A DNA stretch of 64,000 nt from Elusimicrobiota bacterium (GTDB taxonomy: Bacteria; Elusimicrobiota; Elusimicrobia; UBA1565; UBA9628). The stretch lies in the NCBI GenBank assembly GCA_016218575.1, contig JACRDN010000016.1, forward strand, positions 129,306-193,305, read 5' to 3'. Every line of letters starts with the position of its first letter. The stretch's first letter is position 1. This document shows, piece after piece, positions 1-64,000 of this stretch. The notes under the pieces were generated by a model. That model saw only the letters and a program-made list of their open reading frames with translations, was not told where the DNA came from and did no database searches. Both the position numbers and the translations under genes were made by a program.

Positions 1-130
1 GCCGAGCAGGCGGCCCGCGAATGCCGCAGCTAAGGCGGGCGAGCCGGCTAAATGGACGTGAATTACGTCGTATAGAGGAGCCTGACGCCAAAGGTAGATG
101 AACAGCGAGGCCATGAAACTAGCCGCATTT

Positions 131-161
131 AAAAATCCGGCTCCCCTGCAGGGGAGCCGGA
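131..161 (-). terminator. Rho-independent terminator ending the long minus-strand pil/glycosylation operon
   Basis: Perfect 11-bp inverted repeat TCCGGCTCCCC-TGCA-GGGGAGCCGGA at 136-161. Read on the minus strand, the stem is followed directly by TTTTTAAAT (plus 131-135 AAAAA). It lies about 180 bp downstream of the last minus-strand gene (end 338). Confidence 0.7.
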
Positions 162-337
162 TAACGGGAATCCCCCTCACGAATTCTCGACAAGAAAGGC
201 CCGGAAGCTTTCTGGTCAGGACGCGCACTCCCAGCCCGCGGCGCTGAAGCGCCACGGACAATTCCAACGCCTGATTCTCCGCTCCCCCGATGGATGGATG
301 GAAGCTCGCGCTCACCATCACGACGCGCAAGGCCGCT

Positions 338-1360
338 TCAGCCATGCTTGCGGCCGAGTATCCCGGGCTTGGGGACAAGCCCATGGGCCAAGATCTTGAG
401 CGGGTCAAAGCCGGCCTCCACGAACCAGGAGGCGAGCTCCTCCTTGGTGTGGTGGTATTGGTAGGGAGGGGCCAGCCAATCGAAGTTTTCTATCAGCCTC
501 ACGCGAAAGCGGGGGTGAACGGAAAAAGTGAGATACTTGATTCCCGGCAGGGCCCCGGCAAGGGCCAGAGGAAAGCACAGGACGTAGAGCAGGGGGATCG
601 GTAGGCGAGTAGTGAACATGCGCAGAAAGTCGCTGATCCAATGCCGCAGCGTAACAATGACCCAGGCCAGGCGGCGCCGCCGCCGGACCCAGGCGCGATC
701 CTCCCGGATGGGGTTGGTCGCGAACTCCTCGAACTTTCCCGCCTTGCCGTAAACCCAGACGCTTAAAAATCCGCCAGGCCTGACTCTTTGCGCGACCTGG
801 CGGAAGGCTTGCCCCGTGCCGGGAGCATGATGCAGCACTCCCTGGCTGTAGACGATGTCGAAGGCCCCTTTCTTCAAGGGCAGGCGCAGGAGGTCTCCCT
901 GCACCAGGTGCAGTCGGGGCTCGGCCTCGGCCGCTTGGCGCAGGCGCTCGAGACTTTCGGAAAGGTCCAGGGCCACGACCTCGGCCCCCAGGCTCAACGC
1001 CTCCAGGGCGTAACGCCCCATGCCGCAGCCCGCGTCGAGCACGAGCTTGCCCGCGAAGGCCTCGGCGGGTAGCTGGGTCTCCGCCAGGAATACCGCGCGG
1101 TCCTCGGGAAAGGACCCCGGATAGCGCATCCATTCCCACGCGAAGCTCTTGGCCGTGCGCCGATCCCGCCGGTCCTGCCCGGGGCCCAGGAGGCGGGGAA
1201 TGCCGCCTCTAATCGGATACTCCTTCCCGCAAGCCCGGCAGGCCAAACTCCCGAATTGCAGTTCGGTGACCTCCCGGGTCGGGTATTTCTCAAGCGCCGC
1301 GAATTTCATCTCCATGGCGCAGCAGGGAGAGGAAAGCCAGGTCAAAAGGCGCGGCTTCAT
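338..1360 (-). CDS. Class I SAM-dependent methyltransferase with N-terminal Cys-rich (Trm112-like Zn-ribbon) segment
   Basis: 340 aa. SAM-binding motif I VLDAGCGMGRYA, then acidic motif II (VVALDLS) and motif IV (LVQGDL). The N-terminus carries two Cys pairs (SSPCC ... CRACGK). The ATG overlaps the stop of the upstream gene (ATGA at 1357-1360). Confidence 0.75.
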   Translation of the reverse strand: MKPRLLTWLSSPCCAMEMKFAALEKYPTREVTELQFGSLACRACGKEYPIRGGIPRLLGPGQDRRDRRTAKSFAWEWMRYPGSFPEDRAVFLAETQLPAEAFAGKLVLDAGCGMGRYALEALSLGAEVVALDLSESLERLRQAAEAEPRLHLVQGDLLRLPLKKGAFDIVYSQGVLHHAPGTGQAFRQVAQRVRPGGFLSVWVYGKAGKFEEFATNPIREDRAWVRRRRRLAWVIVTLRHWISDFLRMFTTRLPIPLLYVLCFPLALAGALPGIKYLTFSVHPRFRVRLIENFDWLAPPYQYHHTKEELASWFVEAGFDPLKILAHGLVPKPGILGRKHG

Positions 1361-2337
1361 CGCCGCGCCTTTTCCAGGCCCGCCTTGAGCTCGCCCAAGG
1401 AAAGCCCGACGCGGTAAAGGAAAACCAAGCCCAAGAGCGTCACTATGAGGTACGACAGCATATGGCTGAAAAAAGCGTAGGCGAGAGCCTGATGGGGGCT
1501 CGCCCCGAAGGACTGCAAGAGGGACTTTACCATGGCCTCGAAGGTGCCGAAGGCCCCGGGAGCCGCGGGCAGGGCCGCCCCGGCTCCGGCCCAGGACAAA
1601 ATCAATATAGAGCGCGGGTAATCCACCATGGTCCCGAGGCCCAGGGACTGGGCTACGGCCCAGTAGAGCCCGGCGTCCACCCCCCAGAGGCCCAGGCTGA
1701 GCAGCGCGGCCTCGAGAGCGGTTTTAGGATCGGCCAGGGCCGCGGCTCCCTGCGCCAAGGGCAGGACCAGGCTTTGGACCTTGGGCCAGGGCTTAAGACG
1801 CTCCCTCAAGGCTCCCCCCGGTTGGAGCAGGCGCCTGGCCAAAACCAGGAAGCACAGGGCGCCGGCGATTCCGCAAAGGAGCAGGAGGGCTGCGCGGCGC
1901 AGGGCCGCCGGAACCAAGGGCGAGCCGACGCTGGCCGCGCAGAACAAGGTCAGAAGCGCGGCCACGTCCAGGACCCTTTCGACGGCGACGCTCGCCAAGG
2001 CGGTCAGCCAGGAAATTCCGAGCTCGCGCCCGGCCAGGAAAGCCCGGGCCAACTCGCCCAGGCGCAGGAAGAGCACGTTATTGACGGAAAGCCCGATCGC
2101 CTCGAGCCTCAGGCAGGCCCAAAAGCACTCCTTTTTGGATAACAGCAAGGTCCAGCGCCGCGAGCGCACCACGAGATCAAGGAGAACGATGCCCGACATC
2201 ATGGGCACCCAGCGCCAGCGCGCGCAGGCCAGAACCAACCAAAGCTCGGAAAGCGCCACGTTGCGCAGGGCCAGCCCCAGGAAAACCGCGGTGAAGGCCA
2301 GCCCCCCCGCCATGGAGAGAGCCTTGCCGTACTTCAT
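1357..2337 (-). CDS. UPF0104 / lysylphosphatidylglycerol-synthase-TM (flippase-like) family integral membrane protein
   Basis: 326 aa from the internal start MKYGK (the six-frame ORF extends upstream to 2607). Multiple TM helices and the family signature NNVLFLRLGELARAFLAGRELGISWLTALASVAVERVLD. The ATG overlaps the upstream stop (ATGA at 2334-2337). Confidence 0.65.
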   Translation of the reverse strand: MKYGKALSMAGGLAFTAVFLGLALRNVALSELWLVLACARWRWVPMMSGIVLLDLVVRSRRWTLLLSKKECFWACLRLEAIGLSVNNVLFLRLGELARAFLAGRELGISWLTALASVAVERVLDVAALLTLFCAASVGSPLVPAALRRAALLLLCGIAGALCFLVLARRLLQPGGALRERLKPWPKVQSLVLPLAQGAAALADPKTALEAALLSLGLWGVDAGLYWAVAQSLGLGTMVDYPRSILILSWAGAGAALPAAPGAFGTFEAMVKSLLQSFGASPHQALAYAFFSHMLSYLIVTLLGLVFLYRVGLSLGELKAGLEKARR

Positions 2338-4184
2338 GCCAAAAACCTCCGCGTCCAGAAAACGCCGCCGTAGATCCAGAGCCCGACGCTGAGCATGACC
2401 CAAACCGGCCAAAACGTGGGTCGGAAAATAATATCGATCTCTGCCGTGGAGGAATGGAAGTCGGCAGCATTCAAGAACTGAAGGAAGCCCTCCCAACGGC
2501 CAAGCGGAACCTCTTGGCCGTTTACATAGGTCCTCCAGCCCGGGTAGAAAGGCTGGGCCAAGACCAGGCTCCCGGCCTCGCCGGGGACGCGGGCCCGCAG
2601 ACGCCAATGCTCCGGGCGCGCGATTTCGAGTTTCACGTAATTTTTGACGGCGGCCCCGGAAAGGCCGACGAAATAAGCCAAAGGCAGGGCGGCGGGATTA
2701 TGACGCCATTGCCCGTCTTCGGCCAGGAAATATTTCACCCCCAGACGGCTCATCTCGAGAGTTTCGTGGCGGCGCAGATAGCCTCGGCTGGCGTCCACCG
2801 CGGCGCGGCCTTCGCTCTTGGCCGCGTACTCCGGGAAAGCCGAGAGAAAAAAAGCCTCGTAGCCGTTCACGTTCATGGCGCGGTAGAGCATGGTTTTATT
2901 GGGGTTGGCAAGCTCTGGATCGGTAATGAGCCGCCAAGCGCCTCCCCCCATTTGCTGGGCGAAGCTGGCGCTAGGCCTAAGATAGGGCAGGTTCTCCTCG
3001 GGGCGCAGATATGCCCAGTCCCAAACCAGGAGGTCCAAAGCCAAAACGGCAACCAACGTTCCCCCAGCTCCAGCGGAAAACCGCCTTCGCCGCTGGAGCA
3101 GCTTCCACCCCGCCCCTGCGGCCAGGATCAAGCCCCAAAGGCATAAAAACAAATAGCGGGAGGGAGTCCTTAAAAACCCGAGGGGGGTCCAAGACAGAAG
3201 GGCGCGGTAGAAGGGATTGCGGCCGCCAGAGGCCAGGAAGAGGCCCGCGCCCAATAAAATCCAGCTCCGCCGCGCCTTGCCCGAACAGAGACCGAAAGCC
3301 GCCAGGACCAGGCCCAAAAGCCCTACGTAGACCCCGGAGGTCTCGAAAAATACCGAGGGAGGGCCGGAGTAGCCGCCGCCCACCGGACTGCCCCAGGCTC
3401 CGGGGAAGAGCCACGAGGCCAAGGTTTTCAGCTCGAAGGAGTAGCCCAAGGCGAAGTCGAGCGGCCAGCCCCGGCGCCCCGATTGACCCAAAAATTCCAA
3501 AGTGGGCGCGGACTGGACCGCGCACAAGCCCAAAGCCAGGAGACCCTCGCGCGCCAAGGCGCGCCCGGTCTTGCCGATGGAGGGCGAGGAAGCGGCCCAA
3601 AGAGCCAAGGCCATGGCGTTGGCGATCATGAACTGCGGGTGCCCGGAAAGGAACTGCAAAGCCCAGCAGGCGGCAAGGGCCCCAGGGGCGCCGCTGAGCC
3701 ACGCGAGCCAGCACCAAGGCGCCCAGGCCAGGCTCGAGAGCAGGGTGGGGATCCCCTCGGTTATCCGGTACACCAAGAAGGGGGAGAGGGCGTAGGCCAA
3801 AGATAGGGATAAGGAGCCGGAGCTCGATAGCCTTTGGCTCCGGCTCAGAAGAAAAATCCCCAATCCCGACCAGAACACGTGGAAAAGACAATCCCAGCTC
3901 AACGCCAGGCTCAGCGGGAATATCCCGCATAGCGCGGAAACGGGATAAAAAAACGCCGCTTGGGAATTGGCCAGCAGGGGAAGGCCCGCGAAGATGTAGG
4001 GATTCCAGAAGGGCAGGCGCCCGGCCTGGAGCGAGCTCCATGCCAGGTGGCGCAGGGGATAATGGTAAGTATAGAGGTCTCCAAAATTTTTGAAGGAAAG
4101 GCCCGGGCAGAGCCAGACTGGAAAAGAAATCGCCAAGATGAGCAGAGCCCAGACAACGAGCAAGGAAAAATCCCTGGGTGTCAT
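2334..4184 (-). CDS. YfhO-family polytopic membrane protein (GT-C type glycosyltransferase candidate)
   Basis: 616 aa, at least 12 TM segments. N-terminal block FGDLYTYHYPLRHLAWSSLQAGRLPFWNPYIFAGLP is typical of YfhO-like proteins. A large C-terminal periplasmic domain follows. The ATG at 4184 overlaps the upstream stop (ATGA). Confidence 0.6.
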   Translation of the reverse strand: MTPRDFSLLVVWALLILAISFPVWLCPGLSFKNFGDLYTYHYPLRHLAWSSLQAGRLPFWNPYIFAGLPLLANSQAAFFYPVSALCGIFPLSLALSWDCLFHVFWSGLGIFLLSRSQRLSSSGSLSLSLAYALSPFLVYRITEGIPTLLSSLAWAPWCWLAWLSGAPGALAACWALQFLSGHPQFMIANAMALALWAASSPSIGKTGRALAREGLLALGLCAVQSAPTLEFLGQSGRRGWPLDFALGYSFELKTLASWLFPGAWGSPVGGGYSGPPSVFFETSGVYVGLLGLVLAAFGLCSGKARRSWILLGAGLFLASGGRNPFYRALLSWTPLGFLRTPSRYLFLCLWGLILAAGAGWKLLQRRRRFSAGAGGTLVAVLALDLLVWDWAYLRPEENLPYLRPSASFAQQMGGGAWRLITDPELANPNKTMLYRAMNVNGYEAFFLSAFPEYAAKSEGRAAVDASRGYLRRHETLEMSRLGVKYFLAEDGQWRHNPAALPLAYFVGLSGAAVKNYVKLEIARPEHWRLRARVPGEAGSLVLAQPFYPGWRTYVNGQEVPLGRWEGFLQFLNAADFHSSTAEIDIIFRPTFWPVWVMLSVGLWIYGGVFWTRRFLA

Positions 4185-6124
4185 TTTTGGAGCGCCATGA
4201 AAAGCCGCGCTCGATTATACCAATAGCGGGCCAGCGCCAGGAGAGAGGCTAAAGTCAGAGCCAGCCCCCAGCGGAAGCTCGCTGGCCGGTAGAGGAAATG
4301 AAGGGTCCACGGCCCCGGAGGCGCCAATAGCTTTTGGAAGGCCCCCAAGGCGGGAAGGCTGTCCACCTCGGCGGCCCGGGGCGGAGCCTCAAGCCATGAC
4401 CGCCACCCGGGATAGCGCGGCAGGGAAACGTAGATCCAGCGCGGCTTGTCCTCGTCGCCAAATATCTGGAGCCGGTCCTCGCGCGGGCTCTGCCAGGCAA
4501 GTGGCGAGCCTGGCTCGCCGTCGAGCCAGGCGATAGAAAGTGCTTCCGGAAGTTTCTGTCCATCCTCCAGGCTCAACGCGTAAGCTCGCGAGATCCGCCC
4601 CTTTTTCCGGTAGATCCGCCAGAGAACGCTTCCCTCATGACTCAGCCCCGGGGATCCGGCCAGGGGCTTCGGCGTCATCAGATAACGGATGCCGGCCCAG
4701 GGAAAAAAGGCCGCGGCGGCCTGCGCGCTCGGCGCCCGGTAAAGGGCGTCCATCCACTCGTAGTTGCGCCGCGGCACCAGGGGCTCCCCGAAGTTGGCGG
4801 CAGCACTCAGGCGGAAGGGGGCGTTGGTGAGGCCGTAAAGCCGGTGCTTCCAATCCCAAACGTCGGAGCCCTCGTGCTTTTCCAAGGCCAGGGGAGAGAG
4901 AAGATACCGGTCGGGGCCTAGGCGATTTTGTAGCAGTCGCACCAAGGGCCCGGCCGATGTGAAGAGTCCCCTTGGTGCGGTGGGTGAGCCTCCAATGGCG
5001 TACAGGAAAAGTTCGCCAGCTATCGCCGCCAAAATCCAAGGAGAGCGTTTGCCCATTCCCACTGCCGTCAACAGGGCCAAGGCGGGCAAGGCTAAATAGG
5101 CCATATTCCCCGGATAGCGCACGAAGCGCAGAGGCGCGAAATGAGCCCAAAGCCAAGCCGAAGCCACGTTGGAGTCTCCCAAAAGAAGGAGAGCCGTGAA
5201 CGCCAAAAAAACCGCAAGAAGCGCGGCCCTCCGAGTCTTGAGCCCCGCCAGGCCCAGCACCGCCAGGGAAAATCCCGAGAATCCGATATAGCTGCATTGC
5301 CACCATCGCCTCGCCGGATCGAAGCTCCGGGAGAGCCACGGACTCACCCATTGCCACAAATCCCTCGGCGCGTAGCCAAAGCGCAGGGCCTCCTCCAGAC
5401 CGAGGCCCCCCGAGCGCCTGGAATTGGCGAAAAGCTCGAGGGCTGGAAGTAATAGGCAAGCCGTTAAAAGAAGAGCCTGTGCCCCTCCCAGCGTCCAAGC
5501 TCTGGCGGCTTCCAAAATTGTCTTGCCCTTCCGAAAATTGGCGAGCGCCAAAAATAGAATCCAAGCCGCCGCCATGGACCCGGCCAGGAAGGGCGGATAG
5601 CCCGCCCAGAAGGCTAGAGACAGCGACAAACCTAGAAGAGCGGGCCGTCGGAAAAATAGAAGAAAAGCGGGAACCAAAGACAGCAAAGCCAGATGATTGA
5701 GAAAAGGCAGGCGGCTGGCAAGGAACCCTCCCAGCCCGTAGCAAAGTCCCCCGGCCCAGCAGGCCCGGCGCGGAAGTCCCAGGGACCTCAGCCATAGAGC
5801 CGTCAATAAGCCCGCCAGCCAATAATGGAAAAGCTGAAACAGGGCCGCGGCCGTGGCGAAGCCGAAAATCATGAAGAGGGCGTTTCCCGGGTAGAAAAAG
5901 GAGTCCTGCATGGTGGCGGCCTGGGGCATGCCCATGTAGAGGTAGGGATTCCAGAGAGGGACCCGCCCTTGGGCCAAAGATTGGGCTTGGAACGCCTTCC
6001 AGGGATGGTGGATGTAGGTAAGGTCTCCCCAGAAAAAAGAAAGGCCGCGGCACCAGACCGGCAAAAACAACGCCAATAGGACGCAAAGCCAAAGCCCCGC
6101 CGCCGCGAGATCGCGGTCCCTCAT
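4181..6124 (-). CDS. YfhO-family polytopic membrane protein, paralog of 2334-4184
   Basis: 647 aa from internal start MRDRDLAAAGLW (the six-frame ORF runs to 6496; the internal start gives an ATGA overlap with the upstream gene at 6121-6124). Carries the same block as its neighbour: FWGDLTYIHHPWKAFQAQSLAQGRVPLWNPYLYMGMP. Confidence 0.6.
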   Translation of the reverse strand: MRDRDLAAAGLWLCVLLALFLPVWCRGLSFFWGDLTYIHHPWKAFQAQSLAQGRVPLWNPYLYMGMPQAATMQDSFFYPGNALFMIFGFATAAALFQLFHYWLAGLLTALWLRSLGLPRRACWAGGLCYGLGGFLASRLPFLNHLALLSLVPAFLLFFRRPALLGLSLSLAFWAGYPPFLAGSMAAAWILFLALANFRKGKTILEAARAWTLGGAQALLLTACLLLPALELFANSRRSGGLGLEEALRFGYAPRDLWQWVSPWLSRSFDPARRWWQCSYIGFSGFSLAVLGLAGLKTRRAALLAVFLAFTALLLLGDSNVASAWLWAHFAPLRFVRYPGNMAYLALPALALLTAVGMGKRSPWILAAIAGELFLYAIGGSPTAPRGLFTSAGPLVRLLQNRLGPDRYLLSPLALEKHEGSDVWDWKHRLYGLTNAPFRLSAAANFGEPLVPRRNYEWMDALYRAPSAQAAAAFFPWAGIRYLMTPKPLAGSPGLSHEGSVLWRIYRKKGRISRAYALSLEDGQKLPEALSIAWLDGEPGSPLAWQSPREDRLQIFGDEDKPRWIYVSLPRYPGWRSWLEAPPRAAEVDSLPALGAFQKLLAPPGPWTLHFLYRPASFRWGLALTLASLLALARYWYNRARLFMALQK

Positions 6125-7590
6125 GGCCGGGCGGCGCGCAAGGCCGGGCAGAATAGAGCTCCATGCCCCATGGCTTGGAGGGCTCTCCCGGGCTCGCCCA
6201 ACTCCAGGTAGACACGACTGAGCGCCGACCAGGATGAGGCGCGGTAAGGGTTGAGTTCCGTGGAAACCTCGAGGTGCGCCGCGGCCCGGACCAAATGAGC
6301 CCCGCGGTCGGGACCGGCCTTGGCCAGGCCCATCTCCATCTCCGCGGCGTAACGCTCGGTCTCGGGATGGCGCAAGAGGTGAGACGAGCCCTCCAAAAGA
6401 GACAAGACCTCCCCCGGGGGGGCTCCGCTCTTGGCCTTCTCGACGGCTTGGGCCTTGAGCCTGTCGGCTTGCCACCCTCTCCAGGTCCAGGAGCAAAGCC
6501 CGTAAGCCAGAGTCGCGACCAAAAGGCCCAAGGGGAGCTTGCGCCCGGAGGCGATGTTTACCCCGCGCTTGCTTTCCGATATGGTCGAGGCCGAGAAATA
6601 GCAGAAAAGCCAGAAATTAGCCGGGATGGAGAGGGAATAGTCCCATAGGGATTGGATCAGGATGGCCACGGCCCCGAAGCGCTTATGGGAGCCCCCGCGC
6701 CGCAGACAATGCAGAAGCCCGGCCGTCCAGATCAGCACATAGGGTAGCCCGCTTTCGGCGGCCGTTTCCAAGAAGTGCTGGTGGGCATAAAGCGCGGAGA
6801 GATCCACCCCCGGCCTCTGATAGGCAGGCAGGGCGTAGGCGAAGCTATTCGGACCCAGGCCCAACCAAGGCCGGTCCCAAACCATGCGCAGGGCCGCCTG
6901 CCACCAGTACCAGCGATGCAGGACGTCCGGCGACTTGAGCTTGGCGTATATGATGACCAGACAGACCAGGCCGATGGCCGTGCCCACGCGGTAGGCCGCG
7001 GAGCCGGCCTGGCGCCGGTTGAGCGTCAAGGCCCCGGCCAGGCCCAGCCAAGCTCCGACGCTGCGCGACCAAGCCAAGGCGCACAAAAGCCCGGCGCAGA
7101 GGATCCAGTCCCTCTTTTGAACGCAAAGGGGAAGCAGCATGAGCACCGTTCCCGCGAAAATATTCTGGTTGAGGAAGGCGCTGGAAGGCCTTTCGATCCC
7201 CTGCCGGAAATGCTGGTAGAACGCCAAGAGGACCAGGACCCAGGCGACGGCGCGAACGGCCTCGTCCACGGCCGAGCGCTCGTCCTTGGAGACCGCCATG
7301 ATCGCCGGAAAAATCCACAGTCCCAGGAGGAGGGCCCTCCAGGCCGGGATGGAGTAGCTCGCAACCGGGCTTGAGAACGCCGCCCAGCCGGAGAGTGCGG
7401 CCAAGACTCCGGTCCAGGCCAGGTTCCTGGTGGAGGGAAGGGGAAAGTAGCCCACGAAGAGCCGAAAAAGGACCCATAGGGCGGATCCGCAGACGACCGC
7501 GATAAAAAGGAGGGATTGCGCCCAAAGGTCCCAACTCCCCCGGAGCAGCGGGCCCCCCGCGACCAGGAGCCCGATGAGCAGCGGAAGCAC
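6121..7590 (-). CDS. Wzy_C / O-antigen-ligase-family membrane protein (WaaL/PglL/TfpO-like) with C-terminal soluble helical region
   Basis: 489 aa, about 10 TM segments. Periplasmic loop motif YAHQHFLETAAESGLPYVL matches the H-x-x-[FY]-L-[EQ]-x-x-[AG]-E-x-G signature of O-antigen ligases and O-oligosaccharyltransferases. GTG start at 7590, 10 nt after the pilQ stop. Confidence 0.65.
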   Translation of the reverse strand: MLPLLIGLLVAGGPLLRGSWDLWAQSLLFIAVVCGSALWVLFRLFVGYFPLPSTRNLAWTGVLAALSGWAAFSSPVASYSIPAWRALLLGLWIFPAIMAVSKDERSAVDEAVRAVAWVLVLLAFYQHFRQGIERPSSAFLNQNIFAGTVLMLLPLCVQKRDWILCAGLLCALAWSRSVGAWLGLAGALTLNRRQAGSAAYRVGTAIGLVCLVIIYAKLKSPDVLHRWYWWQAALRMVWDRPWLGLGPNSFAYALPAYQRPGVDLSALYAHQHFLETAAESGLPYVLIWTAGLLHCLRRGGSHKRFGAVAILIQSLWDYSLSIPANFWLFCYFSASTISESKRGVNIASGRKLPLGLLVATLAYGLCSWTWRGWQADRLKAQAVEKAKSGAPPGEVLSLLEGSSHLLRHPETERYAAEMEMGLAKAGPDRGAHLVRAAAHLEVSTELNPYRASSWSALSRVYLELGEPGRALQAMGHGALFCPALRAARP

Positions 7591-7600
7591 GATGAGAGCG

Positions 7601-9505
7601 CTAGTCCTGGAGAATCTTGGTCGTGACGAAGATCAAGAGCTCGTTGCGGGTCCTGGTCAGGGCCTTTTTCTTGAAGAACCAGCCCAAGAGCGGAATGTCC
7701 CCGAGCAGGGGAACCTTGGCGATGGTGTTGCTCATGGTGTCGCTGATGAGGCCACCAATGACTATGGTCTCGCCGTCGCGCACCAGGATGGTGGTCTTGG
7801 CGTTGCGCGAGTCCACGGCCGGGGCCCCGGTGGCGCTGGCCGCGATCGTGGAGGAAGGTTGGCTCACCACGGGGTTGAGATCGAGGGTGATGCGCCCGTC
7901 GGCGTTGATGCTGGGGGTCACCGAGAGCTGGATGCCGGTGACGGCGTAGGACACGGTCTGGGTCTGCACGCCGGTCGAGGCGACGTTGGAGGTGACGTAG
8001 GGAATCGAGGTCGTCACGTTGATGTTGGCGGCCTGGTTGTTCAAGGTCGCGACCTTGGGGTCGGAGAGGACCTTCACCTTTCCTTGGGTCGCGGCGGCCG
8101 AGAGAGTGGCGGAGAGGAAGTACGTGTTCGTAATGCGCCCGATCGTAAGCGCCCCGAATATGGAGGAGGCCGGCAGGCTCACGCCCGTGCCCCGCCCTCC
8201 AGCGCCCGGCCCGACCACCGCGGGCGTGGCGTTAAGATCCAAGGGCCTGGCCTGAGCCGTGGCGACGGGGCTCTCGTTGGTGCCGATGAGGTTGGTGCCC
8301 TGTTTGCCGCCGATGCGGGCCGGATCGAGGGACTTGTAGTCCCATTGGATGCCGTAGTGAAGGGAATTATTGAGGCTGACCTCGATGAGCTTGACCTCGA
8401 TGAGGACTTGCTTGGGGCGCACATCGAGCTGGGCCACCAGGCGCTCGGTCTCGGCCAGGCCCTCGATGGAGTCGGTGACGACCAAGGAATTGGTCTTGGC
8501 ATCGGATAGGGCCACGCCGGTGCTGCGCCCCTGGGCCAGGCGCACTTGGTTGACCATGGACAGGATCTCCGAAGCCTTGGTGTAGTTCAAGGGCAGCACC
8601 TTGGTGACGGTGGCGGCCGCGGACTGGGCCTTGGCCAGGGCCCCGGGAGTCAGAATCCTGAGTATGTTGTCTCCCACCTGGGTGGTGGACAGGTTGGTCA
8701 TGGAGAGAATGGTCCGAAAGGCCTCGTTGAAGGGGACGTCGGCCAGATGCAAGGTCAAAGTCCCGTTCACGTCGGGTCCGTAAATGATGTTGATCTTGGC
8801 CTTGGCCGACAGGAGCTTGATGATATCCTTGATGTCGGTGCCGTCGAAATCCAGGGAGACCGGATCCTTGGGCAGGCGGCTCATGATGTCGGCCCTCGGC
8901 GCCCGCGGACTCCCCGAGCCGGCCTTGGCCGGGCGCGCTTCCGGCGTCGGCGGCGGCTCCTTGGCGGCTTGCTCATCTATGTTGACGTCGGACTTGGCCG
9001 CCATGGCGGCAAGCTCCGAGGCCGCCTGGGTATTGACTCCTCCCGCCTCGCGGGCCGGACCGGCCGCGGCTGGGACCTGGACCTTGGGCCGAGGCTTGCC
9101 CTCGGGGTCGGGCCCCAAGCGCACGGTAAGGACGTTGTCCTCCTTGAGGACCTTATAGCCCGCCGGCTCGGAGAGGTCCATGACCACCCTCGCGATCATG
9201 GCGGGGCTCCTCTGGAACTGCCCGACGCGCACGCCCTTTAAGTATTTCCCCTTGCCGGCCCAAGACTTAGCACCCAGGCTGTTCTCGGCGCCCATGAGCT
9301 CCAGGACGACGCGAGGCGAGGGGGAGGCCGTGGTGAAGGCGTTGTACTCGGCCTCCTCGCTCAACAAAACTTGGACTTGATCGGGGCTCACCTCGAGGCT
9401 GGTGAGATACGCGGTCTCGGCGGCCCACGCCGGCAGGGCCGCGCCGCCGGGCAAGATCAGGACGACCGCCAGGACCCAGGCCAGGCTTTTCTTGAGTAGT
9501 GTCAC
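7601..9505 (-). CDS. pilQ: Type IV pilus secretin PilQ
   Basis: 634 aa. Signal peptide, N-terminal AMIN-like domain, and the C-terminal secretin signature (...VRDGETIVIGGLISD...VPLLGDIPLLGWFFKKK...). GTG start overlaps the pilP stop (GTGA). Confidence 0.9.
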   Translation of the reverse strand: MTLLKKSLAWVLAVVLILPGGAALPAWAAETAYLTSLEVSPDQVQVLLSEEAEYNAFTTASPSPRVVLELMGAENSLGAKSWAGKGKYLKGVRVGQFQRSPAMIARVVMDLSEPAGYKVLKEDNVLTVRLGPDPEGKPRPKVQVPAAAGPAREAGGVNTQAASELAAMAAKSDVNIDEQAAKEPPPTPEARPAKAGSGSPRAPRADIMSRLPKDPVSLDFDGTDIKDIIKLLSAKAKINIIYGPDVNGTLTLHLADVPFNEAFRTILSMTNLSTTQVGDNILRILTPGALAKAQSAAATVTKVLPLNYTKASEILSMVNQVRLAQGRSTGVALSDAKTNSLVVTDSIEGLAETERLVAQLDVRPKQVLIEVKLIEVSLNNSLHYGIQWDYKSLDPARIGGKQGTNLIGTNESPVATAQARPLDLNATPAVVGPGAGGRGTGVSLPASSIFGALTIGRITNTYFLSATLSAAATQGKVKVLSDPKVATLNNQAANINVTTSIPYVTSNVASTGVQTQTVSYAVTGIQLSVTPSINADGRITLDLNPVVSQPSSTIAASATGAPAVDSRNAKTTILVRDGETIVIGGLISDTMSNTIAKVPLLGDIPLLGWFFKKKALTRTRNELLIFVTTKILQD

Positions 9506-9963
9506 TTTGGCTCCTCCTCCCCTAATCGGAAAACCTGCACGTCCTTGTCCTCGGTCATCAGATGGGCCGTCTTCTTTTTCACGTTGATGGAGCCGGCCAC
9601 GCCCGCGACCATCTTGCCCCGATCGTCGTAAAGCTTCCCCTTGCGAAGAATGAAGCTGACTCCGAAATTGTTGTCGTTGAAAAGGGCGTACTCCACGCCG
9701 GAATCCTTCATGATCCCCTTGAGAGAGAGGTTGTGAATGTTGAAATCCTCCCGGTCGAAGGGCTTGCCGGTGTTGGCGCGCGATGAGCCGCTGGCGGCTG
9801 GGGTGAAGGGATCGCGCAGCTTTTCCACGGTATAGATGGAGCCGACGCTCGGCGCCGGCGCCGTGGAGGCCTTGACCTCGACCGGTTTGCCTCCCGGCTC
9901 GAGAGCTTGAGTCGAGACTCCGGCTAGGAACATCAAGACAGCCAAAACTTTCGCCATGTCCAT
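9502..9963 (-). CDS. pilP: Type IV pilus assembly lipoprotein PilP
   Basis: 153 aa. Signal peptide, Pro/Ala-rich linker and a C-terminal beta domain. Position between pilO and pilQ. Confidence 0.8.
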   Translation of the reverse strand: MDMAKVLAVLMFLAGVSTQALEPGGKPVEVKASTAPAPSVGSIYTVEKLRDPFTPAASGSSRANTGKPFDREDFNIHNLSLKGIMKDSGVEYALFNDNNFGVSFILRKGKLYDDRGKMVAGVAGSINVKKKTAHLMTEDKDVQVFRLGEEEPK

Positions 9964-10511
9964 CAGCCCTTGTATTGGTACGAGATCAAGGTGAAGCTTA
10001 TCTGCATCTGCCCATCGGGGCCCGGCTCGGCGTAAACCACGTTCTGGACGTTGAATATCCTCTCCTCGAGCGCCAGGCCCGCCAGGAAGCGGCCGATATT
10101 GTGGTACGAGCCGCGCACCGAGATGGGATAGGAAAGCTCGATAAAGAAGGGCTTGTCCGTCTGGCCTCCGGGCGTAAAGCTCAGAAGCGAGACATGATGC
10201 TTGTCCGCCAACCCGCTCAAGGTCACCAGAATGTCGGGCACCGACTTGTTCTTGGGCAAACGCCTCTCCGCCTCCACCGCCTTTTGGCTGAGCTCCACCA
10301 GCTCGGCCTCCAGGCGCGGCAGGCGCGCGGCCTGCCGGGTGGCCTTCTCTATCTTGGCCTCGACCTCCTCGGTCTTCTTCTTGGTATCGGCGATGCGCTG
10401 GGAGACCGGGGACCAGAAGAACATGAAATAGCTGTAGCCGAAGCCCCCCAGGAGGAGAACCCCCAGGGCCGCGTACTTCTGCTGCTCCTTGGTCAGCTTG
10501 ATCTTGGCCAT
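9963..10511 (-). CDS. pilO: Type IV pilus assembly protein PilO
   Basis: 182 aa. N-terminal TM, coiled coil and C-terminal ferredoxin-like domain. Conserved pilM-N-O-P-Q gene order. Confidence 0.8.
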   Translation of the reverse strand: MAKIKLTKEQQKYAALGVLLLGGFGYSYFMFFWSPVSQRIADTKKKTEEVEAKIEKATRQAARLPRLEAELVELSQKAVEAERRLPKNKSVPDILVTLSGLADKHHVSLLSFTPGGQTDKPFFIELSYPISVRGSYHNIGRFLAGLALEERIFNVQNVVYAEPGPDGQMQISFTLISYQYKG

Positions 10512-10512
10512 G

Positions 10513-11073
10513 TCAAAGCTGCGGCGTGTAAACCGAAATCAAAGTGAAGGTGTAGACCCGCTCCGCCCCGTCCACGGCGGTCACCGGCCCCATCTCGACT
10601 TGTCCGAACCGCCCGGACTGCTCCAGCTTCTTGATCCAAGCCGCGATATCCTCGTTGCTGCGGGAATCGGCGGACAGAGAAATCTTGAGCGGCCCGGCAG
10701 CGCTTCCCCCTCCCGAGGTGCTCAGGCTTTTCACGCGCACTCCCATGGGCACGCTGCGCACGAAATCCGACATGAAATACGGGTAAAGGGGGCGACCCTT
10801 TAGAAGGTCCGTGATCACGGAGAGCCTCGAGCGCACCGCCCCCGCCGTCTTCTCGAGCTCCTCGACCTTGGCCACGACCACCTCGAGCTTCTTGAGCTGG
10901 GCCTGCTGGGTCGCGGCATGTCTCTCCAGCCTTTTGAGTTTGAACCAATGCGCCACTGAAATGCCCACGACGAGCAGCAGGATGAACCCAGCCCCCACGC
11001 CGGCCTGGATCATCTGCTGTTTCTGCTGAGCCTTGGCCAGGATCTCAGCCGGAACAAGATTGATCTTGATCAT
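10513..11073 (-). CDS. pilN: Type IV pilus assembly protein PilN
   Basis: 186 aa. Starts MIKINLVP, a typical PilN N-terminus, then a single TM and a coiled coil. Confidence 0.8.
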   Translation of the reverse strand: MIKINLVPAEILAKAQQKQQMIQAGVGAGFILLLVVGISVAHWFKLKRLERHAATQQAQLKKLEVVVAKVEELEKTAGAVRSRLSVITDLLKGRPLYPYFMSDFVRSVPMGVRVKSLSTSGGGSAAGPLKISLSADSRSNEDIAAWIKKLEQSGRFGQVEMGPVTAVDGAERVYTFTLISVYTPQL

Positions 11074-11080
11074 GCTTGTC

Positions 11081-12241
11081 TCACACCCAATCCCGGTTGC
11101 GCCTGAGCGCCAATCCCAGGGCCACGGCGAAATCCGGGGCCAGCTCCTTGGGGAAATCCGCGGGAATCTGCTTCAAGAATGATAGAGGATCAAGCACGCT
11201 CACCGGCACCTTGAGCTCGGCGGTCAAATGCTTGGCGAGGTTCTTGACCTTGGCCGTTCCCCCCATCAGGACGATTCGCCCGATCGAGCGCTCGGCTCCC
11301 TGAGACAGATAAAAATCCACGGACCGATGGACTTCCCCGACCAGATCCTTGACCACGGTGACTATGGTCTGGGAAACGGCGAGCGCCTCCTGCTGGCCCT
11401 GTTCCACGGCCTTCTCCTTTTCCGCCGCCTCCAGGACTATCCCATGCGCCTTCTTAAGCTCCTCGGCCTTCATGAAGTCGTTCTGCATGGCCTTGGTGAT
11501 CGCCTTGGTCAAGGTCGCGCCCGATATGAAAATATCGCGCACCACGCGGGTGACTCCATTCTCGATAATGGAGAGGTTGGTCACCATATGCCCCAGGTTA
11601 AGGTAAAGGGTGGCGCCCATCTCGGATTTGGGGTCGCGCAACCTTTCATAAATGTTCTCGAGGGCGAAGGAATCCACGTCCACGATCGTGGGGAAGAGCC
11701 CCGCGGCCTGGAGAATCTCGAGCCGGGCCGCGATCAAGTCTTTCTTCGCGGCCACGAGGACGGTTTCCATTTTTTTCTGGCCTTCCTCTGTGATCTCGCT
11801 CAGGATGTGGGCGCCTAACTGGACCTCGTTGATGTCGAAAGGAATGAAGGGCTCGGCCTCGGTGGGCAAGGTCGCGGCGAGCTCCGTCTTGGTCAGCCTG
11901 GGAAATTTGACGTAGCGCACGATCACCGAGTTCCCGGAGAGAGTGGTGGCCGCGTCCTTGATCTTGACGCCCTTCTCGACAAGGAAGGCTTTAAGGGAGT
12001 TGATGGTCTGGGCCTTGCGCTCGTCGGCCGTGGCCTCGGGCTTGATGTTGAGGGGGAGGTGCCCCCAGGTCTTGAGGACCGGCCCCGCGCTTTCCTGCTT
12101 GACGTGGGCGATCTTGATGGCGTAATTGCCCATGTCCACGGCCAGGAGATCGGGAGAGCCCATGAGGAACTCCGAGAACCCCTTGGCCTTCTTGAGGGCT
12201 TCTCCCAGAGCTTCCTTTACCTTGTCCAATTTTATAGGCAT
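11081..12241 (-). CDS. pilM: Type IV pilus assembly ATPase-fold protein PilM
   Basis: Actin/FtsA-like fold with conserved N-terminal block LLAVDMGNYAIKIA. Start chosen at ATG 12241 (386 aa). An alternative ATG at 12163 (MGSPDLL) has a GGAG 6 nt upstream. The six-frame ORF extends to 12349. Confidence 0.8.
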   Translation of the reverse strand: MPIKLDKVKEALGEALKKAKGFSEFLMGSPDLLAVDMGNYAIKIAHVKQESAGPVLKTWGHLPLNIKPEATADERKAQTINSLKAFLVEKGVKIKDAATTLSGNSVIVRYVKFPRLTKTELAATLPTEAEPFIPFDINEVQLGAHILSEITEEGQKKMETVLVAAKKDLIAARLEILQAAGLFPTIVDVDSFALENIYERLRDPKSEMGATLYLNLGHMVTNLSIIENGVTRVVRDIFISGATLTKAITKAMQNDFMKAEELKKAHGIVLEAAEKEKAVEQGQQEALAVSQTIVTVVKDLVGEVHRSVDFYLSQGAERSIGRIVLMGGTAKVKNLAKHLTAELKVPVSVLDPLSFLKQIPADFPKELAPDFAVALGLALRRNRDWV

Positions 12242-12407
12242 AAAAAAAGCCGAAAATCCCCTCCGTTTCAGGGGGGTGTACTCGGCGTTTTTGCCGTCGT
12301 GAAAAGCGACGGCAAGTGCATTTATAACAGGTATGGGGAGCTTTGTCAAGACAAAGCAGTTACATAATTATTAAGGAAAGGAGACAAGCCAGGATCAATG
12401 ATTTTTG

Positions 12408-12413
12408 TATAAT
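12408..12413 (+). promoter_or_regulatory. Candidate -10 hexamer TATAAT for the plus-strand inositol cassette (short or leaderless transcript)
   Basis: TATAAT at 12408-12413 lies 6 nt upstream of the ATG at 12420, with no Shine-Dalgarno sequence. The region 12242-12419 is divergent from pilM. Confidence 0.35.
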
Positions 12414-12419
12414 AGAAAA

Positions 12420-13085
12420 ATGCCTTTTATTTTGTTCGATTTCGGGGGAACCTTGGATGGTCCCGGAACTCCCTGGCTTGAGCGTTTCCACGGCATTTAC
12501 CGCGCCGAAGGCCTGGATTTCGCGCGCGAGCGCTTCAGCCAGGCCTTTTACCGGTCGGATGACGAGCTTGCCTCGCGCTTTTCCCTGCGGGGCTTGAGTC
12601 TCGCCGAGACTTTGGAGCTGCAGGTGCAATGCGTTTTGGAAATTTTAGCTCCCGAAAAAATCGGGCTCAAGAGCCGCCTGGCCGGGCTTTTCCTAGAGGA
12701 GTGCCGACGCCATTTTCGCGGAAATCGCCCCATCCTCGAGCGCTTGAGCCGCCGCCACGGCCTCGGCATAGTTTCGAACTTTTACGGCAACCTTCGAAGC
12801 GTCTTAGATAGCGAGGGACTCCTGTCCTTCTTCCAATGCGTGGCCGATTCCGGGGCGCTCGGGATGGAGAAACCCCAGCCCGGCATATTCTTGGAAGCCC
12901 TCAAGGGCTTGAAGGCCGCCCCCGAGGAAACCTTCATGGTCGGCGATTCCGTGGCCCGGGACATGCGCGGCGCGGAAAACCTGGGCCTCAAACACGTGCT
13001 TCTATCCCCTTCCAAAAAAACCCGCTGCTGCCCGCAAGGCCTGCGCATCGAACGACTGGACGAGCTCGAGGCGGTCCTGCCGTGA
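12420..13085 (+). CDS. HAD-superfamily hydrolase (phosphatase)
   Basis: 221 aa from ATG 12420 (the ORF track begins at TTG 12405). Motif I ILFDFGGTLDG is the DxGGT variant of the HAD DxDGT motif. Motif IV reads MVGDSVARDMRGAENLG. Confidence 0.7.
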   Translation: MPFILFDFGGTLDGPGTPWLERFHGIYRAEGLDFARERFSQAFYRSDDELASRFSLRGLSLAETLELQVQCVLEILAPEKIGLKSRLAGLFLEECRRHFRGNRPILERLSRRHGLGIVSNFYGNLRSVLDSEGLLSFFQCVADSGALGMEKPQPGIFLEALKGLKAAPEETFMVGDSVARDMRGAENLGLKHVLLSPSKKTRCCPQGLRIERLDELEAVLP

Positions 13086-13780
13086 TTCGACACGCGGGCG
13101 TCATAGCGGCCGGAGACGGCCTCCGGCTCCAAGGAGCGATCGGGGCAACGGTCAAGCCCATGGCTCCCGTGGCCGGGGTCCCCTTGGTCCATTGGGTGGT
13201 GCGCTCCCTGCGCGGGGCCGGCATCGAGAGCTTCACGGTCATACTCAATTCCCGGGGAAACGCCGCCAGGGAGAGCCTGGTAAGGGAATTCCCTGCCGTG
13301 TCCTGGACCTTCCTGGTCCAGGACACGGCTTCCTCATGGGAAAGCTTCAGGCTGGTGGCCCAAGCCCTCTCCCAAAAAGCCGACATCTTTCTCATGAGCA
13401 CGGTAGACGCCCTGATGCCTCCCCAAGAGGCCGAGCGCTTCGCCCGGGAGGCTGCGACGAGCCCCGCCCCGGCGGGGCTGGCCCTCACCTCCTTCATGGA
13501 CGACGAGAAGCCGCTTTGGGCGGAGCTGGGGGAAAACGGCCTGGTCTCGGCCTTGGGGCCTTCCTGCCGAAGCCGCTCCCGGGCCACGGCGGGGCTCTAT
13601 TTCTTGACAAAGGCCGTCGCCGACGCCATGCCCGCGGCCGAGCGTCATTCCAAGCTGCGGGACTATTGGCAGTCCCTGCTCGATTCGAAGACTCCCGTGG
13701 CCGGAATCGCCCTGGGAAAGACCTTGGACGTGGATAGGCCTCGGGATCTCGCGGCCGCGGAGCGTTTCGCCACATGGTGA
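13082..13780 (+). CDS. Nucleotidyltransferase (MobA/IspD-like NTP-transferase fold)
   Basis: 232 aa. GTG start overlaps the HAD stop (GTGA at 13082-13085). Glycine-rich N-terminus GVIAAGDGLRLQG...KPMAPVAGVPLVHW matches the GxGxR(L) sugar-/alcohol-phosphate nucleotidyltransferase signature. The six-frame ORF is extended upstream to 12836. Confidence 0.6.
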   Translation: MIRHAGVIAAGDGLRLQGAIGATVKPMAPVAGVPLVHWVVRSLRGAGIESFTVILNSRGNAARESLVREFPAVSWTFLVQDTASSWESFRLVAQALSQKADIFLMSTVDALMPPQEAERFAREAATSPAPAGLALTSFMDDEKPLWAELGENGLVSALGPSCRSRSRATAGLYFLTKAVADAMPAAERHSKLRDYWQSLLDSKTPVAGIALGKTLDVDRPRDLAAAERFATW

Positions 13781-14628
13781 GCGCGCTCGGCATTTTCCGC
13801 GAGCTCCATAACTCCCCCAACCGGGAGAACGACGACGCGGCCATCCTCAAGGCCGTCATGGAGCAGTTGGAGCTCCTGAAAGTCCGGGCCATGGTCCTGG
13901 ATCCCGAGGCCGCGGACCAGCAGGATTTGAAGGCCTGGGACATGCTGGTTCCCATGTGCGAGTCCTATGCCAGACTCATGCGCCTCAAGGCCTTGAAGGG
14001 TTCCGGGGCTCCCGTCATCGTCAACTCTCCAGAAGCGGTGCTGGCCTGCTACAGGACCGAGATGCTGGCGGCCTTCGAGCGCTCGCCCGAGCTCGATTTC
14101 CCGGAAACAGAACTGAGAATAGTGACGGGCGATCGCCCGCAGCCTTTCCCGGCTTTCGGCTCGTCCACGGGGGTATGGGCCAAGCGCGGGGACGTGCACA
14201 ACACCCGCGGCGGCCGCGATGTGGTCTTCGCGAAGTCCTCCCAGGAGCTCGAGGCCGTCCGCAAGGATTTCGCCCGACGCGAGATCACTCACATGCTTCT
14301 GCAAAGGCACGTCGACGGAGACCTGATCAAATTCTACGGGGTCGGGCCCGGCCAGTGGTTCACCTGGTTCTATCATGACCCCGCCTCGGCCCGCAGGCTC
14401 TCCTTCGAGGTGGAGGAGCTGGCCCTCCAGGGAGAGCTCGCCGCGCGAGCCGTGGGGCTCGAGGTTTTCGGCGGCGACGCCATCGTGTCGGCCGCTGGAA
14501 CGATTTGCGTCATTGACATCAACTCCTGGCCGAGCTTCGCCCGCGTGCGGGCCGAGGCCGCGGTGCAGATCGCCAGGCACCTGCGCAAGAAGCTCACGAC
14601 CCTGCGGGTCCCGGGAAGACAACCATGA
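13774..14628 (+). CDS. ATP-grasp family ligase
   Basis: 284 aa. ATP-grasp elements present (...VWAKRGDVHNTRGG..., ...IKFYGVGPGQWFTWFYHD..., C-terminal GGDAIVSAAGTICVIDINSWPSF). ATG overlaps the upstream stop (ATGGTGA). Confidence 0.65.
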   Translation: MVSALGIFRELHNSPNRENDDAAILKAVMEQLELLKVRAMVLDPEAADQQDLKAWDMLVPMCESYARLMRLKALKGSGAPVIVNSPEAVLACYRTEMLAAFERSPELDFPETELRIVTGDRPQPFPAFGSSTGVWAKRGDVHNTRGGRDVVFAKSSQELEAVRKDFARREITHMLLQRHVDGDLIKFYGVGPGQWFTWFYHDPASARRLSFEVEELALQGELAARAVGLEVFGGDAIVSAAGTICVIDINSWPSFARVRAEAAVQIARHLRKKLTTLRVPGRQP

Positions 14629-15959
14629 ATATCGCGTCAGAATCCAGCGCCGCCGGTCCCAAATCACAGGCTCTATTCGAGGAGGAGCAGGCCTACATCG
14701 CTCCCGGCCTGCAGTCCGTGGCCCTCTATTCGAGAATCGCCCTGGAGGAGGGGCGGGGCGTCTGGCTCACCGACGCGGACGGACGGCGCTACCTGGACTT
14801 CATGGCCGGAATCGGAGTGGCCTCGGTGGGACATGCCCATCCCGAGCACGCCAAAGCCCTGGCAGAGCAGGCCGCTAGGCTCAGCGTGGGCTCCTTCACC
14901 ACTCGGAGGCGCCTGGCCTTCCTCAAGAACCTAGCCTCGGTGACTCCGGCGGGCCTTTCCAGGGTCCAACTCTACTCCTCCGGGGCCGAGGCGGTGGAAG
15001 CGGCCCTGCGCCTAGCCAAGAGCCACACCAAGAATTTCGAGATGATCAGCTTCTGGGGCGGTTTTCACGGCAAGACCGGCGGGGTTATGGGCCTTTTGGG
15101 GGACGGCTTCAAGCACGCCTTGGGGCCCTTGATGCCCGGCCTCTACCTCTCTCCCTATCCCGACCCACGCCGCTGCCCCTTGGGCGCGCCGGAACCCCAT
15201 GACTGCGCGGCCCACTGCCTCGAGTTCCTGCGCGAGATGATCCAGCGCGAGACCTCCCGCTCCATAGCGGCCATTATCCTCGAGCCCATCCAGGGCACGG
15301 CCGGCAACGTGGTTCCTCCTCCGGGATTTTTCAAGGGAGTGCGGGACATCGCGCGCGAGAACGGAGCCCTATTCATCTCTGACGAGATGATCACCGGGTT
15401 CGGCCGCACCGGGAAATGGTTCGGCTGCGAGCACGAGGAGGTCGTCCCCGACATCATGACCGTGGGCAAGGGCATGGCGGGAGGCTTCCCCCTATCGGGA
15501 ATCGTCACGAGCGACTCCATCGCCCAGGCCAAGCCCTTCGCCAACCCGAGCGGCTCCTCATCGAGCTACGGCGGCAACCCCTTGGCCGCGGCCGCGGCCG
15601 ACGCCACCCTCTCAATCATGAAAAGGGAGAACCTGCCGGCCAACGCGCAAAGAGTCGGCGCGGCTCTGTTGGCGCGCCTGGGGGAGCTGCGGAGCCGTTC
15701 GCCCCTCGTGGGCCGGGTGCGCGGGCGGGGGCTCATGATAGGCGTGGATCTGGTCCATCCCAAGACCGGAAAGCCTCTTCCCGGGCCTCTCTGCCGGGAG
15801 CTTTTCAGCGACTGCCTGGACCGTGGCCTTCTCAGCATGTGCTACAGCCCGGCTCTGCGCATCAACCCGCCCCTCACCATCACCGAGGCGGAGGCCCTTC
15901 AGGGAGCCGACATCCTGGAGGACTCCCTAGGCGTCCTGGCGCGAAGGCACGGCATTTAA
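14625..15959 (+). CDS. Class III pyridoxal-phosphate aminotransferase
   Basis: 444 aa. Class-III PLP aminotransferase blocks present, including the PLP-lysine region DEMITGFGRTGKWFGCEHEEVVPDIMTVGKGMAGG. ATGA overlap with the upstream gene. Confidence 0.8.
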   Translation: MNIASESSAAGPKSQALFEEEQAYIAPGLQSVALYSRIALEEGRGVWLTDADGRRYLDFMAGIGVASVGHAHPEHAKALAEQAARLSVGSFTTRRRLAFLKNLASVTPAGLSRVQLYSSGAEAVEAALRLAKSHTKNFEMISFWGGFHGKTGGVMGLLGDGFKHALGPLMPGLYLSPYPDPRRCPLGAPEPHDCAAHCLEFLREMIQRETSRSIAAIILEPIQGTAGNVVPPPGFFKGVRDIARENGALFISDEMITGFGRTGKWFGCEHEEVVPDIMTVGKGMAGGFPLSGIVTSDSIAQAKPFANPSGSSSSYGGNPLAAAAADATLSIMKRENLPANAQRVGAALLARLGELRSRSPLVGRVRGRGLMIGVDLVHPKTGKPLPGPLCRELFSDCLDRGLLSMCYSPALRINPPLTITEAEALQGADILEDSLGVLARRHGI

Positions 15960-16975
15960 TGAAGAACCGCCTCAAGGGAGCCTTGGCCGGCTTCGGGCAA
16001 GTGGCCCAAAGGGCCCATGCCCCGGCCTTCGCCTCGTCCGAGCATTTCTCCATCGTCGCCGTGGCGGAGGAGAATCCCGCGCGTCTGGAGGCGGCCAAGG
16101 CCTTCTTCCCGCGAGTCCGGCTCTATTCCAGCCTGGAGGTTCTCTTGCGCTCGGAAAGCGAGCTGGATTTCATCTCCATCGCCACCCCCCCCTTCCTGCA
16201 CGCGCCCCAAACCCTGGCGGCCTTGGAGCGGGGCTGTCATGTGCTCTGCGAGAAGCCATTGGCCTTGAGCCGAGAGGAATTGGACGCCATGGAGGAACTC
16301 GCCCGAGCCCGCGGCCGCGTCGTCTTCACCGTCCACAATTGGGCCCATGCCGCCCAGTGGAAGAAAGCCTTGGATTTGATCCAGGCCGGAACCTTGGGCG
16401 AAATACGCCACGCAGAGCTGCACGTCCTGCGCCAGAAGCCGGCCTCGAGCGCGCTGGCGGATTGGAGGCGCGACAGGAGCCTCGCCGGCGGCGGGATACT
16501 CCTCGACCACGGCTGGCACAATCTTTACCTGATCTACCGCCTGCTAGGCTGCCCAGAGGCGCGGCCCAAGGTCAGCGCCAGGTTCTGGCGGGAAAGCCCC
16601 TCCCATGTCGAGGACGAAGCGACCGTGCTCCTGGATTTTCTCGCCTCCTCCGCCCTTCTGCACCTAAGCTGGAGGTCCTTTGCCCGGACCAACTGGGCCG
16701 TGGTTTACGGGACCCGAGGCAGGCTTGAACTCGCGGACAACGAGCTCCGGCTTGAGCTGTCCTCCGGCCATTGCGAAACCTTCCAGTTCCAGGAAAAGCT
16801 CTCCCAGCTTTCGGCCCACCCGAGTTGGATGGCCTCTCTCATCGAGGAATTCCACTCCGAGCTCCTGCAGCCGGGGCCCCGACGCAATCTGGCGGAAGCC
16901 CGTTTTTGCCTGTCCGCCATAGAGGAAGCCTACCGCCAAAGCCCTGAGCCCTGCCCGGCCGGAGCGCCCGCGTGA
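15959..16975 (+). CDS. Gfo/Idh/MocA-family NAD(P)-dependent oxidoreductase (inositol/sugar dehydrogenase-like)
   Basis: 338 aa from ATG 15959, which overlaps the aminotransferase stop (TAATG). The six-frame ORF's 181-codon upstream extension is discounted. N-terminal Rossmann fold (LAGFGQVAQRAHAPAF) and the family motif EKPLALSREELDAM. Confidence 0.7.
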   Translation: MKNRLKGALAGFGQVAQRAHAPAFASSEHFSIVAVAEENPARLEAAKAFFPRVRLYSSLEVLLRSESELDFISIATPPFLHAPQTLAALERGCHVLCEKPLALSREELDAMEELARARGRVVFTVHNWAHAAQWKKALDLIQAGTLGEIRHAELHVLRQKPASSALADWRRDRSLAGGGILLDHGWHNLYLIYRLLGCPEARPKVSARFWRESPSHVEDEATVLLDFLASSALLHLSWRSFARTNWAVVYGTRGRLELADNELRLELSSGHCETFQFQEKLSQLSAHPSWMASLIEEFHSELLQPGPRRNLAEARFCLSAIEEAYRQSPEPCPAGAPA

Positions 16976-18147
16976 GCCAAGCTTCCCGGGTCGTCCTGGT
17001 CGTGGCCCATCCCCGGCTCGCTTTCGAGCGTTTGGGAGGGCTCACCATCTTGGAAAGGCAGCTTTTCACCTTGGCGCGCGCCGGGGCCGGAAAGGTTTGG
17101 ATCGCCATGCCCAAGCCAGACGCCGCGGCGCTTTGCGCCCTGCGCCTGCCTCCGGGGCTCGATCTCTCATGGTCCCACCGCTCCGGCCTGGTCCCGGGAG
17201 AGTGCGAGCCGCCGTATCTCACTTTGTCGGGCGACCACCTCCTGCGCCTGGAGGCATTGCGCGGCATCCTCTCGGCCGAATACGCGGCCCATTCCCGAAT
17301 GGTCGACGCCGAGGGCCGGACCGTGGTCCAGGCCGTGCCGTTCCGGTCCGAGACCATTCCTCCCGCCCATGAGGAAAGGCTCTCACAGGGAGCCTTCCTC
17401 CATCTGCGCATCCCAGCCGGGCAGGGGTCGAGCCTCGATTGGCTCATGGCCTCTGGAGGCAAGAGTCAGGACGGCTTCATGGCCCGGAACTTCGACCGGC
17501 ACATATCGCTCGCCTTGTCGCGATTTCTGCTGGACACCCGGGTGACCCCCAACATGATGACGTTGTTTAGCTGCGCCTTGGGGCTCTTCGGCACTGTCTT
17601 CTTCCTAAACCCCAATCATCACGCCATGAGCTTGGCCGGGGCCTGCTTGATATGGCTTCACTCGGTTCTGGACGGCTGCGACGGGGAATTGGCGCGGCTG
17701 AAATTCCTGGAAAGCCCTCTCGGAGCCGACATCGACTTTTGGGGCGACAACCTGGTGCACCTGTCGCTTTTCGGCTGCCTGGCCTGGGGCTTCCACAAAG
17801 CCGACCACAGTCTCCTGCCGCTGATACTGGGAACCTCGGCCTGCCTGGGTGCCCTGGGCTCGGCCCGGCTGGCATACGTTGATAGACGCTCTAAACGGCA
17901 AGCCCCCGCCTTGTCGAGCCCGGTGGGCGGCTCGGCGACGGCCTTGCAGCGCCTCGAGACCATTTTAGCTCAAAGAGACTTCATCTACCTTCTGCTGCTT
18001 CTGGCCTACTTCGACAAGACCTACGAGGTCCTCTGGGCCGGAGCCGTGGGCTCCGTCCTTTTTCTCATCATGATGATGAAACTCAGGAGATCACCGCATG
18101 AACACCCGCAAACACGCCTCGAAATCCCCTCCAAAATCCACAGTTGA
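16972..18147 (+). CDS. Bifunctional nucleotidyltransferase / CDP-alcohol phosphatidyltransferase (IPCT/DIPPS-like)
   Basis: 391 aa. N-terminal ~150 aa cytosolic NTP-transferase-like domain (VVLVVAHP...GGLTILERQLFTLARAGAGKVWI). C-terminal membrane domain carries the CDP-alcohol phosphotransferase motif DGCDGELARLKFLESPLGADIDFWGDNLVH (D-G-x2-A-R-x8-G-x3-D-x3-D). GTG start overlaps the upstream stop (GTGA). Confidence 0.7.
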   Translation: MSQASRVVLVVAHPRLAFERLGGLTILERQLFTLARAGAGKVWIAMPKPDAAALCALRLPPGLDLSWSHRSGLVPGECEPPYLTLSGDHLLRLEALRGILSAEYAAHSRMVDAEGRTVVQAVPFRSETIPPAHEERLSQGAFLHLRIPAGQGSSLDWLMASGGKSQDGFMARNFDRHISLALSRFLLDTRVTPNMMTLFSCALGLFGTVFFLNPNHHAMSLAGACLIWLHSVLDGCDGELARLKFLESPLGADIDFWGDNLVHLSLFGCLAWGFHKADHSLLPLILGTSACLGALGSARLAYVDRRSKRQAPALSSPVGGSATALQRLETILAQRDFIYLLLLLAYFDKTYEVLWAGAVGSVLFLIMMMKLRRSPHEHPQTRLEIPSKIHS

Positions 18148-19528
18148 GCCGGCTTCCGGCCGCTTGGGAGTGCTCCTCCCGGGCATGGGAGCGGTCACCA
18201 GCACCTTCATCGCGGGCGTCGAGCTCTTCAAGAAGGGCTTGGGAGAGCCCGTGGGGTCGCTCACGCAGCTGCAGACCATTCGCCTGGGCAAGCGCTATGA
18301 GAACCGCAGCCCCCTGATCAAGGATTTCGTGCCCTTGGCGGATTTGAGAGACCTCGTGTTCGGAGGCTGGGACCTCTACCCAGACAACATGCACGAGGCC
18401 GCGGTCAAGGCGGAGGTCTTGAGCCCCGCCCAGATCGCCCCGGTGCGCCGGGAGCTCGCGGCCATACGCCCCATGCCCGCGGTGTTCGATCCCGCCTACG
18501 TCAAGAACCTCAAAACGGGCTTCGCCAAAAAGGGGAACAGCAAATGGGACCTGGCCCGGCAAATCGTCGCCGACATCCAGGCCTTCAAGAAAAAGAACAA
18601 GCTCGAGCGCCTGGTCATGCTGTGGTGCGGCTCGACGGAAATCCTTCCCGAGCCGAGCCACGTCCACGAGACCTTGGCGGCCTTCGAGGAAGGCCTGCGC
18701 AGGAGCGCCCCGGAGATTCCCCCCTCCATGATCTACGCCTACGCGGCGGTGAGCCTCGGCATCCCCTACGGCAACGGCGCGCCCAACCTGTCCGCGGACG
18801 TCCCGGCCCTGGTCGAGCTCGCCGAGAAAACCGGCGCGCCCATCGCCGGCAAGGACTTCAAGACCGGGCAAACCTTGATGAAGACCACGATCGCCCCCAT
18901 GCTCAAGGCCCGGATGCTCGCCCTGCGCGGCTGGTACTCGACCAACATACTCGGCAACCGCGACGGCGAGGTCCTCGACGACCCCGGCTCATTCAAGACC
19001 AAGGAGAAGAGCAAGATGTCGGTGCTCGACTCCATCCTGGACCCGGGGCTCTACCCCCGGCTCTACGGGCAATACTTCCACAAGGTGCGCATAGACTACT
19101 ACCCCCCACGCGGGGATGCCAAGGAGGGCTGGGACAACATAGACATCTCGGGCTGGATGGGCATGCCCATGCAGATCAAGATCAACTTCCTCTGCCGCGA
19201 CTCGATCTTGGCCGCCCCGATCGTCCTGGATCTGGTGCTGTTCCTCGATCTGGCCAAGCGCGCGGGGCTCAAGGGCATCCAGGAGTGGCTCTCGTTCTAC
19301 TTCAAGTCCCCGCAATGCCGCGAGGACTTGAAGCCCGAACACGATATTTTCATACAGCACCTCAAGCTCAAGAACACCTTGCGCCTGCTCATGGGCGAAG
19401 AGGTCCTCGACCACTCGGGGCTAGACTACTACGACGCCAAGAAGGGGACCCCGGTCGCGGCCCCGGCGCCAAAACCGGTCAAGGAAAAGAAGTCAAAGAC
19501 CCTGGCCGCTAGCGCGCGCCGGGCTTGA
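18098..19528 (+). CDS. ino1: myo-Inositol-1-phosphate synthase (bacterial/archaeal MIPS type)
   Basis: 476 aa. NAD-binding N-terminus LGVLLPGMGAVTSTFIAGVE and conserved MIPS blocks (...LWCGSTE..., ...NGAPNLSAD..., ...DFKTGQTLMKTTIAPMLKARML...). GGAGA sits 8 nt before the ATG. It overlaps the preceding gene by 50 nt. Confidence 0.75.
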   Translation: MNTRKHASKSPPKSTVEPASGRLGVLLPGMGAVTSTFIAGVELFKKGLGEPVGSLTQLQTIRLGKRYENRSPLIKDFVPLADLRDLVFGGWDLYPDNMHEAAVKAEVLSPAQIAPVRRELAAIRPMPAVFDPAYVKNLKTGFAKKGNSKWDLARQIVADIQAFKKKNKLERLVMLWCGSTEILPEPSHVHETLAAFEEGLRRSAPEIPPSMIYAYAAVSLGIPYGNGAPNLSADVPALVELAEKTGAPIAGKDFKTGQTLMKTTIAPMLKARMLALRGWYSTNILGNRDGEVLDDPGSFKTKEKSKMSVLDSILDPGLYPRLYGQYFHKVRIDYYPPRGDAKEGWDNIDISGWMGMPMQIKINFLCRDSILAAPIVLDLVLFLDLAKRAGLKGIQEWLSFYFKSPQCREDLKPEHDIFIQHLKLKNTLRLLMGEEVLDHSGLDYYDAKKGTPVAAPAPKPVKEKKSKTLAASARRA

Positions 19529-20621
19529 CCACGGTCCAGCGGAACTCCTTGACGCCATAATTGCCGGCGAGGTCTCCCGCGCTCAGGAGCAGGCGGTGCT
19601 CCCCAGGCGCCCGGGGGAATTGATACGGCCCCTGCCATTGAGTTCCCTCGAAGCTGAACCCCAGGTTGATCGAGAACCGTCTTTCCTCATAGTCCCCCCG
19701 GGACTGGCTGGGCCAGAAAAGGTCGCGCACGTAGACTTCCTCAGAATTACCCGGCAAGAGGTCGAATTTCCAGACCTGGCGCCATGATCCGTCATCCACC
19801 TTGAAGTGAAGAGAGTAAGGCGGTTCGTAGAATTTCCTGTGGTGGATGAGGTCTCGAACCTCAGCCACGATATGGTAATCCGCGGACACCTCGGCGGATT
19901 CGAGCCTTCGGCCATCCTGGACCAAGGCGATATCCACGATCTCCGGCGCCGAGACATCGAAGACGGGCTTCAGGAAAATGAGCGGGTTGAGAAGAAGACC
20001 GTTTTTATCCAAAATCGTCAAATGGATATGGTTGTATTTCTGATTGAACACTTCAAACTTGGAAGATGACAGCCACTCAACAACCGCACCTAAAATCGCC
20101 CCCTCTGGAATGGCCTTGTTTTCGCCAAAGGCCCGATAAATCTCATTAGGAATCGAATCGCCTTGGAGATGCCAATATCTCCACGTATAGCCCGCCTCGT
20201 CCTTGACCGCGACCCCGCAATATTTTCCGCAATCCCCTCCGCTCATCTCAACCACTTTCCCTCCCGCCGAGGCTCTGACCACGGCGCCGGCTTCGGCGCG
20301 AATGTCTATGCCCCTGTGAAAGTACGGACCTTTGCTATCATCATATTCTGGATAGTTTTGATAGGAGCCGAAAATATGCCCCAAGGTCTTCATTTCGACA
20401 GGCCATTCATACTGTTGCCTGGGCGCCGGATAAAGCAACGCTGGAATACGCTCCGGCGGGGTCAATTCCTTGTGGGCAACAGCCTGGGGACCGCTTTCCT
20501 CTTTGAGCCCCTGGAGAATAGCTCTTGCGCTGAAGCCTTTGTCGAAATCCACGGCCCCTGCCCCGGACGATGCCCGGGCACAGAGGCTAAGAACCAGCGC
20601 AACTAGGCCGTATGCCCTCAT
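19509..20621 (-). CDS. Secreted M23-family (LytM-like) metallopeptidase
   Basis: 370 aa from internal start MRAYGLVALVLSLCARASSGAG (signal peptide). M23 motifs HRGIDI and HIHL. The six-frame ORF extends to 20903. Convergent 20-nt overlap with the MIPS gene. Confidence 0.7.
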   Translation of the reverse strand: MRAYGLVALVLSLCARASSGAGAVDFDKGFSARAILQGLKEESGPQAVAHKELTPPERIPALLYPAPRQQYEWPVEMKTLGHIFGSYQNYPEYDDSKGPYFHRGIDIRAEAGAVVRASAGGKVVEMSGGDCGKYCGVAVKDEAGYTWRYWHLQGDSIPNEIYRAFGENKAIPEGAILGAVVEWLSSSKFEVFNQKYNHIHLTILDKNGLLLNPLIFLKPVFDVSAPEIVDIALVQDGRRLESAEVSADYHIVAEVRDLIHHRKFYEPPYSLHFKVDDGSWRQVWKFDLLPGNSEEVYVRDLFWPSQSRGDYEERRFSINLGFSFEGTQWQGPYQFPRAPGEHRLLLSAGDLAGNYGVKEFRWTVVKPGAR

Positions 20622-20707
20622 GGCTTTAGTGTAGCGGGGGGGCCCGGGGTTGAAAGGGCCGTTATACCCAGATCCAGCTGGGTCCAAAGACCCAAAATGA
20701 GAAAAAG

Positions 20708-20743
20708 TTATCCCCAAGACTTCGCGGCGAAGTTTTGGGGATA
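20708..20743. repeat. 36-bp near-perfect palindromic element, copy A
   Basis: TTATCCCCAAGACTTCGCGGCGAAGTTTTGGGGATA. Its two arms pair over 14 bp when G-U pairs are allowed. It ends 2 nt before the first candidate bamA start. A second copy lies at 34128-34163. Confidence 0.6.
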
Positions 20744-20745
20744 CC

Positions 20746-23208
20746 TTGGCCGCCTGGAGCGCTGTGGACGAAGAAGATAGACCGCCCATTGCGCATTTGA
20801 TATACTTCTTCGTCGTGTATTTTTGGCTGATAAGCGCCGTCTTGGCCGCCGCCGGAACGCCGAGCTGGGGGCAGGCTTTAGCGCCCTCTACCGGGACTTT
20901 CACCGGGGCCTCCTTGGACGCCCCCCAAGAGGCGGCGCCGACCCCTCAAGCCTCCACTCCCGGACCCTGGGTCATAGGCGAAATCGCCATATCCGGCAAC
21001 AAGAATTTGACATATAACGTCATCCGCTCCCATATCAAGGCACGCAAGGGCAGCCTCTACGACCGGGCCGAGCTCGACCATGACATCCAGACCCTTCTGG
21101 GCCTGGGAAGCTTCGAGCGCGTGGCGGCCGACATCTCGACGCTCGACAAGCCCGTCCCGGAACCCTACCGCAAAACGGCCGGCACGGACCGCCTCATCAA
21201 GCTTTCCTTGCTGGTCCAGGAAAAGCCCCTGGTGCGCAAGATCAAGTTCGAGGGCAACAAGAAGCTGTCCCGGGGCACCCTCATGGACATCGTGTCCATG
21301 AAGCAGAAGGACCCTTTCGACGGGCTCAAGCTCCAGGAAGACCAGGAGAAAATCCTCAAGAAATACCGGGAAAAGGGCTTTCTCGACGCCGCCGTCCAGT
21401 ACCGCGTGGACAAGGACACCGAGGCCCTCAAGGCCGACGTGACCTTCATCGTCCAGGAAGGCGCCAAGTCCCGCATCTTCTGGGTGGCGCTCAAGGGCGT
21501 CAAGTCCTTCAAGGAAAAGAAAATCCTCAAGCTCATGAAGAACCGCCGCAAAAAGGTCTTCGTGGAAGCCGACCTCAAGGAGGACTCAGGCAAGATAGAG
21601 ACCTTCTACCGCAACAACGGCTTTCTCGACGTGAGCGTGAGCTCCCCCTCGGTTCTCATGAGCGAGGACCAGACCCGCATCTACATAGACATCTCCATCG
21701 ACGAGGGCCGCTCCTACCGTTTCGGCGACACCAGCTTCTCGGGAAACCTCATCTACACCTCGACGGAACTTGCCAAGGCCGTGGAGTACAAGCGGGGCCG
21801 CATATTCAGCCAGGAGAAGTACGAGGCCACCATCAGGTCCATCCAGGAGCTCTACGCCGAGAAAGGCCGCCTGCGCGCCCACATCTCCCCTACCAAGACC
21901 CACAATCCGGCCACCGACCTCATGGACGTGCGCTACGACGTCTCCGAGGGGAACATCGTCTACATCGGCCACGTGGACCTGGAGGGCAACAAAGCGACGA
22001 AGAAATACGTGCTCAAGCGAGAGGTCGTGGTGAAATCCGGCCAGCCCTTCGCGGTCTCGCGCATACGCAAGAGCGTCGAGAAGCTGCGCAACCTCGGCTT
22101 CATAGACGACGTGGACCTCGACATCCAAAACACCCCCGACCCGGACAAGGTGGACGTGACCTTCGACGTGGTGGAGGGCAAACCCGGGGTTCTCACCGCG
22201 GGAGCGGCCTACTCCTCGGTGGACGGGCTCATCGGCACGCTCTCCCTGCAGCATTTGAACCTATTCGGCAGGGCCCAGAGGGCCTCGGTCCAGTGGTCCT
22301 TCGGGCGCAGGGTCCAGGACTACTCGATCAGCTGGACCACCCCCTGGATCTACAACAAACCCATGAGCCTGGGCTTCGACCTTTTCAACACCCGCCGTAT
22401 CAGCCCCTTCAGCTCGTCCTTGAGCGGCTTCGTGGAGAAGGACCGCGGGGGCACCATCCGGCTAGGCCCCCGCTTCGAGGAGGACAAATACCAGCTCAAC
22501 CTCTCATACACCTACTCGGAGATCACGATCACCAACGTGGAGGAGCAGTTCCGCGGCCAGCTGGGCGAGGGCACCAGCGTCTTTTCCTCGGCCGGGGTGG
22601 AATTCGCCCGCGACACCCGGGACAACATATGGGATCCCACCAAGGGCTCGCGCAACGCCGTCGGCGTGCAACTCTCCGGGGGGCCTTTCGGCGGCGACAT
22701 CCACCTCTTCAAGCCGTCCATCTCGAACTCGATCTACTATCACCTGTTCTCGATCGAGGACTACCCCTTCGTCCTGAGCTTTGGAAACCGCGCCGGCTAC
22801 GTCACCCAGTTCGGCGGGACCAAGGATGTCCCGGTTTTCAGCCGCTATTTCCTGGGAGGCCAGGACACTTTGCGCGGCTATGCCCCGACGGGAGAGGTGG
22901 GTTTCCCGTCAGGAGGCAAGGTTTTCGACGTCTTCAACATCGAGTTCGGCTTCCCCCTGGCCCGGGAGCGCAAGAAGACCATAGTCAAATTCGTCACCTT
23001 CTTCGACATGGGCACGGCCTGGGACAACGTGCGCGCCGTGCGCCTGCGCCTGGGAACCGGGGAGTCCGATCTCAAGACCAACGTGGGCTTCGGCATTCGC
23101 TTCACCACTCCCGCCTTCCCCATTCGCCTCGACTGGGGCTACGGCTTCAACCATAGGCCGGGTGAGAAACTGTATCAGATCAACTTCGGACTGGGGAACA
23201 TACTGTGA
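20746..23208 (+). CDS. bamA: Outer membrane protein assembly factor BamA (POTRA repeats + Omp85 beta-barrel)
   Basis: 820 aa. N-terminal hydrophobic signal region, five POTRA-like repeats and the C-terminal surface-antigen D15 barrel ending ...[11 protein letters not shown]. The first in-frame start is TTG 20746. Alternatives are GTG 20764 and TTG 20797, so the start is uncertain. Confidence 0.85.
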   Translation: MAAWSAVDEEDRPPIAHLIYFFVVYFWLISAVLAAAGTPSWGQALAPSTGTFTGASLDAPQEAAPTPQASTPGPWVIGEIAISGNKNLTYNVIRSHIKARKGSLYDRAELDHDIQTLLGLGSFERVAADISTLDKPVPEPYRKTAGTDRLIKLSLLVQEKPLVRKIKFEGNKKLSRGTLMDIVSMKQKDPFDGLKLQEDQEKILKKYREKGFLDAAVQYRVDKDTEALKADVTFIVQEGAKSRIFWVALKGVKSFKEKKILKLMKNRRKKVFVEADLKEDSGKIETFYRNNGFLDVSVSSPSVLMSEDQTRIYIDISIDEGRSYRFGDTSFSGNLIYTSTELAKAVEYKRGRIFSQEKYEATIRSIQELYAEKGRLRAHISPTKTHNPATDLMDVRYDVSEGNIVYIGHVDLEGNKATKKYVLKREVVVKSGQPFAVSRIRKSVEKLRNLGFIDDVDLDIQNTPDPDKVDVTFDVVEGKPGVLTAGAAYSSVDGLIGTLSLQHLNLFGRAQRASVQWSFGRRVQDYSISWTTPWIYNKPMSLGFDLFNTRRISPFSSSLSGFVEKDRGGTIRLGPRFEEDKYQLNLSYTYSEITITNVEEQFRGQLGEGTSVFSSAGVEFARDTRDNIWDPTKGSRNAVGVQLSGGPFGGDIHLFKPSISNSIYYHLFSIEDYPFVLSFGNRAGYVTQFGGTKDVPVFSRYFLGGQDTLRGYAPTGEVGFPSGGKVFDVFNIEFGFPLARERKKTIVKFVTFFDMGTAWDNVRAVRLRLGTGESDLKTNVGFGIRFTTPAFPIRLDWGYGFNHRPGEKLYQINFGLGNIL

Positions 23209-23933
23209 GAACGATACTTTGCCTCTGCCTTTGGGCCTTGGGCGCGGGGGCGCTCCCAAGCTCTGCCGTCGAGCTCGCCCTAGAGGAGAACCGCTCCCAG
23301 CGCGGCAACGTGGGCTACGTGGACATGCGCCAGCTCTTTAAGGCCTTCCCGGAGACTTTGGCCGCCAAGGAGAAATTCGAGCTCGCCCTGCGCCAAGGCG
23401 AGGAGCAGATCAACATACGCAAGATGGAAGTCCTGCGCCTGCGCCACGAGCTCTCCCAACAGAGGATCGAAAGGGAGTCCCTGGCCAAGGCCGCGGCATC
23501 CGCCCCGCCGCCTCCCAAGCCGGCGGAAAAACCAGCCCTGAACCTTCCCGGGGACAGCACGGAACAGGCCAAAGTCGAGCCGCCAAAGACGGAAGCCCCG
23601 CAGCCGGGGGCCCAGAGTGCCGCCAACGATGCGATAACGGCCATTGATTCAAAAATCGCTCAGAAAGCCAAAGACCTCGCTCAAAAAGAAAGCTCCCTCA
23701 AAGACTATCAGGCCTCCACCGAGAAGGCCCTCCTCCAGCGGGAAAAACGGGAATCCGACATCCTCCTGGGAAGGATCAACAAAGCCATCGAGGAAACGGC
23801 CCGGCAGGCCCAGGTGAGCATCGTAGTGGACAAGAGCGCGATCCTCTACGGCCACAAAGCCATGGATCTGACCGACAAAGTGCTCAAGCGCTTGAAGGAG
23901 GCGCCTCCGGAAGGAGTCGCTCCGGGAACCTAA
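23205..23933 (+). CDS. skp: Periplasmic chaperone Skp/OmpH with low-complexity insert
   Basis: 242 aa. Signal peptide and coiled-coil OmpH architecture, with a Pro/Ala/Glu-rich insert. GTG start overlaps the bamA stop (GTGA). The bamA-skp-lpxD gene order is canonical. Confidence 0.7.
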
Positions 23934-23937
23934 GGAA

Positions 23938-24999
23938 ATGGAACAAACCGATCTCCTGGCCGTCAACAAAACCGTCGGAGAAATCGCCGAGCTCGTGGGA
24001 GGCGAGGCCGCCGGGGATCCCTCCTTTCAAATCGCATCAGCCGCGGGCCTTTCGGAAGCCGGGCCTCAAGACATTTCCTTCCTGGGAAACCCAAAATACC
24101 TCCAAGAAGCCGCGGCCTCCCAAGCCGGCTGCCTGCTCCTTCCGGCGTCGAACCCTCAACTCGCCTGCGCGGCGAAGAACAGGATTTTCGTGGAGGACCC
24201 ACAGTACGCGTTCTCCCAAATTTTGAGCTTGATCGAGAGCCGGCGCCCCCGGCTTCCCGCCATGATAAGCCCCAAGGCGGAGCTTCACTATCAGGCCCGC
24301 CTGGGCCAGGGCGTGGCCGTGGGGCCCTTCACCATCATCGAGCGCGGGGCCGTGGTCGGGGAGGAAACCCGCATCGCCGCCCAATGCTACATCGGAGAAA
24401 ACACGCGCATCGGCCGCTCCTGCCGGATCTATCCCCAAGTGGTGATCCGCGAAAACTGCGTGATCGGGGACCGCGTGATCCTCCACTCCGGGACGGTGGT
24501 CGGCGCCGACGGCTTCGGGTTCTCCACGGACCGAAAAAGCGGCCGGCACCGCAAGATCCCCCAGCTCGGCAACGTGGTCATCGATAACGACGTAGAGCTC
24601 GGCGCCAACGTGACCGTGGACCGGGCCACGGTGGGCTCGACGGTGATCGGCGCCGGGAGCAAGATAGACAACCTGGTGCAGATCGCCCACAACGTAAAGA
24701 TCGGCAAGGGCTGTCTCATCGTGTCCCAGACCGGCATCGCGGGCTCGACCGAGCTCGGGGACCGGGTCATCTTGGCCGGCCAGGCAGGAGTGGCGGGGCA
24801 CCTGCGCTTGGGTGAAGGCGCCATCGTCACGGCCCAGAGCGGGATCATGGCCGATGTGCCCAAGGGGCAGACCGTCTTCGGCACGCCGGCCCGGCCCCAC
24901 CGAGAGGCCTTCAAGCTCCAAGTCCTCTACGGCAGGCTCCCCGAGCTTTTCGAGGCCGTCAAGAACATCAAGGAAAGGCTTGGCGTAGCGGAGAAATAA
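23938..24999 (+). CDS. lpxD: UDP-3-O-acylglucosamine N-acyltransferase LpxD
   Basis: 353 aa. N-terminal LpxD-specific domain followed by left-handed beta-helix hexapeptide repeats. AAGGA Shine-Dalgarno sequence. Confidence 0.9.
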
Positions 25000-25000
25000 A

Positions 25001-25885
25001 ATGGACGAACTCCAGAGCACGATCAGCCGGGACATCTCCTTGGAGGGCGTAGGCCTCCACACCGGAAACCCCTCCAAAATCACCTTCAAGCCCGCTCCGC
25101 CCAACACCGGCATCCGATTCTTCCGGGAGGACCTTGCCGGGACTCCCATGATCCCGGCGCGCCTGCGCCACGTCGTGGCCACGGTGCGCGGCACCAATTT
25201 GGGCCTCGGGGAGGCCAAGGTCCACACGGTCGAGCACGTCCTGTCGGCCTGCACCGGGGTCGGGGTGGACAACGTGGACGTCTGGGTCACCGCCAACGAG
25301 CCCCCCATCATGGACGGCTCCTCCTTGCCTTTCCTGGAGGCCCTGCTCAAGGCCGGCGTCAAGGCCTATCCCAACGCCCCCAAGCGCTGGCTGCGCCTGC
25401 CCGGGGAGGTGGCCTATTCGGACGGAGCCGCCAAGTACCGCGCCAAGCCCAGCGATCATTTCGAGCTCAAGGTCACCTTGATCCACGACCATCCCATGAT
25501 GCCCAAGATGACCCTTGAGCTTCGCCTTGACCGCCAATCCTACCTGCGCGACATCGCCCGCGCTCGCACCTTCTGCTTCGAGCACGAGGTGGCCTACTTG
25601 CGCTCGCAGGGGCTGGCCCAAGGGGGGTCTCTCGACAACGCCATCGTGATCGGCAAGGACCGCTTCCTCACCAATCCGGAGGGCCTGCGCTACAACGACG
25701 AGTTCGTGAGGCACAAGACCCTCGACCTCATAGGCGACCTCACCCTCATCGGGCGCTCGCTCTTCGAGATGTCCGTCGAGGCGGAATGCCTGGGCCACGC
25801 CCATAACATCGAATTCGCCAAGCGAATCGAAAAGGCCGCCGAAAAAATGCGCAAAAACAACACCGTTCTGGAGGCTCCCAAATGA
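25001..25885 (+). CDS. lpxC: UDP-3-O-acyl-N-acetylglucosamine deacetylase LpxC
   Basis: 294 aa. Typical N-terminus (GVGLHTGNPSKITFKPAPPNTGIRF) and zinc-site blocks (HTVEHVLSA, HKTLDLIGDL). Confidence 0.9.
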   Translation: MDELQSTISRDISLEGVGLHTGNPSKITFKPAPPNTGIRFFREDLAGTPMIPARLRHVVATVRGTNLGLGEAKVHTVEHVLSACTGVGVDNVDVWVTANEPPIMDGSSLPFLEALLKAGVKAYPNAPKRWLRLPGEVAYSDGAAKYRAKPSDHFELKVTLIHDHPMMPKMTLELRLDRQSYLRDIARARTFCFEHEVAYLRSQGLAQGGSLDNAIVIGKDRFLTNPEGLRYNDEFVRHKTLDLIGDLTLIGRSLFEMSVEAECLGHAHNIEFAKRIEKAAEKMRKNNTVLEAPK

Positions 25886-26349
25886 CCACGGAAACGATCT
25901 CATCCCAACCACCGGCCCTGCGCACCCTCGACGTCGCGGCCATCCGAAAGGCCATCCCCCACCGATACCCCTTCCTGCTGGTGGACAAGGTCGAGGTCCT
26001 CGAGGAGGACAAGAAGGCCGTGGGCACCAAGTGCGTGACCATCAACGAGCACTTCTTCCAGGGGCATTTCCCCGAGCACCCGGTGATGCCCGGGGTCCTC
26101 ATCCTCGAGGCCCTGGCCCAGACCGCCTGCGTCATGCTCCTTTCCAAGGGCAGCTACGAGAACAAGATCGCGTATTTCATGGGCATAGACGGAGCTAAGT
26201 TTCGCAGCCCAGTGCTGCCGGGCTGCGTGCTCAAGCTTAACGTGGAGGTCCTGCGCCTGGGGCGGGCGGGCAAATTCAAGGGCGAAGCCTTCGTGGACGG
26301 CAAGATGGCGGCCGAAGCCGAGATGTCCTTCGCCTTGGTGGACAAATAA
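25882..26349 (+). CDS. fabZ: 3-Hydroxyacyl-ACP dehydratase FabZ
   Basis: 155 aa. Hot-dog fold with the conserved block FFQGHFPEHPVMPGVLILEALAQ. ATGA overlap with lpxC. It is a separate gene, not fused to lpxC. Confidence 0.9.
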   Translation: MTTETISSQPPALRTLDVAAIRKAIPHRYPFLLVDKVEVLEEDKKAVGTKCVTINEHFFQGHFPEHPVMPGVLILEALAQTACVMLLSKGSYENKIAYFMGIDGAKFRSPVLPGCVLKLNVEVLRLGRAGKFKGEAFVDGKMAAEAEMSFALVDK

Positions 26350-26350
26350 C

Positions 26351-27151
26351 ATGGCCATCCACCCCACGGCCATAGTCCACCCGAGCGCCAATCTCGACCC
26401 CTCCGTGCAGGTCGGCCCCTACGCCGTCATCGGCGAGGACGTGGAGATCGGCGCCGGAAGCGTGGTGGGCCCGCACTCGGTCGTTGAATTCGCGTCGCTC
26501 GGCAAGGAAAACCGCCTTCACTCCGGCTGCTACGTGGGCACGGCCCCCCAGGATCTCAAATACGCCGGGGAGCGCACGCGCCTGGTGATGGGAGACGGCA
26601 ATGTCGTGCGCGAGTGCGTGACCTTGAACCGCGGCACCGCCGCCCACGGCGAGACCCGTATAGGAAGCCGATGCCTTTTCATGGCCTATTCCCACGTGGC
26701 CCATGATTGCGTGCTGGGAGACGGGGTCATCCTCGTCAACTCCTCGGCCGCGGCCGGGCACGTGGAGCTCGGGGACTACACCGTGGTGGGAGGCATGGCC
26801 GGCCTGCACCAGTACGCCAGGGCCGGGCGCTACTGCATGATCGGGGCGGGATCCATGGTGAGCAAGGACGTTCCCTCATTTTGCACCTGCCAGGGAGACC
26901 GCGCGACCTTGCGGGGGCTGAACTTGGTGGGCATGAGGCGGGCGGGGCTCGGCCGGGAAATCGTCCACGGGGTCAAGGAAGCCTATAAAACGCTGTTTTT
27001 GTCGGGGCTCTCGCTGGAAGAAGCCCTGAACCAGCTCAAGGCCTCTTCCATTACGGAAATTCTGGACATGGTCCGGTTCATCGAGACGGCCAAGCGCGGG
27101 ATTCTCCGCCCCGCCTCGGGCGCCGCGGCCGAGGAAGAGGTAAGCGTCTGA
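26351..27151 (+). CDS. lpxA: Acyl-ACP:UDP-GlcNAc O-acyltransferase LpxA
   Basis: 266 aa. Hexapeptide-repeat beta-helix (MAIHPTAIVHPSANLDPSVQVGPYAVIG...) plus the LpxA C-terminal helical domain. Confidence 0.9.
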   Translation: MAIHPTAIVHPSANLDPSVQVGPYAVIGEDVEIGAGSVVGPHSVVEFASLGKENRLHSGCYVGTAPQDLKYAGERTRLVMGDGNVVRECVTLNRGTAAHGETRIGSRCLFMAYSHVAHDCVLGDGVILVNSSAAAGHVELGDYTVVGGMAGLHQYARAGRYCMIGAGSMVSKDVPSFCTCQGDRATLRGLNLVGMRRAGLGREIVHGVKEAYKTLFLSGLSLEEALNQLKASSITEILDMVRFIETAKRGILRPASGAAAEEEVSV

Positions 27152-27978
27152 AGCTCGGGCTCATCGCTGGATCTGGGCGGTTTCCCATCCTGGTGGCGCG
27201 GGAGGCCAAGCGCCAAGGCCTGGAAGTGGTGGCCCTGGGCATCCCAGGGGTCACGGACAAGGCCCTGGAGGAGCTCGTCGGTGAAATACATTATTTCAAG
27301 CTCGGCCAAATCGACAAGCCGATCCAAACCTTGAAGACGGCCGGAGCCCAAAAGGCGGTCATGGCCGGGAAGATCCAGCACGTTTCGCTCTTCGGCGGCC
27401 TCCTCCCCGACATGCGCGCGGCCAAACTGCTGGCTCGCATTCCCGACAAGCGCACCGACACCATCTTGAAGGCCGTGGCCGATGAGTTCGCCAAGGACGG
27501 CATCGCGCTTCTTTCCTCGGCAGCCTACCTCTCGCACCTCCTGGTGCCGGAGGGCCCGCTCACCTCCCGCAAGCCCAACCCCTTGGAAGAGGCCGACATC
27601 CGCCTGGGCTGGAAAGCGGCCAAGGCCCTCGCGGGCTTCGACATCGGCCAAACCGTCGTGGTCCAGGGCGGGGCGGTGGTGGCCGTGGAGGCCATGGAGG
27701 GGACCGACGCCTGCGTGGAGCGGGCGAGCGCTTTGGCCCGCTCTTTCGGCAAGGACCCGCGCCTGACCGTGGTCAAGGTGGCCAAGCCCAAGCAGGACCT
27801 GCGCTTCGACATTCCCATCGTGGGCCTCGACTCCCTGAAAACTTTCGCCAAGGCCAACGTCTCGGCCCTGGCCTTGGAGGCCGGGTCCACCTTGATTTTC
27901 GACAAGGAGCGATTCCTCGAGGAGGCGGGCGGGCTCAAGCTCGCCATCGCGGGCCTCAAGGCCGAGGCTTTCTCATGA
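27148..27978 (+). CDS. lpxI: UDP-2,3-diacylglucosamine hydrolase LpxI (DUF1009), probably CTG-initiated
   Basis: DUF1009/LpxI located between lpxA and lpxB. The conserved LpxI N-terminus LKLGLIAGSGRFPILVAREAK is encoded in frame upstream of the first canonical start (GTG 27193, where the ORF track begins). No ATG, GTG or TTG precedes it. The first in-frame codon after the lpxA stop is CTG 27148, which overlaps the lpxA TGA (CTGA). The 5' end is uncertain; the ORF-track gene would be 27193-27978. Confidence 0.65.
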   Translation: MKLGLIAGSGRFPILVAREAKRQGLEVVALGIPGVTDKALEELVGEIHYFKLGQIDKPIQTLKTAGAQKAVMAGKIQHVSLFGGLLPDMRAAKLLARIPDKRTDTILKAVADEFAKDGIALLSSAAYLSHLLVPEGPLTSRKPNPLEEADIRLGWKAAKALAGFDIGQTVVVQGGAVVAVEAMEGTDACVERASALARSFGKDPRLTVVKVAKPKQDLRFDIPIVGLDSLKTFAKANVSALALEAGSTLIFDKERFLEEAGGLKLAIAGLKAEAFS

Positions 27979-29009
27979 GCTCCATCAAGGTCGGCGTGAT
28001 AGGGGCGGGGCGCATCGGGTCGCACCACGCGCGCATCCTCGGAAAGACCCCCGACGTCGAGCTCGTCGGGATATGCGACACCAATCTGTGGCGGGCCCAA
28101 TTCGTGGCTTGGCAAAGCAACTCCATGGCCGTGCGCGAGCATAAGGACCTCCTGGGGCGGGTGGACGCGGTCGTGATCGCGGTGCCGACCCCCATGCACC
28201 TCGAGGTAGGCCTGGCCGCCCTCGAAAAGGGAATCCATTGCCTCATAGAGAAGCCCCTGGCATCTTCCGTGGAGCAAGCCAGAAAGCTCTTGGACCTGGC
28301 GCAAGCCAAGAAGGTGGTGCTGCAGGTGGGGCACGTGGAGCGCTTCAACCCGGCCGTTCTCGAAGCCATCGGGCACATACGGAACCCGCGTTTCATCACC
28401 GTGGAGCGCCTAGGCCCCTACGACCCCCGCACGAGCCATATCGGGGTGGTGATGGACCTCATGATCCACGACTTAGACATCCTGCTCACCTTGGTGGGCT
28501 CCGAGATCGAGTCTTTGGAGGCGGTGGGAGCCCATGTCCTGGGCGAGCACGAGGACATCGCCAACGTGCGCGTGCGCTTCAAGACCGGCTGCATCGCGGA
28601 TTTGACCGCCAGCCGCATCTCCCTCGAGAAATGCCGCAAGCTCCGGATCTTCCAGCAGGACAGCTATATTTCGCTCGACTACGCCAACACCACCCTCAAG
28701 ATCTATAAGAAGAGGTCTCCAGTCATCAAGAGCCTCAAGGACGTGGAGATATTGAAGCCCAAGCTTTCCGCAGCCGAGCCATTGAGAAGCGAGCACCTTC
28801 ATTGGCTCGACTGCATCCGCCACAACCGCAAGCCCTGGCCGAGCGGGGAGCGGGGCATGGAGGCCTTGAAGCTCGCCCTCCAGATCGCCGACGAGCTCGA
28901 GCGCTACAAGGTAAGCCCCGACAAGCCCGCGCGGTCCATCATACCGAGCTGGGCGCAAGACCTGGGCAAGATCGCCAAGTCCGTGGGCAAGGACATCCTA
29001 AGCGATTGA
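27975..29009 (+). CDS. Gfo/Idh/MocA-family NAD-dependent oxidoreductase embedded in the lipid A operon (GnnA-like candidate)
   Basis: 344 aa. Rossmann N-terminus IKVGVIGAGRIGSHHARIL and family motif EKPLASSVEQARKLLDLA. ATGA overlap with lpxI and TTGA overlap with lpxB. Confidence 0.7.
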   Translation: MSSIKVGVIGAGRIGSHHARILGKTPDVELVGICDTNLWRAQFVAWQSNSMAVREHKDLLGRVDAVVIAVPTPMHLEVGLAALEKGIHCLIEKPLASSVEQARKLLDLAQAKKVVLQVGHVERFNPAVLEAIGHIRNPRFITVERLGPYDPRTSHIGVVMDLMIHDLDILLTLVGSEIESLEAVGAHVLGEHEDIANVRVRFKTGCIADLTASRISLEKCRKLRIFQQDSYISLDYANTTLKIYKKRSPVIKSLKDVEILKPKLSAAEPLRSEHLHWLDCIRHNRKPWPSGERGMEALKLALQIADELERYKVSPDKPARSIIPSWAQDLGKIAKSVGKDILSD

Positions 29010-30112
29010 GCCCCAAACGCGTCCTCGTCGTCGCCGGAGACCCCTCGGGAGACCTGCACGCCTCCCACCTGGTCCGGGCCTTGAAGCGCCGCGATCCCGC
29101 TCTTGAAGCCTCCGCCGTGGGCGGAGCGGCCCTCCAGGCGGCCGCGGATGAATTCCTGGAGGACTTGGCCTCTCGGGGAGTGACGGGATTCTGGGAGCCG
29201 GCGAGGCAGCTCCCCTTTCTGGCGAGCTTAAGGCGGCGCTTGAAGGCTTTCATGGCGAAAAAACGTCCCCACGCCCTAATCTGCGTCGACTACTACGGCT
29301 TCAACCGCCGGGTCCTGGGTCTGGCCCGTTCCTTGAATATACCGGCCTACTACTACATCAGCCCCCAGGTCTGGGCCAGCCGCCCGGGCCGGGTCCAAAC
29401 CCTCAAGGCTTTGGTGCGGCGGATGCTGGTGATTTTCCCTTTCGAGGAGGAGCTGTACCGAAAGGCGGGGGTGCCTTGCCTGTTCGTGGGACATCCGCTG
29501 CTGGATCTGATACCAGAACCTAGTCAAGCCGTCATGGAAGTGAATCGCCTCTTTAAAGTCGGCTTGCTTCCCGGAAGCCGTTCTTCCGAGGTCTCTAGGC
29601 ACCTTCCCGTTTTTCTCGACGCCTTCGACGAACTGCGCCGGCGCTTCCCGGCCTCCCGGGCCCTGGTATTCGCCAGCCGGGGGCTTCCCGATTCAGCCTA
29701 TGACTTGGGCAGGCGCGCTGGAGTGGAGCTGGTCAGGGAGTCAGGCTATGAGCTGCGCGCTGGCCTAGACATAGCGCTCACCTCATCAGGCACCGCGACT
29801 TTGGAGAACGCCCTCCTCGGCCTGCCCATGGTGGTGGTCTACAAGATGTCCTGGCCCACCTACGCCCTGGCGCGGCTGCTCGTGCGCGTTCCTTATATCG
29901 CCATGGCCAACCTTTTGGCCGCCAGAGCTTTGGTTCCCGAGCTGATCCAAGGCCAAGCCACCCCCCGGAACGTGGCGGACGCCGCGACCGAAATACTGAG
30001 CAGCCCAGGGCGCCGCGAAGAGATCCGCCGCGCCCTGTTGAGCCTGCGCGGACTCCTGGGCCAAGCGGGAGCGGCCGATAGGGCGGCCGAGAGCATCCTA
30101 GGCGACATCTGA
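29006..30112 (+). CDS. lpxB: Lipid-A-disaccharide synthase LpxB
   Basis: 368 aa from TTG 29006 (the six-frame ORF's 68-codon upstream extension overlaps the previous gene and is discounted). Conserved start KRVLVVAGDPSGDLHASHLVRAL and GT-B blocks. Confidence 0.8.
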   Translation: MSPKRVLVVAGDPSGDLHASHLVRALKRRDPALEASAVGGAALQAAADEFLEDLASRGVTGFWEPARQLPFLASLRRRLKAFMAKKRPHALICVDYYGFNRRVLGLARSLNIPAYYYISPQVWASRPGRVQTLKALVRRMLVIFPFEEELYRKAGVPCLFVGHPLLDLIPEPSQAVMEVNRLFKVGLLPGSRSSEVSRHLPVFLDAFDELRRRFPASRALVFASRGLPDSAYDLGRRAGVELVRESGYELRAGLDIALTSSGTATLENALLGLPMVVVYKMSWPTYALARLLVRVPYIAMANLLAARALVPELIQGQATPRNVADAATEILSSPGRREEIRRALLSLRGLLGQAGAADRAAESILGDI

Positions 30113-31881
30113 TGAGGGCTCTGCGCCGCTTCCTCAAGTACCTCAAGCCCTACCGCAGGCGCTGCGCCTACGCCACCCTCTCCATGTGCGCCGTGGCCCT
30201 CTTCAACGGCACCGCGGTTCTCCTGCTGAAGCCCATCGTGGACAAGGTTTTCATCGCCAAGGACTTCAAGATGCTGCGGCTGGCCGTGCTCGCCGTGCCT
30301 ATCCTCGTCGCCTTGAAGACCGCCGCCTCCTACGCCCAGAACTACCTGATGGGATGGCTCGGCCAGAAGGTGGCGCAGGAGATCCGAGAGGACCTCTTCC
30401 GCCATCTCCACGCCCTGCCCCTGGATTATTTCGCCCGGCACCAAAGCGGGGAGATCTTGGCGCGGGCGACCTCCGACCTCTCCGCCGTGCAGTGGGCCTT
30501 GACCTCGCTTCCGATCTACCTCATCCGGGACTCCATGACCGTGCTCGTTCTCTCGATTTCGCTCGCCTGCCTCGATCTCCACGTCGCCCTGCTCTCCCTT
30601 CTGGGCCTTCCCCTGGTAGTCTTCTTCTCCGTTATCCTGAGCAAAAAGATGCGGTCCGCCAGCCGCCAAAGCCAGGTCATCCTAGAGCACCTGACGCAGA
30701 GATTCCAGGAGAGCGTCCAGGGCATGGACATCATCAAAGCCTTTAATTACGAGGACGGACTCATCGAAAAATTCCAGGACGAGAATCACTCATTCTTCGT
30801 GCCTGTGATGCGCTTCTTGAGGGCCACGGCCCTGGCCGCGCCCCTCATGGAGCTGTGCGGGGGCGTCATCGCGGCCTTGATCTTGTATTTCGGAGGGTCG
30901 GAAGTCATCGAGGGCCGCATGACCCCGGGAGCCTTCTTCGCCTTCCTGGGGGCCTTTTTCGCGGCTTACGCCCCCATCAAGAACCTGGCCCGCTCCAATT
31001 CCGAGCTTCAAAGGGCCTTGGCCTCGGCCGAGAGAATTTTCCAGCTGCTCGATGAGCGCCCCGCCCTCCAGCACTCGGCCAAAACCGCGCCCTTCACCGA
31101 ACTCAAACAGGGAATCCGCTTCGAGAGCGTGAGCTTCCTCTACCCGGGGCGCCAGGAGCGGGCTTTGAGCGACGTCGACATTTTCCTGCCCAAAAACTCC
31201 TGGACGGTCTTGGTCGGCCCGAGCGGCTCGGGGAAAACCACCTTGGGAAGGCTCCTCCTCGGCCTGCAGGAGCCAGCGCGGGGGCGCATTCTGCTGGATG
31301 AGACGCCGCTATCCAGCCTAGACCCCAAGGCCCTTAGGGCCCGTATCGGCTTGGTGAGCCACAACACCCTCTTGTTCAACGCCACCGTCTTCGAGAACAT
31401 CGCCCTGGGACAGGGCGTGGTGACTTTGGGCGAAGTGGAAAGGGTCTGCCGCCTCACCGGAGCCCAGGAGTTCATCGAACGCCTGCCGGAGGGCTACCAG
31501 ACGCGCCTGGGCGAATCTGGGCTGGCGCTTTCCGCCGGGCAAAGGCAAAAAATCGGCCTGGCCAGAGCCCTCATCAAGAATCCGCCGATCCTGATCCTCG
31601 ACGAGGCCACATCCAATCTGGACGCCGCGAGCGAAGCCGAGATATTGGAGACCCTGGAGGCCCTGATCCCGGGACGCACCGCGGTCATGATCTCGCATAA
31701 TCTGCAGAATCTGAGCCGAGCCGACCGCGTTTTGGTCTTCAAGCAGGGCCGCCTGGTGGAGGCCGGGAGCCATGCCAGCCTGTTGGCGCTCGGCGGCTTC
31801 TACCGAAAGCTTTATGAATTCCAGAAGGCGGAGCCCACGGCCCTGCAGTCCCCTCAAGCCTCCGGAGCCGCCCATGCTTAG
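30112..31881 (+). CDS. msbA: Lipid A export ABC transporter MsbA (fused permease/ATPase)
   Basis: 589 aa. Six-TM exporter domain plus NBD with Walker A (GPSGSGKTT), signature (LSAGQRQKIGLARAL) and Walker B (ILILDEAT). Immediately downstream of lpxB; start and stop share one nucleotide. Confidence 0.8.
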   Translation: MRALRRFLKYLKPYRRRCAYATLSMCAVALFNGTAVLLLKPIVDKVFIAKDFKMLRLAVLAVPILVALKTAASYAQNYLMGWLGQKVAQEIREDLFRHLHALPLDYFARHQSGEILARATSDLSAVQWALTSLPIYLIRDSMTVLVLSISLACLDLHVALLSLLGLPLVVFFSVILSKKMRSASRQSQVILEHLTQRFQESVQGMDIIKAFNYEDGLIEKFQDENHSFFVPVMRFLRATALAAPLMELCGGVIAALILYFGGSEVIEGRMTPGAFFAFLGAFFAAYAPIKNLARSNSELQRALASAERIFQLLDERPALQHSAKTAPFTELKQGIRFESVSFLYPGRQERALSDVDIFLPKNSWTVLVGPSGSGKTTLGRLLLGLQEPARGRILLDETPLSSLDPKALRARIGLVSHNTLLFNATVFENIALGQGVVTLGEVERVCRLTGAQEFIERLPEGYQTRLGESGLALSAGQRQKIGLARALIKNPPILILDEATSNLDAASEAEILETLEALIPGRTAVMISHNLQNLSRADRVLVFKQGRLVEAGSHASLLALGGFYRKLYEFQKAEPTALQSPQASGAAHA

Positions 31882-32587
31882 GGTGTTCACAGCGCTCGCC
31901 GTGCTCATGACTTTCGCGGGCGGGCTTCTGCCGTTTTTCAAGGGCCTGCTCTCGCGCCAAGGGATCACTCATCTATTTTGCCTGCGCGCGGGAATTTTGC
32001 TCTCGGTATCGTTCACGGAAATCCTGCCGGAGGCCTGGGCCACCCACCATGCCTGGGGCGGCTGGGGAGCTCTCGGGGCCTTCGTTCTCCTCTTCGTCAT
32101 GGGAAATTTCGCCATGCTCGATTCCTGCCCGGAATATTTGGAGGAATGCCGCGTCCATTACCTGGGCTGGACGGCCCTCCTGGCCCTCTCGACTCACTCG
32201 TTCCTGGACGGCTTCAACCTCGCCGTGGCCTTCTCGGCCGGAGCCAAGGCCGGGCTCGCGGTGGGACTCACCTTGGCGCTGCACAAGCTCGCCGACGGGT
32301 TCACCTTGATCTCGCTTTTCGAAACCAGCGCCTACAGCCGAGCCCAAAGCCTCTTGGGCCTCTCCTGCGTGGCGGGCATGACGCCCTTGGGAGCGCTCTT
32401 GAGCTCCTGGGGATTCGCTGGACTTCCGCGTTCGGCCGAGGCGGGCCTCATGGGATTTGCCGCCGGCTCCTTCATATACATCGCCGCCGCCGACATCCTG
32501 CCCAGGCTCCACAAAAAGAGGGACAAGGCCGGACTCCTCTACTTTAGTCTCGGCATGTTCGGTATGGCGGCCTTGAAGATTCTGTAG
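31874..32587 (+). CDS. ZIP-family divalent metal (zinc) transporter
   Basis: 237 aa from ATG 31874 (overlaps the msbA stop; the ORF track starts at 31772). ZIP metal-binding motifs HSFLDGFNLAVAF and LHKLADGF. Confidence 0.7.
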   Translation: MLRVFTALAVLMTFAGGLLPFFKGLLSRQGITHLFCLRAGILLSVSFTEILPEAWATHHAWGGWGALGAFVLLFVMGNFAMLDSCPEYLEECRVHYLGWTALLALSTHSFLDGFNLAVAFSAGAKAGLAVGLTLALHKLADGFTLISLFETSAYSRAQSLLGLSCVAGMTPLGALLSSWGFAGLPRSAEAGLMGFAAGSFIYIAAADILPRLHKKRDKAGLLYFSLGMFGMAALKIL

Positions 32588-32622
32588 CATAATATCGCAG
32601 AGACGGCCCCGGCCGCGCGCCC

Positions 32623-34065
32623 ATGGAAAAAGAAGAGATTCTCAAGCAATTCTCCGCCTATTCTCCCCACGTCGACACGGCCATGCTCGCCAAGGCCTAC
32701 GACTATTCGACCAAGGCACACGCCAACCAGGAGCGAGCCTCCGGAGAGCACTACTTCGTGCATTGCGGGGCGGTGGCCCAGTCCCTCGTGGAATGGAAGA
32801 TGGACCTGCCCACCATCTGCGCCGGGCTTCTCCACGACGTCCTCGAGGACACCCCCGTCACCGCCGAAGCCCTGCGCGCGGAATTCGGAGAGGAGATCAC
32901 CAAAATGGTCGAGGGACTCACCAAGCTCGACCGCCTGCAGTTCTCCTCTCTGGACGACGCCCAGGCGGAGAACTGGCGCAAGATGCTGCTGGCCACCGCC
33001 CAGGACATCCGCGTCATCATGATCAAGCTGGCCGACCGCCTGCACAATATGAAGACCTTGGGGTATTTGAGCCGCGAGAAGCAGGAGCGCATCGCCCACG
33101 AGACGATCTCCCTCTACGCGCCCCTGGCCCACCGCCTCGGCATTTTCAGGCTCAAGGGCCAGCTCGAGGATTTGGCCTTCGCGGCCCTGCACCCCAAGGA
33201 GCACGAAAGCCTGAACGCCAAGGTCAACGCCCAGGTCGCGGCGCGAGAGCTCTCCCTCAGCAGGTTCAAGGAGGCCGTGGGAAAGGCCTTGGTGCCGAGC
33301 AACATACCCCATCGAATCGTCGCCCGCACCAAGAACCTCTACTCGATCTACCACAAGATGCTGCGCCAAGACAAGCCTTTCGAGGAGATACAGGACGCCC
33401 TCGGGGTGCGCATCATCACCGACACCATCGCCAACTGCTACGCCCTCCTGGGACTCGTGCACACCTATTTCAAGCCCGTGGCCGGGAGTTTCACGGACTA
33501 CATATCTCTTCCCAAGATGAACCTTTACCGAAGCCTCCACACCACGGTCATGGGGCCGGGCGGAGAGTTCGTGGAGATACAGATCCGCACCGAGGAGATG
33601 CACCGCACCGCCGAGTACGGAATCGCGGCTCACTGGCGCTACAAGCTGGGCGAGCACTCCAAGGACGTTCATCTCGAGGAGAAGCTCAATTGGCTTCGGC
33701 AATGGATCGAATGGCTGCAGGACTTGAAAAGCCCGCGGGAGTTCCTGGACAGCCTCAAGACCGACCTTGAGTTCAAACAGGTCTTCGTCTTCACTCCGGC
33801 CGGGGAGGTCAAGGTCCTGCCCTCCGGCGCCACCCCGCTCGATTTCGCTTTCGCCGTCCACACCGCCATCGGCGAGGCCTGCGTCGGGGCCCAGGTCAAC
33901 AATAAGATGGTCAAGCTCGACTACCAGCTCAAATCCGGCGACATCTGCCGCATCATCACCAAGAAGGGCTCAGTCCCCAAGAAAGATTGGCTCACCGTCG
34001 TCAAGACCGCGCGGGCCCGCTCCAAGATCCGCCACTACCTGCGCGAGCACGGTATCGTCGTTTAG
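32623..34065 (+). CDS. Short RelA/SpoT-homolog (HD hydrolase + (p)ppGpp synthetase + TGS, lacking C-terminal regulatory domains)
   Basis: 480 aa. HD domain (HYFVHCGAVAQ..LLHDVLEDT), synthetase domain (RTKNLYSIYHKM...GVRIITDT...EIQIRTEEMH) and TGS domain (VFVFTPAGEVKVLPSGATPLDFAFAVHT). The protein stops about 30 residues after the TGS domain. Confidence 0.75.
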   Translation: MEKEEILKQFSAYSPHVDTAMLAKAYDYSTKAHANQERASGEHYFVHCGAVAQSLVEWKMDLPTICAGLLHDVLEDTPVTAEALRAEFGEEITKMVEGLTKLDRLQFSSLDDAQAENWRKMLLATAQDIRVIMIKLADRLHNMKTLGYLSREKQERIAHETISLYAPLAHRLGIFRLKGQLEDLAFAALHPKEHESLNAKVNAQVAARELSLSRFKEAVGKALVPSNIPHRIVARTKNLYSIYHKMLRQDKPFEEIQDALGVRIITDTIANCYALLGLVHTYFKPVAGSFTDYISLPKMNLYRSLHTTVMGPGGEFVEIQIRTEEMHRTAEYGIAAHWRYKLGEHSKDVHLEEKLNWLRQWIEWLQDLKSPREFLDSLKTDLEFKQVFVFTPAGEVKVLPSGATPLDFAFAVHTAIGEACVGAQVNNKMVKLDYQLKSGDICRIITKKGSVPKKDWLTVVKTARARSKIRHYLREHGIVV

Positions 34066-34127
34066 ATGCCCTACTTCGCGCAAGCGGTCGCTAGGCGCAA
34101 GACGGTAATACAACCTGCTTAGACGAC

Positions 34128-34163
34128 TTATCCACCAGACTTCGCCACGAAGTTTTGTGGACA
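34128..34163. repeat. 36-bp palindromic element, copy B
   Basis: TTATCCACCAGACTTCGCCACGAAGTTTTGTGGACA. Same length as copy A; 7 substitutions, including a C-G to A-T double change that keeps the same stem pair. It sits between convergent genes (rel stop 34065; membrane-protein stop 34199). Confidence 0.6.
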
Positions 34164-34198
34164 ATTGGGGCTGCTTATAAGAAGGAGCCGCTCCAGCG

Positions 34199-35848
34199 TT
34201 AAAGTCCCGGCCGCGGGGCGGCGAAAGTCTGCTGCCTCCTCTTTTCGGCTTCCAAGAGCGGCAAGGGGATCTCTCCCAGACGCAGGGCCTCGTTGCGCGC
34301 CGCGTCGTCCTTGGGCAGCCAGTAGCGGTACTCGTGGGCTTTAAGCCATTCAGCCGGGACGAACTCGCGATCCACGAAAAGCAGGGCCCGCCAGTCCCAG
34401 TAGACCAAGGCCCAGCGCTCCCGGGGCATATAGAACAGATACCAGGGCCTAGGGAAGGACTTCCGTCCGCCGCCGGGATAGGCCCGCTCTGTCGGGAATC
34501 TCAGGTCCAGGTTGTAAGTAAGGACCCCGGTGAGCCCCTGCTTCTTTAAATACTCCTGCCAGGTATGCGAGTTCGAGATGGCCCGGGCCTGCTCCAGCAG
34601 TTGGGGATGGAAGATATAACGCCCGTCGCTGAATACCCGGTACCAAGGCCCGAGCTCCCAACCAAGATAGCCTCCCCATTCCCAGGGATTGTAGAGCCTG
34701 AGCCTCTCGATTACCGGCTTTTCCCGCGCCAAGAACCGGGCGGCCTCGACCGGGACATGCCTGTGGCTGAAGAAGGGCTCTGACCATGAGAAATGGGTCA
34801 GAGTCCATACAAGAAACGCCGCGTAGGCGAGAAAGATTTGTGGAAGTATCTTTAATCGCCATTTTTTTGAATGAAGCATGCCGTCGCCGAATTTTACGAT
34901 GAGAAAAGTCGAGGCGATCCCGGAAAATGCGGCCAGGCGCGCGTGAGCCAGGGCGCCCAAGCCCAGATAAAGCGCCGCTAGGGCGGGCCCCCAAGGAAGC
35001 CTCCGGCGCCGTTCTGTCTGCGAGACCGCATGCAAGACCAAACCCGCCGCGGCCGCGAGCAGGACCCAAAAGGGCCAATGCAGGGGGTTCTCAAAGGTCG
35101 TGGGATGCCATTCCTTTATATGCTGAGAGAGAAAGGCCCTCTCCCGCCAATGACGCAGAATCACGAGGTGAGGGCCCCAGCCATAAGGATTGAAAAAGCT
35201 GCCCGCCAGGGCAGCCAGGAAAAAAAATCCCAGTTCTCGCAGGCTATCCCAACGGCGTTGGAAGACTTCAGCCACGGCATACAGCAGGATCAGGACGAGC
35301 CCCAAAGCGAACCCGCCGTGCAGATTAGACCAAAGCGCAAAAGCCGGAAAAAACCAAAACCATGGGTGAGTGTTTCTCCTCTGCGCTTGCGGGAAGTGGC
35401 TTTCAAGCTCCCAAAGGAGCCACGAGAAGAGAAGAATGGAGAAAAGCTCCGGCCGAATGTCCGAGGCCGGGAGCAAAGCTGCGGACCATAGTACCAGGGC
35501 CGCTGCGCGGCCCTGGTAAGAAATGCCATAGGCCTTTAGGGTCTTGTGGAAGAAAAACCACGCTCCAAGAAGGATTCCGGCCTTGGCTAGCCACAGCCCC
35601 CACATTCCCCCGCAAGAACGGCAGAAAAAGAAGAGGATTTGGGAAAGCCACTCAAAATCCGCCCAGGACGCTTGCCCGGCGGTGAAGGAGAGAAAGTCCC
35701 GGGCCGGCCAAGCCCGGTGCTCCAGCATCCAGCGAGCGGCGGAAAAATGCCAGAAGATATCCGGGTTATAGGCGGGAACAATGAAGGCCGGAAGAGCCAG
35801 AAGTGTTGCGACGAGCCAGTATTTCTCCTCTTCTTCAAGAGGAGGCAA
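34199..35848 (-). CDS. Large polytopic membrane protein of unknown function (possible GT-C-like glycosyltransferase)
   Basis: 549 aa, about 10-12 TM helices with a conserved-looking N-terminal loop (NPDIFWHFSAARWMLEHRAWPARDF) and a soluble C-terminal domain. High GC3. TTG start immediately follows the rpmB stop. Confidence 0.6.
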   Translation of the reverse strand: MPPLEEEEKYWLVATLLALPAFIVPAYNPDIFWHFSAARWMLEHRAWPARDFLSFTAGQASWADFEWLSQILFFFCRSCGGMWGLWLAKAGILLGAWFFFHKTLKAYGISYQGRAAALVLWSAALLPASDIRPELFSILLFSWLLWELESHFPQAQRRNTHPWFWFFPAFALWSNLHGGFALGLVLILLYAVAEVFQRRWDSLRELGFFFLAALAGSFFNPYGWGPHLVILRHWRERAFLSQHIKEWHPTTFENPLHWPFWVLLAAAAGLVLHAVSQTERRRRLPWGPALAALYLGLGALAHARLAAFSGIASTFLIVKFGDGMLHSKKWRLKILPQIFLAYAAFLVWTLTHFSWSEPFFSHRHVPVEAARFLAREKPVIERLRLYNPWEWGGYLGWELGPWYRVFSDGRYIFHPQLLEQARAISNSHTWQEYLKKQGLTGVLTYNLDLRFPTERAYPGGGRKSFPRPWYLFYMPRERWALVYWDWRALLFVDREFVPAEWLKAHEYRYWLPKDDAARNEALRLGEIPLPLLEAEKRRQQTFAAPRPGL

Positions 35849-36043
35849 TTACCGGACCGGGCGAACCGCGCGACCAGACCGGATGCAATCGGTGCAGACG
35901 TAGCCGGTTTGGGTCTTGCCTTCCAGAACGAACTTCTGCCTCTGCAGGTTGGGCCTGAAGGTGCGCTTGGAGGCCTTGTGGGAGTGACTGTAGCTAAATC
36001 CCCCCACGGGCCCCTTGGCGCAGATAGAGCACTTAAATGCCAT
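35849..36043 (-). CDS. rpmB: 50S ribosomal protein L28 (Zn-ribbon form)
   Basis: 64 aa, MAFKCSICAKGPVGGFSYSHSHKASKRTFRPNLQRQKFVLEGKTQTGYVCTDCIRSG. Matches the bL28 signature (C-x2-C-GK, SHS, TKR-x-F-x-PNLQ) with a second CxxC pair. Embedded in a longer spurious ORF (to 36277). Confidence 0.8.
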   Translation of the reverse strand: MAFKCSICAKGPVGGFSYSHSHKASKRTFRPNLQRQKFVLEGKTQTGYVCTDCIRSGRAVRPVR

Positions 36044-36071
36044 AAATGCTATTTTAACAAATAGACGGGCC

Positions 36072-38165
36072 ATGGTCAAACTTTCCCTCGACAATCCCAT
36101 ACAATATTTCAAAGGGGTCGGCCCCAGACGCGCGTTGTCGTTCCAGAACCTAGGAATACTCACCGTGGAGGATCTCCTCCACCATTTCCCCCGCGAGTGG
36201 CAGGACCGCCGCCAAACCAAGGACCTCTCTTTCCCCACTGCCTCGGGCCTGACCGTGGTCAAGGGCCGAGTGCTCAAGGCGAGGCTTATCCCCGCCGGCC
36301 CGCGCCTTGCCCTCTACAAGGCCACTCTCAGCACGGGGGAGTCCCGGGTCGAGGCCGTATGGTTCAAGCACTTGAGCCCCCGCTTCGACGTCTTCGCCTC
36401 CCTCAAGAAGGAGGCGGCCCCGGGAGAGGATATTTGGCTCGTGGGACGGGGCGAAAGCCAGCTTCTCGACACCCGGGAAATCAAAGTCGAGGAGCATTAC
36501 CCGGCCTTGGAGGAAAAAAGCCTCCTGCACGTGGACCGACTGACTCCCATCTACAGCCTCACCGAGGGACTGACCCAGCGCTTCCTGCGCGAACTCGTGC
36601 ACAAGGCCCTGCAAGAGGCCGGGCCATCGGCCGCGGAGATCCTGCCCCGACGCCTCCTGGAAAAACGGGCTCTCTTGGCCGCGCCTCAAGCCTTGCGCGC
36701 CGTCCATTTTCCCGAATCCCAGGCCGAGCTCGAGGCCGCCCGCGAACGGCTCGCTTATGAGGAGTTTCTACTTCTCGAGCTGGCTTGGACGCTCAAGCGC
36801 AGACAAACCAACGCCTTGAAGAAAAGTTTCGGCTATACGCTGAGAAAGAACTTGCTCACTCCCTTCAAGGAAAGGCTTGGATTTCACTTCACCTTGGCCC
36901 AGAAAAGAGTGATAAACGAGATTTTCGCGGATATGCAAAAGCCCTCTCCCATGACGAGACTTCTCCAGGGAGACGTGGGCTCGGGAAAAACCGTGGTGGC
37001 TTTGGCCTCCCTGCTCCTAGCCGTTGAGAACGGCTTCCAGGGGGCCTTCATGGCGCCCACCGAGATACTGGCCGAGCAGCATTTCGCGACTATCCAAAAG
37101 TTCTTGAAGGGCTTGCCCGTGAAAACCGCTCTCCTCACCTCCCGGCTGAAGGCGAAGGAACGGGAAAAGATTTTGTCGGAGCTCTCAGCCGGCAAAATCC
37201 AGATACTAGCGGGCACACACGCCCTGCTGGAGGAGGATGTGCTTTTTTCGCGCCTGCGCCTGGCGGTCATAGACGAACAGCACCGTTTCGGGGTGCGCCA
37301 GCGCGCCACTTTGCGCCGCAAAAACTCCCTTCTCGACCTCCTGGTCATGACCGCCACGCCGATCCCGCGGACCTTGGCCCTGGCCCTCTACGGAGACCTC
37401 GACGTCTCCACCTTGGACGAGATGCCCCCCGGCAAAACACCGGCAGAGACCGTCCTCGCCGCGGAAGGAGAGGCCTTCGAGCGCGTGCGCCGAGAGGCGG
37501 CCCTGGGACGCCAGGCCTATGTGGTCTACCCCATCATCGAGGAGTCCAGACGCCTCGACCTGCGCTCGGCCAAGGCCGAGTTCGCGAGGCTAAAACAAGA
37601 CATCTTCCCCGATCTGAAGGTGGCCTTGCTCCATGGGGCCATGCCGAGCCGGGAGAAAAACAAGGTCATGGCCGAGTTTGCGGCCGGCGCCTGGCAGGTC
37701 CTGGCGGCGACCCAGGTCATCGAGGTGGGCATTGATGTCCCCAACGCCACCGTCATGGTGATACAGAACGCGGAACGCTTCGGCCTAGCCAGCCTCCATC
37801 AGCTGCGCGGGCGCATCGGCCGCGGGCAGGCGCCCTCCAAATGCTTCCTCGTAGCGGATCCCAAAACTCCGGAGGCGCGCAAACGCCTAGAGACCATGGC
37901 CGCCGTCCACGACGGCTTTCGCATCGGCGAGGAGGACTTGAAGCTCCGGGGACCCGGGGAGATGCTGGGCACGGCCCAGCATGGGGAGCTCGCCCTCAAG
38001 GTGGCCGATATCTTCAAGGACTCGGCTTTGCTCGCCCGGGCCAAGCAGGACGCCGAAGAGCTCCTCGCGCAAGACCCCAGACTTCAGGATCTCAGCTGCC
38101 GCTCCCTGCGGGAGCGGCTTATCGCCCTCTACCAGCGCCGCTGGGATTGGGTAGACCTCTCTTAA
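36072..38165 (+). CDS. recG: ATP-dependent DNA helicase RecG
   Basis: 697 aa from ATG 36072 (the ORF's upstream ATG at 36015 would overlap the rpmB start). N-terminal wedge domain (PIQYFKGVGPRRA) and SF2 helicase motifs (GDVGSGKT, DEQHRFG, QLRGRIGRG). Confidence 0.85.
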   Translation: MVKLSLDNPIQYFKGVGPRRALSFQNLGILTVEDLLHHFPREWQDRRQTKDLSFPTASGLTVVKGRVLKARLIPAGPRLALYKATLSTGESRVEAVWFKHLSPRFDVFASLKKEAAPGEDIWLVGRGESQLLDTREIKVEEHYPALEEKSLLHVDRLTPIYSLTEGLTQRFLRELVHKALQEAGPSAAEILPRRLLEKRALLAAPQALRAVHFPESQAELEAARERLAYEEFLLLELAWTLKRRQTNALKKSFGYTLRKNLLTPFKERLGFHFTLAQKRVINEIFADMQKPSPMTRLLQGDVGSGKTVVALASLLLAVENGFQGAFMAPTEILAEQHFATIQKFLKGLPVKTALLTSRLKAKEREKILSELSAGKIQILAGTHALLEEDVLFSRLRLAVIDEQHRFGVRQRATLRRKNSLLDLLVMTATPIPRTLALALYGDLDVSTLDEMPPGKTPAETVLAAEGEAFERVRREAALGRQAYVVYPIIEESRRLDLRSAKAEFARLKQDIFPDLKVALLHGAMPSREKNKVMAEFAAGAWQVLAATQVIEVGIDVPNATVMVIQNAERFGLASLHQLRGRIGRGQAPSKCFLVADPKTPEARKRLETMAAVHDGFRIGEEDLKLRGPGEMLGTAQHGELALKVADIFKDSALLARAKQDAEELLAQDPRLQDLSCRSLRERLIALYQRRWDWVDLS

Positions 38166-39088
38166 TTCTCGGGAGACGGATTCAAGGAACCGCCCTCGCA
38201 ACCGGGGCGGAAGCGGCCATTTTTCTTGGTCGTCGGCACGCCCAGGCATTCCCGCCAGAGATGCTCCAGACTCTTTCCCGTGTACTCGACGAACAGCTTG
38301 CTCACGGGAAGGTCCTCGCGGCCTTCGGGACCCTCCTTGGCTTTCCCAAGGCGCATATCCCGGGCAAGTCTTTTCAGGTCCAGTCCGTATTTCCAAACCG
38401 CGTAGCCGAGCAAGGCCGCGCCGCAATTGTAGCCCTCGGAGTAGTGCGTCATCGCCCCATCGCAGCCGTACTCTCCACCGGGATAAGCCAGGCCCCTGGA
38501 ATAGGCCAGATGGTCCGCCACGGCCTCGTCGAGCCACTTCGGCCAATCCACGCGCTCATGCCCGTACCATAGGACCACGTGGGTCAGCTCGTGGACGACG
38601 TATGACCGGATCTTCACGGCATCCTCTCCACCCACCCAACGGTCCGCCCTGCAGGCCACGAGATTGCCCCCGAACCAAACCGCGGCCTGGCAATTGGTGT
38701 CGAGCCTCTTCTCCAATTTGCCTGGATGTAGAGCATATTCATCTTTATATTGAGGACGGGTCGTCAGTATCTTCCTGAGCACCCGCGGCGGAAGAAAATC
38801 GATAACCGCGGGCCTGCCGAGCCTCATTTCTCCTGGGCGGGCGGATTCTTTCCCGAACAGCTCGCCCTCTATTTGGGGAAGCCTCTCGCGACAAGCCAGG
38901 GCCGCGGTTTCAGCCACTGTTTTAAGGCGCGGCTCGCTTTTAGGATAGCGAACCTGGCAGACCATATCCCCGGAGTCGTCCAAAGCCTGAAGAATGACGC
39001 TGACCCGCCCCGGAATCTCGATGAGTTGCGGCGCGGCCCAAGCCGCGGCCGGGAATACCAAAGTCAGAAAGCAAAAAGATGCCCTCAT
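38162..39088 (-). CDS. Secreted zinc-metallopeptidase-like protein (basic secretory protein / peptidase-of-plants-and-bacteria family, HExxH)
   Basis: 308 aa from internal start MRASFCFLTLVFPAAAWAA (signal peptide; alternative ATG at 39112). HExxH motif VVHELTHVVLWYG. The six-frame ORF extends to 39325 through an Arg-rich stretch. Convergent stop-codon overlap with recG. Confidence 0.6.
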   Translation of the reverse strand: MRASFCFLTLVFPAAAWAAPQLIEIPGRVSVILQALDDSGDMVCQVRYPKSEPRLKTVAETAALACRERLPQIEGELFGKESARPGEMRLGRPAVIDFLPPRVLRKILTTRPQYKDEYALHPGKLEKRLDTNCQAAVWFGGNLVACRADRWVGGEDAVKIRSYVVHELTHVVLWYGHERVDWPKWLDEAVADHLAYSRGLAYPGGEYGCDGAMTHYSEGYNCGAALLGYAVWKYGLDLKRLARDMRLGKAKEGPEGREDLPVSKLFVEYTGKSLEHLWRECLGVPTTKKNGRFRPGCEGGSLNPSPEN

Positions 39089-39129
39089 TGCTTGCAAGTA
39101 TAACGACTGCATCGGCACGAGGCAAGGAC

Positions 39130-39396
39130 ATGGAGGATATCGTCGCGCTGCTCGACGGCTGTCCGGACGCCGAGAAGAGAATTGACGCCGCGCCTGGAAA
39201 TGCGCGCGCCTACCTGGCCGCGGAGTTTTCGCGAATGCTGGCAGACGATCTCTTCCTCCTGAGCCTCGAAGGGCACTTGCGGCCCGGCGTCGAGGGCATC
39301 GAACGGATTGATCGTTGTCTCGCAATCATGCGGCGAATAGCTGGAAGCGGCCGCACAAATCAATGGGCAAATGACGGCGAAATGACGTTGAAGTGA
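39130..39396 (+). CDS. Hypothetical small protein upstream of metH (doubtful)
   Basis: 88 aa from MEDIVALLDG. GC3 is about 77% for the first 60 codons but about 52% for the last 29. No recognisable domain. Its 3' end contains the tandem TGACG repeats. It may instead be non-coding metH leader. Confidence 0.3.
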   Translation: MEDIVALLDGCPDAEKRIDAAPGNARAYLAAEFSRMLADDLFLLSLEGHLRPGVEGIERIDRCLAIMRRIAGSGRTNQWANDGEMTLK

Positions 39397-39398
39397 CG
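39369..39398 (+). promoter_or_regulatory. Three tandem 11-bp direct repeats (AAATGACG / AAATGACG / AAGTGACG) 30-60 bp upstream of metH
   Basis: Repeat units begin at 39369, 39380 and 39391 (exactly 11-bp period), ending 31 nt before the metH GTG at 39429. Confidence 0.35.
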
Positions 39399-39428
39399 AG
39401 CGTTATGCGCTAAACTATCCGAACCGCA

Positions 39429-42400
39429 GTGAAACCCTGGGATTTCAAGAACCGCGGCCGCGAAGAAGAGCTTCAGACCCTCCTTAAAGAGCGGATACTG
39501 CTGCTCGACGGGGCCATGGGCACCGCGATCCAGGCCAAGGACCTATCCGCCGCCGACTTCGGAGGCGCCAAGCTCGAAGGCTGCAACGAGAACCTGGTCC
39601 TGACCCGGCCGGACGTCGTTTCCGAGATCCACGAGAGCTACCTGGAGGCCGGCTCGGACATCCTAGAGACCAACACCTTCGGGGCTATCCGCCATGTCCT
39701 GGCCGAGTATGATCTCGAGGACTCGATCCTCGAGATCAACCGCAGAGCCGCAGAGCTCGCCCGCGACGCGGCCAGGCGGCACTCCACGGCCCAAAAGCCC
39801 CGCTTCGTGGCGGGAGCTTTGGGCCCCGGCACCAAGACCATCTCGGTCACGGGAGGCATCACTTTCGAAGAGGTGCGTGAGGCCTACGCCGAGGCTTCCC
39901 TCGGCCTTCTCGAGGGCGGGGTGGACCTTTTCCTTATTGAGACCCAGCAGGATACCCTCAACATCAAGGCATCCCTCTTGGGCATTCTGGACACCTTCCA
40001 GAGCATGGAACGGTCCGTGCCCATACTGCTCTCCGCCTCGATCGAGACCATGGGCACCATGCTGGGCGGGCAGACCGCGGAGGCCCTCTGCGACTCGGTG
40101 GCCCACTTCCCCCTCCTGGCCCTGGGGCTCAACTGCGCCACCGGGCCGGATTTCATGACCGACCACATACGGACCATCGCGCAGTCCTCTTCCTTTCATA
40201 CGCTCTGCTACCCCAACGCCGGCCTGCCCGACGAGAACGGGCATTACAACGAGACCCCCGAGATGGTGGCCAAGAAGCTCGACCGCTTCTGCGCCGCGGG
40301 CTGGATCAACATCGTGGGTGGCTGCTGCGGAACCACGCCCCGGCATGTGCGCCTCTTGGCCCAAATGGCCGAGGCTCGCAGGCCCCGCGCGCTCCCGAAA
40401 ATCAGGCGCTCGACCGTTTCGGGGCTTGAATCCCTCCGCTTGGACGAGGATAGGCGGCCCGTACTAGTCGGGGAGCGCGCCAACGTGATCGGCTCGCGCC
40501 TTTTCAAGGAGCTTATCGTCAAGGAATCCCACGAGGAGGCCTCCGAGATCGGGCGACGGCAGGTCCGCAACGGGGCCCATATCTTGGACGTGTGCCTGGC
40601 CAATCCAGACAGGGACGAGCAATCGGACATGATCCGCTTCCTTGACTTTCTGACTAAGAAAGTCAAGGTTCCTCTCATGATTGATTCCACCGACGCCGCC
40701 GTGATCGAGGAAGCCTTGAAGCGCTGCCCGGGCAAGTCCATCGTCAACTCGATTAACCTGGAGGACGGTGAGGAGCGCTTCGAGAAGGTGGTGCCTCTTC
40801 TCCGCCAATACGGCGCCGCCGTGGTGGTGGGGACCATAGACGAGGACAAGGCCCAGGGAATGGCCCTGACGTCCCGGCGCAAGCTGGAGATCGCGCTTCG
40901 CAGCCACGAGCTTCTGACCCGCAAGTACGGCCTCGCCTCCGAAGACTTGATCTTCGACCCCCTGGTCTTCCCGTCGGGAACCGGGGACAAGAATTACTGG
41001 GGCTCGGCCATGGAAACCGTGGAGGGGCTCAAGCTCATCAAAAAGGCCCTTCCCTCATGCAAGACCATTCTCGGCGTCTCCAACGTCTCCTTCGGGCTCC
41101 CGGCCCCCGGCCGAGAGATACTGAACTCGGTTTTCCTGCATCTCTGCGTGGAGGCAGGGCTGGATTTGGCCATCGTCAATTCCGAGAAGATAGCCCGCTA
41201 CTCATCCATTCCGGAGACGGAAAAGAAGCTTTGCCTGTATCTCCTCTCCTGGAAGGGTCCGATGGACCCTTCCAGGCCACAGGGCTACGACGCCGTGGCC
41301 GAGTTCTCCGCTCACTTCCGGCAGGCCGTGGCGCAAAAAAAAACCGAGTCCGAGCGCTTAAAACTTCCGATAGACGAGCGCCTGGCCCGCAACGTGGTCG
41401 AAGGGTCCAAGGAAGGGCTTCTGCTTGATCTTGAGGCCCTCCTCAAGGAGCGAAAGCCCCTCGAAATCATCAATGGCCCCTTGATGAAAGGCATGGACGA
41501 GGTAGGCCGGCTTTTCGCGGCCAACGACATGATCGTGGCCGAGGTCCTGCAGTCCGCCGAGGTCATGAAGGCCGCGGTCTCCTTCCTCGAGCCCCACATG
41601 GACAAGGCCGACGCCGCCTCCCGCGGCACGGTGCTTCTGGCCACGGTCAAGGGAGACGTCCACGACATTGGAAAGAACCTCGTCCACATCATCCTCAAGA
41701 ACAACGGCTACCGGGTGGAGGACCTCGGCATCAAGGTGGCTCCCGAAACCTTGATCGAGGCGATCAAGAGGATATCGCCGCATATCGTCGGTCTCTCGGG
41801 CCTCCTGGTCAAGTCCGCCCAGCAGATGTCGGTCACGGCCGAGGATCTGGCCAATGCGGGCGTCAAAATCCCCATTCTCGTAGGAGGAGCCGCCCTCTCG
41901 GCCAAATTCACGGCCGCGAAAATCGCTCCCCGCTACCCCGGAGCCGTGCTCTACGCCAAGGACGCCATGACCGGCCTCGAGTACTCTAACCAGCTCCAGG
42001 ATCAAAAGCGCCGGTCGGCGCTTTTGAAAAAAAACAAGGAGATTCAAGACCATCTGGCAGCACCCGTCAGGCCCAACGCATCTCCTAATGGGCCCGAAAG
42101 CGGCGCCGCTGCCGCGGCGGCGCCCATCATCGGCCAGGATCATAATATCCCCCTGCCGCCCGACCTCAAACCCCACGTCCTGCCGGACTTCTCGGTCGAG
42201 GAGATATTCGGCTACATAAACCCCATCATGCTTTACGGCAAGCATTTGGGGCTTAAGGGCAGCCCAGAACGGCTGTTCCAGGAAAGCAACCTCAAGGCCT
42301 TGGAGCTGCGCCGACAAGTCCTGGATTTGCAAAGTGAAATCCTGGCCAAGGGCCTGATTAAAGCCAAGGCCGTCTACCGTTTTTATCCCGCCCAGGCCGA

Positions 42401-42959
42401 GGGGAACAAGGTTCTTTTATACCGATCCCCCTTGGAGACGGCCCCCTTGGAGGCTTTCGAATTTCCGCGGCAAGACTCCGGCGACAAGCTTTGCCTGGCC
42501 GACTACGTGCGGCCTAAGAGCGCCTCCAAGGACTTCATCGCCTTGTTCGTGGTCACCTGCGGCTCCGGCGTGCGCGAGCTCTCGGACTGCTACCGGGAGA
42601 AAGGGGAGTATTTCAAGTCGCACGCCCTCCAAGCCATCGCGATAGAGGCGGCCGAAGGCTTCGCCGAGCTCCTGCACGAGCGCCTGCGCGCCATGTGGGG
42701 CTTCGCCGACGCCCCGAGCCTCACTCTCAAGGACAAGTTCCAGGCGCGCTACCGCGGCCTGCGCGTGAGCTTCGGCTACCCGGCCTGCCCGAGCCTCGAG
42801 GACCAGGAAAAGCTCTTCCACCTGCTCGAGCCCGAAAAGAACATCGGGGTTTCCCTCACCGAGGGCTTCATGATGGAGCCGGAGGCCAGCGTCTCGGCCT
42901 TGGTCTTCCACCACCCCCAGGCGCGCTATTTTTCAGTGTTGAATTCGGTGACGGCTTAA
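39429..42959 (+). CDS. metH: Cobalamin-dependent methionine synthase MetH
   Basis: 1176 aa, all four modules present: homocysteine-binding (LLLDGAMGT), pterin-binding, B12-binding (DVHDIGKNLV...GLSGLL) and the C-terminal AdoMet-binding reactivation domain. GTG start. Confidence 0.95.
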   Translation: MKPWDFKNRGREEELQTLLKERILLLDGAMGTAIQAKDLSAADFGGAKLEGCNENLVLTRPDVVSEIHESYLEAGSDILETNTFGAIRHVLAEYDLEDSILEINRRAAELARDAARRHSTAQKPRFVAGALGPGTKTISVTGGITFEEVREAYAEASLGLLEGGVDLFLIETQQDTLNIKASLLGILDTFQSMERSVPILLSASIETMGTMLGGQTAEALCDSVAHFPLLALGLNCATGPDFMTDHIRTIAQSSSFHTLCYPNAGLPDENGHYNETPEMVAKKLDRFCAAGWINIVGGCCGTTPRHVRLLAQMAEARRPRALPKIRRSTVSGLESLRLDEDRRPVLVGERANVIGSRLFKELIVKESHEEASEIGRRQVRNGAHILDVCLANPDRDEQSDMIRFLDFLTKKVKVPLMIDSTDAAVIEEALKRCPGKSIVNSINLEDGEERFEKVVPLLRQYGAAVVVGTIDEDKAQGMALTSRRKLEIALRSHELLTRKYGLASEDLIFDPLVFPSGTGDKNYWGSAMETVEGLKLIKKALPSCKTILGVSNVSFGLPAPGREILNSVFLHLCVEAGLDLAIVNSEKIARYSSIPETEKKLCLYLLSWKGPMDPSRPQGYDAVAEFSAHFRQAVAQKKTESERLKLPIDERLARNVVEGSKEGLLLDLEALLKERKPLEIINGPLMKGMDEVGRLFAANDMIVAEVLQSAEVMKAAVSFLEPHMDKADAASRGTVLLATVKGDVHDIGKNLVHIILKNNGYRVEDLGIKVAPETLIEAIKRISPHIVGLSGLLVKSAQQMSVTAEDLANAGVKIPILVGGAALSAKFTAAKIAPRYPGAVLYAKDAMTGLEYSNQLQDQKRRSALLKKNKEIQDHLAAPVRPNASPNGPESGAAAAAAPIIGQDHNIPLPPDLKPHVLPDFSVEEIFGYINPIMLYGKHLGLKGSPERLFQESNLKALELRRQVLDLQSEILAKGLIKAKAVYRFYPAQAEGNKVLLYRSPLETAPLEAFEFPRQDSGDKLCLADYVRPKSASKDFIALFVVTCGSGVRELSDCYREKGEYFKSHALQAIAIEAAEGFAELLHERLRAMWGFADAPSLTLKDKFQARYRGLRVSFGYPACPSLEDQEKLFHLLEPEKNIGVSLTEGFMMEPEASVSALVFHHPQARYFSVLNSVTA

Positions 42960-42980
42960 TTCGGTAACTGTCACCGAATT
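42942..42980. promoter_or_regulatory. Triple AATTCGGTNAC repeat (two direct + one inverted) forming an 11-bp stem hairpin at the metH stop / coaD promoter
   Basis: AATTCGGTGAC (42942-42952), AATTCGGTAAC (42958-42968) and inverted GTCACCGAATT (42970-42980); the metH TAA (42957-42959) is inside the structure. It is followed by TGgTATACT (42985-42993), an extended -10, and coaD ATG 43004. Confidence 0.5.
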
Positions 42981-42984
42981 GAAT

Positions 42985-42993
42985 TGGTATACT
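42985..42993 (+). promoter_or_regulatory. Extended -10 (TGgTATACT) for coaD, implying a very short leader
   Basis: TGGTATACT lies 10 nt upstream of the coaD ATG; no Shine-Dalgarno sequence. Confidence 0.35.
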
Positions 42994-43003
42994 CCAAATT
43001 AAC

Positions 43004-43498
43004 ATGTCCTCGCGATTGGCGGTGTACCCCGGCAGCTTCGATCCCCTGACCCGGGGACATCTCGACATCATCCACCGCGCCTGCCGGCTCTTCGACACGG
43101 TGATCGTGGCCGTGTCCAACAACCCCACCAAAAACCACACCTTCAGCGTGGCCGAGCGCATCGCCATGGTGGAGAACTCCATCCGGGACATCCCAAACGC
43201 GGACGTGGACGCGTTCTCGGGGCTCCTGGTAGACTATCTCAAGGCCAAGAAGTCGCAGGTCCTCATCCGCGGGTTGAGGGTGGTCTCCGACATGGACTAC
43301 GAATTCCAGCTCGCTTCCTTTAACCGCCGGCTTAATAAGGAAGTGGAAACCGTTTTTCTGATGCCCGACGACGCCTTGACCTACCTCGCCTCCTCCATGG
43401 TCAAGGAGGTGGCAAGGCTGGGAGCCCCCGTGGACGGTTTCGTCACCCCGGCCGTGGCCCGGGAGCTCCGCCGAAAATTTGGCCCCGATAAGAAATAG
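43004..43498 (+). CDS. coaD: Phosphopantetheine adenylyltransferase CoaD
   Basis: 164 aa. Conserved N-terminus AVYPGSFDPLTRGHLDII and later blocks (VIRGLR, DYEFQLA, SSMVKEV). Confidence 0.9.
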   Translation: MSSRLAVYPGSFDPLTRGHLDIIHRACRLFDTVIVAVSNNPTKNHTFSVAERIAMVENSIRDIPNADVDAFSGLLVDYLKAKKSQVLIRGLRVVSDMDYEFQLASFNRRLNKEVETVFLMPDDALTYLASSMVKEVARLGAPVDGFVTPAVARELRRKFGPDKK

Positions 43499-43976
43499 CG
43501 CTCAAATCCTGCTCCTGGCCTTGGCGGCGATTCTCCTGGGCCTCGTCGTTTACAACACCCTTGGGCTGGGCCGGCCGCGGCGGGAAATCGCCGGCGCAGG
43601 CGGAAGCGCTTCTCCTCCAGCCCCCGCCATGCCTGAGGCGCAAAGGCGGGCTTCCCCCGCGGCGAGCGTGGCCGACAAGGACGCGCTCTACCGCAAACTC
43701 CAGGAGGACGGCGCGGCGATGGGCCTGGAGGGGGTCGCTCCCGGGGAAGAAGACGAGGCGCCGCTGCCCTTCATGAGGTCCCAACTCGCCGAGCCCGGGA
43801 CGCGGGAACAGGCCGATGCCGCCATGCGCGAGCTCTCGGCCCTTCGCCAGTCGGCCGACGAGGCCGGAGGAAAAAGACCCGCGGTCCCCCTGGAGGGGCA
43901 AACCCCGTTCCTACTTTCCACGCCCGAGGCGACCACCGGCCATTTTCTTCTTGACTCCTCGGGCCCGGCTAAATAG
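43479..43976 (+). CDS. Hypothetical membrane-anchored Pro/Ala/Glu-rich protein
   Basis: 165 aa with an N-terminal TM (ILLLALAAILLGLVVY) then low-complexity acidic sequence. High GC3. Overlaps the coaD 3' end by 20 nt; the start is uncertain. Confidence 0.45.
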   Translation: MAPIRNSAQILLLALAAILLGLVVYNTLGLGRPRREIAGAGGSASPPAPAMPEAQRRASPAASVADKDALYRKLQEDGAAMGLEGVAPGEEDEAPLPFMRSQLAEPGTREQADAAMRELSALRQSADEAGGKRPAVPLEGQTPFLLSTPEATTGHFLLDSSGPAK

Positions 43977-43984
43977 AATCTGGG

Positions 43985-44020
43985 GGACCAATGGTCCTAT
44001 AGCAATAATAGGACCATGGG
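43985..44020. promoter_or_regulatory. Paired GGACCA-N-TGGTCC palindromes upstream of the M14 carboxypeptidase gene
   Basis: Perfect 13-bp palindrome GGACCAATGGTCC (43985-43997), then an AT-rich spacer TATAGCAATAATA, then a second half-copy AGGACCATGG (44010-44019). Ends 9 nt before ATG 44029. Confidence 0.4.
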
Positions 44021-44028
44021 AGGTCTTG

Positions 44029-45357
44029 ATGAAGAGAGCTCGCCTCGGCATCCTCGCAGCATGCATCACTTTGCCGTCCCTTTGCCATGCCCTCCCCGAC
44101 CGCGCCTTCGACCAAGGAGAAACTCCGGCCGCAGCACCGGACCCCATGGTGCCGCAGGCTCCGGGAAAGCCGTTGGACTTGCCCGAGCGCTTTTGGATCA
44201 CGATCGCGGCCAGAACCCGGGAAGAGAGGTCTCGCATCGTCAATCTCGGAATTTCCATTGAGGAAGTCTTGGGCGACCGCATCGGAGGAATAGGCACGCA
44301 GGAGATGCTCGACGCCTTGAACCGGGAGAAGATCGAGCACACCGCGGTGTCCCTGCGGCAGCGCTTCGGCGCTCTCGATTTCCCGGCCGAGGATAGGGCC
44401 TACCACAATTACGCGCGTCTCCAGGAGGAACTCAAGGCCATCGCGGCCGCGGCACCGGATCTTGTCTCAAGCTTCTCCATCGCAAAGAGCTTGAGGGGCC
44501 GGGACCTCATCTGCCTGCGCTTCAACGCAAGCGAGCGGGAACGGGCCCCCAGCGACAAGCCGGGAATCGCCTTCATGGGAACGCACCACGCCCGGGAGCA
44601 CCTCTCCACGGAGGTGCCTCTCCTGTTGGCCAAATATCTGGCCGAGAACCGGCAGAAGCCGGATATCAAGAGGCTTCTGGACTCGCGGGACATCTACATC
44701 ATCCCCATGGTCAATCCCGACGGGGTCGAATACGACATCCATGACGGCAATTACCACATGCACCGCAAGAACATGCGCGACAGCGGCAACGGGGCCGTGG
44801 GCGTGGACTTGAACCGGAACTACGGCTTCCACTGGGGAGAGGGCGGGGCCTCAAGCAACCCCGCCTCTGACATCTACCGGGGCCCGAGCCCCTTCTCGGA
44901 GCCAGAGACGGTCGCAATCAAGAATTTCGTGGAGTCCCGCGCCAACCTGAGGATTCTTCTCAGCTACCACACCTTCAGCGAGCTCATCCTCTACCCCTGG
45001 GGCCACACCTACGACCCCATAGACGAAGGGCCGGCCCTGGCCGCCTACCAATCCATGGCCCAGGCCATGGGGCGCATGACGGGCTACAAGCCGGAGCAGT
45101 CGAGCGAGCTCTACATCGCCTCCGGAGACACCACGGACTGGGCCTGGGGGACGCGCGGGATATTCTCATTCACCTTCGAGCTGACCCCCAAAAGCATGTG
45201 GCAGGGCGGCTTTTACCCGGGTGCTGGAGCCATAGCCACCACCTTCCAGAACAACATCCGCCCCGCCCTCTATCTCATGGACCTGGCCGACAACCCCCTG
45301 CGAGCCCGCGACGCGGATGGCGCCGCACTACCGCGCACCTTAGGAGGAGCTAAATGA
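44029..45357 (+). CDS. Secreted M14-family zinc carboxypeptidase
   Basis: 442 aa from internal start MKRARLGILAACITLPSLCHA (signal peptide; the ORF's upstream extension is Pro/Arg-rich junk). M14 zinc and substrate motifs present (HHAREH, NPDGVEY, NRNYGFHWGE, SYHTFSELILYPWGH). Confidence 0.8.
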   Translation: MKRARLGILAACITLPSLCHALPDRAFDQGETPAAAPDPMVPQAPGKPLDLPERFWITIAARTREERSRIVNLGISIEEVLGDRIGGIGTQEMLDALNREKIEHTAVSLRQRFGALDFPAEDRAYHNYARLQEELKAIAAAAPDLVSSFSIAKSLRGRDLICLRFNASERERAPSDKPGIAFMGTHHAREHLSTEVPLLLAKYLAENRQKPDIKRLLDSRDIYIIPMVNPDGVEYDIHDGNYHMHRKNMRDSGNGAVGVDLNRNYGFHWGEGGASSNPASDIYRGPSPFSEPETVAIKNFVESRANLRILLSYHTFSELILYPWGHTYDPIDEGPALAAYQSMAQAMGRMTGYKPEQSSELYIASGDTTDWAWGTRGIFSFTFELTPKSMWQGGFYPGAGAIATTFQNNIRPALYLMDLADNPLRARDADGAALPRTLGGAK

Positions 45358-46202
45358 GAATCCTGGCATTCCTGTTCGTCTCTGCTCTGTCCGTCGCCGC
45401 CCACGCGGCGCCGATCGAAAGCCTCAAGGCCGCGGGCCAAGCCGGCTTTACGGCCGCCGTGGAAGCCCTGCCCGGACTGCGACTGCTGCCGTCCTTGCCC
45501 CGCACCATGGATGAGGAACCGCCCTCACCCTTCCCGGTCTTGGAAGACCCGCGCCTGCAGTTCCTGGGCTCCTCCGGGGAGGTTGGTGAAATCGTGGCCC
45601 GCATAAACCTTGCCGCGCAGCTCGACAAGCACCGGGACCTCATCACCAAGCCCCTAGGGGCCTCTGAGTGGGACATCAGCGTGGCCGGGGACGCAGCCTT
45701 CAAGAGCTATTTCGCCACCTTCCAACAGGGCCGAAAGCTCGTCATCGCCCCGATCAAGGAGCTCAAGGCCCTGATCGGCTCCGGCATCGACATCACCATA
45801 GAGCCGGGTCTCAGCTACAAGTTCAAGGTCGTCATCAACCTCTTCGACCCCATCCGGGGCAGCCTGCTCCGGATGACCCCGCTCGATGGCACCGAGGGCC
45901 CCTACAATCAAGTAAAAACCGGAGCGATCCTAGACGCCCTCAAGGCCAAGTCCTTCGTCTTCTCGCACGAGGACATCGAGTACTGGACCTTGTACGGAAC
46001 GGACGTGGACCCCCAGACCAACCAGCTCGCACAGACCCGCAGCTTCCTGTTCATGCACCAGGAGGGGCGGCAGTCGAAGGCCTGGCCCATCGCCGAGGCC
46101 CAACTGCCCGCGGGCCAGCCCGTGGCCGTGAGCTTCGGAGAGGCGCGCTTCATCCTGGTGCGCGGCGCCTCCGAAGAGCTGGAAATCCGGCGGCCGAAGT
46201 AA
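45354..46202 (+). CDS. Secreted hypothetical protein
   Basis: 282 aa. Signal peptide MRILAFLFVSALSVAAHAA. AGGAGG Shine-Dalgarno sequence; ATGA overlap with the M14 gene. No recognised domain. Confidence 0.55.
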   Translation: MRILAFLFVSALSVAAHAAPIESLKAAGQAGFTAAVEALPGLRLLPSLPRTMDEEPPSPFPVLEDPRLQFLGSSGEVGEIVARINLAAQLDKHRDLITKPLGASEWDISVAGDAAFKSYFATFQQGRKLVIAPIKELKALIGSGIDITIEPGLSYKFKVVINLFDPIRGSLLRMTPLDGTEGPYNQVKTGAILDALKAKSFVFSHEDIEYWTLYGTDVDPQTNQLAQTRSFLFMHQEGRQSKAWPIAEAQLPAGQPVAVSFGEARFILVRGASEELEIRRPK

Positions 46203-46229
46203 GCCCGGCAAAGCCGGGCGGGTGAGCTG

Positions 46230-48296
46230 ATGCCATTTTCACCGTCTTTCATTCTTGCCGCGCCGGCGCTCCTGCTCCCGGCCGCCCTCGCCTGGACGGC
46301 CGAGGCGCCGGGATTTACCCCCTCGCATTGGCTAAGCTTCGGCCAAGACCCCCAAACCCTGGCCCGTGAGTGCCGGCAAGCCAAGGACTCGGCCGAGGCC
46401 CGGCTCAAGGAACTGGCCGCCATCCCGGACCGGGATAGGACCTTCGCCAACACCCCGGAAGCCCTGGAAAAAACCTTGGCCGAGCTTTCCGATCAAACGG
46501 CCGCGGATACCTTCCTCAAATACGTTTCCCTCTCCTCCGACGTGCGCGACGCCGGGAACGACTGCGAAAGCCTCGTCAACCAATTCAAGGTCGAGGTATT
46601 ATCCCGCGAGGATCTTTTCTCGGCGATAAATGGCTATGCGAAGAAGGAAGAACCCCTGGAGGGCGAGCCTAGAAGGCTCCTTGAAAAAGAGCTGCTCGAT
46701 TTCAAAAGGAATGGCCTTCTTCTACCCGCCTCCAAAAGAAAAGAGATTAAGAAAATAAAGAAGCGGCTAGTCGAGCTCGAGACGCAGTTCTCGAAAAATT
46801 TGAACGATGTGAAGGACTCGCTTCTGGTGAGCCGCCAGGAGCTCGAGGGGCTTGCCGAGGACTACATTCAAAGGCTGCCCAAGGAAGGCGGGCTCTACCG
46901 GGTGAGCGTGGACTATCCGGACTATTTCCCATTCATGGAGAACGCCAAGAATTCCGAGGCGCGCAGAAAGCTCGAGTTCCTTTTCAACAATAGGGCGGCC
47001 AAGGAAAATCTCCCCCTGCTTAAGGAAGCCCTGCGCCTGCGCCAAAAGGCGGCGCGGCTGCTGGGTTACCCCAGCCATGCCGACTATGTCCTCGAGGAGC
47101 GCATGGCCAAAAACTCCCGCAGCGTTAGGGAATTCTTGGGAAATTTAAGGAAGCGCCTCGAGCCACTGGCGCAAAAAGAGCTTCAAGAGCTTTCCGCCTT
47201 CAAAAAACAGGCGGAGGGCGCCTCCGCCGACCCCGTCCTGCGCGCCTGGGACTGGCGCTACTACGATAACCAGCTCAGGAAGGCCCGCTACGACGTAGAC
47301 AAGGAAAAGATCAAGGAATACTTCCCCATCGAAACGGTGCTGGAAGGGATGCTCGCCGTCTACCAAAGGCTCCTGGGAGTCAAGTTCCACCGGATCGAGG
47401 GCGCCGCGCTCTGGAATCCCGACGTCAAGCTCTACAAGATCTCCGACGCCTCGGGAGGAGAGCCCCTGGCCTACTTCTATATGGACCTCTTTCCGCGCGA
47501 GGGCAAGTACAAGCACGCCGCGGCCTTCAGCCTGGTCTCGGGACGGTTTCTTGCGGACGGCCGCTACCAGAAGCCCGTCTCGGCCGTGGTCGCAAATTTC
47601 ACCAAGCCCTCCCCCGGCCGGCCCACTTTCCTCAAGCACGGCGAGCACGAGGAGGTGGAGACCATATTCCACGAGTTCGGGCATATCATGCACCAAACCC
47701 TCACCAAGGCGCGCTTCGCGCGCTTTTCGGGGTCGAGCGTGGCCTGGGACTTCGTCGAGGCTCCTTCCCAGATGCTCGAGAACTGGGTCTGGGACCCGGA
47801 GGTCCTTTCCTCCCTCTCGGGGCATTACAAGGACCCCTCTAAAAAGCTCCCGCCCGAGCTGCTTGAGAAGATGATCGCCTCCCGCCATTTCAACGTAGGC
47901 CTGGTGCACTCCCGCCAACTGCTGTTTGCGAGCGTAGACCTCGGCTACCATTCCCGAGTCCCCGCCGACACCACAGCACTCTACGCCCGACTCATGAAGG
48001 ACATCGCCCTCTTCCCCATGAGCCCGGGCACCCACCCCGAGGCAAGCTTCGGACACATCATGGGAGGCTACGACTCGGGCTACTACGGCTATCTTTGGTC
48101 CAAGGTCTACGCCCAAGACCTATTCAGCCGCTTTAAGTCCGCGGGCCTGCTCGACCTCGGCACGGGTCTGCGCTACCGCCGGGAGATTCTGGAGCCAGGA
48201 AGCGGCCGGGAAGAAGAGGAGTCGCTCAAGAGATTCCTGGGGAGAGAGCCCAATAACGAGGCTTTCTTGGAAAGCCTCGGACTGGCCCCTCATTAA
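46230..48296 (+). CDS. Secreted M3-family metallopeptidase (oligopeptidase A / peptidyl-dipeptidase Dcp-like)
   Basis: 688 aa. Signal peptide, then the M3 zinc site HEFGHIMH with a downstream E (FVEAPSQMLE) and a C-terminal GYDSGYYGYLWS block. Confidence 0.85.
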   Translation: MPFSPSFILAAPALLLPAALAWTAEAPGFTPSHWLSFGQDPQTLARECRQAKDSAEARLKELAAIPDRDRTFANTPEALEKTLAELSDQTAADTFLKYVSLSSDVRDAGNDCESLVNQFKVEVLSREDLFSAINGYAKKEEPLEGEPRRLLEKELLDFKRNGLLLPASKRKEIKKIKKRLVELETQFSKNLNDVKDSLLVSRQELEGLAEDYIQRLPKEGGLYRVSVDYPDYFPFMENAKNSEARRKLEFLFNNRAAKENLPLLKEALRLRQKAARLLGYPSHADYVLEERMAKNSRSVREFLGNLRKRLEPLAQKELQELSAFKKQAEGASADPVLRAWDWRYYDNQLRKARYDVDKEKIKEYFPIETVLEGMLAVYQRLLGVKFHRIEGAALWNPDVKLYKISDASGGEPLAYFYMDLFPREGKYKHAAAFSLVSGRFLADGRYQKPVSAVVANFTKPSPGRPTFLKHGEHEEVETIFHEFGHIMHQTLTKARFARFSGSSVAWDFVEAPSQMLENWVWDPEVLSSLSGHYKDPSKKLPPELLEKMIASRHFNVGLVHSRQLLFASVDLGYHSRVPADTTALYARLMKDIALFPMSPGTHPEASFGHIMGGYDSGYYGYLWSKVYAQDLFSRFKSAGLLDLGTGLRYRREILEPGSGREEEESLKRFLGREPNNEAFLESLGLAPH

Positions 48297-48299
48297 CCC

Positions 48300-49442
48300 A
48301 TGGCCTTCCTCCCATTTTTTCTGCTGATGTCGGCAACCACTGCGGCACAAGTTATTGACGATTCTGATCTGAGCCGCCCCCTGGAAGTCCAGGCTCTCGA
48401 GAGCCTGGACCGAGAAGCTCGCCAAGAGCCCGAGGCTCTCGTATTCTCCCTAAGTCCGGCTCGATTTTCCTGGAGGCCCCTCAAGACCGAACTCCTCGTA
48501 AACGGACGGCTCGCCCTTCAAGACCGGGACGGGCGGGATCGCCCGGCGCGCTTGGCCCAGGTTCGGCTCGTTGGGTCCGGAACTGCCGGCGCCTGGATCC
48601 CGGCCGACGCCCAAGGCGGGTTCTCTTTGAGCGCCCGTGGGCTCTCGGGGACCTACCGCCTGCGCTTCAAGCTCGACAATCCCTATTGGCGCTTCAATGA
48701 CCCCCGCCAAAACCGCGGCTATGAGTGGGAAAGCCCGCCCTTCGAGCTCTCGCCCGGAGCCGGGGCGGATCTCGGCACCCTCAAGCCGGAGGCGGGATCG
48801 CAAAGCGCCCAGTTGGGCCTTCTCCATCTGACCTACCTCGAGGCCTTGGCCTTCCTGGAAAAAAACGCGAGCACGACCTGGTGGCGCAAGCCCCTCACCC
48901 TTAACTGGCCATCCCGGTCCGACTTTTTCAGCCCCTGGGCTTGGAGCCTGGACTTAAGCTCCGCCGCGGCCTGGGATGTGGTTCTCCATGAGCTCGGCCA
49001 CGCCGTCATGCACGGGGCCATGCGGGCCGACCCGGCCGGGGGCCAGCACAAGATAGACGAATGCTATTCCCAGGCCCTGGCCTGGTCCGAGGGCTGGGCC
49101 ACCTTCTTCGCCGCGGCCGTGCGCCTTTCCCCGGAGGACCCGGATGCCAAGTTTGAGTTCCTGGTCCCCCGCCGCGCGCCCATCCGCATCGAGAACGTGC
49201 CCGAGGACGTCTGCGCCGGCCCCTCCAACGAGTGGCGCGTGGCGGCCGGACTCTGGGACCTCCTCGATGCCCACCCCGACGGCAAGGACGCCTTCAGCAT
49301 GGGGTTCTCGCGCCTTTGGAACGCGCTCGAGGGCCAAAGCATGGGCAGCATGGATTCGGCCTGGTCCCTCATCCAAAAGAACCTCGACCCAACGGAAAGG
49401 CAGGCGGGCGAGCGGTCCTTGATCCAGAACACGCTGCGCTAG
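48300..49442 (+). CDS. Secreted putative zincin metalloprotease (HExxH) of unknown family
   Basis: 380 aa. Signal peptide MAFLPFFLLMSATTAAQ and motif VVLHELGHAVMHG. No further family signature recognised. Confidence 0.5.
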   Translation: MAFLPFFLLMSATTAAQVIDDSDLSRPLEVQALESLDREARQEPEALVFSLSPARFSWRPLKTELLVNGRLALQDRDGRDRPARLAQVRLVGSGTAGAWIPADAQGGFSLSARGLSGTYRLRFKLDNPYWRFNDPRQNRGYEWESPPFELSPGAGADLGTLKPEAGSQSAQLGLLHLTYLEALAFLEKNASTTWWRKPLTLNWPSRSDFFSPWAWSLDLSSAAAWDVVLHELGHAVMHGAMRADPAGGQHKIDECYSQALAWSEGWATFFAAAVRLSPEDPDAKFEFLVPRRAPIRIENVPEDVCAGPSNEWRVAAGLWDLLDAHPDGKDAFSMGFSRLWNALEGQSMGSMDSAWSLIQKNLDPTERQAGERSLIQNTLR

Positions 49443-51334
49443 CTTAGGACTTCTTGGGGCTGGGCGTCTCCCGATGCCTCGTGGGCCGAGGCGGGGGTGA
49501 AAGTGGGGACGAGCTCCCGAAGCTTCTTGAGAAGCGCCGCGGGCTTCCCAGTTCGGTTCAATATCTCAAACTCAAGGATGCGGTTCTCGAGATCCTTGGC
49601 GTGGGAGTGGGAATGGCCTTGGCGCAAAATAAGGATGTCCGGATGCTCCGACTGGTCGCACTGGGAGGAGTCTTCAATAAGCTCCTCGTGGATTTTCTCG
49701 CCCTGCTTGAGGCCCGTGAATTGAATCTCCACGTCCTTGTCCGGCTCCAATCCCGTCAATAGGATCAAGTTGCGGGCCATGTCTAGTATCCGCACCGGGG
49801 TTCCCATTTTCAAAATAAAAATCTCCCCGCCCTTGGCCATGGCCACGGCTTGGAGAATGAGCTGGACCGCTTCCTCCACGGTCATAAAATAGCGCGTGGC
49901 CTCATGATGGGTGACCGTGACAGGGCCGCCGCGGGCGATCTGCCTCTGGAATATCTCGAGGACCGAGCCGGAGCTCCCCAGAACGTTGCCGAAGCGCACG
50001 GCCATGAAGCGCGTCTGCCCCCGCGCGGCGAAGGCCCGGACAATGTGCTCGGCCACCCGCTTGGTGGCCCCCATCACGCTCGAGGGCTGGACCGCCTTGT
50101 CGGTGGAAACGAGGAGAAAAACCTCTGCCTGGTGCTGCAGGGCCGCGGAGGCAAGATAGTAGGTGCCCAGGACGTTGTTGGCCACCCCCTCGTGCACGTT
50201 GAATTCCAGCTGATGCACGTGCTTGTGCGCCGCGGCGTGAAGCACGAGATGGGGCTTGTGCTCCTGAAAAACCCTCTCGACAAGAGCCTGGTCGCGGATG
50301 TCCCCAAGAACTGGAACTATTTTTGTCCCGCGAGATTCCTTCAGGAGCTCGGCCTCGGCGTAAAAAAGCGAGGTGGCATGGACGTCCACCAGGACGAGCT
50401 TGGCCGGGCCGTACTGTAATACTTGGCGGCAAAGCTCGGAGCCGATGGTCCCTCCGCCGCCGCTCACAAGGATCGTTTTTCCCCGGACCGCCCGGTCGAT
50501 GAGGGGCAGATCGAGTTTGACCACTTCCCGGTTCAGGAGATCGGCAGGCTTGACCTGGCGCATGGAGAATTCCCGGCCGGGGCTTTTAAGCATCTCCTCG
50601 AGACTCGGGGCGATCTTGAGCTCCGGCCGGTCCGCCCGGTCGCGCAGGGCCTCGACCACGGAACGCACGAGCTCGCCGCGCTTGGCGCTGATGGCGATGA
50701 TGATCTCGTCCACCTGGTAGCGGTCGAGGACCCCGGCGATGGCTTGCCGGCCGCCGAACACGGTGCGGCCGTGCACGCGCAGGCCCCACTTGGCCGGATC
50801 ATCGTCGATGAAGCCCACGACCTTGTAGCGCGGCTCCTGGGTCTTGAGGATCTGCCGCATCAGGCTCTCCCCGAGCTCGCCCGCGCCGATGAGAAGCGCG
50901 TGGCGGTATTCCCCACCGTAGAGGCGCGGCAGGTTCAAATGATGCTTGACGAAGCGTATCCCGAAGCGCACGCCCCCGATGCCGAGGTAGGTGAGCATTG
51001 GATGCAGGAGAAGAATGGACCTCGGGTATTTCCCCTGCCGCATGAAAAGGATGCAAACGGCCCCGGTAACCGCCCCCATGGAGACGGCCCTGGTAATGTT
51101 GATGAGGTCCGAGAAGCTCGAGAAGTAGTATATCCCTCGGTACAGGGAGAAGGCTAGGAAGCTCGCGAAATAGCAGACAAGGATGTAGGGGGCCGTCTGG
51201 AACATCGTGGCGAGGACCACGGAGTCGAGGCTGAAGTCGAAGCGCAAGAGGAACGCCCCCAAGAAGGCCCCGAGAACCACCGCGACGTCGAAAAGGGCGA
51301 CTCCGACCCGACGCGGACTGAAGCGAAATGTCAT
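49439..51334 (-). CDS. Membrane-anchored NDP-sugar 4,6-dehydratase (PglF/CapD/WbpM family)
   Basis: 631 aa. Four N-terminal TM helices, then a Rossmann domain (KTILVSGGGGTIGSELCRQV) and SDR catalytic blocks (typical of UDP-GlcNAc 4,6-dehydratases). Confidence 0.85.
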   Translation of the reverse strand: MTFRFSPRRVGVALFDVAVVLGAFLGAFLLRFDFSLDSVVLATMFQTAPYILVCYFASFLAFSLYRGIYYFSSFSDLINITRAVSMGAVTGAVCILFMRQGKYPRSILLLHPMLTYLGIGGVRFGIRFVKHHLNLPRLYGGEYRHALLIGAGELGESLMRQILKTQEPRYKVVGFIDDDPAKWGLRVHGRTVFGGRQAIAGVLDRYQVDEIIIAISAKRGELVRSVVEALRDRADRPELKIAPSLEEMLKSPGREFSMRQVKPADLLNREVVKLDLPLIDRAVRGKTILVSGGGGTIGSELCRQVLQYGPAKLVLVDVHATSLFYAEAELLKESRGTKIVPVLGDIRDQALVERVFQEHKPHLVLHAAAHKHVHQLEFNVHEGVANNVLGTYYLASAALQHQAEVFLLVSTDKAVQPSSVMGATKRVAEHIVRAFAARGQTRFMAVRFGNVLGSSGSVLEIFQRQIARGGPVTVTHHEATRYFMTVEEAVQLILQAVAMAKGGEIFILKMGTPVRILDMARNLILLTGLEPDKDVEIQFTGLKQGEKIHEELIEDSSQCDQSEHPDILILRQGHSHSHAKDLENRILEFEILNRTGKPAALLKKLRELVPTFTPASAHEASGDAQPQEVLS

Positions 51335-51353
51335 GAAAAATTAATGAAACCCG

Positions 51354-51362
51354 ATTATATCA
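51354..51362 (-). promoter_or_regulatory. Extended -10 TGATATAAT (minus strand) upstream of the PglF-like gene, overlapping the stop codon of the preceding gene
   Basis: Minus-strand ATGATATAATCGG (plus 51350-51362). The TAA of the lipoprotein gene is inside the hexamer. 19 nt to ATG 51334, no Shine-Dalgarno sequence. An identical 12-mer occurs at 57861-57872. Confidence 0.45.
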
Positions 51363-52452
51363 TATCTCGAAGACGCAGACTTCCCTCGAGGACCAAGACG
51401 CGGGAAGGCCCCAGCCGCCACTGGGCGCCAGCTCGCTCCAAAAGCTCTTTGGGATCGCGCCGGGACTCGAAAAGGGGCCTCCAATCGCCGCGCAGGAGCT
51501 CATCTGGCACCGTCAGCTTGGCCGAGAACTTGCGATTGAGGATGACGACGTAGTCCCGACCGCGGTAGCGCCAGGCCCCGGTCTCCAGCCCGGAGGCCTC
51601 TCCGGAGAAGGGCGGCGCTATCCGCCTGCCTCGCTCGAAAATGGGCTGCATCGCCTTCATTTCACGAGCCGTTCCCGCCACGGCCTGCCAGAGCTCGGGG
51701 TAGTCAAAGAGGGTCTTCCCGAGCTTAGGGAGGGCGAAATAGAAGAGGCCGCGCGCGCCGTGCAGCACGGAGAGATAGCTCATGAACCGGATCTCAGCAT
51801 GGCTCGGGAAGCGCAGGCCCTTGCGCTTCTTGGGGTCGATCACCTCGTCGGCCCAATCGTAGGCCTGGATGATCATCCATAACGGCTTGCCCTTGGGCAG
51901 GCCCCGCATCGCGAGGTCCACCTGGTCGGCCACGGAATCGAGTGGAAGGTGGGGAACAGGGTACCAGTCCATGAGCAGGATGTCCCCGACGCCGCCGTAA
52001 ACCTTGGCGGGAGCGCCTTCGCCGATGTCGAAGGTCTGCGGCCGATCCGGGTCCCAGGCCCGGGTTCGATCCGACATGGCTTGAAGCGCGGCTCGCGGGA
52101 GCTTGGCGACATCCGGCTCTCCGCAGAGGTACCAGGCGTCTATGGGCCAGTCACGCGCGAGAGAAGCCTTGCCGTTCTCAAGCTCATCGGGAGCCGAGAC
52201 CATGCGCATGGCCAATCTCCTGGCCTCTTTCGCGAGGGAGGCCAGAAGCGCGGGGCTTTGGCGATAGGTTTGGAAGGAGTCGAAGCCCGCCTCGCTCAGT
52301 CGAGCCAGATGACGAGGATCGTCCACGGCGTAAATGCCGATCGGGAATCGGCTGAGCGCGGCCTTATGGTCGCGCTGGGAGCATGCGCACGGGAAGAGGG
52401 CAAGCAGGGCCAGGCACGCGGCCGCCCTACGGAAGGCGCTTGGCGACGGCAT
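51355..52452 (-). CDS. Putative lipoprotein, possible glycoside-hydrolase-like (TIM-barrel) polysaccharide-processing enzyme
   Basis: 365 aa from internal start MPSPSAFRRAAACLALLALFPCAC (lipoprotein-like signal with Cys). No firm family match. The six-frame ORF extends to 52554. Confidence 0.5.
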   Translation of the reverse strand: MPSPSAFRRAAACLALLALFPCACSQRDHKAALSRFPIGIYAVDDPRHLARLSEAGFDSFQTYRQSPALLASLAKEARRLAMRMVSAPDELENGKASLARDWPIDAWYLCGEPDVAKLPRAALQAMSDRTRAWDPDRPQTFDIGEGAPAKVYGGVGDILLMDWYPVPHLPLDSVADQVDLAMRGLPKGKPLWMIIQAYDWADEVIDPKKRKGLRFPSHAEIRFMSYLSVLHGARGLFYFALPKLGKTLFDYPELWQAVAGTAREMKAMQPIFERGRRIAPPFSGEASGLETGAWRYRGRDYVVILNRKFSAKLTVPDELLRGDWRPLFESRRDPKELLERAGAQWRLGPSRVLVLEGSLRLRDMI

Positions 52453-53221
52453 AAAGCACCTTGTAGTCCGTGACCGGCCCGGATCCCAAGGGATCGAGCT
52501 CCCGCGCGGGCGCCGACACGTCGATCTCGGGGCCCAGTTCGGCCAGGCGGCCATAAAAAATTCTTTTGAGGAGAGCCTTGCCCTTCATGGTCTTGGGGAC
52601 CAGCCCCAGCGCCACGGCGGTTTTCCGCGCCGCGGCGATGGCCTTCCTGGCCGGGGTATCGTTGGCGACCTTGAACCCCGCCTTGATCTCGGCGGAGAAT
52701 CCGGCCTTCTCGAGGAGAACGCGCAGCTCGGAGGCCGAGTGGTACTTGCGGCTGAAGGGGCTGGGATTGAACTCGGGCCATTCGCGGTTGGCCGTGCACA
52801 GGAGCAAGGCCCCTCCCGAGCGCAGGACGCGGCGGGCCTCGGCCAGGAAGGCCTCGGGGCTCGGCAGATAATACAGGGCCTCGTAGAGGATGACCACATC
52901 GAAGGAATCGTCGGGCCAGGGCATGGCCTGGGCGTCCATGGCCGAGACCTTGATGCGCCCTCCGTAATGCCTGTTGGCCTGCTCCACGAGGCCCTCGCAC
53001 AGGTCTCCCCCGACCACGGACCGCGCGGTTTGAGCCAAGAAGCCCAGGCCGCGGCCCGGGCCGCAGGCCGCCTCGAGGACGTCCTTGCCCGCGCAATAGC
53101 CCGACGCCAGGCGGTAGCGGGTATGGATCATGGAAAGCTGTTCGGCCGAGGCCCTATTGCCCGGGAGCTCCGTCACGGTCGAGAAATCGAGGGCGCTCAC
53201 AGCCGTGAGAGCCTCCCGCAC
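52427..53221 (-). CDS. Class I SAM-dependent methyltransferase
   Basis: 264 aa. Motif I VLEAACGPGRG, plus motifs II and III (VVGGDL..., FDVVILYEALYY). GTG start. Confidence 0.75.
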   Translation of the reverse strand: MREALTAVSALDFSTVTELPGNRASAEQLSMIHTRYRLASGYCAGKDVLEAACGPGRGLGFLAQTARSVVGGDLCEGLVEQANRHYGGRIKVSAMDAQAMPWPDDSFDVVILYEALYYLPSPEAFLAEARRVLRSGGALLLCTANREWPEFNPSPFSRKYHSASELRVLLEKAGFSAEIKAGFKVANDTPARKAIAAARKTAVALGLVPKTMKGKALLKRIFYGRLAELGPEIDVSAPARELDPLGSGPVTDYKVLYAVAKRLP

Positions 53222-54354
53222 GCCTCCTCCAGCTCCTCATCGGTCTTGGCGAAGCAAAAGCGCCCCAAGCCCGCGCCGTCGCGGGATTCGTGGAAGAAGG
53301 CCTCCCCGGAGACGCAGGCGACCCCCGTCGCCTTCAACAAGTGCATGGCCCTATCCCTGCCGGTATGCCCCGGCAGGCGGCTCAAGTCGGCCAGGACATA
53401 ATAGGCTCCCTGGGGCCTGCAGGGGGCCAGGCCCGCCCGCTCCAGGGCCGAGCAGATCATCTCGCGCTTGCGGAAAAATTCCAAGCCGAGGCCCGCGTAG
53501 TATTCCCCACCCAGGTTCATCAGGCCCTCGGCCACCCCGGCCTGGAGCGGGGCCGGGGCGCAGACATAGACGAGGTCGCTCATGTAGCCGATCATCTGGG
53601 CCCATCGGGCGTGGCTGACGCTGTAGCCGATCCTCCAGCCGGTGATGCTCAAGGTCTTGGAGAAGCCGGAAATCGTGATCGTGCGCTCCGCCATGCCCGA
53701 CAAGGCCGCGGGGCTCACGTGCCTGCGTCCGTCGTAAAGGAAATACTCGTAGATCTCGTCGGTGAAGACGAAAAGGTCGTGCTTGACCGCGGCCTCCGCG
53801 ATCCATTGGAGCTCTTCCCGGCCGTAAACCTTGCCCGACGGGTTGCCCGGCGTGTTGACCACGATGGCCCGGGTCCGCGGCGTGATCGCCCTTTCCAGGT
53901 CCTCCTTGGAGAAGGCCCAGTCCGGGGCCCGCATTTTGACGAAAACCGGGACGGCCTCCACGGAAAGCAAGGTGTTGAGGTGATAGCCGTAGAAAGGCTC
54001 GAAGAGAACGACCTCGGCCCCGGGGTCGAGAAGGGCCAGGCACGCCGAGTAGAAGGAGCCCGTGGAGCCGCTGCTCACCACGATCTCGCGCTCGGGGTCG
54101 GCCGAGATTCCGTTGTAGGAGAGCATCTTGGCGGCAATGGCCGACCGGAGCTGCGCGATTCCATCGTAGCGCGTGTAGCTGTTAAGCCCCGCGCCCATGG
54201 CCTTGTGAGCCCCTTCCCGCACCAAAGCCGGAACCGGCGTGTCGCATACCCCCTGAGCCAAGTTCAAGCCCTTGAGCCTCTCGCACTCGATGGACATCGA
54301 GCGGATCTCGGACTGGACGATGGAATCGCAGCGGCGGCTCAAAGTCAGCGCCAT
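53197..54354 (-). CDS. Class I/II pyridoxal-phosphate aminotransferase
   Basis: 385 aa. N-terminal SEIRSMS block, NTPGNPSG, and PLP-lysine region SGFSKTLSITGWRIGY. Confidence 0.8.
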   Translation of the reverse strand: MALTLSRRCDSIVQSEIRSMSIECERLKGLNLAQGVCDTPVPALVREGAHKAMGAGLNSYTRYDGIAQLRSAIAAKMLSYNGISADPEREIVVSSGSTGSFYSACLALLDPGAEVVLFEPFYGYHLNTLLSVEAVPVFVKMRAPDWAFSKEDLERAITPRTRAIVVNTPGNPSGKVYGREELQWIAEAAVKHDLFVFTDEIYEYFLYDGRRHVSPAALSGMAERTITISGFSKTLSITGWRIGYSVSHARWAQMIGYMSDLVYVCAPAPLQAGVAEGLMNLGGEYYAGLGLEFFRKREMICSALERAGLAPCRPQGAYYVLADLSRLPGHTGRDRAMHLLKATGVACVSGEAFFHESRDGAGLGRFCFAKTDEELEEACGRLSRL

Positions 54355-54368
54355 GGGAGCTTAGGCCC

Positions 54369-55502
54369 TTAACCCCGCCCGTAGAAGGAGCGCGCGGCCT
54401 CGATCACGCGCGAAACCTCATCATCCGTGATCTCGGCGCTCATGGGAAGCGAGCACACCTCGCGGCTCAATGCCTCGGTCTCGGGGAATCCCGTGTCCTT
54501 GAGCTTCAGCGCCGCGTGCTTGTAGTAGGGCTTGCGAAACTGCGTCAAAACCTCGATGCCGCAGCTGCGGAGGTGGCTGGAAAAGGCATCTCCTCGCTTA
54601 GAGCGCAGCGTGTAATTCTGATACACATGGTCGGAGCCAAGACGTTGATAATGCGGCAAAAGCAGATCCGGGAGATCTCCCAATTCCTTTTGGTAACGTT
54701 GCGCCAATTCCTTGCGCTTCAATATCCAGCGCGGCAGGTGCCGGAGCTTCACGTCCAGAAAAGCGGCCTGCAGATTGTCGAGCAGGCACGTAAAGCCATG
54801 TCCATGGTATTCGCCCGTTTGGCGGTCCTCGCCGTTGTAGCGCATGCGCCGGACGAAGGCGGCGACCTCGGGATCGTCCGTGGTGATGGCGCCGCCGTCG
54901 CCGTAGCCGCCCAGGATCTTGAAGGGATAAAAGCTCCAGCAGCCGGCAAGGCCCCAAGCCCCGGCCCCTCTGCCGTTGATGCTGGAACCCAGGCTTTGGC
55001 AGGCGTCCTCCACCACGGCGAGGCCGCGGGACTTGGCGATCTCCATGATCCGGGGCATGTCCGCCATCCAGCCGCTCAAATGGACCGGGAGGATCGCCCG
55101 GGTACGAGGCGTGATCGCTTCCTCGATCTTGTCCGGATCTATGTTGAAGTCGCGGGCCACGTCCACCAAGACCGGCGTCGCCCCGACGTTGACCACGGCC
55201 GAGCAGGTGGCCACGAAAGTGTGGGCGGGCACGATCACCTCGTCGCCCGGGCCGATCCCGGCCGCGCGCAGGGCCAGGTGCAAGGCGTCGTAGCCGCTGT
55301 TGAGCCCCACGGCGTACTTCGTGCCGACGAATTTTGCGAGGTTGGCCTCGAAGCCGCGCAGGTGCTCCCTATCTATGAGCGCGCCCTTCTGCATGACGTC
55401 GAAATAGGCGGCGTCGAGCTCCGCCTTGAGCTCGGCGTAGACGCGGGCTGGCGCCACGAACTTGACGGTTTTTCCCGCGGGGGCCTGGGCCGGGGCCGTC
55501 AT
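54369..55502 (-). CDS. DegT/DnrJ/EryC1/StrS-family sugar aminotransferase (PglE-like)
   Basis: 377 aa from internal start MTAPAQAPAGKTVKFVAP (ATGA overlap with the upstream gene; the ORF extends to 55577). Family blocks present (GDEVIVPAHTFVAT, LAVVEDACQSLGS, PFKILGGYGDGGAI). Confidence 0.8.
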   Translation of the reverse strand: MTAPAQAPAGKTVKFVAPARVYAELKAELDAAYFDVMQKGALIDREHLRGFEANLAKFVGTKYAVGLNSGYDALHLALRAAGIGPGDEVIVPAHTFVATCSAVVNVGATPVLVDVARDFNIDPDKIEEAITPRTRAILPVHLSGWMADMPRIMEIAKSRGLAVVEDACQSLGSSINGRGAGAWGLAGCWSFYPFKILGGYGDGGAITTDDPEVAAFVRRMRYNGEDRQTGEYHGHGFTCLLDNLQAAFLDVKLRHLPRWILKRKELAQRYQKELGDLPDLLLPHYQRLGSDHVYQNYTLRSKRGDAFSSHLRSCGIEVLTQFRKPYYKHAALKLKDTGFPETEALSREVCSLPMSAEITDDEVSRVIEAARSFYGRG

Positions 55503-56443
55503 GCCAGGATGCCGTCCGTTTCGAGGGAAACGAGCTTTCGGGCCGCGGCCACGATGTGCTCCACCCCGAGGCCGCATTGATTCCTAAGGTGCTCCTGATT
55601 GCCCACTCCGCGGCAGAATCCCTCGCGCACGCCCACGATGGACAAAGGCGCGCGCCGGCCCGCGTACTGGGCCAAGACCTCGGCCACGGCGCCCCCGAGG
55701 CCCCCGGTCGCGGAATGCTCCTCGACGGTCATCACCGCCGCGGTTTCCTCGGCGGCCTGGAGCACGGCCTCGACGTCCAACGGCTTGACCGTGTGCATGC
55801 TCAAGAGACGCGCCGAGATTCCCTGGGACTTGAGCTTCAAAACCGCCTGATGGGCCGCGTGGAGCATGGCTCCGGTCGAGATCAGGGTGAGGTCGCTTCC
55901 TTCTCTTACGCGTATGGCCTTGCCGATCACGAATTCCGGCGCTCGTTCGTGAACCCGCGGCTCTCCCGCCTTGCCCAAGCGCAGATAGCAGGGACCGTCC
56001 TGGTAAGCCACGGCCCTGGCGGCCGCGGCGGCTTCCCAGGGGTCCCCGGGGGCGACCACCGTCATGCCTGGAAGGGCCCGCATGATGGCGATGTCCTCGA
56101 GGGCGTGGTGGGAGCTGCCGAGGGCCCCGTAGGCCAACCCCGCCCCCACGCTCACCACCTTGACGCTGGCCTGATGATAGCAGACGTCGTTGCGAATCTG
56201 CTCGAGGCAGCGCAGCGTTGGGAAATTGGCGATGCTGTAGGTGAACACGATCTTTCCGGAAAGCGCCATGCCAGCCGCCACGCCGGTCATGTTCTGCTCG
56301 GCCACGCCGACGTTCAGGAACTGTCCGGGGAACCTCGCGGCGAAGGGCTCGAAGACCCCGAAGCCCAGATCGGCCGTCAAAAGGTTGACGTCTGGATCCT
56401 GGGCCGCCACCTCCTCCAGGGCCTTGATGAAGGCGGTTCTCAC
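55499..56443 (-). CDS. Transketolase, C-terminal (pyrimidine-binding) subunit of a split enzyme
   Basis: 314 aa from GTG 56443 (VRTAFIKALEE..., GTGA overlap with the N-terminal subunit stop; the ORF-track ATG is at 56509). Pyrimidine-binding and C-terminal transketolase domains present (ADLGFGVFEPF, VGAGLAYGALGSSHH). Confidence 0.8.
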   Translation of the reverse strand: MRTAFIKALEEVAAQDPDVNLLTADLGFGVFEPFAARFPGQFLNVGVAEQNMTGVAAGMALSGKIVFTYSIANFPTLRCLEQIRNDVCYHQASVKVVSVGAGLAYGALGSSHHALEDIAIMRALPGMTVVAPGDPWEAAAAARAVAYQDGPCYLRLGKAGEPRVHERAPEFVIGKAIRVREGSDLTLISTGAMLHAAHQAVLKLKSQGISARLLSMHTVKPLDVEAVLQAAEETAAVMTVEEHSATGGLGGAVAEVLAQYAGRRAPLSIVGVREGFCRGVGNQEHLRNQCGLGVEHIVAAARKLVSLETDGILA

Positions 56444-57261
56444 TTTCTCCCCTCCAACTCGACCACCGCCGCGTTGTACTCCTGAGCGGAGGCGTTGCGG
56501 TAATGCCAAAGAAGCTTGTCTTCCATGAAGCTGACCCCCTTGCCCTTCACCGTGTGGGCCACCACGCAGGAGGGTCTGCCCGGCTCGAAGGGCGCCTTTC
56601 TAAGCGTCTCGTCTATGAGGCCGAGGTCATGCCCATCGATCTCGCGCACGGCCCAGCGGAAGCCCTCCCATTTCTTGGCGAATGGGTCGAGATCGAGGAC
56701 CTCCTTGGTGCGGCCAAGGCTCTGGATCTTGTTGTAGTCCACGATCGCCACCAGATTGTCCAAACCGTGATGCCCAGCGAACAGCGCCGCTTCCCAGGTC
56801 GAGCCCTCGTCGCACTCCCCATCGCTCAAGAGGCAGAAAACCCGGTGCTTGGCGCGATCCCTCTTGGCGGCGAGCGCCATGCCGCAGGCGATCGGAAGCC
56901 CGTGCCCCAGGGAGCCGGTGGAAACCTCGATCCCGGGCACGCCATGGGTGGAATGCCCGTGGAGCCTGCCGCCGTTGCGGTAAAAAGTCTCAAGCCATTC
57001 CACCGGGAAGAAGCCCTTCCGAGCCAGCGCCGCGTAGAGGCCGGCGCAGGCATGTCCCTTGCTCAGAATGAAGCGGTCGCGGCTCTTCCACTTGGGCTTG
57101 GCGGGGTCCACCTTGAGCACCCCTCCGTAAAGCGCGGCCAGAAGATCCGCCATGGAAAGAGACCCGCCCACGTGGGCGCTGGACGCGAAATGAGTCATTT
57201 TCACGGAAGTCAGCCGTATGAAACGGGCCAACTCCTCGAGCTCGGAGATCCTGTCAGCCAT
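56440..57261 (-). CDS. Transketolase, N-terminal (ThDP-binding) subunit of a split enzyme
   Basis: 273 aa from internal start MADRISELEE. ThDP-binding blocks SKGHACAGLYAA, GHSTHGVPGIEVSTGSLGHGL and SDGECDEGSTWEA. Confidence 0.8.
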   Translation of the reverse strand: MADRISELEELARFIRLTSVKMTHFASSAHVGGSLSMADLLAALYGGVLKVDPAKPKWKSRDRFILSKGHACAGLYAALARKGFFPVEWLETFYRNGGRLHGHSTHGVPGIEVSTGSLGHGLPIACGMALAAKRDRAKHRVFCLLSDGECDEGSTWEAALFAGHHGLDNLVAIVDYNKIQSLGRTKEVLDLDPFAKKWEGFRWAVREIDGHDLGLIDETLRKAPFEPGRPSCVVAHTVKGKGVSFMEDKLLWHYRNASAQEYNAAVVELEGRK

Positions 57262-57263
57262 GT

Positions 57264-57854
57264 TTATTGCGCGATCGCCGTTATCGTCTTGAATATAAGC
57301 TTGAGGTCCACCCATAGATTGTGATTGTCCACGTATTCCAACCCCAGCCGTATTTTTTCCGGCTGTATCAGCGCTTTATAGGCCTTGTGCGGATCCGACT
57401 GCCCCTTGAGGATTTCGCCTTCATTGCGGAAGCGAATCGAGGAATAATCCGTGATCCCGGGCCGAACCGTCAACAGCCGGCGGGTCGATTCATCATACTC
57501 GGCGACTTCGGAAGGCACCTCTGGGCGCGGGCCCACGAAACTCATCTCTCCGACGAAAACGTTCCAAAACTGCGGCAGCTCATCGAATTTATACCGGCGC
57601 AGCAAAGCCCCGATGCGGGTGAGCCGCGGGTCGTCGGACGAAGTGGACGGGCCGCCGATTTTATCGGCGTTTTCCACCATCGTGCGGAACTTCAAGATGC
57701 GAAACGGCCTGCCGTTGAGCCCTATCCGCGAGCCTCGATAAAAAACGGACCCCGGCGACCCCAATTTTATCAGCAGCGCGACCGCAAAAAAAACGGGGGA
57801 AAGGATCGTCAACGCAGCCAAGGAAAAAAAGGCGTCAAAGAGTCGTTTAGACAC
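57264..57854 (-). CDS. Small phosphoglycosyl transferase (bacterial sugar transferase, PglC/WbaP C-terminal-domain type)
   Basis: 196 aa. A single re-entrant N-terminal helix (LFDAFFSLAALTILSPVFF) and the catalytic region (RPFRILKFRTM...DELPQFWNVFVGEMSFVGPRP). GTG start. Confidence 0.85.
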   Translation of the reverse strand: MSKRLFDAFFSLAALTILSPVFFAVALLIKLGSPGSVFYRGSRIGLNGRPFRILKFRTMVENADKIGGPSTSSDDPRLTRIGALLRRYKFDELPQFWNVFVGEMSFVGPRPEVPSEVAEYDESTRRLLTVRPGITDYSSIRFRNEGEILKGQSDPHKAYKALIQPEKIRLGLEYVDNHNLWVDLKLIFKTITAIAQ

Positions 57855-57862
57855 TTCGCGCG

Positions 57863-57871
57863 ATTATATCA
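57863..57871 (-). promoter_or_regulatory. Extended -10 TGATATAAT (minus strand) upstream of the PglC-like gene
   Basis: Minus-strand ATGATATAATCGC (plus 57860-57872) lies 8 nt upstream of GTG 57854 and 8 nt downstream of the preceding GT4 stop. Same 12-mer as at 51350-51361. Confidence 0.45.
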
Positions 57872-57875
57872 TTTT

Positions 57876-59081
57876 TCAACATTTTAGAGACGGCTCGGGC
57901 ACGGGCAGGCCCAGGTCCTGAAGGGCTTTCGGCACGATCAGCCTCTCGTCAAAGTCCCGCATCGCTTTCATGCGCGAATAACGCCCCAATTCCGCCCGCA
58001 AAACGTCGTCGGCCATGACCCGCTCGATCGCGTCGGCCAACGCCCGCGAATCCTTGATCGGGACGAGAAAGCCGTTTCTCCCTTCCTCCACGGCGCCGCG
58101 GCAGTCCTCGCTGGTCGTCGTGATGACGGGCTTGCCCATGGCCATGGGCTCCAGGAGTCCGCGCGGATAGCCGCCCTCCCTGTAGTAGGTCGGCAGCACG
58201 GCCAAATCGGCTATGGCGTAAAAGCTCTTCACGTCGCTTTGAAAGCCAAGCCATCTGAAATTCGCCCTTTTTTCCATTTCCCGCGCGAAGGATTCCGGGA
58301 CCGCGTCCCGGCTGTCCGGCTCCAGGGGCGCGACGAGAATGAATTTGAGTTCCGGACGCTTTCCCCTGAGCCGCTCCGCCGCCTCGGCGAACTCGCGGAC
58401 TCCCTTCTGCCAAATCATCCGCCCCACCATGACCACGGCTCTCTCGGCGGGCCTCAGCCCGCAAAGGGCCTTCGCCGCCTCCCGGCGCCGCTCGCCCACC
58501 AGCTCCACCGCGTACTCGCCGGTGTCGAGATAATTGCGGCTCAAAACCGTGTTCTCCTCCCGGATCAAGCCCTGCTGGACGAAAAACGCGCGGTCGCGGG
58601 CGTTGGTGAACCACGCCCTTCGGCTCCAGCGGCAGGCCAGGCGGTAGAGGCTCATGAAGGCCCGGCGCGTGATCTTCCCTCTGAGGTCCGCGCGGCTCTC
58701 GAAGCCGGAACCCAAGCCCACCACGTGCATGCACACCAACCCAACCCCGGCGCCCTTGGCCGCGAGCGCCCCGTAGATGTTCTGCTTGGTGCAGAAGTTC
58801 AGGACCGCGTCGAACTCGCGCCGACGCATGACGCGCCAGAGGCGCCAAAGATATTTCAAGTCCTCCCAGGGACTCAGCCACCGGTACATGGGAACCGACA
58901 CGCATGAAGCCCCCAACGCCTCGATTTCCTCCCCGTGGACCCCGGTCTCGCACACGACGAAGACTTTCGCGTTCGGAATCCGGAGCAAGGACCCGATCAT
59001 CCCCTTGCAGAACAAAACCACGGAGAGCCCGTCCGGGCAAACGAGGGCGATATTGAAGGGCCGGGGAACGGCCGAGGTCAT
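57876..59081 (-). CDS. GT4-family (GT-B) glycosyltransferase
   Basis: 401 aa from internal start MTSAVPRPFNIALV (ATGA overlap with the upstream gene; the ORF extends to 59165). C-terminal GT4 block YPRGLLEPMAMGKPVITTTSEDCRGAVEEGRNGFLV. Confidence 0.75.
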   Translation of the reverse strand: MTSAVPRPFNIALVCPDGLSVVLFCKGMIGSLLRIPNAKVFVVCETGVHGEEIEALGASCVSVPMYRWLSPWEDLKYLWRLWRVMRRREFDAVLNFCTKQNIYGALAAKGAGVGLVCMHVVGLGSGFESRADLRGKITRRAFMSLYRLACRWSRRAWFTNARDRAFFVQQGLIREENTVLSRNYLDTGEYAVELVGERRREAAKALCGLRPAERAVVMVGRMIWQKGVREFAEAAERLRGKRPELKFILVAPLEPDSRDAVPESFAREMEKRANFRWLGFQSDVKSFYAIADLAVLPTYYREGGYPRGLLEPMAMGKPVITTTSEDCRGAVEEGRNGFLVPIKDSRALADAIERVMADDVLRAELGRYSRMKAMRDFDERLIVPKALQDLGLPVPEPSLKC

Positions 59082-59740
59082 TTCTCGAGGACCAAAAGGG
59101 CGTGCGAAGAGAGAACCGGCGCCACCATGAAGGCGCGCGCCACGCGAAGTCCTTGAGATCGGCACTCGCCCATGACCTCCTCCAGCGGGGCCGGGCAGGG
59201 GGCGGGCACGTGGCCGGGCGTGAGCCGCGACAGGAGGAAATGCTTCAGGCGCTGGAGGGGCGTGTCCACGCTGCAGCTCACGATCACCACTCTATTAGAC
59301 AAAGCGCTAATCTCGCGCAACGCGGCGCGCTTAACCTCGCGAGGAACGCGGTGCAGGAATCCCAAGGTGACGACGCACGCAAAGGAGCCCCTGGGGAAGG
59401 GGGTGGCGGTGATGTCGGCCCGGACGCAGGCCTCCAACCGGCCGCCCGGATATTCCTCCCGGGCCAAGCTCATCATCTCGGAAGATATGTCGCTGGCCAC
59501 AATCTTGAAAGGGAAGCGGCGCAAGACCTTGCCCAGGATGCCGGTCCCGCAAGGGATGTCCAGCAATTGGTCCGAGGAACTCCACCGGTACCGCCCCAGC
59601 TCCCTGGCAATCGCCCTCTGCTCCAGGCAAGTGACGAATCTCGCCCAAGTCCAATCCTTGGTCTGGTGCTTTCTGTACTCGGCCGCCCTCGCGGAGGTGA
59701 GATACGCGTCGCGCGTGCTTCTTTCGTAATCCATCGCCAT
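59078..59740 (-). CDS. Class I SAM-dependent methyltransferase
   Basis: 220 aa. Motif I LLDIPCGTGILG, plus motifs II and III. Confidence 0.75.
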   Translation of the reverse strand: MAMDYERSTRDAYLTSARAAEYRKHQTKDWTWARFVTCLEQRAIARELGRYRWSSSDQLLDIPCGTGILGKVLRRFPFKIVASDISSEMMSLAREEYPGGRLEACVRADITATPFPRGSFACVVTLGFLHRVPREVKRAALREISALSNRVVIVSCSVDTPLQRLKHFLLSRLTPGHVPAPCPAPLEEVMGECRSQGLRVARAFMVAPVLSSHALLVLEK

Positions 59741-59743
59741 GGC

Positions 59744-60817
59744 CTACCCTCGGAAGTCCTGCTCCAATTGTAGTGAAATTTGGCGGCTATAGAAAGGGGT
59801 CACATAAACGCGGGCCGCCATGGCCTTGACCCACGGCGCCCAACGCCTCCGCCGTAGGGAGTCCAGGGCGGTCCGCCAGTGCTTGAGCTGCTCTTTGAGC
59901 AGGAACAGCTTGAACAGCTGCGGGCATCCGGCTCGAGATTGAGCGTAGTACGCGCTCAGAAAGGCCTCCTCGGCCCCGCGGTCCGGCTCCCTCAACACCG
60001 GCAAGGACTTGCTGCCCCAATACAGGATGCGGTATGTCGTCAGGAACCGCGCCAAATCCGCCTCTCGATAAGCGATTTTCATCTTGCCGGGATCCAGGAG
60101 AAACAGGGCGTCTCCGGAGCCGACCAAGACGTTGCGCACGTCCAAACCCTTGAGAGTCGGCACCTTGCCGCTTGGGCGCTCGAAGCCGTTCATGGATCTC
60201 AACTTCTTCAAAACACGCATCAACAAAGGACTGCCCGTGTCGGAGGATAGGTCCTCGCAATAACGCTCGAGCTTGGGCATCTCATCGGACAGGAGAAAAA
60301 CCCCGTCGCTGTAATTGGACCGGTGAAAGCGCCCCAAGGCGGCGCCCAGCCGAGACATAAGACCTCGCAGCCGTTCGCCCTCCCCGTGAAAGCCAAGCCG
60401 CCGGCGGATGTCCAATCGGCGAAAGACGGCCGTCGCGTCATCCCCGCGAACGCGATCCGTGACGATCGCGTTATATTCCGGAACGACTCCGCGAATCTTG
60501 ACCCAACGCACCTGCCAGTCGCCGTTCCAGCCCCGCTCCAGCAGCCTCAAGCTCCTTTCTTCTTCCTGGGCCATCCGCCTGTCCTCCGGAGTGATGGGAA
60601 GAATCTCGGGAGTTCCGCGCACGTCCGTCTTGGGAATCTTGACGAACACATCCCGAGGGCCTGAACGAGCCGCCGCCTTGACCCTGAAGGTGAAGGAAAA
60701 ATAATTAGCCTCCAGAGGGCCTATTTCCACGTCGCCGGCGCCTGCCTCGGCCCCCAAGACATCCCGAACCACCTGCGATCCCAGCAGGCGATGGACGCGA
60801 GCGTTGGCCGGAGTCAT
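59744..60817 (-). CDS. Protein-kinase-like fold phosphotransferase (LPS/sugar kinase, WaaP/Kdo-kinase-like)
   Basis: 357 aa from internal start MTPANARVHR (ATGA overlap with asnB-like; the ORF runs to 60838). Catalytic-loop-like GLDVRNVLVGSGDALFLLDPG (D-x4-N ... D). Confidence 0.5.
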   Translation of the reverse strand: MTPANARVHRLLGSQVVRDVLGAEAGAGDVEIGPLEANYFSFTFRVKAAARSGPRDVFVKIPKTDVRGTPEILPITPEDRRMAQEEERSLRLLERGWNGDWQVRWVKIRGVVPEYNAIVTDRVRGDDATAVFRRLDIRRRLGFHGEGERLRGLMSRLGAALGRFHRSNYSDGVFLLSDEMPKLERYCEDLSSDTGSPLLMRVLKKLRSMNGFERPSGKVPTLKGLDVRNVLVGSGDALFLLDPGKMKIAYREADLARFLTTYRILYWGSKSLPVLREPDRGAEEAFLSAYYAQSRAGCPQLFKLFLLKEQLKHWRTALDSLRRRRWAPWVKAMAARVYVTPFYSRQISLQLEQDFRG

Positions 60818-62739
60818 CGCAGCCAGCGCTCCGCCCACATCTGGAAATTAAGCATCAGCATCACTTTTTCGGCGCGCCCGCCCCGATACTTGTAAAAAGA
60901 GTCCAATTCGCGCCTGGCCGCGCGCTCGTCCAATATCCCCACGCGCCGGATGCTGTCGGGAGAGAGATAGTCCAAGGCCAGGGGCTTCCAAGGCCCCCTC
61001 AGCCAGTCGTAAAGCGGAATGGAAAAGCCCCTCTTGGGGGAGTTGAGCACGGCCTGGGAAATCCAGGGGCTCACGGCGGCCTTGAGCACCCGCTTATGCG
61101 TCCCGTTCTCATAAAGATAGTCGAGAGGCAGGGAGAACGCGAACTCGACCAAGCGATGGTCCAGGAAAGGGTCCCGGCACTCTAGCCCCACGGCCATGGA
61201 AGCGCGGTCCACCTTGCAGAGGATGTCCTCGCCGAGGAAAGCGGACAGGTCCGCGCGCATCATGCGATCGATCAGCCCCCTTTCGCCGTCCCGGGACGTC
61301 TGCCCGAACTCGGCCCCTCGGGCAAAGCCCCCGTTCCCCGTGCCCAGGATATCCCCCACGCTCCGCGCGGTCCAGCCCTTCTCATTGCTGATCCGGATGA
61401 GGTCGTCGTGGCCTCGCACGGGCAGGAGATCGAGCATTTTCTCGTAGCGGGCCGCGGTCTGCGGGTTCCAGCGCGAGCCCTCGCGCAGCGCGAGAGCCGC
61501 CGAGATAAGAGACCGGTAGGGCAGGCGGCGCAGGGCAGCCGAGAGGATCGACCGCAAGGGCGCGGGGAAACGGCTCAGGCGGCGGTAGCGCGCCTCGTAG
61601 GCGGGGTAGCTCTCGTAGCCGCAGAACAGCTCGTCTCCCCCATCGGCGGAAAGGACCACCTTGACCCTCTCCCGCGCCAGGGCGCAGACCATGGAGGTGG
61701 GAATGCCGGAGGCGTCGCCGAAGGGCTCGTCCCATATCTCCACGAAGCGCAGGAGCGCCTCCTGGGCCTGTACGGCGCTCAAGGTCCTCACCGTGTGCCT
61801 GAGGTCCAGATCCCGCGCCACGCGGCGGGCCTTGGGAGACTCGTCATAGGCCGGTTCGTCGAAGCCGATGGTGATGTGCTCCAAGTCCGCGCCCGCCCGC
61901 CTCTTCAAGAACGCGGCCAAAAACGACGAGTCCACGCCCCCGGAGAGAAAAACCCCGACGGGCACATCGGAGACCAGGCGATAGGAGAAGGCGCTGTCGC
62001 AAAGGGTGGAGAGCTCCTCCACGGCCCTCGCGAAGGTGCCGGAGTAGGAGCCCCTCTCGACCCCATCCAGGCTCCAGTAGCGCCAAAGGCGCGCCCCGCC
62101 GTCCGCCTCCACGCGCAAACAGTGCCCCGCCGGCAGCTTGAAGGAGTTCTTGTAAACCGTGGCTTCTCCCAAGGTGTAGCCGAAGCGGAAAAATTGCTCC
62201 AAGCCCTTAGGCAAAAGCTCGCGCCGGAAATCGGGATGGGCGTAAAGGGCCTTGAGCTCGGAGCCGAACAAGAGGCCCTTGGCGGTCTTCTGGTAATAGA
62301 GAGGCTTGACGCCCAGGCGGTCCCGGACCAAGGTGAGGGCTTGGGCGCGCGCGTCCCACAGGGCGAAGGCGAACATCCCGATGAAGCGCTCCAAGGCCGC
62401 CTCGAGGCCCCAGCGGTGGACGGCGTTGAGGACCACCTCGGTGTCCGTGCCTCCCGCGAAGCGGTAGCCCGCGGCCTCGAGCTCGGGGCGGATCTCGCGG
62501 TAGTTGTAGACCTCTCCGTTGAAGACGATGGCCAGAGCCTTGTCCTCGCTCCACATGGGCTGGCGGCCCGCAGGCGAGAGGTCGAGTATGGATAACCGGC
62601 GGTGGGCGAGTCCCAAGCGGCCCTCGCAGTGCAGGCCCTGATCATCCGGCCCGCGATGGACCAAGGCGTCGGCCATGGCGCGCAGGGCCGCCGCGTTGGC
62701 CGGCGCGCCGAAGCTGAGCTCCCCCGCTATGCCGCACAT
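60814..62739 (-). CDS. Asparagine synthase (glutamine-hydrolysing)-family amidotransferase, AsnB/WbpS-like
   Basis: 641 aa from MCGIAG (N-terminal nucleophile Cys directly after Met; the ORF extends 10 codons upstream). Gln-amidotransferase class-II domain plus the PP-loop synthetase domain SGGVDSS. Confidence 0.85.
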   Translation of the reverse strand: MCGIAGELSFGAPANAAALRAMADALVHRGPDDQGLHCEGRLGLAHRRLSILDLSPAGRQPMWSEDKALAIVFNGEVYNYREIRPELEAAGYRFAGGTDTEVVLNAVHRWGLEAALERFIGMFAFALWDARAQALTLVRDRLGVKPLYYQKTAKGLLFGSELKALYAHPDFRRELLPKGLEQFFRFGYTLGEATVYKNSFKLPAGHCLRVEADGGARLWRYWSLDGVERGSYSGTFARAVEELSTLCDSAFSYRLVSDVPVGVFLSGGVDSSFLAAFLKRRAGADLEHITIGFDEPAYDESPKARRVARDLDLRHTVRTLSAVQAQEALLRFVEIWDEPFGDASGIPTSMVCALARERVKVVLSADGGDELFCGYESYPAYEARYRRLSRFPAPLRSILSAALRRLPYRSLISAALALREGSRWNPQTAARYEKMLDLLPVRGHDDLIRISNEKGWTARSVGDILGTGNGGFARGAEFGQTSRDGERGLIDRMMRADLSAFLGEDILCKVDRASMAVGLECRDPFLDHRLVEFAFSLPLDYLYENGTHKRVLKAAVSPWISQAVLNSPKRGFSIPLYDWLRGPWKPLALDYLSPDSIRRVGILDERAARRELDSFYKYRGGRAEKVMLMLNFQMWAERWLR

Positions 62740-63947
62740 GCGCCGCAACCCCTCGCCATCTCCGCCCAAATCCCGGCCAAGCGCGCCACCTTGTCGTCAA
62801 CGAGGTAGCGGGAAAATACCGTGCGGCGGGCTTCCTGGCCGAGCCTGGCGCGCAGGCCGGGATCGGACAATAATTGCCGCCAACGCCGGGCCAGAGCCTC
62901 GACGTCCCCGGGAACCACGAGGCAGCCATTTTCCCCATCCTGGATGGCTTCCCGCAACCCGCCGACGGCCGAGGCGATCACGGGCTTGCCCAAGGCCATG
63001 GACTCGAGCACGGCTCGGCCGAAACCCTCGGCCAGGCTGGGATGGACGATGAAGTCCATGAGGCTGGCGATTTCAAGGGCGTCCTTGCGCCAGCCGGTGA
63101 AGACCACGCGCTCGGCGATGCCGAGCTTATCCGCCAAGGCCTCGAGCTCCCCTTTGTAGGACCGGTACTCGTCCACCACATGGTCGCCCACGAGGTAAAG
63201 CTTGAGCCGCGGGAACTCCCCTGCCAGACGCGCCAGGGCCTCCAGGGCGAAATGCTGGCCCTTGGGCCGGTAAAGCTGGGCCAGCACCGCGACGTTGAGG
63301 CTATCGGGGTCGATGCCGAGCTCCCGCCGGAGGGCCGAATGGTCCCGGCCCTCGACCTCATGAATCAGGGCCGGATCCATCCCTATGCGCAAAATGTCTA
63401 TCTTGCGCGAAAACCACCTCACCAGAAGCGGATAGCGGTCGTCGCGGTTGTGCGGGGCGAAGAACAGTATCTTGGAGGCCAGAACGAAGCAAATCCGATC
63501 TATGATGGGATTGGCGAGTTCGCCTTTGACGTAAAGAAGAGAGGGCACCCCGGCAAGCCTCGCCCCGACCCCAACGCACATCTGCGCGCGCACGCAGTTG
63601 GAGTAAATCACCTCGATGCCGCGCTCGCGCAGGAAGCGCCAGACCCGGAAATTGTAGCGGACCAGGTCCGCGGCGGATTTGAGCTTGGCCAAAGGGCCCG
63701 CCCTCAACAAGGCCTGGCCGTAGCGCCCCAGGGCTCCCGGGGGAGGGAGCACCACGCATTCGACTCCCATGGCCCGGAAGCGCTCGAGTGCTGCGCCCTC
63801 CATCGGCGCCACCACAATGGGATGGAATCGCTCCCGATCAAGGCGCTCAAGAATCAATCGCTGAGTCAGGAAATTGCCCCCCAATCCCATCGGATAGGGC
63901 TCGTAGAAGGCGGTCCGGACGGGGCCCATCATCTTTTCGGAGCTCAA
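62727..63947 (-). CDS. GT4-family (GT-B) glycosyltransferase
   Basis: 406 aa. C-terminal GT4 block GFGRAVLESMALGKPVIASAVGGLREAIQDGENGCLVVPGD. TTG start overlaps the stop of an upstream gene that continues beyond the window. Confidence 0.75.
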   Translation of the reverse strand: MSSEKMMGPVRTAFYEPYPMGLGGNFLTQRLILERLDRERFHPIVVAPMEGAALERFRAMGVECVVLPPPGALGRYGQALLRAGPLAKLKSAADLVRYNFRVWRFLRERGIEVIYSNCVRAQMCVGVGARLAGVPSLLYVKGELANPIIDRICFVLASKILFFAPHNRDDRYPLLVRWFSRKIDILRIGMDPALIHEVEGRDHSALRRELGIDPDSLNVAVLAQLYRPKGQHFALEALARLAGEFPRLKLYLVGDHVVDEYRSYKGELEALADKLGIAERVVFTGWRKDALEIASLMDFIVHPSLAEGFGRAVLESMALGKPVIASAVGGLREAIQDGENGCLVVPGDVEALARRWRQLLSDPGLRARLGQEARRTVFSRYLVDDKVARLAGIWAEMARGCGACAA

Positions 63948-64000
63948 TGCCGCGTCGCCGCCGCGTTAAGTTCCGCCGGAGGCGAGAGCCCCGGGGCTTG
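63944..64000 (-). CDS. 3' end (last 18 codons) of a further minus-strand gene continuing past the window edge
   Basis: In-frame high-GC3 codons ending at TGA 63944-63946, which overlaps the TTG start of the GT4 gene (TTGA), matching the coupling pattern of the operon. Confidence 0.3.
   Translation of the reverse strand, partial: QAPGLSPPAELNAAATRH

What the first reader, a model, noticed from the sequence alone, without database searches (positions are those of the whole stretch)
16972..18147. Fused nucleotidyltransferase + CDP-alcohol phosphatidyltransferase gene next to MIPS (IPCT/DIPPS-like architecture)
The N-terminal half (about 150 aa) is soluble with a GGLTILERQLF...AGAGKVWI NTase-like core. 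The C-terminal half is membrane-embedded with the full motif DGCDGELARLKFLESPLGADIDFWGD.

This two-domain layout is known from di-myo-inositol-phosphate synthesis in hyperthermophiles, and from a proposed CDP-inositol route to inositol lipids in some bacteria. Finding it in a high-GC lineage that builds type IV pili, with an extra stand-alone NTase (13082-13780) in the same operon, is unusual.
Basis: partly seen in the sequence, partly recalled or inferred. Interest (0 to 1): 0.6.

Follow-up and report, generated by a model that had tools for sequence, protein, structure and literature searches.

The report
Conserved seven-gene inositol phosphotransferase operon
The gene encodes a membrane phosphotransferase whose attached "nucleotidyltransferase" half is a degenerate, probably inactive copy, and it sits in a seven-gene operon, conserved in several little-studied bacterial phyla, that probably builds an undescribed modified (likely aminated) inositol-phosphate lipid head group or solute.

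Summary
ORF 16972-18147 (391 aa) has a soluble N-terminal domain of about 160 aa and a six-helix CDP-alcohol phosphotransferase domain with the full motif DGCDGELARLKFLESPLGADIDFWGD. It overlaps a myo-inositol-1-phosphate synthase gene.

The N-domain has a nucleotidyltransferase-like fold. The G-x-G-x-R signature is absent from all 195 homologues checked, the Lys and Asp positions vary, and the domain is one third shorter than a real enzyme. The closest solved structure is AF2299 of Archaeoglobus fulgidus, which also has a truncated cytidylyltransferase-like domain and no established function. It is not the bifunctional IPCT/DIPPS.

The active cytidylyltransferase is almost certainly the stand-alone gene at 13082-13780. 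It keeps every signature residue, and its best full-length match among solved proteins is to inositol-1-phosphate cytidylyltransferases.

The gene is the sixth of a seven-gene operon kept in the same order in Elusimicrobiota, Verrucomicrobiota, NC10 and Acidobacteriota:
- HAD-like hydrolase
- cytidylyltransferase
- unannotated ATP-grasp protein
- class-III aminotransferase
- Gfo/Idh/MocA dehydrogenase
- phosphotransferase
- inositol-phosphate synthase

Recurrent gene fusions tie these together. I read it as a Kennedy-type CDP-cyclitol pathway that delivers a modified, probably aminated, inositol phosphate to a lipid or to a soluble acceptor. I found no paper describing it. It is a new variant of a known kind.

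The parts
12343..12371 (+). Sigma-70-like promoter match in the short divergent gap between pilM (ends at 12349, minus strand) and the first operon gene.
   Evidence: TTGTCA-17-AATTAT, 9 of 12 matches. This is a consensus match only, so the evidence is weak.
12405..13085 (+). Gene 1: HAD-superfamily hydrolase, 226 aa. The true start is possibly the ATG at 12420. The Asp+2 acid/base residue is replaced by Gly.
   Evidence: Pfam HAD_2 and Hydrolase match at E = 1e-14. The best NCBIfam match is REG-2-like HAD-IA, below its cut-off. Motif I is FD(F/Y)GGTLD, with Gly at Asp+2 in 57/57 homologues. The nucleophile D12, S124, K156, D181 and D186 are conserved. The gene is fused to the NTase in six loci.
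13082..13780 (+). Gene 2: stand-alone sugar/cyclitol-phosphate cytidylyltransferase-like NTase, 232 aa. This is the probable catalytic maker of the CDP-alcohol.
   Evidence: Pfam NTP_transf_3 and NTP_transferase match above their cut-offs. A9, A10, G11, G13, R15, K25, D109, D141-E-K-P-L145, D216, D218 and D222 are invariant, and P26 and W146 nearly invariant, in 23 orthologues. The best full-length PDB matches are T. maritima IPCT 4jd0 (E = 6e-11), A. fulgidus IPCT 2xme (1.3e-8) and IPCT-DIPPS 4mnd (4.4e-8). The GTG start overlaps the HAD stop codon (GTGA).
13774..14628 (+). Gene 3: ATP-grasp protein of an unannotated family, 284 aa. I propose it is a cyclitol or cyclitol-phosphate kinase. A carboxylate-amine ligase is the alternative.
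   Evidence: No Pfam or NCBIfam model matches above its cut-off, and sources name the homologues 'hypothetical'. The model has pLDDT 88.7 and an ATP-grasp fold; Foldseek top hits mix ArgX/LysX/RimK/Ddl ligases with PPIP5K2 and ITPK1 kinases. The profile's best PDB sequence hits are ITPK4 and ITPK1 (E = 0.012-0.12). In the Pfam vote, Ins134_P3_kin matches 10/27 members, best E = 2.5e-4. D235, D248 and N250 are invariant. The family has 308 representatives at E <= 1e-30, including fusions to NTase, HAD and the phosphotransferase.
14625..15959 (+). Gene 4: class-III PLP aminotransferase, 444 aa.
   Evidence: Pfam Aminotran_3 matches at E = 1.7e-106. The nearest solved proteins are GABA aminotransferases at E = 2e-74. 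Orthologues in the other loci are 54-73% identical.
15956..16975 (+). Gene 5: Gfo/Idh/MocA NAD(P)-dependent sugar/cyclitol dehydrogenase, 339 aa.
   Evidence: Pfam GFO_IDH_MocA matches at E = 1.4e-24 together with the C-terminal domains. NCBIfam hits include inositol 2-dehydrogenase (2e-15) and UDP-GlcNAc 3-dehydrogenase (4e-15), all below their cut-offs. PDB neighbours are sugar and cyclitol secondary-alcohol oxidoreductases, including scyllo-inositol dehydrogenase. The EKP motif and a D-x3-H motif are visible in the translation.
16972..17451 (+). Gene 6, N-terminal domain (residues 1-160): cytoplasmic NTase-fold domain without the NTase signature. It is a probable pseudo-enzyme, serving as a dock or regulator.
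   Evidence: After the phosphotransferases, the Foldseek list runs into sugar-1-phosphate NTases (RmlA, GMPPA/B, MurU, GalU, IspD, T. maritima IPCT) at E = 1e-3 to 2e-2. hhalign against the stand-alone NTase gives E = 8e-4 with the signature loop missing. G.G.R is present in 0/195 homologues. Mean identity to the window protein is 42%, against 60% for the membrane domain. The domain is undetectable by tblastn in the distant clade, although the protein length is kept.
17452..18147 (+). Gene 6, juxtamembrane helix plus six-TM CDP-alcohol phosphotransferase domain. The catalytic motif lies at nt 17671-17748 (residues 234-259).
   Evidence: The juxtamembrane motif DGFMARNFDRHIS is shared with AF2299 (DGWIAREINRKVS) and DIPPS (DGFISRKINRKIS).
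18098..19528 (+). Gene 7: myo-inositol-1-phosphate synthase, 476 aa. It overlaps gene 6 by 50 nt.
   Evidence: Pfam NAD_binding_5 matches at E = 1e-96 and Inos-1-P_synth at 6e-34. Orthologues are 59-83% identical. The gene forms a single ORF with the phosphotransferase in L054 and L066.

Best explanation
**Shown.** ORF 16972-18147 encodes an AF2299-type CDP-alcohol phosphotransferase. It has a complete six-helix catalytic domain and a cytoplasmic NTase-fold domain that has lost the NTase signature. It is the sixth gene of a translationally coupled seven-gene operon conserved in the same order across at least four phyla. The stand-alone NTase of the operon keeps all catalytic residues and resembles inositol-1-phosphate cytidylyltransferases.

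**Inferred.** The operon is a Kennedy-type CDP-cyclitol pathway, with these steps:
1. MIPS makes inositol phosphate from glucose-6-phosphate.
2. The Gfo/Idh/MocA dehydrogenase and the class-III aminotransferase convert one hydroxyl to an amine through a ketone, giving an inosamine-type cyclitol. This happens on the free cyclitol, on its phosphate or on its CDP ester.
3. The ATP-grasp protein, read as an ITPK-like kinase, and the HAD enzyme set the position of the phosphate.
4. The stand-alone NTase activates the cyclitol phosphate with CTP.
5. The membrane enzyme transfers the phospho-cyclitol from CMP to an alcohol acceptor.

**Role of the N-domain (inferred).** I take the degenerate N-domain to be a non-catalytic platform that caps the active site, as in AF2299. 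It may also dock the soluble NTase so that the CDP-alcohol is handed over at the membrane.

**Acceptor (inferred).** My preferred acceptor is a membrane lipid (diacyl- or dialkyl-glycerol, or ceramide), which would give an amino-inositol phospholipid head group. I put this at about 50%. A soluble acceptor such as inositol-1-phosphate, giving a zwitterionic analogue of di-myo-inositol phosphate, is next at about 30%.
For: **Architecture.**
- Foldseek superposes the whole model on AF2299 (387 columns, TM-score 0.77 on the target, E = 3e-15), ahead of IPCT-DIPPS 4mnd (E = 9e-12).
- The family profile matches AF2299 at E = 5.6e-32.

**N-domain degenerate.**

**Catalytic NTase elsewhere in the operon.**

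**Operon.**
- In the window, consecutive genes overlap by 4-50 nt.
- The order HAD-NT-ATPgrasp-AT-DH-CAPT-MIPS is found in essentially every locus with enough flank among 80 GTDB species. These include Elusimicrobiota, Verrucomicrobiae / Terrimicrobiaceae and Thermoanaerobaculia. It is also found in a Candidatus Methylomirabilis MAG and a farmland contig.

**Gene fusions that tie the enzymes into one pathway.**
- HAD-NT in six loci and CAPT-MIPS in two.
- NT-ATPgrasp in at least five confirmed family representatives, with two more suggested by their length and match position.
- HAD-NT-ATPgrasp, ATPgrasp-(N-domain)-CAPT and ATPgrasp-HAD, one representative each.
- A kinase fused to an NTase is the usual layout of activation pathways such as HldE, LicA/LicC and AmgK/MurU (own knowledge).

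**Kinase reading of the ATP-grasp protein.**
- Its best sequence hits in the PDB are ITPK4 and ITPK1.
- The best single Pfam E-value is for Ins134_P3_kin.
- PPIP5K2 and ITPK1 are among the top Foldseek hits.
- The metal ligands read D...D-x-N as in inositol-phosphate kinases, where ligases have E-x-N (own knowledge).

**Donor side resembles soluble-donor enzymes.** Similarity to AF2299 and DIPPS is concentrated in the juxtamembrane helix to TM3. TM4-6 alone finds nothing in the PDB.

**Lipid acceptor.**
- In Rhodothermus marinus a MIPS-IPCT-BEPIS cluster transfers inositol phosphate from CDP-inositol to dialkylether glycerol (Jorge et al. 2015, as summarised in PMC4587543, and cited in PMC9246714).
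- The Bacteroides vulgatus-type cluster (NTP transferase, CDP-alcohol transferase, HAD, MIPS) occurs in species that make inositol sphingolipids (PMC9246714).
- LPG_synthase_TM (flippase-like) genes abut the operon in NC10 and Verrucomicrobia.
- MlaC and MMPL genes lie next to it in NC10.
- GT4 glycosyltransferases precede it in five loci.
- In Elusimicrobiota it sits next to bamA-ompH-lpxDC-fabZ-lpxAIB.
Against: - There is no biochemical evidence for any step.
- The ATP-grasp subfamily assignment is inconclusive. Ligases score as well as kinases by fold, and YheCD and RimK get as many Pfam votes as ITPK.
- The HAD enzyme lacks the Asp+2 acid/base of canonical phosphatases in 57/57 sequences, so its role as a phosphatase is uncertain.
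- Known aminocyclitol aminotransferases are of the DegT/StsC type, not class III (own knowledge). The nearest relatives of this one are GABA aminotransferases.
- The solved relatives closest to the transferase (AF2299, DIPPS) do not process lipids (PMC4634129), and the enzyme has only six TM helices.
- The lipid-related neighbours are found in only some lineages, and none is adjacent to the operon in this window.
- CAPT-MIPS fusions would fit inositol-1-phosphate as a direct substrate.
- Sequences of BEPIS and of the B. vulgatus transferase could not be obtained, so relatedness to the lipid-forming enzymes is untested.
Confidence: 0.55

Rival explanations
1. The enzymology is the same, but the product is soluble. 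The transferase couples a CDP-(amino)cyclitol to inositol-1-phosphate, as DIPPS does. The HAD enzyme removes the terminal phosphate. The result is a di-inositol-phosphate-like compatible solute (an 'amino-DIP', net neutral) in mesophilic bacteria.
For: - The best-scoring characterised family is the DIPPS half of IPCT/DIPPS.
- The closest structures, AF2299 and DIPPS, handle soluble substrates (PMC4634129).
- All characterised members of this clade (DIPPS, PIP synthase, archaetidylinositol-phosphate synthase) take inositol-1-phosphate as acceptor (own knowledge).
- The MIPS gene overlaps the transferase gene and is fused to it in L054 and L066.
- A HAD enzyme fits the need for a final dephosphorylation.
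Against: - DIP is known from (hyper)thermophiles. In Rhodothermus marinus the MIPS-IPCT-transferase cluster makes lipids.
- The HAD enzyme lacks Asp+2.
- TM4-6, the acceptor side, shows no detectable similarity to DIPPS or AF2299.
- Flippase-like, Mla/MMPL and GT4 neighbours occur in several lineages.
Confidence: 0.3
2. One reading: a genuine bifunctional IPCT/DIPPS that both makes CDP-inositol and forms di-myo-inositol phosphate phosphate. On this view the stand-alone NTase is an unrelated extra.
For: - The protein has a two-domain layout with an NTase-fold N-domain.
- The DIPPS-half HMM is the best NCBIfam hit.
- MIPS is adjacent.
Against: - The score of 72.8 bits is far below the 580-bit equivalog cut-off and covers only the C-terminal half.
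- The G-x-G-x-R signature is absent in 195/195 homologues, while it is present in 59/59 stand-alone NTases.
- The positions aligned to the catalytic Lys and Asp vary.
- The domain is about 70 residues shorter than IPCT.
- Three further enzymes are strictly co-conserved with the gene.
Confidence: 0.04
3. A PIP-synthase-like enzyme. CDP-diacylglycerol is the donor and (amino)inositol phosphate is the acceptor, followed by dephosphorylation by the HAD enzyme, as in the mycobacterial and Bacteroides thetaiotaomicron route.
For: - PIP synthase and archaetidylinositol-phosphate synthase HMMs are hit (43.7 and 40.2 bits).
- PIP synthase structures are found by Foldseek.
- A phosphatase-like gene is present.
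Against: - The scores are far below the cut-offs of 170 and 180 bits.
- This route leaves the strictly conserved, IPCT-like NTase and its fusions to the ATP-grasp and HAD proteins without a role.
- The juxtamembrane motif is that of AF2299 and DIPPS, which bind small hydrophilic CDP-alcohols (PMC4634129).
Confidence: 0.08
4. A phosphatidylglycerophosphate or cardiolipin synthase of general phospholipid metabolism that happens to lie near MIPS.
For: JGI pipelines name many homologues 'phosphatidylglycerophosphate synthase'.
Against: - No PgsA or Cls model is hit at E <= 0.01.
- PgsA (7drj) appears only at rank 32 in Foldseek, with E = 1e-2.
- The gene keeps its place in the seven-gene operon across phyla.
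Confidence: 0.02

Closest known systems
AF2299 of Archaeoglobus fulgidus (PDB 4O6M, 4O6N, 4Q7C), a CDP-alcohol phosphotransferase with an N-terminal cytidylyltransferase-like domain
   Same: - The whole-length architecture and fold match: a truncated NTase-like cytoplasmic domain, a juxtamembrane helix and six TM helices (Foldseek: 387 aligned columns, TM-score 0.77).
- It is the strongest sequence match among solved proteins (E = 1.6e-23 for the single sequence, 5.6e-32 for the profile).
- The juxtamembrane motif DG(F/W)xAR..(D/N)R..S is shared, and the catalytic motif is the same.
   Different: - Overall identity is only 23-24%.
- The N-domains are not significantly similar in sequence (1.7 bits).
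- AF2299 is archaeal and hyperthermophilic, and its physiological reaction is unsettled. PMC4634129 gives CDP-glycerol as donor and says it does not process lipids. PMC8633023 says it is 'probably involved in PI-phosphate synthesis'.
- Its gene neighbourhood was not examined here.
Bifunctional IPCT/DIPPS (AF0263, PDB 4MND; NCBIfam NF041135), which makes di-myo-inositol phosphate in hyperthermophiles
   Same: - The domain order is the same: an NTase-fold domain followed by a six-TM CDP-alcohol phosphotransferase.
- The gene is linked to MIPS.
- The donor is expected to be a soluble CDP-cyclitol.
- It is the best-scoring characterised family for the membrane half.
   Different: - Here the N-domain has lost the catalytic signature and about 70 residues.
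- Cytidylyltransferase activity is supplied by a separate gene.
- An aminotransferase, a dehydrogenase, an ATP-grasp protein and a HAD enzyme are added.
- The hosts are mesophilic, uncultured lineages.
Rhodothermus marinus MIPS-IPCT-BEPIS cluster: CDP-inositol:dialkylether-glycerol inositol-phosphotransferase (Jorge, Borges and Santos 2015)
   Same: - It is a bacterial operon-like cluster of MIPS, a stand-alone IPCT and a CDP-alcohol-family transferase.
- The polar head group, not the lipid, is activated with CTP (as described in PMC4587543).
- This is the only experimentally shown bacterial use of such a gene trio.
   Different: - The cluster has three genes, not seven, and no amination or ATP-grasp module.
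- Whether BEPIS has the N-terminal domain, and how closely it is related, could not be tested. The sequence and the paper were not available.
Bacteroides vulgatus-type putative alternative inositol-lipid cluster (Heaver et al. 2022, PMC9246714)
   Same: - The four-gene core is the same: NTP transferase, CDP-alcohol phosphatidyltransferase, HAD hydrolase and MIPS.
- Fusions occur among these genes (transferase-HAD in Prevotella veroralis).
- An LPG-synthase/flippase-like gene lies in the vicinity.
   Different: - That cluster is itself unconfirmed.
- It lacks the dehydrogenase, the aminotransferase and the ATP-grasp genes.
- Its predicted product is ordinary phosphoinositol lipid.
- Orthology of the individual proteins was not tested here.
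Kennedy pathway and nucleotide-heptose pathway, as analogies of logic rather than homologues
   Same: - The kinase, cytidylyltransferase and CDP-alcohol phosphotransferase sequence is that of the CDP-choline and CDP-ethanolamine routes.
- The kinase, HAD phosphatase and NTase sequence, with fused genes, is that of HldE/GmhB and HddA/GmhB/HddC (own knowledge).
- HddC is among the PDB hits of the NTase, and GmhB is among the weak NCBIfam hits of the HAD enzyme.
   Different: - The kinase here would have an ATP-grasp fold, not a choline-kinase, GHMP or ribokinase fold.
- The alcohol is a cyclitol made de novo by MIPS.

Membership tests
CDP-alcohol phosphotransferase family (Pfam PF01066) | The signature D-x2-D-G-x2-A-R-x8-G-x3-D-x3-D | tested here: met
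   Residues 234-259 read DGCDGELARLKFLESPLGADIDFWGD. All eight signature residues are invariant in 41 homologues. The motif is intact in 194/195 homologues.
CDP-alcohol phosphotransferase family (Pfam PF01066) | A score above the curated threshold, and a polytopic membrane domain of six or more helices | tested here: met
   The score is 39.4 bits against a cut-off of 22. The model shows a juxtamembrane helix plus six long helices between residues 169 and 373.
Bifunctional IPCT/DIPPS (NCBIfam NF041135) | An N-terminal catalytic cytidylyltransferase domain with the G-x-G-x-R...K signature | tested here: not met
   No NTase HMM matches residues 1-160. G.G.R is present in 0/195 homologues. The signature loop is deleted in the hhalign alignment, and the Lys- and Asp-equivalent positions vary.
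Bifunctional IPCT/DIPPS (NCBIfam NF041135) | A score at or above the equivalog cut-off over the full length | tested here: not met
   The score is 72.8 bits against a cut-off of 580. Only HMM positions 224-414 of 419 are matched.
Bifunctional IPCT/DIPPS (NCBIfam NF041135) | Synthesis of di-myo-inositol phosphate phosphate from CDP-inositol and inositol-1-phosphate | not testable with these tools
   This needs an enzyme assay.
AF2299-type phosphotransferase (truncated cytidylyltransferase-like domain plus six-TM domain) | Whole-length structural correspondence, including the cytoplasmic domain | tested here: met
   In Foldseek, 4o6n, 4o6m and 4q7c rank first, with 385-396 aligned columns of a 391-aa query and TM-scores of 0.66 (query) and 0.77 (target).
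AF2299-type phosphotransferase (truncated cytidylyltransferase-like domain plus six-TM domain) | Sequence homology of the membrane domain and the juxtamembrane motif | tested here: met
   E = 1.6e-23 for the single sequence and 5.6e-32 for the profile. DGFMARNFDRHIS aligns with DGWIAREINRKVS.
AF2299-type phosphotransferase (truncated cytidylyltransferase-like domain plus six-TM domain) | Sequence homology of the N-terminal domain | tested here: inconclusive
   Only a 1.5-1.7 bit stretch is found (LGGLTILER...RAG against LLGLTLRER...RAG). The correspondence is seen at fold level only.
Phosphatidylinositol-phosphate synthase (NCBIfam NF045883) | A score at or above the equivalog cut-off | tested here: not met
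   The score is 43.7 bits against a cut-off of 170.
Phosphatidylinositol-phosphate synthase (NCBIfam NF045883) | The conserved Arg pair that binds the phosphate of inositol phosphate (R153 and R191 in the R. salmoninarum enzyme; PMC4634129) | tested here: inconclusive
   TM4-6 could not be aligned reliably with any solved enzyme. The family has a nearly invariant R327 and an invariant R335, but their equivalence is unknown.
PGP synthase / cardiolipin synthase | A match to PgsA or Cls family models | tested here: not met
   NCBIfam gives no hit at E <= 0.01. The PgsA structure 7drj appears only at Foldseek rank 32 with E = 1e-2.
CDP-inositol-dependent inositol-lipid clusters (R. marinus MIPS-IPCT-BEPIS; B. 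vulgatus-type cluster) | Co-located genes for MIPS, a stand-alone IPCT-like NTase and a CDP-alcohol transferase (plus HAD in Bacteroides) | tested here: met
   All four genes are present in one operon and are conserved across phyla. The NTase is most like IPCTs.
CDP-inositol-dependent inositol-lipid clusters (R. marinus MIPS-IPCT-BEPIS; B. vulgatus-type cluster) | Orthology of the transferase to BEPIS or BVU_RS13105, and a lipid acceptor | not tested
   The reference sequences were not obtainable with these tools. The acceptor needs an assay.
ATP-grasp superfamily (gene 13774-14628) | An ATP-grasp fold with the conserved Lys and acidic/Asn metal ligands | tested here: met
   Foldseek gives E of about 1e-13 to many ATP-grasp enzymes. 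K137, K186, D235, D248 and N250 are invariant.
Inositol-phosphate kinases of the ATP-grasp type (ITPK1, PPIP5K; Pfam PF05770) | A score above the Pfam cut-off, and kinase rather than ligase chemistry | tested here: inconclusive
   The window protein scores 13 bits against a cut-off of 23. The family model matches 10/27 members, best E = 2.5e-4. The profile's top PDB hits are ITPK4 and ITPK1 at E = 0.012-0.12. Ligases fit equally well by fold.

The most novel reading that the evidence does not exclude
The operon encodes an undescribed pathway that makes a CDP-activated aminocyclitol (inosamine phosphate) and attaches it as a phosphodiester. The product would be either a new class of zwitterionic amino-inositol phospholipid or a neutral DIP-like solute in mesophiles. 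The pathway would use a new family of ATP-grasp cyclitol kinases and a pseudo-nucleotidyltransferase domain that recruits the real cytidylyltransferase to the membrane enzyme. It would also give the first physiological context for AF2299-type enzymes, whose structure has been known since 2014.
Probability: 0.35. Interest if true: 0.8.

Novelty: new variant of a known kind. Interest (0 to 1): 0.6.

Why it matters
Inositol phosphodiesters in prokaryotes are known in three forms:
- phosphatidylinositol made through a PIP intermediate
- di-myo-inositol phosphate in hyperthermophiles
- one CDP-inositol-dependent ether lipid in Rhodothermus

This operon adds an oxidation/transamination module and an unannotated ATP-grasp family to the CDP-inositol core. 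It is kept intact in Elusimicrobiota, Terrimicrobiaceae (Verrucomicrobiota), NC10/Methylomirabilis and Thermoanaerobaculia. These groups are abundant in soil and groundwater, and almost nothing is known about their membranes and solutes.

If the prediction holds, three things follow.
- It defines a new polar head group or osmolyte that lipidomics and metabolomics can look for. The head-group fragment would be inosamine phosphate at about 259 Da, against 260 Da for inositol phosphate (own calculation).
- It gives a function to a protein family of at least 300 sequence clusters that has no Pfam model.
- It explains why AF2299-type enzymes carry a dead nucleotidyltransferase domain.

The pathway is directly testable because it is a compact seven-gene cassette.

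Tried and rejected
**Readings rejected.**
- Chance ORF. Rejected: there are thousands of homologues and a confident model.
- Active fused NTase. Rejected: the signature is absent in 195/195 homologues.
- PgsA or cardiolipin synthase. Rejected: no model is hit.
- The three extra genes are mere neighbours. Rejected: the order is conserved across phyla and the genes are fused in many genomes.

**Attempts that led nowhere.**
- The model coordinates are not exposed, so I could not inspect the donor and acceptor pockets for a lipid groove.
- Residues 272-391 (TM4-6) searched alone against the PDB found nothing. Acceptor-binding residues could not be mapped onto PIP synthase or DIPPS.
I repeated it with database homologues.
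- The AF2299 structure paper (Sciara et al. 2014) is not held. The archaeal lipid review PMC9385802 does not mention AF2299.
- Literature searches for the gene combination, for inosamine with CDP-alcohol or headgroup, and for Elusimicrobia with myo-inositol found nothing relevant.
- Sequences of BEPIS and of the B. vulgatus cluster could not be fetched, so no phylogeny including the lipid-forming enzymes was made.
- The window's own LPG_synthase_TM gene (1357-2607) was not detected as a homologue of those adjoining the operon in NC10 and Verrucomicrobia (no tblastn hit at E <= 1e-6). I do not count it as evidence.

Full report
**The observation**

The ORF listing gives a 391-aa ORF at 16972-18147 on the plus strand with a GTG start. 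The start overlaps the stop codon of the upstream gene in a GTGA junction.

The CDP-alcohol phosphotransferase signature is complete at residues 234-259: DGCDGELARLKFLESPLGADIDFWGD. Pfam CDP-OH_P_transf is matched above its cut-off, at 39.4 against 22 bits. A database search returns 2140 homologues, the closest non-identical ones at 53-58% identity, and those that carry a name are from Elusimicrobia MAGs. All eight signature residues are invariant in an alignment of 41 of them. The motif is intact in 194 of 195 homologues examined.

An AlphaFold model built on that alignment is confident (pLDDT 87.8, pTM 0.82). It shows an alpha/beta domain at residues 1-160, a juxtamembrane helix and six long helices. 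The next gene (18098-19528) is a myo-inositol-1-phosphate synthase (Pfam E = 1e-96) and overlaps by 50 nt. A stand-alone nucleotidyltransferase lies at 13082-13780.

**What the N-terminal half is**

No Pfam or NCBIfam nucleotidyltransferase model matches residues 1-160.

Foldseek first lists the CDP-alcohol phosphotransferases. The list then runs into sugar-1-phosphate nucleotidyltransferases: RmlA, GMPPA/B, MurU, GalU, IspD and the Thermotoga inositol-1-phosphate cytidylyltransferase, at E = 1e-3 to 2e-2. These can only be matching the N-domain.

The catalytic apparatus is gone.
- The pattern G.G.R occurs in the first 45 residues of none of 75 locus homologues and none of 120 database homologues. 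It occurs in 59 of 59 copies of the stand-alone NTase.
- A profile-profile comparison of the N-domain with the stand-alone NTase gives a weak but colinear alignment: E = 8e-4, N-domain 14-101 on NTase 24-122. This leaves no room for the signature loop.
- The residues that fall on the NTase Lys25 and Asp109 (R15 and D88 of the window protein) vary among close homologues.
- The domain is about 160 aa, against about 232 aa for the stand-alone enzyme.
- It evolves faster than the membrane domain. Mean identity to the window protein is 42% against 60%. In the distant clade tblastn cannot detect it, although the protein length is kept.

**Closest solved relative**

The best PDB match is not IPCT/DIPPS but AF2299 of Archaeoglobus fulgidus.
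- Sequence: E = 1.6e-23 for the single sequence and 5.6e-32 for the family profile.
- Structure: 385-396 aligned columns and TM-score 0.77, covering both domains.

The literature describes AF2299 as carrying an N-terminal 'cytidylyltransferase-like domain'. It has been used as a crystallisation chaperone. PMC4634129 says the protein does not process lipids and gives CDP-glycerol as its donor. Another paper says only that it is 'probably involved' in PI-phosphate synthesis (PMC8633023). Its physiological role is therefore open.

The juxtamembrane motif DGFMARNFDRHIS is shared with AF2299 and with DIPPS. Among curated families the ranking is the DIPPS half (72.8 bits), PIP synthase (43.7) and archaetidylinositol-phosphate synthase (40.2). 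All are far below their cut-offs. No PgsA or cardiolipin-synthase model is hit.

**The real cytidylyltransferase**

The stand-alone gene at 13082-13780 keeps A9, A10, G11, G13, R15, K25, D109, the DEKPL block (141-145) and the D216, D218 and D222 of the DVDRPED block. All are invariant across 23 orthologues from several phyla.

With the family profile, the best full-length matches among solved proteins are:
- the Thermotoga maritima inositol-1-phosphate cytidylyltransferase (4jd0, E = 6e-11)
- the A. fulgidus IPCT (2xme, E = 1.3e-8)
- IPCT-DIPPS (4mnd, E = 4.4e-8)

HddC and LicC follow alongside. The operon thus carries a split IPCT plus a DIPPS-like pair, with a fossil NTase domain still attached to the membrane enzyme.

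**The unit is a seven-gene operon**

| Gene | Coordinates | Product |
|---|---|---|
| 1 | 12405-13085 | HAD-like hydrolase |
| 2 | 13082-13780 | NTase |
| 3 | 13774-14628 | ATP-grasp protein |
| 4 | 14625-15959 | class-III aminotransferase |
| 5 | 15956-16975 | Gfo/Idh/MocA dehydrogenase |
| 6 | 16972-18147 | phosphotransferase |
| 7 | 18098-19528 | MIPS |

Every junction in the window overlaps by 4-50 nt.

A scan of one genome per GTDB species returned 80 loci. A tblastn survey shows the same seven genes in the same order in essentially every locus with enough flank. Most are Elusimicrobiota. Four are Verrucomicrobiae MAGs, one is a Thermoanaerobaculia MAG, and one contig is binned as Nitrosotalea. 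The operon also occurs in a Candidatus Methylomirabilis (NC10) MAG and in a farmland contig. Names attached to homologues of the ATP-grasp gene include Terrimicrobiaceae and NC10.

**Gene fusions**

Several pairs of genes read as a single ORF:
- HAD and NTase in six loci
- phosphotransferase and MIPS in two loci

Among 50%-identity representatives of the ATP-grasp family there are further fusions:
- NTase-ATPgrasp: five confirmed by Pfam, two more suggested by their length and match position
- one HAD-NTase-ATPgrasp triple fusion
- one ATPgrasp-(N-domain)-phosphotransferase fusion
- one ATPgrasp-HAD fusion

These fusions argue that all the enzymes act on one small-molecule pathway.

**The accessory enzymes**

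- **ATP-grasp protein.** It has no Pfam or NCBIfam assignment and is called 'hypothetical' by the sources. The family has 308 representatives at E <= 1e-30 and 777 at E <= 1e-10. Its model (pLDDT 88.7) is a clear ATP-grasp fold. The top structural neighbours mix ligases (ArgX/LysX, RimK, Ddl, DcsG) with inositol-phosphate kinases (PPIP5K2 at rank 3, ITPK1 at ranks 5, 10 and 11).
  - By sequence, the family profile's best PDB hits are ITPK4 and ITPK1, at E = 0.012-0.12.
  - In a member-by-member Pfam scan, Ins134_P3_kin has the best single E-value (2.5e-4) and matches 10 of 27 members. YheCD matches 11 and RimK matches 9.
  - The invariant metal ligands read D235...D248-x-N250. From my own knowledge, inositol-phosphate kinases have D-x-N where ligases have E-x-N.
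  - I therefore lean to a kinase, at roughly 60:40, but the test is inconclusive.
- **Dehydrogenase.** It resembles sugar and cyclitol secondary-alcohol oxidoreductases, including inositol dehydrogenases and UDP-GlcNAc 3-dehydrogenase.
- **Aminotransferase.** It is GABA-aminotransferase-like.
- **HAD enzyme.** It keeps the nucleophile and motifs II-IV. It has Gly in place of the Asp+2 acid/base in 57 of 57 sequences, so it is not a textbook phosphatase.

**How it most likely works**

*Shown:* the architecture, the loss of the NTase signature, the intact IPCT-like NTase, the operon and the fusions.

*Inferred:* a Kennedy-type route.
1. MIPS supplies inositol phosphate.
2. The dehydrogenase and the aminotransferase replace one hydroxyl by an amine. 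The precedent is scyllo-inosose to scyllo-inosamine in streptomycin synthesis. At the nucleotide-sugar level it is WbpB/WbpE-type 3-amination. Both are from my own knowledge.
3. The ATP-grasp kinase and the HAD enzyme reposition the phosphate. The nucleotide-heptose pathway uses the same kinase, HAD phosphatase and NTase logic.
4. The NTase makes the CDP-cyclitol.
5. The membrane enzyme transfers the phospho-cyclitol to an alcohol.

The N-domain would be a cap over the active site and a possible dock for the NTase. Inactive NTase-fold partners of active ones are known, for example GMPPA with GMPPB, which is among the Foldseek hits.

**The acceptor**

This is the weakest point.

Similarity to AF2299 and DIPPS is confined to the juxtamembrane helix through TM3, the CDP and donor side. 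TM4-6 alone finds nothing in the PDB. Homology therefore supports a soluble CDP-alcohol donor and says nothing about the acceptor.

In favour of a lipid:
- The only experimentally established bacterial MIPS-IPCT-transferase cluster, in Rhodothermus marinus, makes an inositol ether phospholipid from CDP-inositol (Jorge et al. 2015, as described in PMC4587543).
- The NTP-transferase, CDP-alcohol-transferase, HAD and MIPS cluster of Bacteroides vulgatus and Prevotella occurs in species that make inositol sphingolipids (PMC9246714).
- Flippase-like LPG_synthase_TM genes adjoin the operon in NC10 and Verrucomicrobia.
- MlaC and MMPL genes lie next to it in NC10.
- GT4 glycosyltransferases precede it in five loci.
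- A PGAP1-like alpha/beta hydrolase follows it in Verrucomicrobia, although that match is weak.
- In Elusimicrobiota the operon is always next to bamA-ompH-lpx.

In favour of a soluble DIP-like product:
- The nearest solved enzymes do not process lipids.
- All characterised members of the clade use inositol-1-phosphate as acceptor (own knowledge).
- MIPS is fused to the transferase in two genomes.

I put the lipid reading at about 50%, the soluble reading at about 30%, and other outcomes at the rest.

**Comparison with what is known, and novelty**

The gene is a member of the CDP-alcohol phosphotransferase family and matches AF2299 in architecture. It fails the defining tests for IPCT/DIPPS, PIP synthase and PgsA/Cls. 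The CDP-inositol core of the operon is a known kind (R. marinus; proposed in Bacteroides).

These parts are not described in any paper I could find:
- the amination module
- the unannotated ATP-grasp family
- the degenerate NTase domain paired with a separate active NTase
- conservation of the cassette across four phyla

The searchable library lacks most subscription journals, so absence of a report is not proof. I rate it a new variant of a known kind, with interest 0.6. The gene alone is fairly ordinary. The operon around it is a compact, testable lead to an unknown head group or solute in poorly known phyla, and to the function of AF2299-type enzymes.

Noticed in passing
L020, L030, L039, L043, L057, L059 (HAD-NTase); L054, L066 (phosphotransferase-MIPS); P0362, P0367, P0375, P0383, P0433, P0447, P0454, P0490: Operon genes are repeatedly fused into single ORFs: HAD-NTase, NTase-ATPgrasp, HAD-NTase-ATPgrasp, ATPgrasp-phosphotransferase, ATPgrasp-HAD and phosphotransferase-MIPS. 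Some could be MAG frameshift artefacts, but the recurrence across lineages argues that most are real.
   Followed up: partly
window 12405-13085 and 56 homologues in the fetched loci: The operon's HAD enzyme has motif I FD(F/Y)GGTLD, with Gly instead of the Asp+2 general acid/base, in 57/57 sequences. The nucleophile Asp and motifs II-IV are kept. It may not be a simple phosphatase.
   Followed up: partly
L083 6417-7436; L073 10410-11357 (minus strand); L084 6425-7633; L075 1947-3053; L082 1693-2808; L071 68-646; L077 10290-12071; L080 10151-11905: Some lineages carry accessory genes next to the operon. There is an LPG_synthase_TM (flippase-like) gene in NC10 and Verrucomicrobia, a GT4 glycosyltransferase directly upstream in five loci, and an alpha/beta hydrolase with a weak PGAP1-like match downstream in Verrucomicrobia. 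None of these adjoins the operon in this window.
   Followed up: partly
window 27975-29009 (+): A second Gfo/Idh/MocA gene sits inside the lipid A cluster, between lpxI and lpxB. It matches UDP-GlcNAc 3-dehydrogenase (E = 4e-71, below the cut-off), and a Gfo/Idh/MocA gene sits at the same position (between lpxI and lpxB) in L002. It looks like a GnnA-type enzyme, which would suggest a 2,3-diamino (GlcN3N) lipid A in this lineage.
   Followed up: partly
window 338-7590 (minus strand): Upstream of pilQ lies a run of envelope genes. These are a SAM methyltransferase (338-1360), an LPG_synthase_TM / flippase-like protein (1357-2607), two large ORFs of 616 and 771 aa with no Pfam or NCBIfam hit (2334-4184 and 4181-6496), and a Wzy_C O-antigen-ligase-like protein (6121-7590).
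   Followed up: partly
L078 (contig DATIWG010000096.1, labelled Nitrosotalea sp.): Six of the seven operon genes are present on a contig binned as a thaumarchaeon, and no MIPS was detected within the flank. This is either a misbinned bacterial contig or a transfer into archaea. I did not check which.
   Followed up: no
window 19509-20903 (minus strand): A 464-aa protein with a weak M23 peptidase domain and a long N-terminal region lies between MIPS and bamA. Different genes occupy this slot in L001 and L002, so it is a variable spot in an otherwise syntenic region.
   Followed up: no
window 34199-35848 (minus strand): A 549-aa ORF has no Pfam or NCBIfam match. It lies between a RelA/SpoT-type gene (32623-34065) and recG (36015-38165).
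   Followed up: no

Follow-up and report, generated by a model that had tools for sequence, protein, structure and literature searches.

REP and REPIN elements, which are mobilized by RAYT transposases (Y1, IS200/IS605-like), are located outside genes and consist of imperfect palindromes of 20-40 nt. They are unit-like and species-specific, lie at operon ends in either gene orientation, carry a GT(A/G)G head, and are often arranged as inverted doublets or BIMEs flanking rayt. They number tens to hundreds per genome, REPs being present in more than 100 copies per genome with 37 to 427 exact copies, their palindromy is preserved through complementary changes, and the cited study detected RAYT homologs only in and around the Gammaproteobacteria (PMC2817692). 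The 36-bp palindromic element described here is present in two copies, A and B, in a 64-kb stretch of DNA from an Elusimicrobiota bacterium (hereafter the window), and is likewise extragenic, unit-like and imperfectly palindromic (16 stem pairs in A, 14 in B). It differs from REPs in its host phylum (Elusimicrobia), in its number (two within 64 kb), in being represented by singletons 13.4 kb apart, and in the absence of the GT(A/G)G head 5' of both copies, the 5' ends being TTAT on the + strand and GTAT or TTGT on the - strand, all within the stem.

Both copies were found on the + strand where an earlier note on this DNA had placed them (Table 1). In a gapless alignment 30 of the 36 positions were identical, and the recount gave six substitutions (positions 7, 9, 19, 20, 31, and 35) instead of the seven reported in that note. 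The substitutions fall in two of the three loop positions and in the outer stem, while the inner stem is identical, and comparison of the flanks placed the end of the likeness exactly at the ends of the palindrome. The element was the only repeat shared between spacers among the approximately 18 intergenic segments of the window.

Table 1. Position and strand of the two palindromic copies and of the surrounding features (positions are those of the window).
Feature	Position	Strand	Remarks
M23-like peptidase gene, 370 aa, signal peptide	19509..20621	-	lineage-specific insertion between ino1 and bamA
Divergent spacer, 193 bp, M23-like gene (-) / bamA (+)	20622..20814	.	copy A mid-spacer
TACACT, -10-like hexamer	20628..20633	-	6 nt before ATG (20621) of M23-like gene
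Copy A, TTATCCCCAAGACTTCGCGGCGAAGTTTTGGGGATA	20708..20743	+	16 stem pairs (one G.T), 3-nt loop
bamA promoter-like site, TAGACC-17-TATACT + TG extension	20778..20806	+	8 nt before GTG 20815; leaderless-type
Operon bamA, skp/ompH, lpxD, lpxC, fabZ, lpxA, lpxI, Gfo/Idh/MocA oxidoreductase, lpxB, msbA-like ABC transporter, ZIP transporter, short rel (480 aa)	20815..34065	+	synteny in relatives
Convergent spacer, 133 bp, holds copy B	34066..34198	.	lineage-specific
Copy B, TTATCCACCAGACTTCGCCACGAAGTTTTGTGGACA	34128..34163	+	14/16 pairs; mispairs at 3-35, 9-29
Convergent gene, 549 aa, no Pfam family	34199..35848	-	orthologs of 543-553 aa, same position in relatives
TGATATAAT (-10 box), 8 nt, GTG start of Bac_transf (sugar-transferase) gene	57850..57871	-	not a copy

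Chance similarity or an assembly artefact, in favor of which stands the fact that only two copies are known, has a negligible probability and can be regarded as effectively refuted already. Matches to a 34-nt consensus in the window were confined to copies A and B, with 0.00 expected from shuffled sequences, and adapter-like features were absent. An artefact of assembly was ruled out because both loci were matched at 100% by independent Logan contigs (two contigs of 3.7 kb, run SRR12113407), that is, by a second assembly. These short-read contigs pass uninterrupted through A and B; Logan is built with k = 31, which suggests that there is no further copy with an exact 31-mer and hence that there was no recent burst.

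Hairpin folding of both copies, as claimed in the earlier note, was confirmed by RNA folding (-23.9 kcal/mol for A and -15.4 kcal/mol for B; z-scores -7.5 and -6.5) and by DNA folding (-13.8 and -8.0 kcal/mol), and the palindromy spans the full length of the element. The C-G pair of copy A that was said to have become A-T in copy B was seen at pair 7-31, where the change is compensated. Its interpretation as selection on the hairpin had no statistical support: the evidence for such selection is weak (p about 0.06-0.16), because copy B has lost two pairs, 3-35 (A.C) and 9-29 (C.T), without compensation. A compensated pair arose in 16% of simulations with six random substitutions, and in 5.7% when at most two broken pairs were also required. 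A covariation test across copies, which had also been proposed, has no power with two sequences, and the observed value was reached by 265 of 500 shuffles. Palindromes can moreover gain symmetric changes by template switching without selection (quasipalindrome correction).

The two copies are both extragenic, A in a divergent and B in a convergent spacer, and between them lies one tightly packed 13.3-kb outer-membrane/lipid A operon, copy B being located 62 nt past the rel stop codon. The chance that two copies bracket one operon was estimated at approximately 1/6 (11/66, ~0.17) using 12 hand-picked spacers of at least 60 bp. On the basis of the N-terminal alignment, the conserved TATACT, and the genome-wide pattern, the bamA start is best placed at GTG 20815. 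Copy A had been described as abutting this start; the GTG lies 71 nt downstream of it (~88 bp from its center), behind a TATACT that is conserved in relatives. The M23-like gene on the other side is annotated by NCBI with 257 aa only, versus the 370 aa found here. Since copy A is upstream of both predicted divergent leaderless-type promoters, it is probably in neither mRNA, and this probable lack of transcription argues against an RNA role common to A and B. A small ORF shared by the copies was considered and rejected, as copy A lies within a 27-codon ORF, whereas at copy B a stop located two codons upstream closes this frame.

Orthologous loci of relatives were fetched via LpxB homologs (loci L050-L056), and the ~81 kb thus covered contained no copy of the element. 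The TATACT-N9-GTG arrangement at bamA is also present in relatives L054 and L050, but no palindrome accompanies it there. The spacers of both copies are lineage-specific. In the syntenic relatives L052 and L054 bamA directly follows ino1, and rel either overlaps the convergent gene or is separated from it by 9 bp, so that the DNA around copy B is specific to this lineage.

The earlier note had proposed a search for more copies, and none turned up in the window, in the orthologous loci, or in collections of genomes, metagenomes, viruses, and plasmids. Patterns of the full consensus and of both half-sites, each with three mismatches allowed, retrieved nothing beyond A and B from the 64-kb window, and a 36-mer score scan of the window gave no further site above chance. 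A degenerate relative had been suggested at 57850-57865. This site scored below chance level in the 36-mer scan; read on the other strand it is TGATATAAT-N8-GTG, in which TGATATAAT is the -10 box and GTG the start codon of a sugar-transferase gene beginning at 57854(-). The 18-base core AGACTTCGNNNCGAAGTTTTG yielded no additional member of the family, either among 185,579 species-representative genomes or among the JGI metagenomes, collections that may not include the rest of the source MAG; if they do, the family is very small, unlike REPs. The core had 16 matches in genome_contigs, where ~17 are expected by chance according to our own estimate, and 33 in metagenome_contigs, none of them with the TTATCC/GGATA arms. 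A recurrent core match in Verrucomicrobia is probably coding because its reverse strand reads, by inspection, as an ORF start (ATGGGTGATCGC...). The left-arm pattern had 36 matches in viral_contigs, none palindromic, and blastn against plasmids gave no match.

An RNA hairpin module on + strand transcripts, which we consider quite unlikely, would make copy B a stabilizer of the 3' end of the operon mRNA or a terminator independent of a U-tract, and copy A would stop or stabilize read-through from the ino1 operon before the bamA promoter. Both copies are oriented like the surrounding + strand transcription, and the convergent overlap of ino1 with the M23-like gene means that there is no terminator between ino1 and copy A. 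Both copies retain the G.U pair 11-27, and because of it the + strand RNA of copy A folds better than the - strand RNA (-23.9 vs. -20.7 kcal/mol; -15.4 kcal/mol on both strands for copy B); the 3' region of rel has a fold z-score of -2.6 on the + strand vs. +0.1 on the - strand. The common orientation is, however, a coincidence of 50%, the common G.T is explained by descent, copy A is located upstream of the two predicted promoters, and relatives do without the element, their rel and convergent genes overlapping. The suggestion of a terminator module fails because neither hairpin is followed by a T-run, the flanking bases being CCTTGG and ATTGGG; the combination of hairpin and T-run does occur elsewhere in this genome, e.g., at 135-162 (-). 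The terminator scan reported neither element, with no U-tract on either strand. Copy B does resemble an intrinsic terminator or 3'-stabilizing hairpin as a stable hairpin between convergent genes, but copy A does not sit at a 3' end and the sequence identity of A and B would be unexpected for ordinary terminators. The proposal of a small structured RNA, against which the probable position of copy A upstream of both promoters also speaks, found no support in Rfam either: the covariance models of Rfam 15 gave no match at the gathering score, and only noise at E-values of at least 1. It is somewhat unlikely, in our judgment, that the element is a duplex-DNA protein-binding site at both ends of the bamA-lpx-msbA-rel operon, acting as a boundary, roadblock, topological barrier, or regulator. 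That exactly one 13.3-kb operon lies between A and B would fit such a site, as would the position of copy A between divergent promoters, which suits the upstream site of a regulator, and the lack of further copies in the window and the collections searched. Bracketing by chance nevertheless has a probability of ~0.17 (see above), no gene for a DNA-binding protein was recognized nearby, and it is rare for operators to agree in 30 of 36 bases, non-contact positions included, or to have palindromic arms of 16 bp each. Copy B, moreover, lies between convergent 3' ends where there is no initiation to regulate, and relatives with the same operon and bamA promoter have no such site; the operator of a global regulator, as had been suggested, is unlikely for these two reasons. 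CIRCE, the HrcA site, resembles the element in that it is an inverted repeat whose outer arms measure 9 bp, and copy A is near promoters, but CIRCE sites are conserved between phyla and precede defined regulons, whereas this element is absent from the orthologous promoters of relatives and has one copy in a convergent spacer.

In a variant of the protein-site explanation the outer arms would be inverted DnaA boxes bound by DnaA. The DnaA-box consensus is TTATCCACA; three of the arms (TTATCCCCA, TTATCCACC, and TTGTCCACA) agree with it in 8 of 9 positions and the fourth (GTATCCCCA) in 7 of 9. The outer 9 bp are thus box-like and in inverted orientation, but there is neither a cluster nor an origin context, and the conserved inner palindrome is left unexplained. 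A replication origin or DnaA cluster was rejected, with two boxes per site, no enrichment (six DnaA-box-like 9-mers in the window vs. 3.6 expected; 16 of 100 shuffles reach six), neither dnaA nor dnaN among the Pfam-scanned ORFs, and no turn of the GC skew in the window. We regard it as very improbable that A and B are the sole genomic copies and serve as dedicated protein-bound (possibly DnaA) boundary sites that insulate the outer-membrane biogenesis/stringent-response operon from the cell cycle or DNA topology, or link its transcription with either. To our knowledge there is no description in bacteria of protein sites that bracket an operon in this manner, and strictly two sites bracketing bamA-lpx-msbA-rel would point to an unknown way of delimiting an essential envelope operon, which the present evidence does not favor.

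The reading that we tentatively put forward, with a probability somewhat short of even, is that of a lineage-specific, low-copy palindromic DNA repeat that is REP-like in the broad sense; we do not think that the element is an operon-specific regulatory signal. The identity of 30 of 36 positions, ending at the ends of the palindrome, argues for copying of a unit and not for the independent evolution of binding sites. The 36-bp unit may have been copied whole at two places in this Elusimicrobia lineage, either into newly formed intergenic DNA or along with it, and its near-perfect dyad symmetry, which belongs to the unit itself, would be kept via the manufacture or recognition of a single-strand hairpin or cruciform, or alternatively by template-switch self-correction of palindromes. 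Any influence on the neighboring genes would be secondary. The rel transcript, the convergent transcript, or both could use copy B as a 3'-end hairpin, and copy A, located upstream of the two divergent promoters, is probably silent. Dispersed repeats are typically indifferent to gene orientation. The repeat and its hairpin potential are real, and the REP-like element suggested in the earlier note is the most economical reading; only two copies are known and none is present in relatives, and the two are at adjacent operon boundaries with exactly one operon between them, an arrangement that counts against a dispersed repeat to the extent estimated above. Pfam scans of the 64-kb window detected no Y1/RAYT or other transposase.

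Among other classes, MITEs and Correia elements are similar as short non-coding repeats inserted in intergenic DNA, but the element has no terminal inverted repeats apart from its body and, at 36 bp, is much smaller. No target-site duplication or duplicated flank was present at A or B, and a larger element was rejected with the flanks of A and B lacking homology. A CRISPR repeat was also discarded, the two copies being 13,420 bp apart with no array.

If it is a dispersed repeat, the element would exemplify a REP-like palindromic family within Elusimicrobia, outside the lineages of the described REP/RAYT systems, and its value for the study of repeats and for the annotation of MAGs would be minor. 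As by-products the analysis corrected the bamA start and provided evidence for leaderless-type promoters in this Elusimicrobia lineage.

Both 36-mers were located on the + strand where the earlier note had placed them, and the 34-nt consensus proposed there matched only copy A, copy B and the self-complement of copy A in the window, with 0.00 matches expected from shuffled sequences. The two copies of the 36-bp element, described here by the degenerate pattern TTATCCNCNAGACTTCGNNNCGAAGTYTTGNGGAYA, align without gaps in 30 identical columns with 6 substitutions (positions 7, 9, 19, 20, 31, and 35), and not the 7 counted previously. The stem of copy A comprises 16 uninterrupted pairs (positions 2-17 with 21-36, one of them G.T) and closes a 3-nt loop; 14 of these pairs are retained in copy B, which is mispaired at 3-35 and 9-29, and 13 pairs are invariant between the copies. 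RNA folding yielded -23.9 kcal/mol (z -7.5) for copy A and -15.4 kcal/mol (z -6.5) for copy B, and DNA folding -13.8 and -8.0 kcal/mol, respectively. The similarity stops precisely at the edges of the 36-bp unit, the flanks have nothing in common, and neither a target-site duplication around the copies, a small ORF common to both, nor an Rfam match for either was found. Among the approximately 18 intergenic segments of the window this is the sole repeat shared between spacers. Chance similarity and artefact were excluded as explanations, an assembly artefact because both loci recur base for base in Logan contigs, an independent assembly of sequencing run SRR12113407. The palindromic repeat is a genuine but modest finding, and its original description is correct in essence with several details wrong.

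Positions of the features discussed, in window coordinates
Feature	Position	Strand	Remarks
Palindrome followed by T-run	135-162	-	perfect 28-bp palindrome ATCCGGCTCCCCTGCAGGGGAGCCGGAT, then TTTTAAAT
TATA(A/C)T-type hexamers	12408, 20801, 42988	+	
TATA(A/C)T-type hexamers	57868, 39102, 20633	-	
Inverted repeat	13295-13329		perfect 15 bp, GCCGTGTCCTGGACC-N5-GGTCCAGGACACGGC
Cluster directly upstream	15416-19528	+	Gfo/Idh/MocA oxidoreductase, CDP-alcohol phosphatidyltransferase, myo-inositol-1-phosphate synthase
M23-like peptidase ORF	19509-20621	-	370 aa with signal peptide; Pfam match begins at residue 101
-10-like TACACT	20633-20628	-	ahead of M23-like gene
Copy A	20708-20743	+	
Opening of longest bamA ORF	20746	+	TTG
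Sigma-70-like site	20778-20806	+	TAGACC-17-TATACT with TG extension, 8 nt before GTG 20815
Bracketed operon		+	bamA, skp/ompH, lpxD, lpxC, fabZ, lpxA, lpxI, Gfo/Idh/MocA oxidoreductase, lpxB, msbA-like ABC transporter, ZIP transporter, short rel (480 aa); Pfam
Gfo/Idh/MocA oxidoreductase	27975-29009	+	between lpxI and lpxB
Copy B	34128-34163	+	
Inverted repeat	42939-42983		14 bp, TTGAATTCGGTGAC-N17-GTCACCGAATTGAA, across metH stop codon
coaD-like gene start	43004		ATG
Proposed third copy	57850-57865	-	reverse complement of TGATATAAT-cgcgcgaa-GTG
Bac_transf gene start	57854	-	GTG
Udaeobacter-like core sequence			found at L007, L015, L017, L025, L026, L032, L040, L048

The degenerate third copy that had been suggested consists of the -10 box of the Bac_transf gene together with its start codon. 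A position-by-position scan of the window returned no third copy above the level of shuffled sequence, and half-site searches recovered only the four arms of copies A and B. At stem pair 7-31, C-G in copy A is replaced by A-T in copy B, so that the double substitution does keep the pair; the selection on the hairpin read from it is unproven, as two sequences offer no statistical power. The observed covariation was reached by 265 of 500 shuffles, and in simulations that placed 6 random substitutions on copy A, one or more pairs were compensated in 16% of trials, or in 5.7% if at most 2 broken pairs were additionally required. Intrastrand template switching can give palindromes symmetric changes without selection. 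The change at pair 7-31 is compatible with a hairpin constraint and does not demonstrate one.

The copies bracket one tightly packed operon identified by Pfam scans, with a divergent M23-like peptidase gene upstream of copy A. Downstream of copy B comes a convergent gene of 549 aa that is assigned to no Pfam family, and after it rpmB, recG, and metH. The bracketing alone is not significant, because two random picks among 12 hand-picked spacers of at least 60 bp would be adjacent with a probability of 11/66 = 0.17. TATA(A/C)T hexamers, often with a TG extension, precede the starts of several operon-leading genes by 6-10 nt, which indicates leaderless-type mRNAs and suggests that these are widespread in these Elusimicrobia. 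For bamA this arrangement is conserved in three lineages, namely the window and two orthologous loci from relatives (TATACT-N9-GTG in L054, 1471-1493; TGTATACT-N9-GTG in L050, about 445-467), and the BamA signal peptides of window and relatives align from GTG 20815. Judged from promoter and signal-peptide conservation, the real bamA start is probably this GTG and not the TTG, and we infer that the M23-like gene starts at 20621, behind TACACT. Copy A thus does not adjoin the bamA start, as had been described; its center lies approximately 88 bp from the relocated start and approximately 105 bp from the M23 start. With these starts copy A is upstream of both divergent predicted promoters and probably in neither mRNA.

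The bamA-lpx-rel operon is conserved in Elusimicrobia relatives, and neither the element nor comparable hairpins were detected in approximately 81 kb of their loci. In L054, bamA directly follows ino1 after a 66-bp spacer; in the window this adjacency is interrupted by the M23-like gene, which is almost without homologs. Similarly, in L052 and L054 rel either overlaps the convergent gene of 543-553 aa or is separated from it by 9 bp, while the window has a spacer of 133 bp that holds copy B, both proteins ending at homologous positions. Hence both copies lie in lineage-specific DNA. The window LpxB is MBI5630373.1 of an Elusimicrobia MAG (100% identity), encoded on a contig of 327,877 bp, and the LpxB ranking after it shares only 67% identity; therefore no close relative has been sequenced.

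The 18-base core AGACTTCGNNNCGAAGTTTTG had 16 matches in 185,579 species-representative genomes, about equal to the roughly 17 expected by chance according to our own estimate, and 33 in JGI metagenomes; outer arms accompanied none of the core matches in either set. The left arm alone had 36 viral matches, none palindromic, and the plasmid collection contained no match to the element. A sequence that recurs in Udaeobacter-like Verrucomicrobia, GCGCA-AGACTTCGTC(A/G)CGAAGTTTTG-TGCGATC..CCATGG, also contains the core and was rejected as a family member: the sharing is due to chance, and the reverse strand reads as an ORF start (ATGGGTGATCGC...). Short-read Logan contigs run unbroken through both copies, which, if they were assembled with k = 31, suggests that no further copies share exact 31-mers and hence that there was no recent burst.

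Tentatively, we read the element as a REP-like palindromic repeat in DNA, unit-like and specific to this lineage, which would have been copied into young intergenic DNA and whose palindrome would be maintained or generated as a hairpin. This reading is favored by the unit boundaries, the full-length palindromy, the indifference to gene orientation, the lineage specificity, and the concentration of variation in the loop and outer stem. The earlier suggestion of a REP-like element thus fits best in a broad sense, but strict REPs are recognized by a GT(A/G)G head, doublets, an associated RAYT transposase, and abundance (PMC2817692), whereas the element has neither head nor doublets and no RAYT is encoded in the window. 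Pfam scans of the 64 kb revealed no gene for a transposase or recognizable DNA-binding protein.

A protein site in duplex DNA at both operon ends appears less likely: the outer arms do look like DnaA boxes (three match at 8/9, the fourth at 7/9), but such boxes are not enriched in the window, an origin context is missing, the inner palindrome is left unexplained, and the relatives lack the site. Still less probable is a hairpin at RNA 3' ends that acts on transcripts of the + strand, with which the shared orientation of the copies, the G.U pair, and the modest folding of the rel 3' region (z = -2.6) would agree; copy A, however, is upstream of the predicted promoters, and neither hairpin is followed by a T-run, so that the proposed terminator module does not hold. 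A hairpin with a T-run does occur at 135-162, which looks like a canonical terminator in contrast to copy B. Two further inverted repeats were observed, of which the one at the metH stop codon ends just short of the TATACT box that precedes the adjacent coaD-like gene and could be a terminator or operator; the other lies within an apparent + strand ORF by inspection, the - strand ORF picks there being doubtful.

The M23-like gene is annotated by NCBI with only 257 aa (HY921_05720, MBI5630364.1), the Logan gene call giving 370 aa, and only two distant homologs (38-43% identity) were found among 5.8 billion proteins. The oxidoreductase of the lipid A operon occupies the same place in L050, L053, L054, and L056, and is reminiscent of GnnA-type UDP-GlcNAc 3-oxidation for GlcN3N-containing lipid A. 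Among the loci reaching that end, the short Rel (HD, RelA_SpoT, and TGS) also terminates the operon in L050, L051, L052, and L054. The gene content of the cluster at 15416-19528 suggests inositol phospholipid synthesis.
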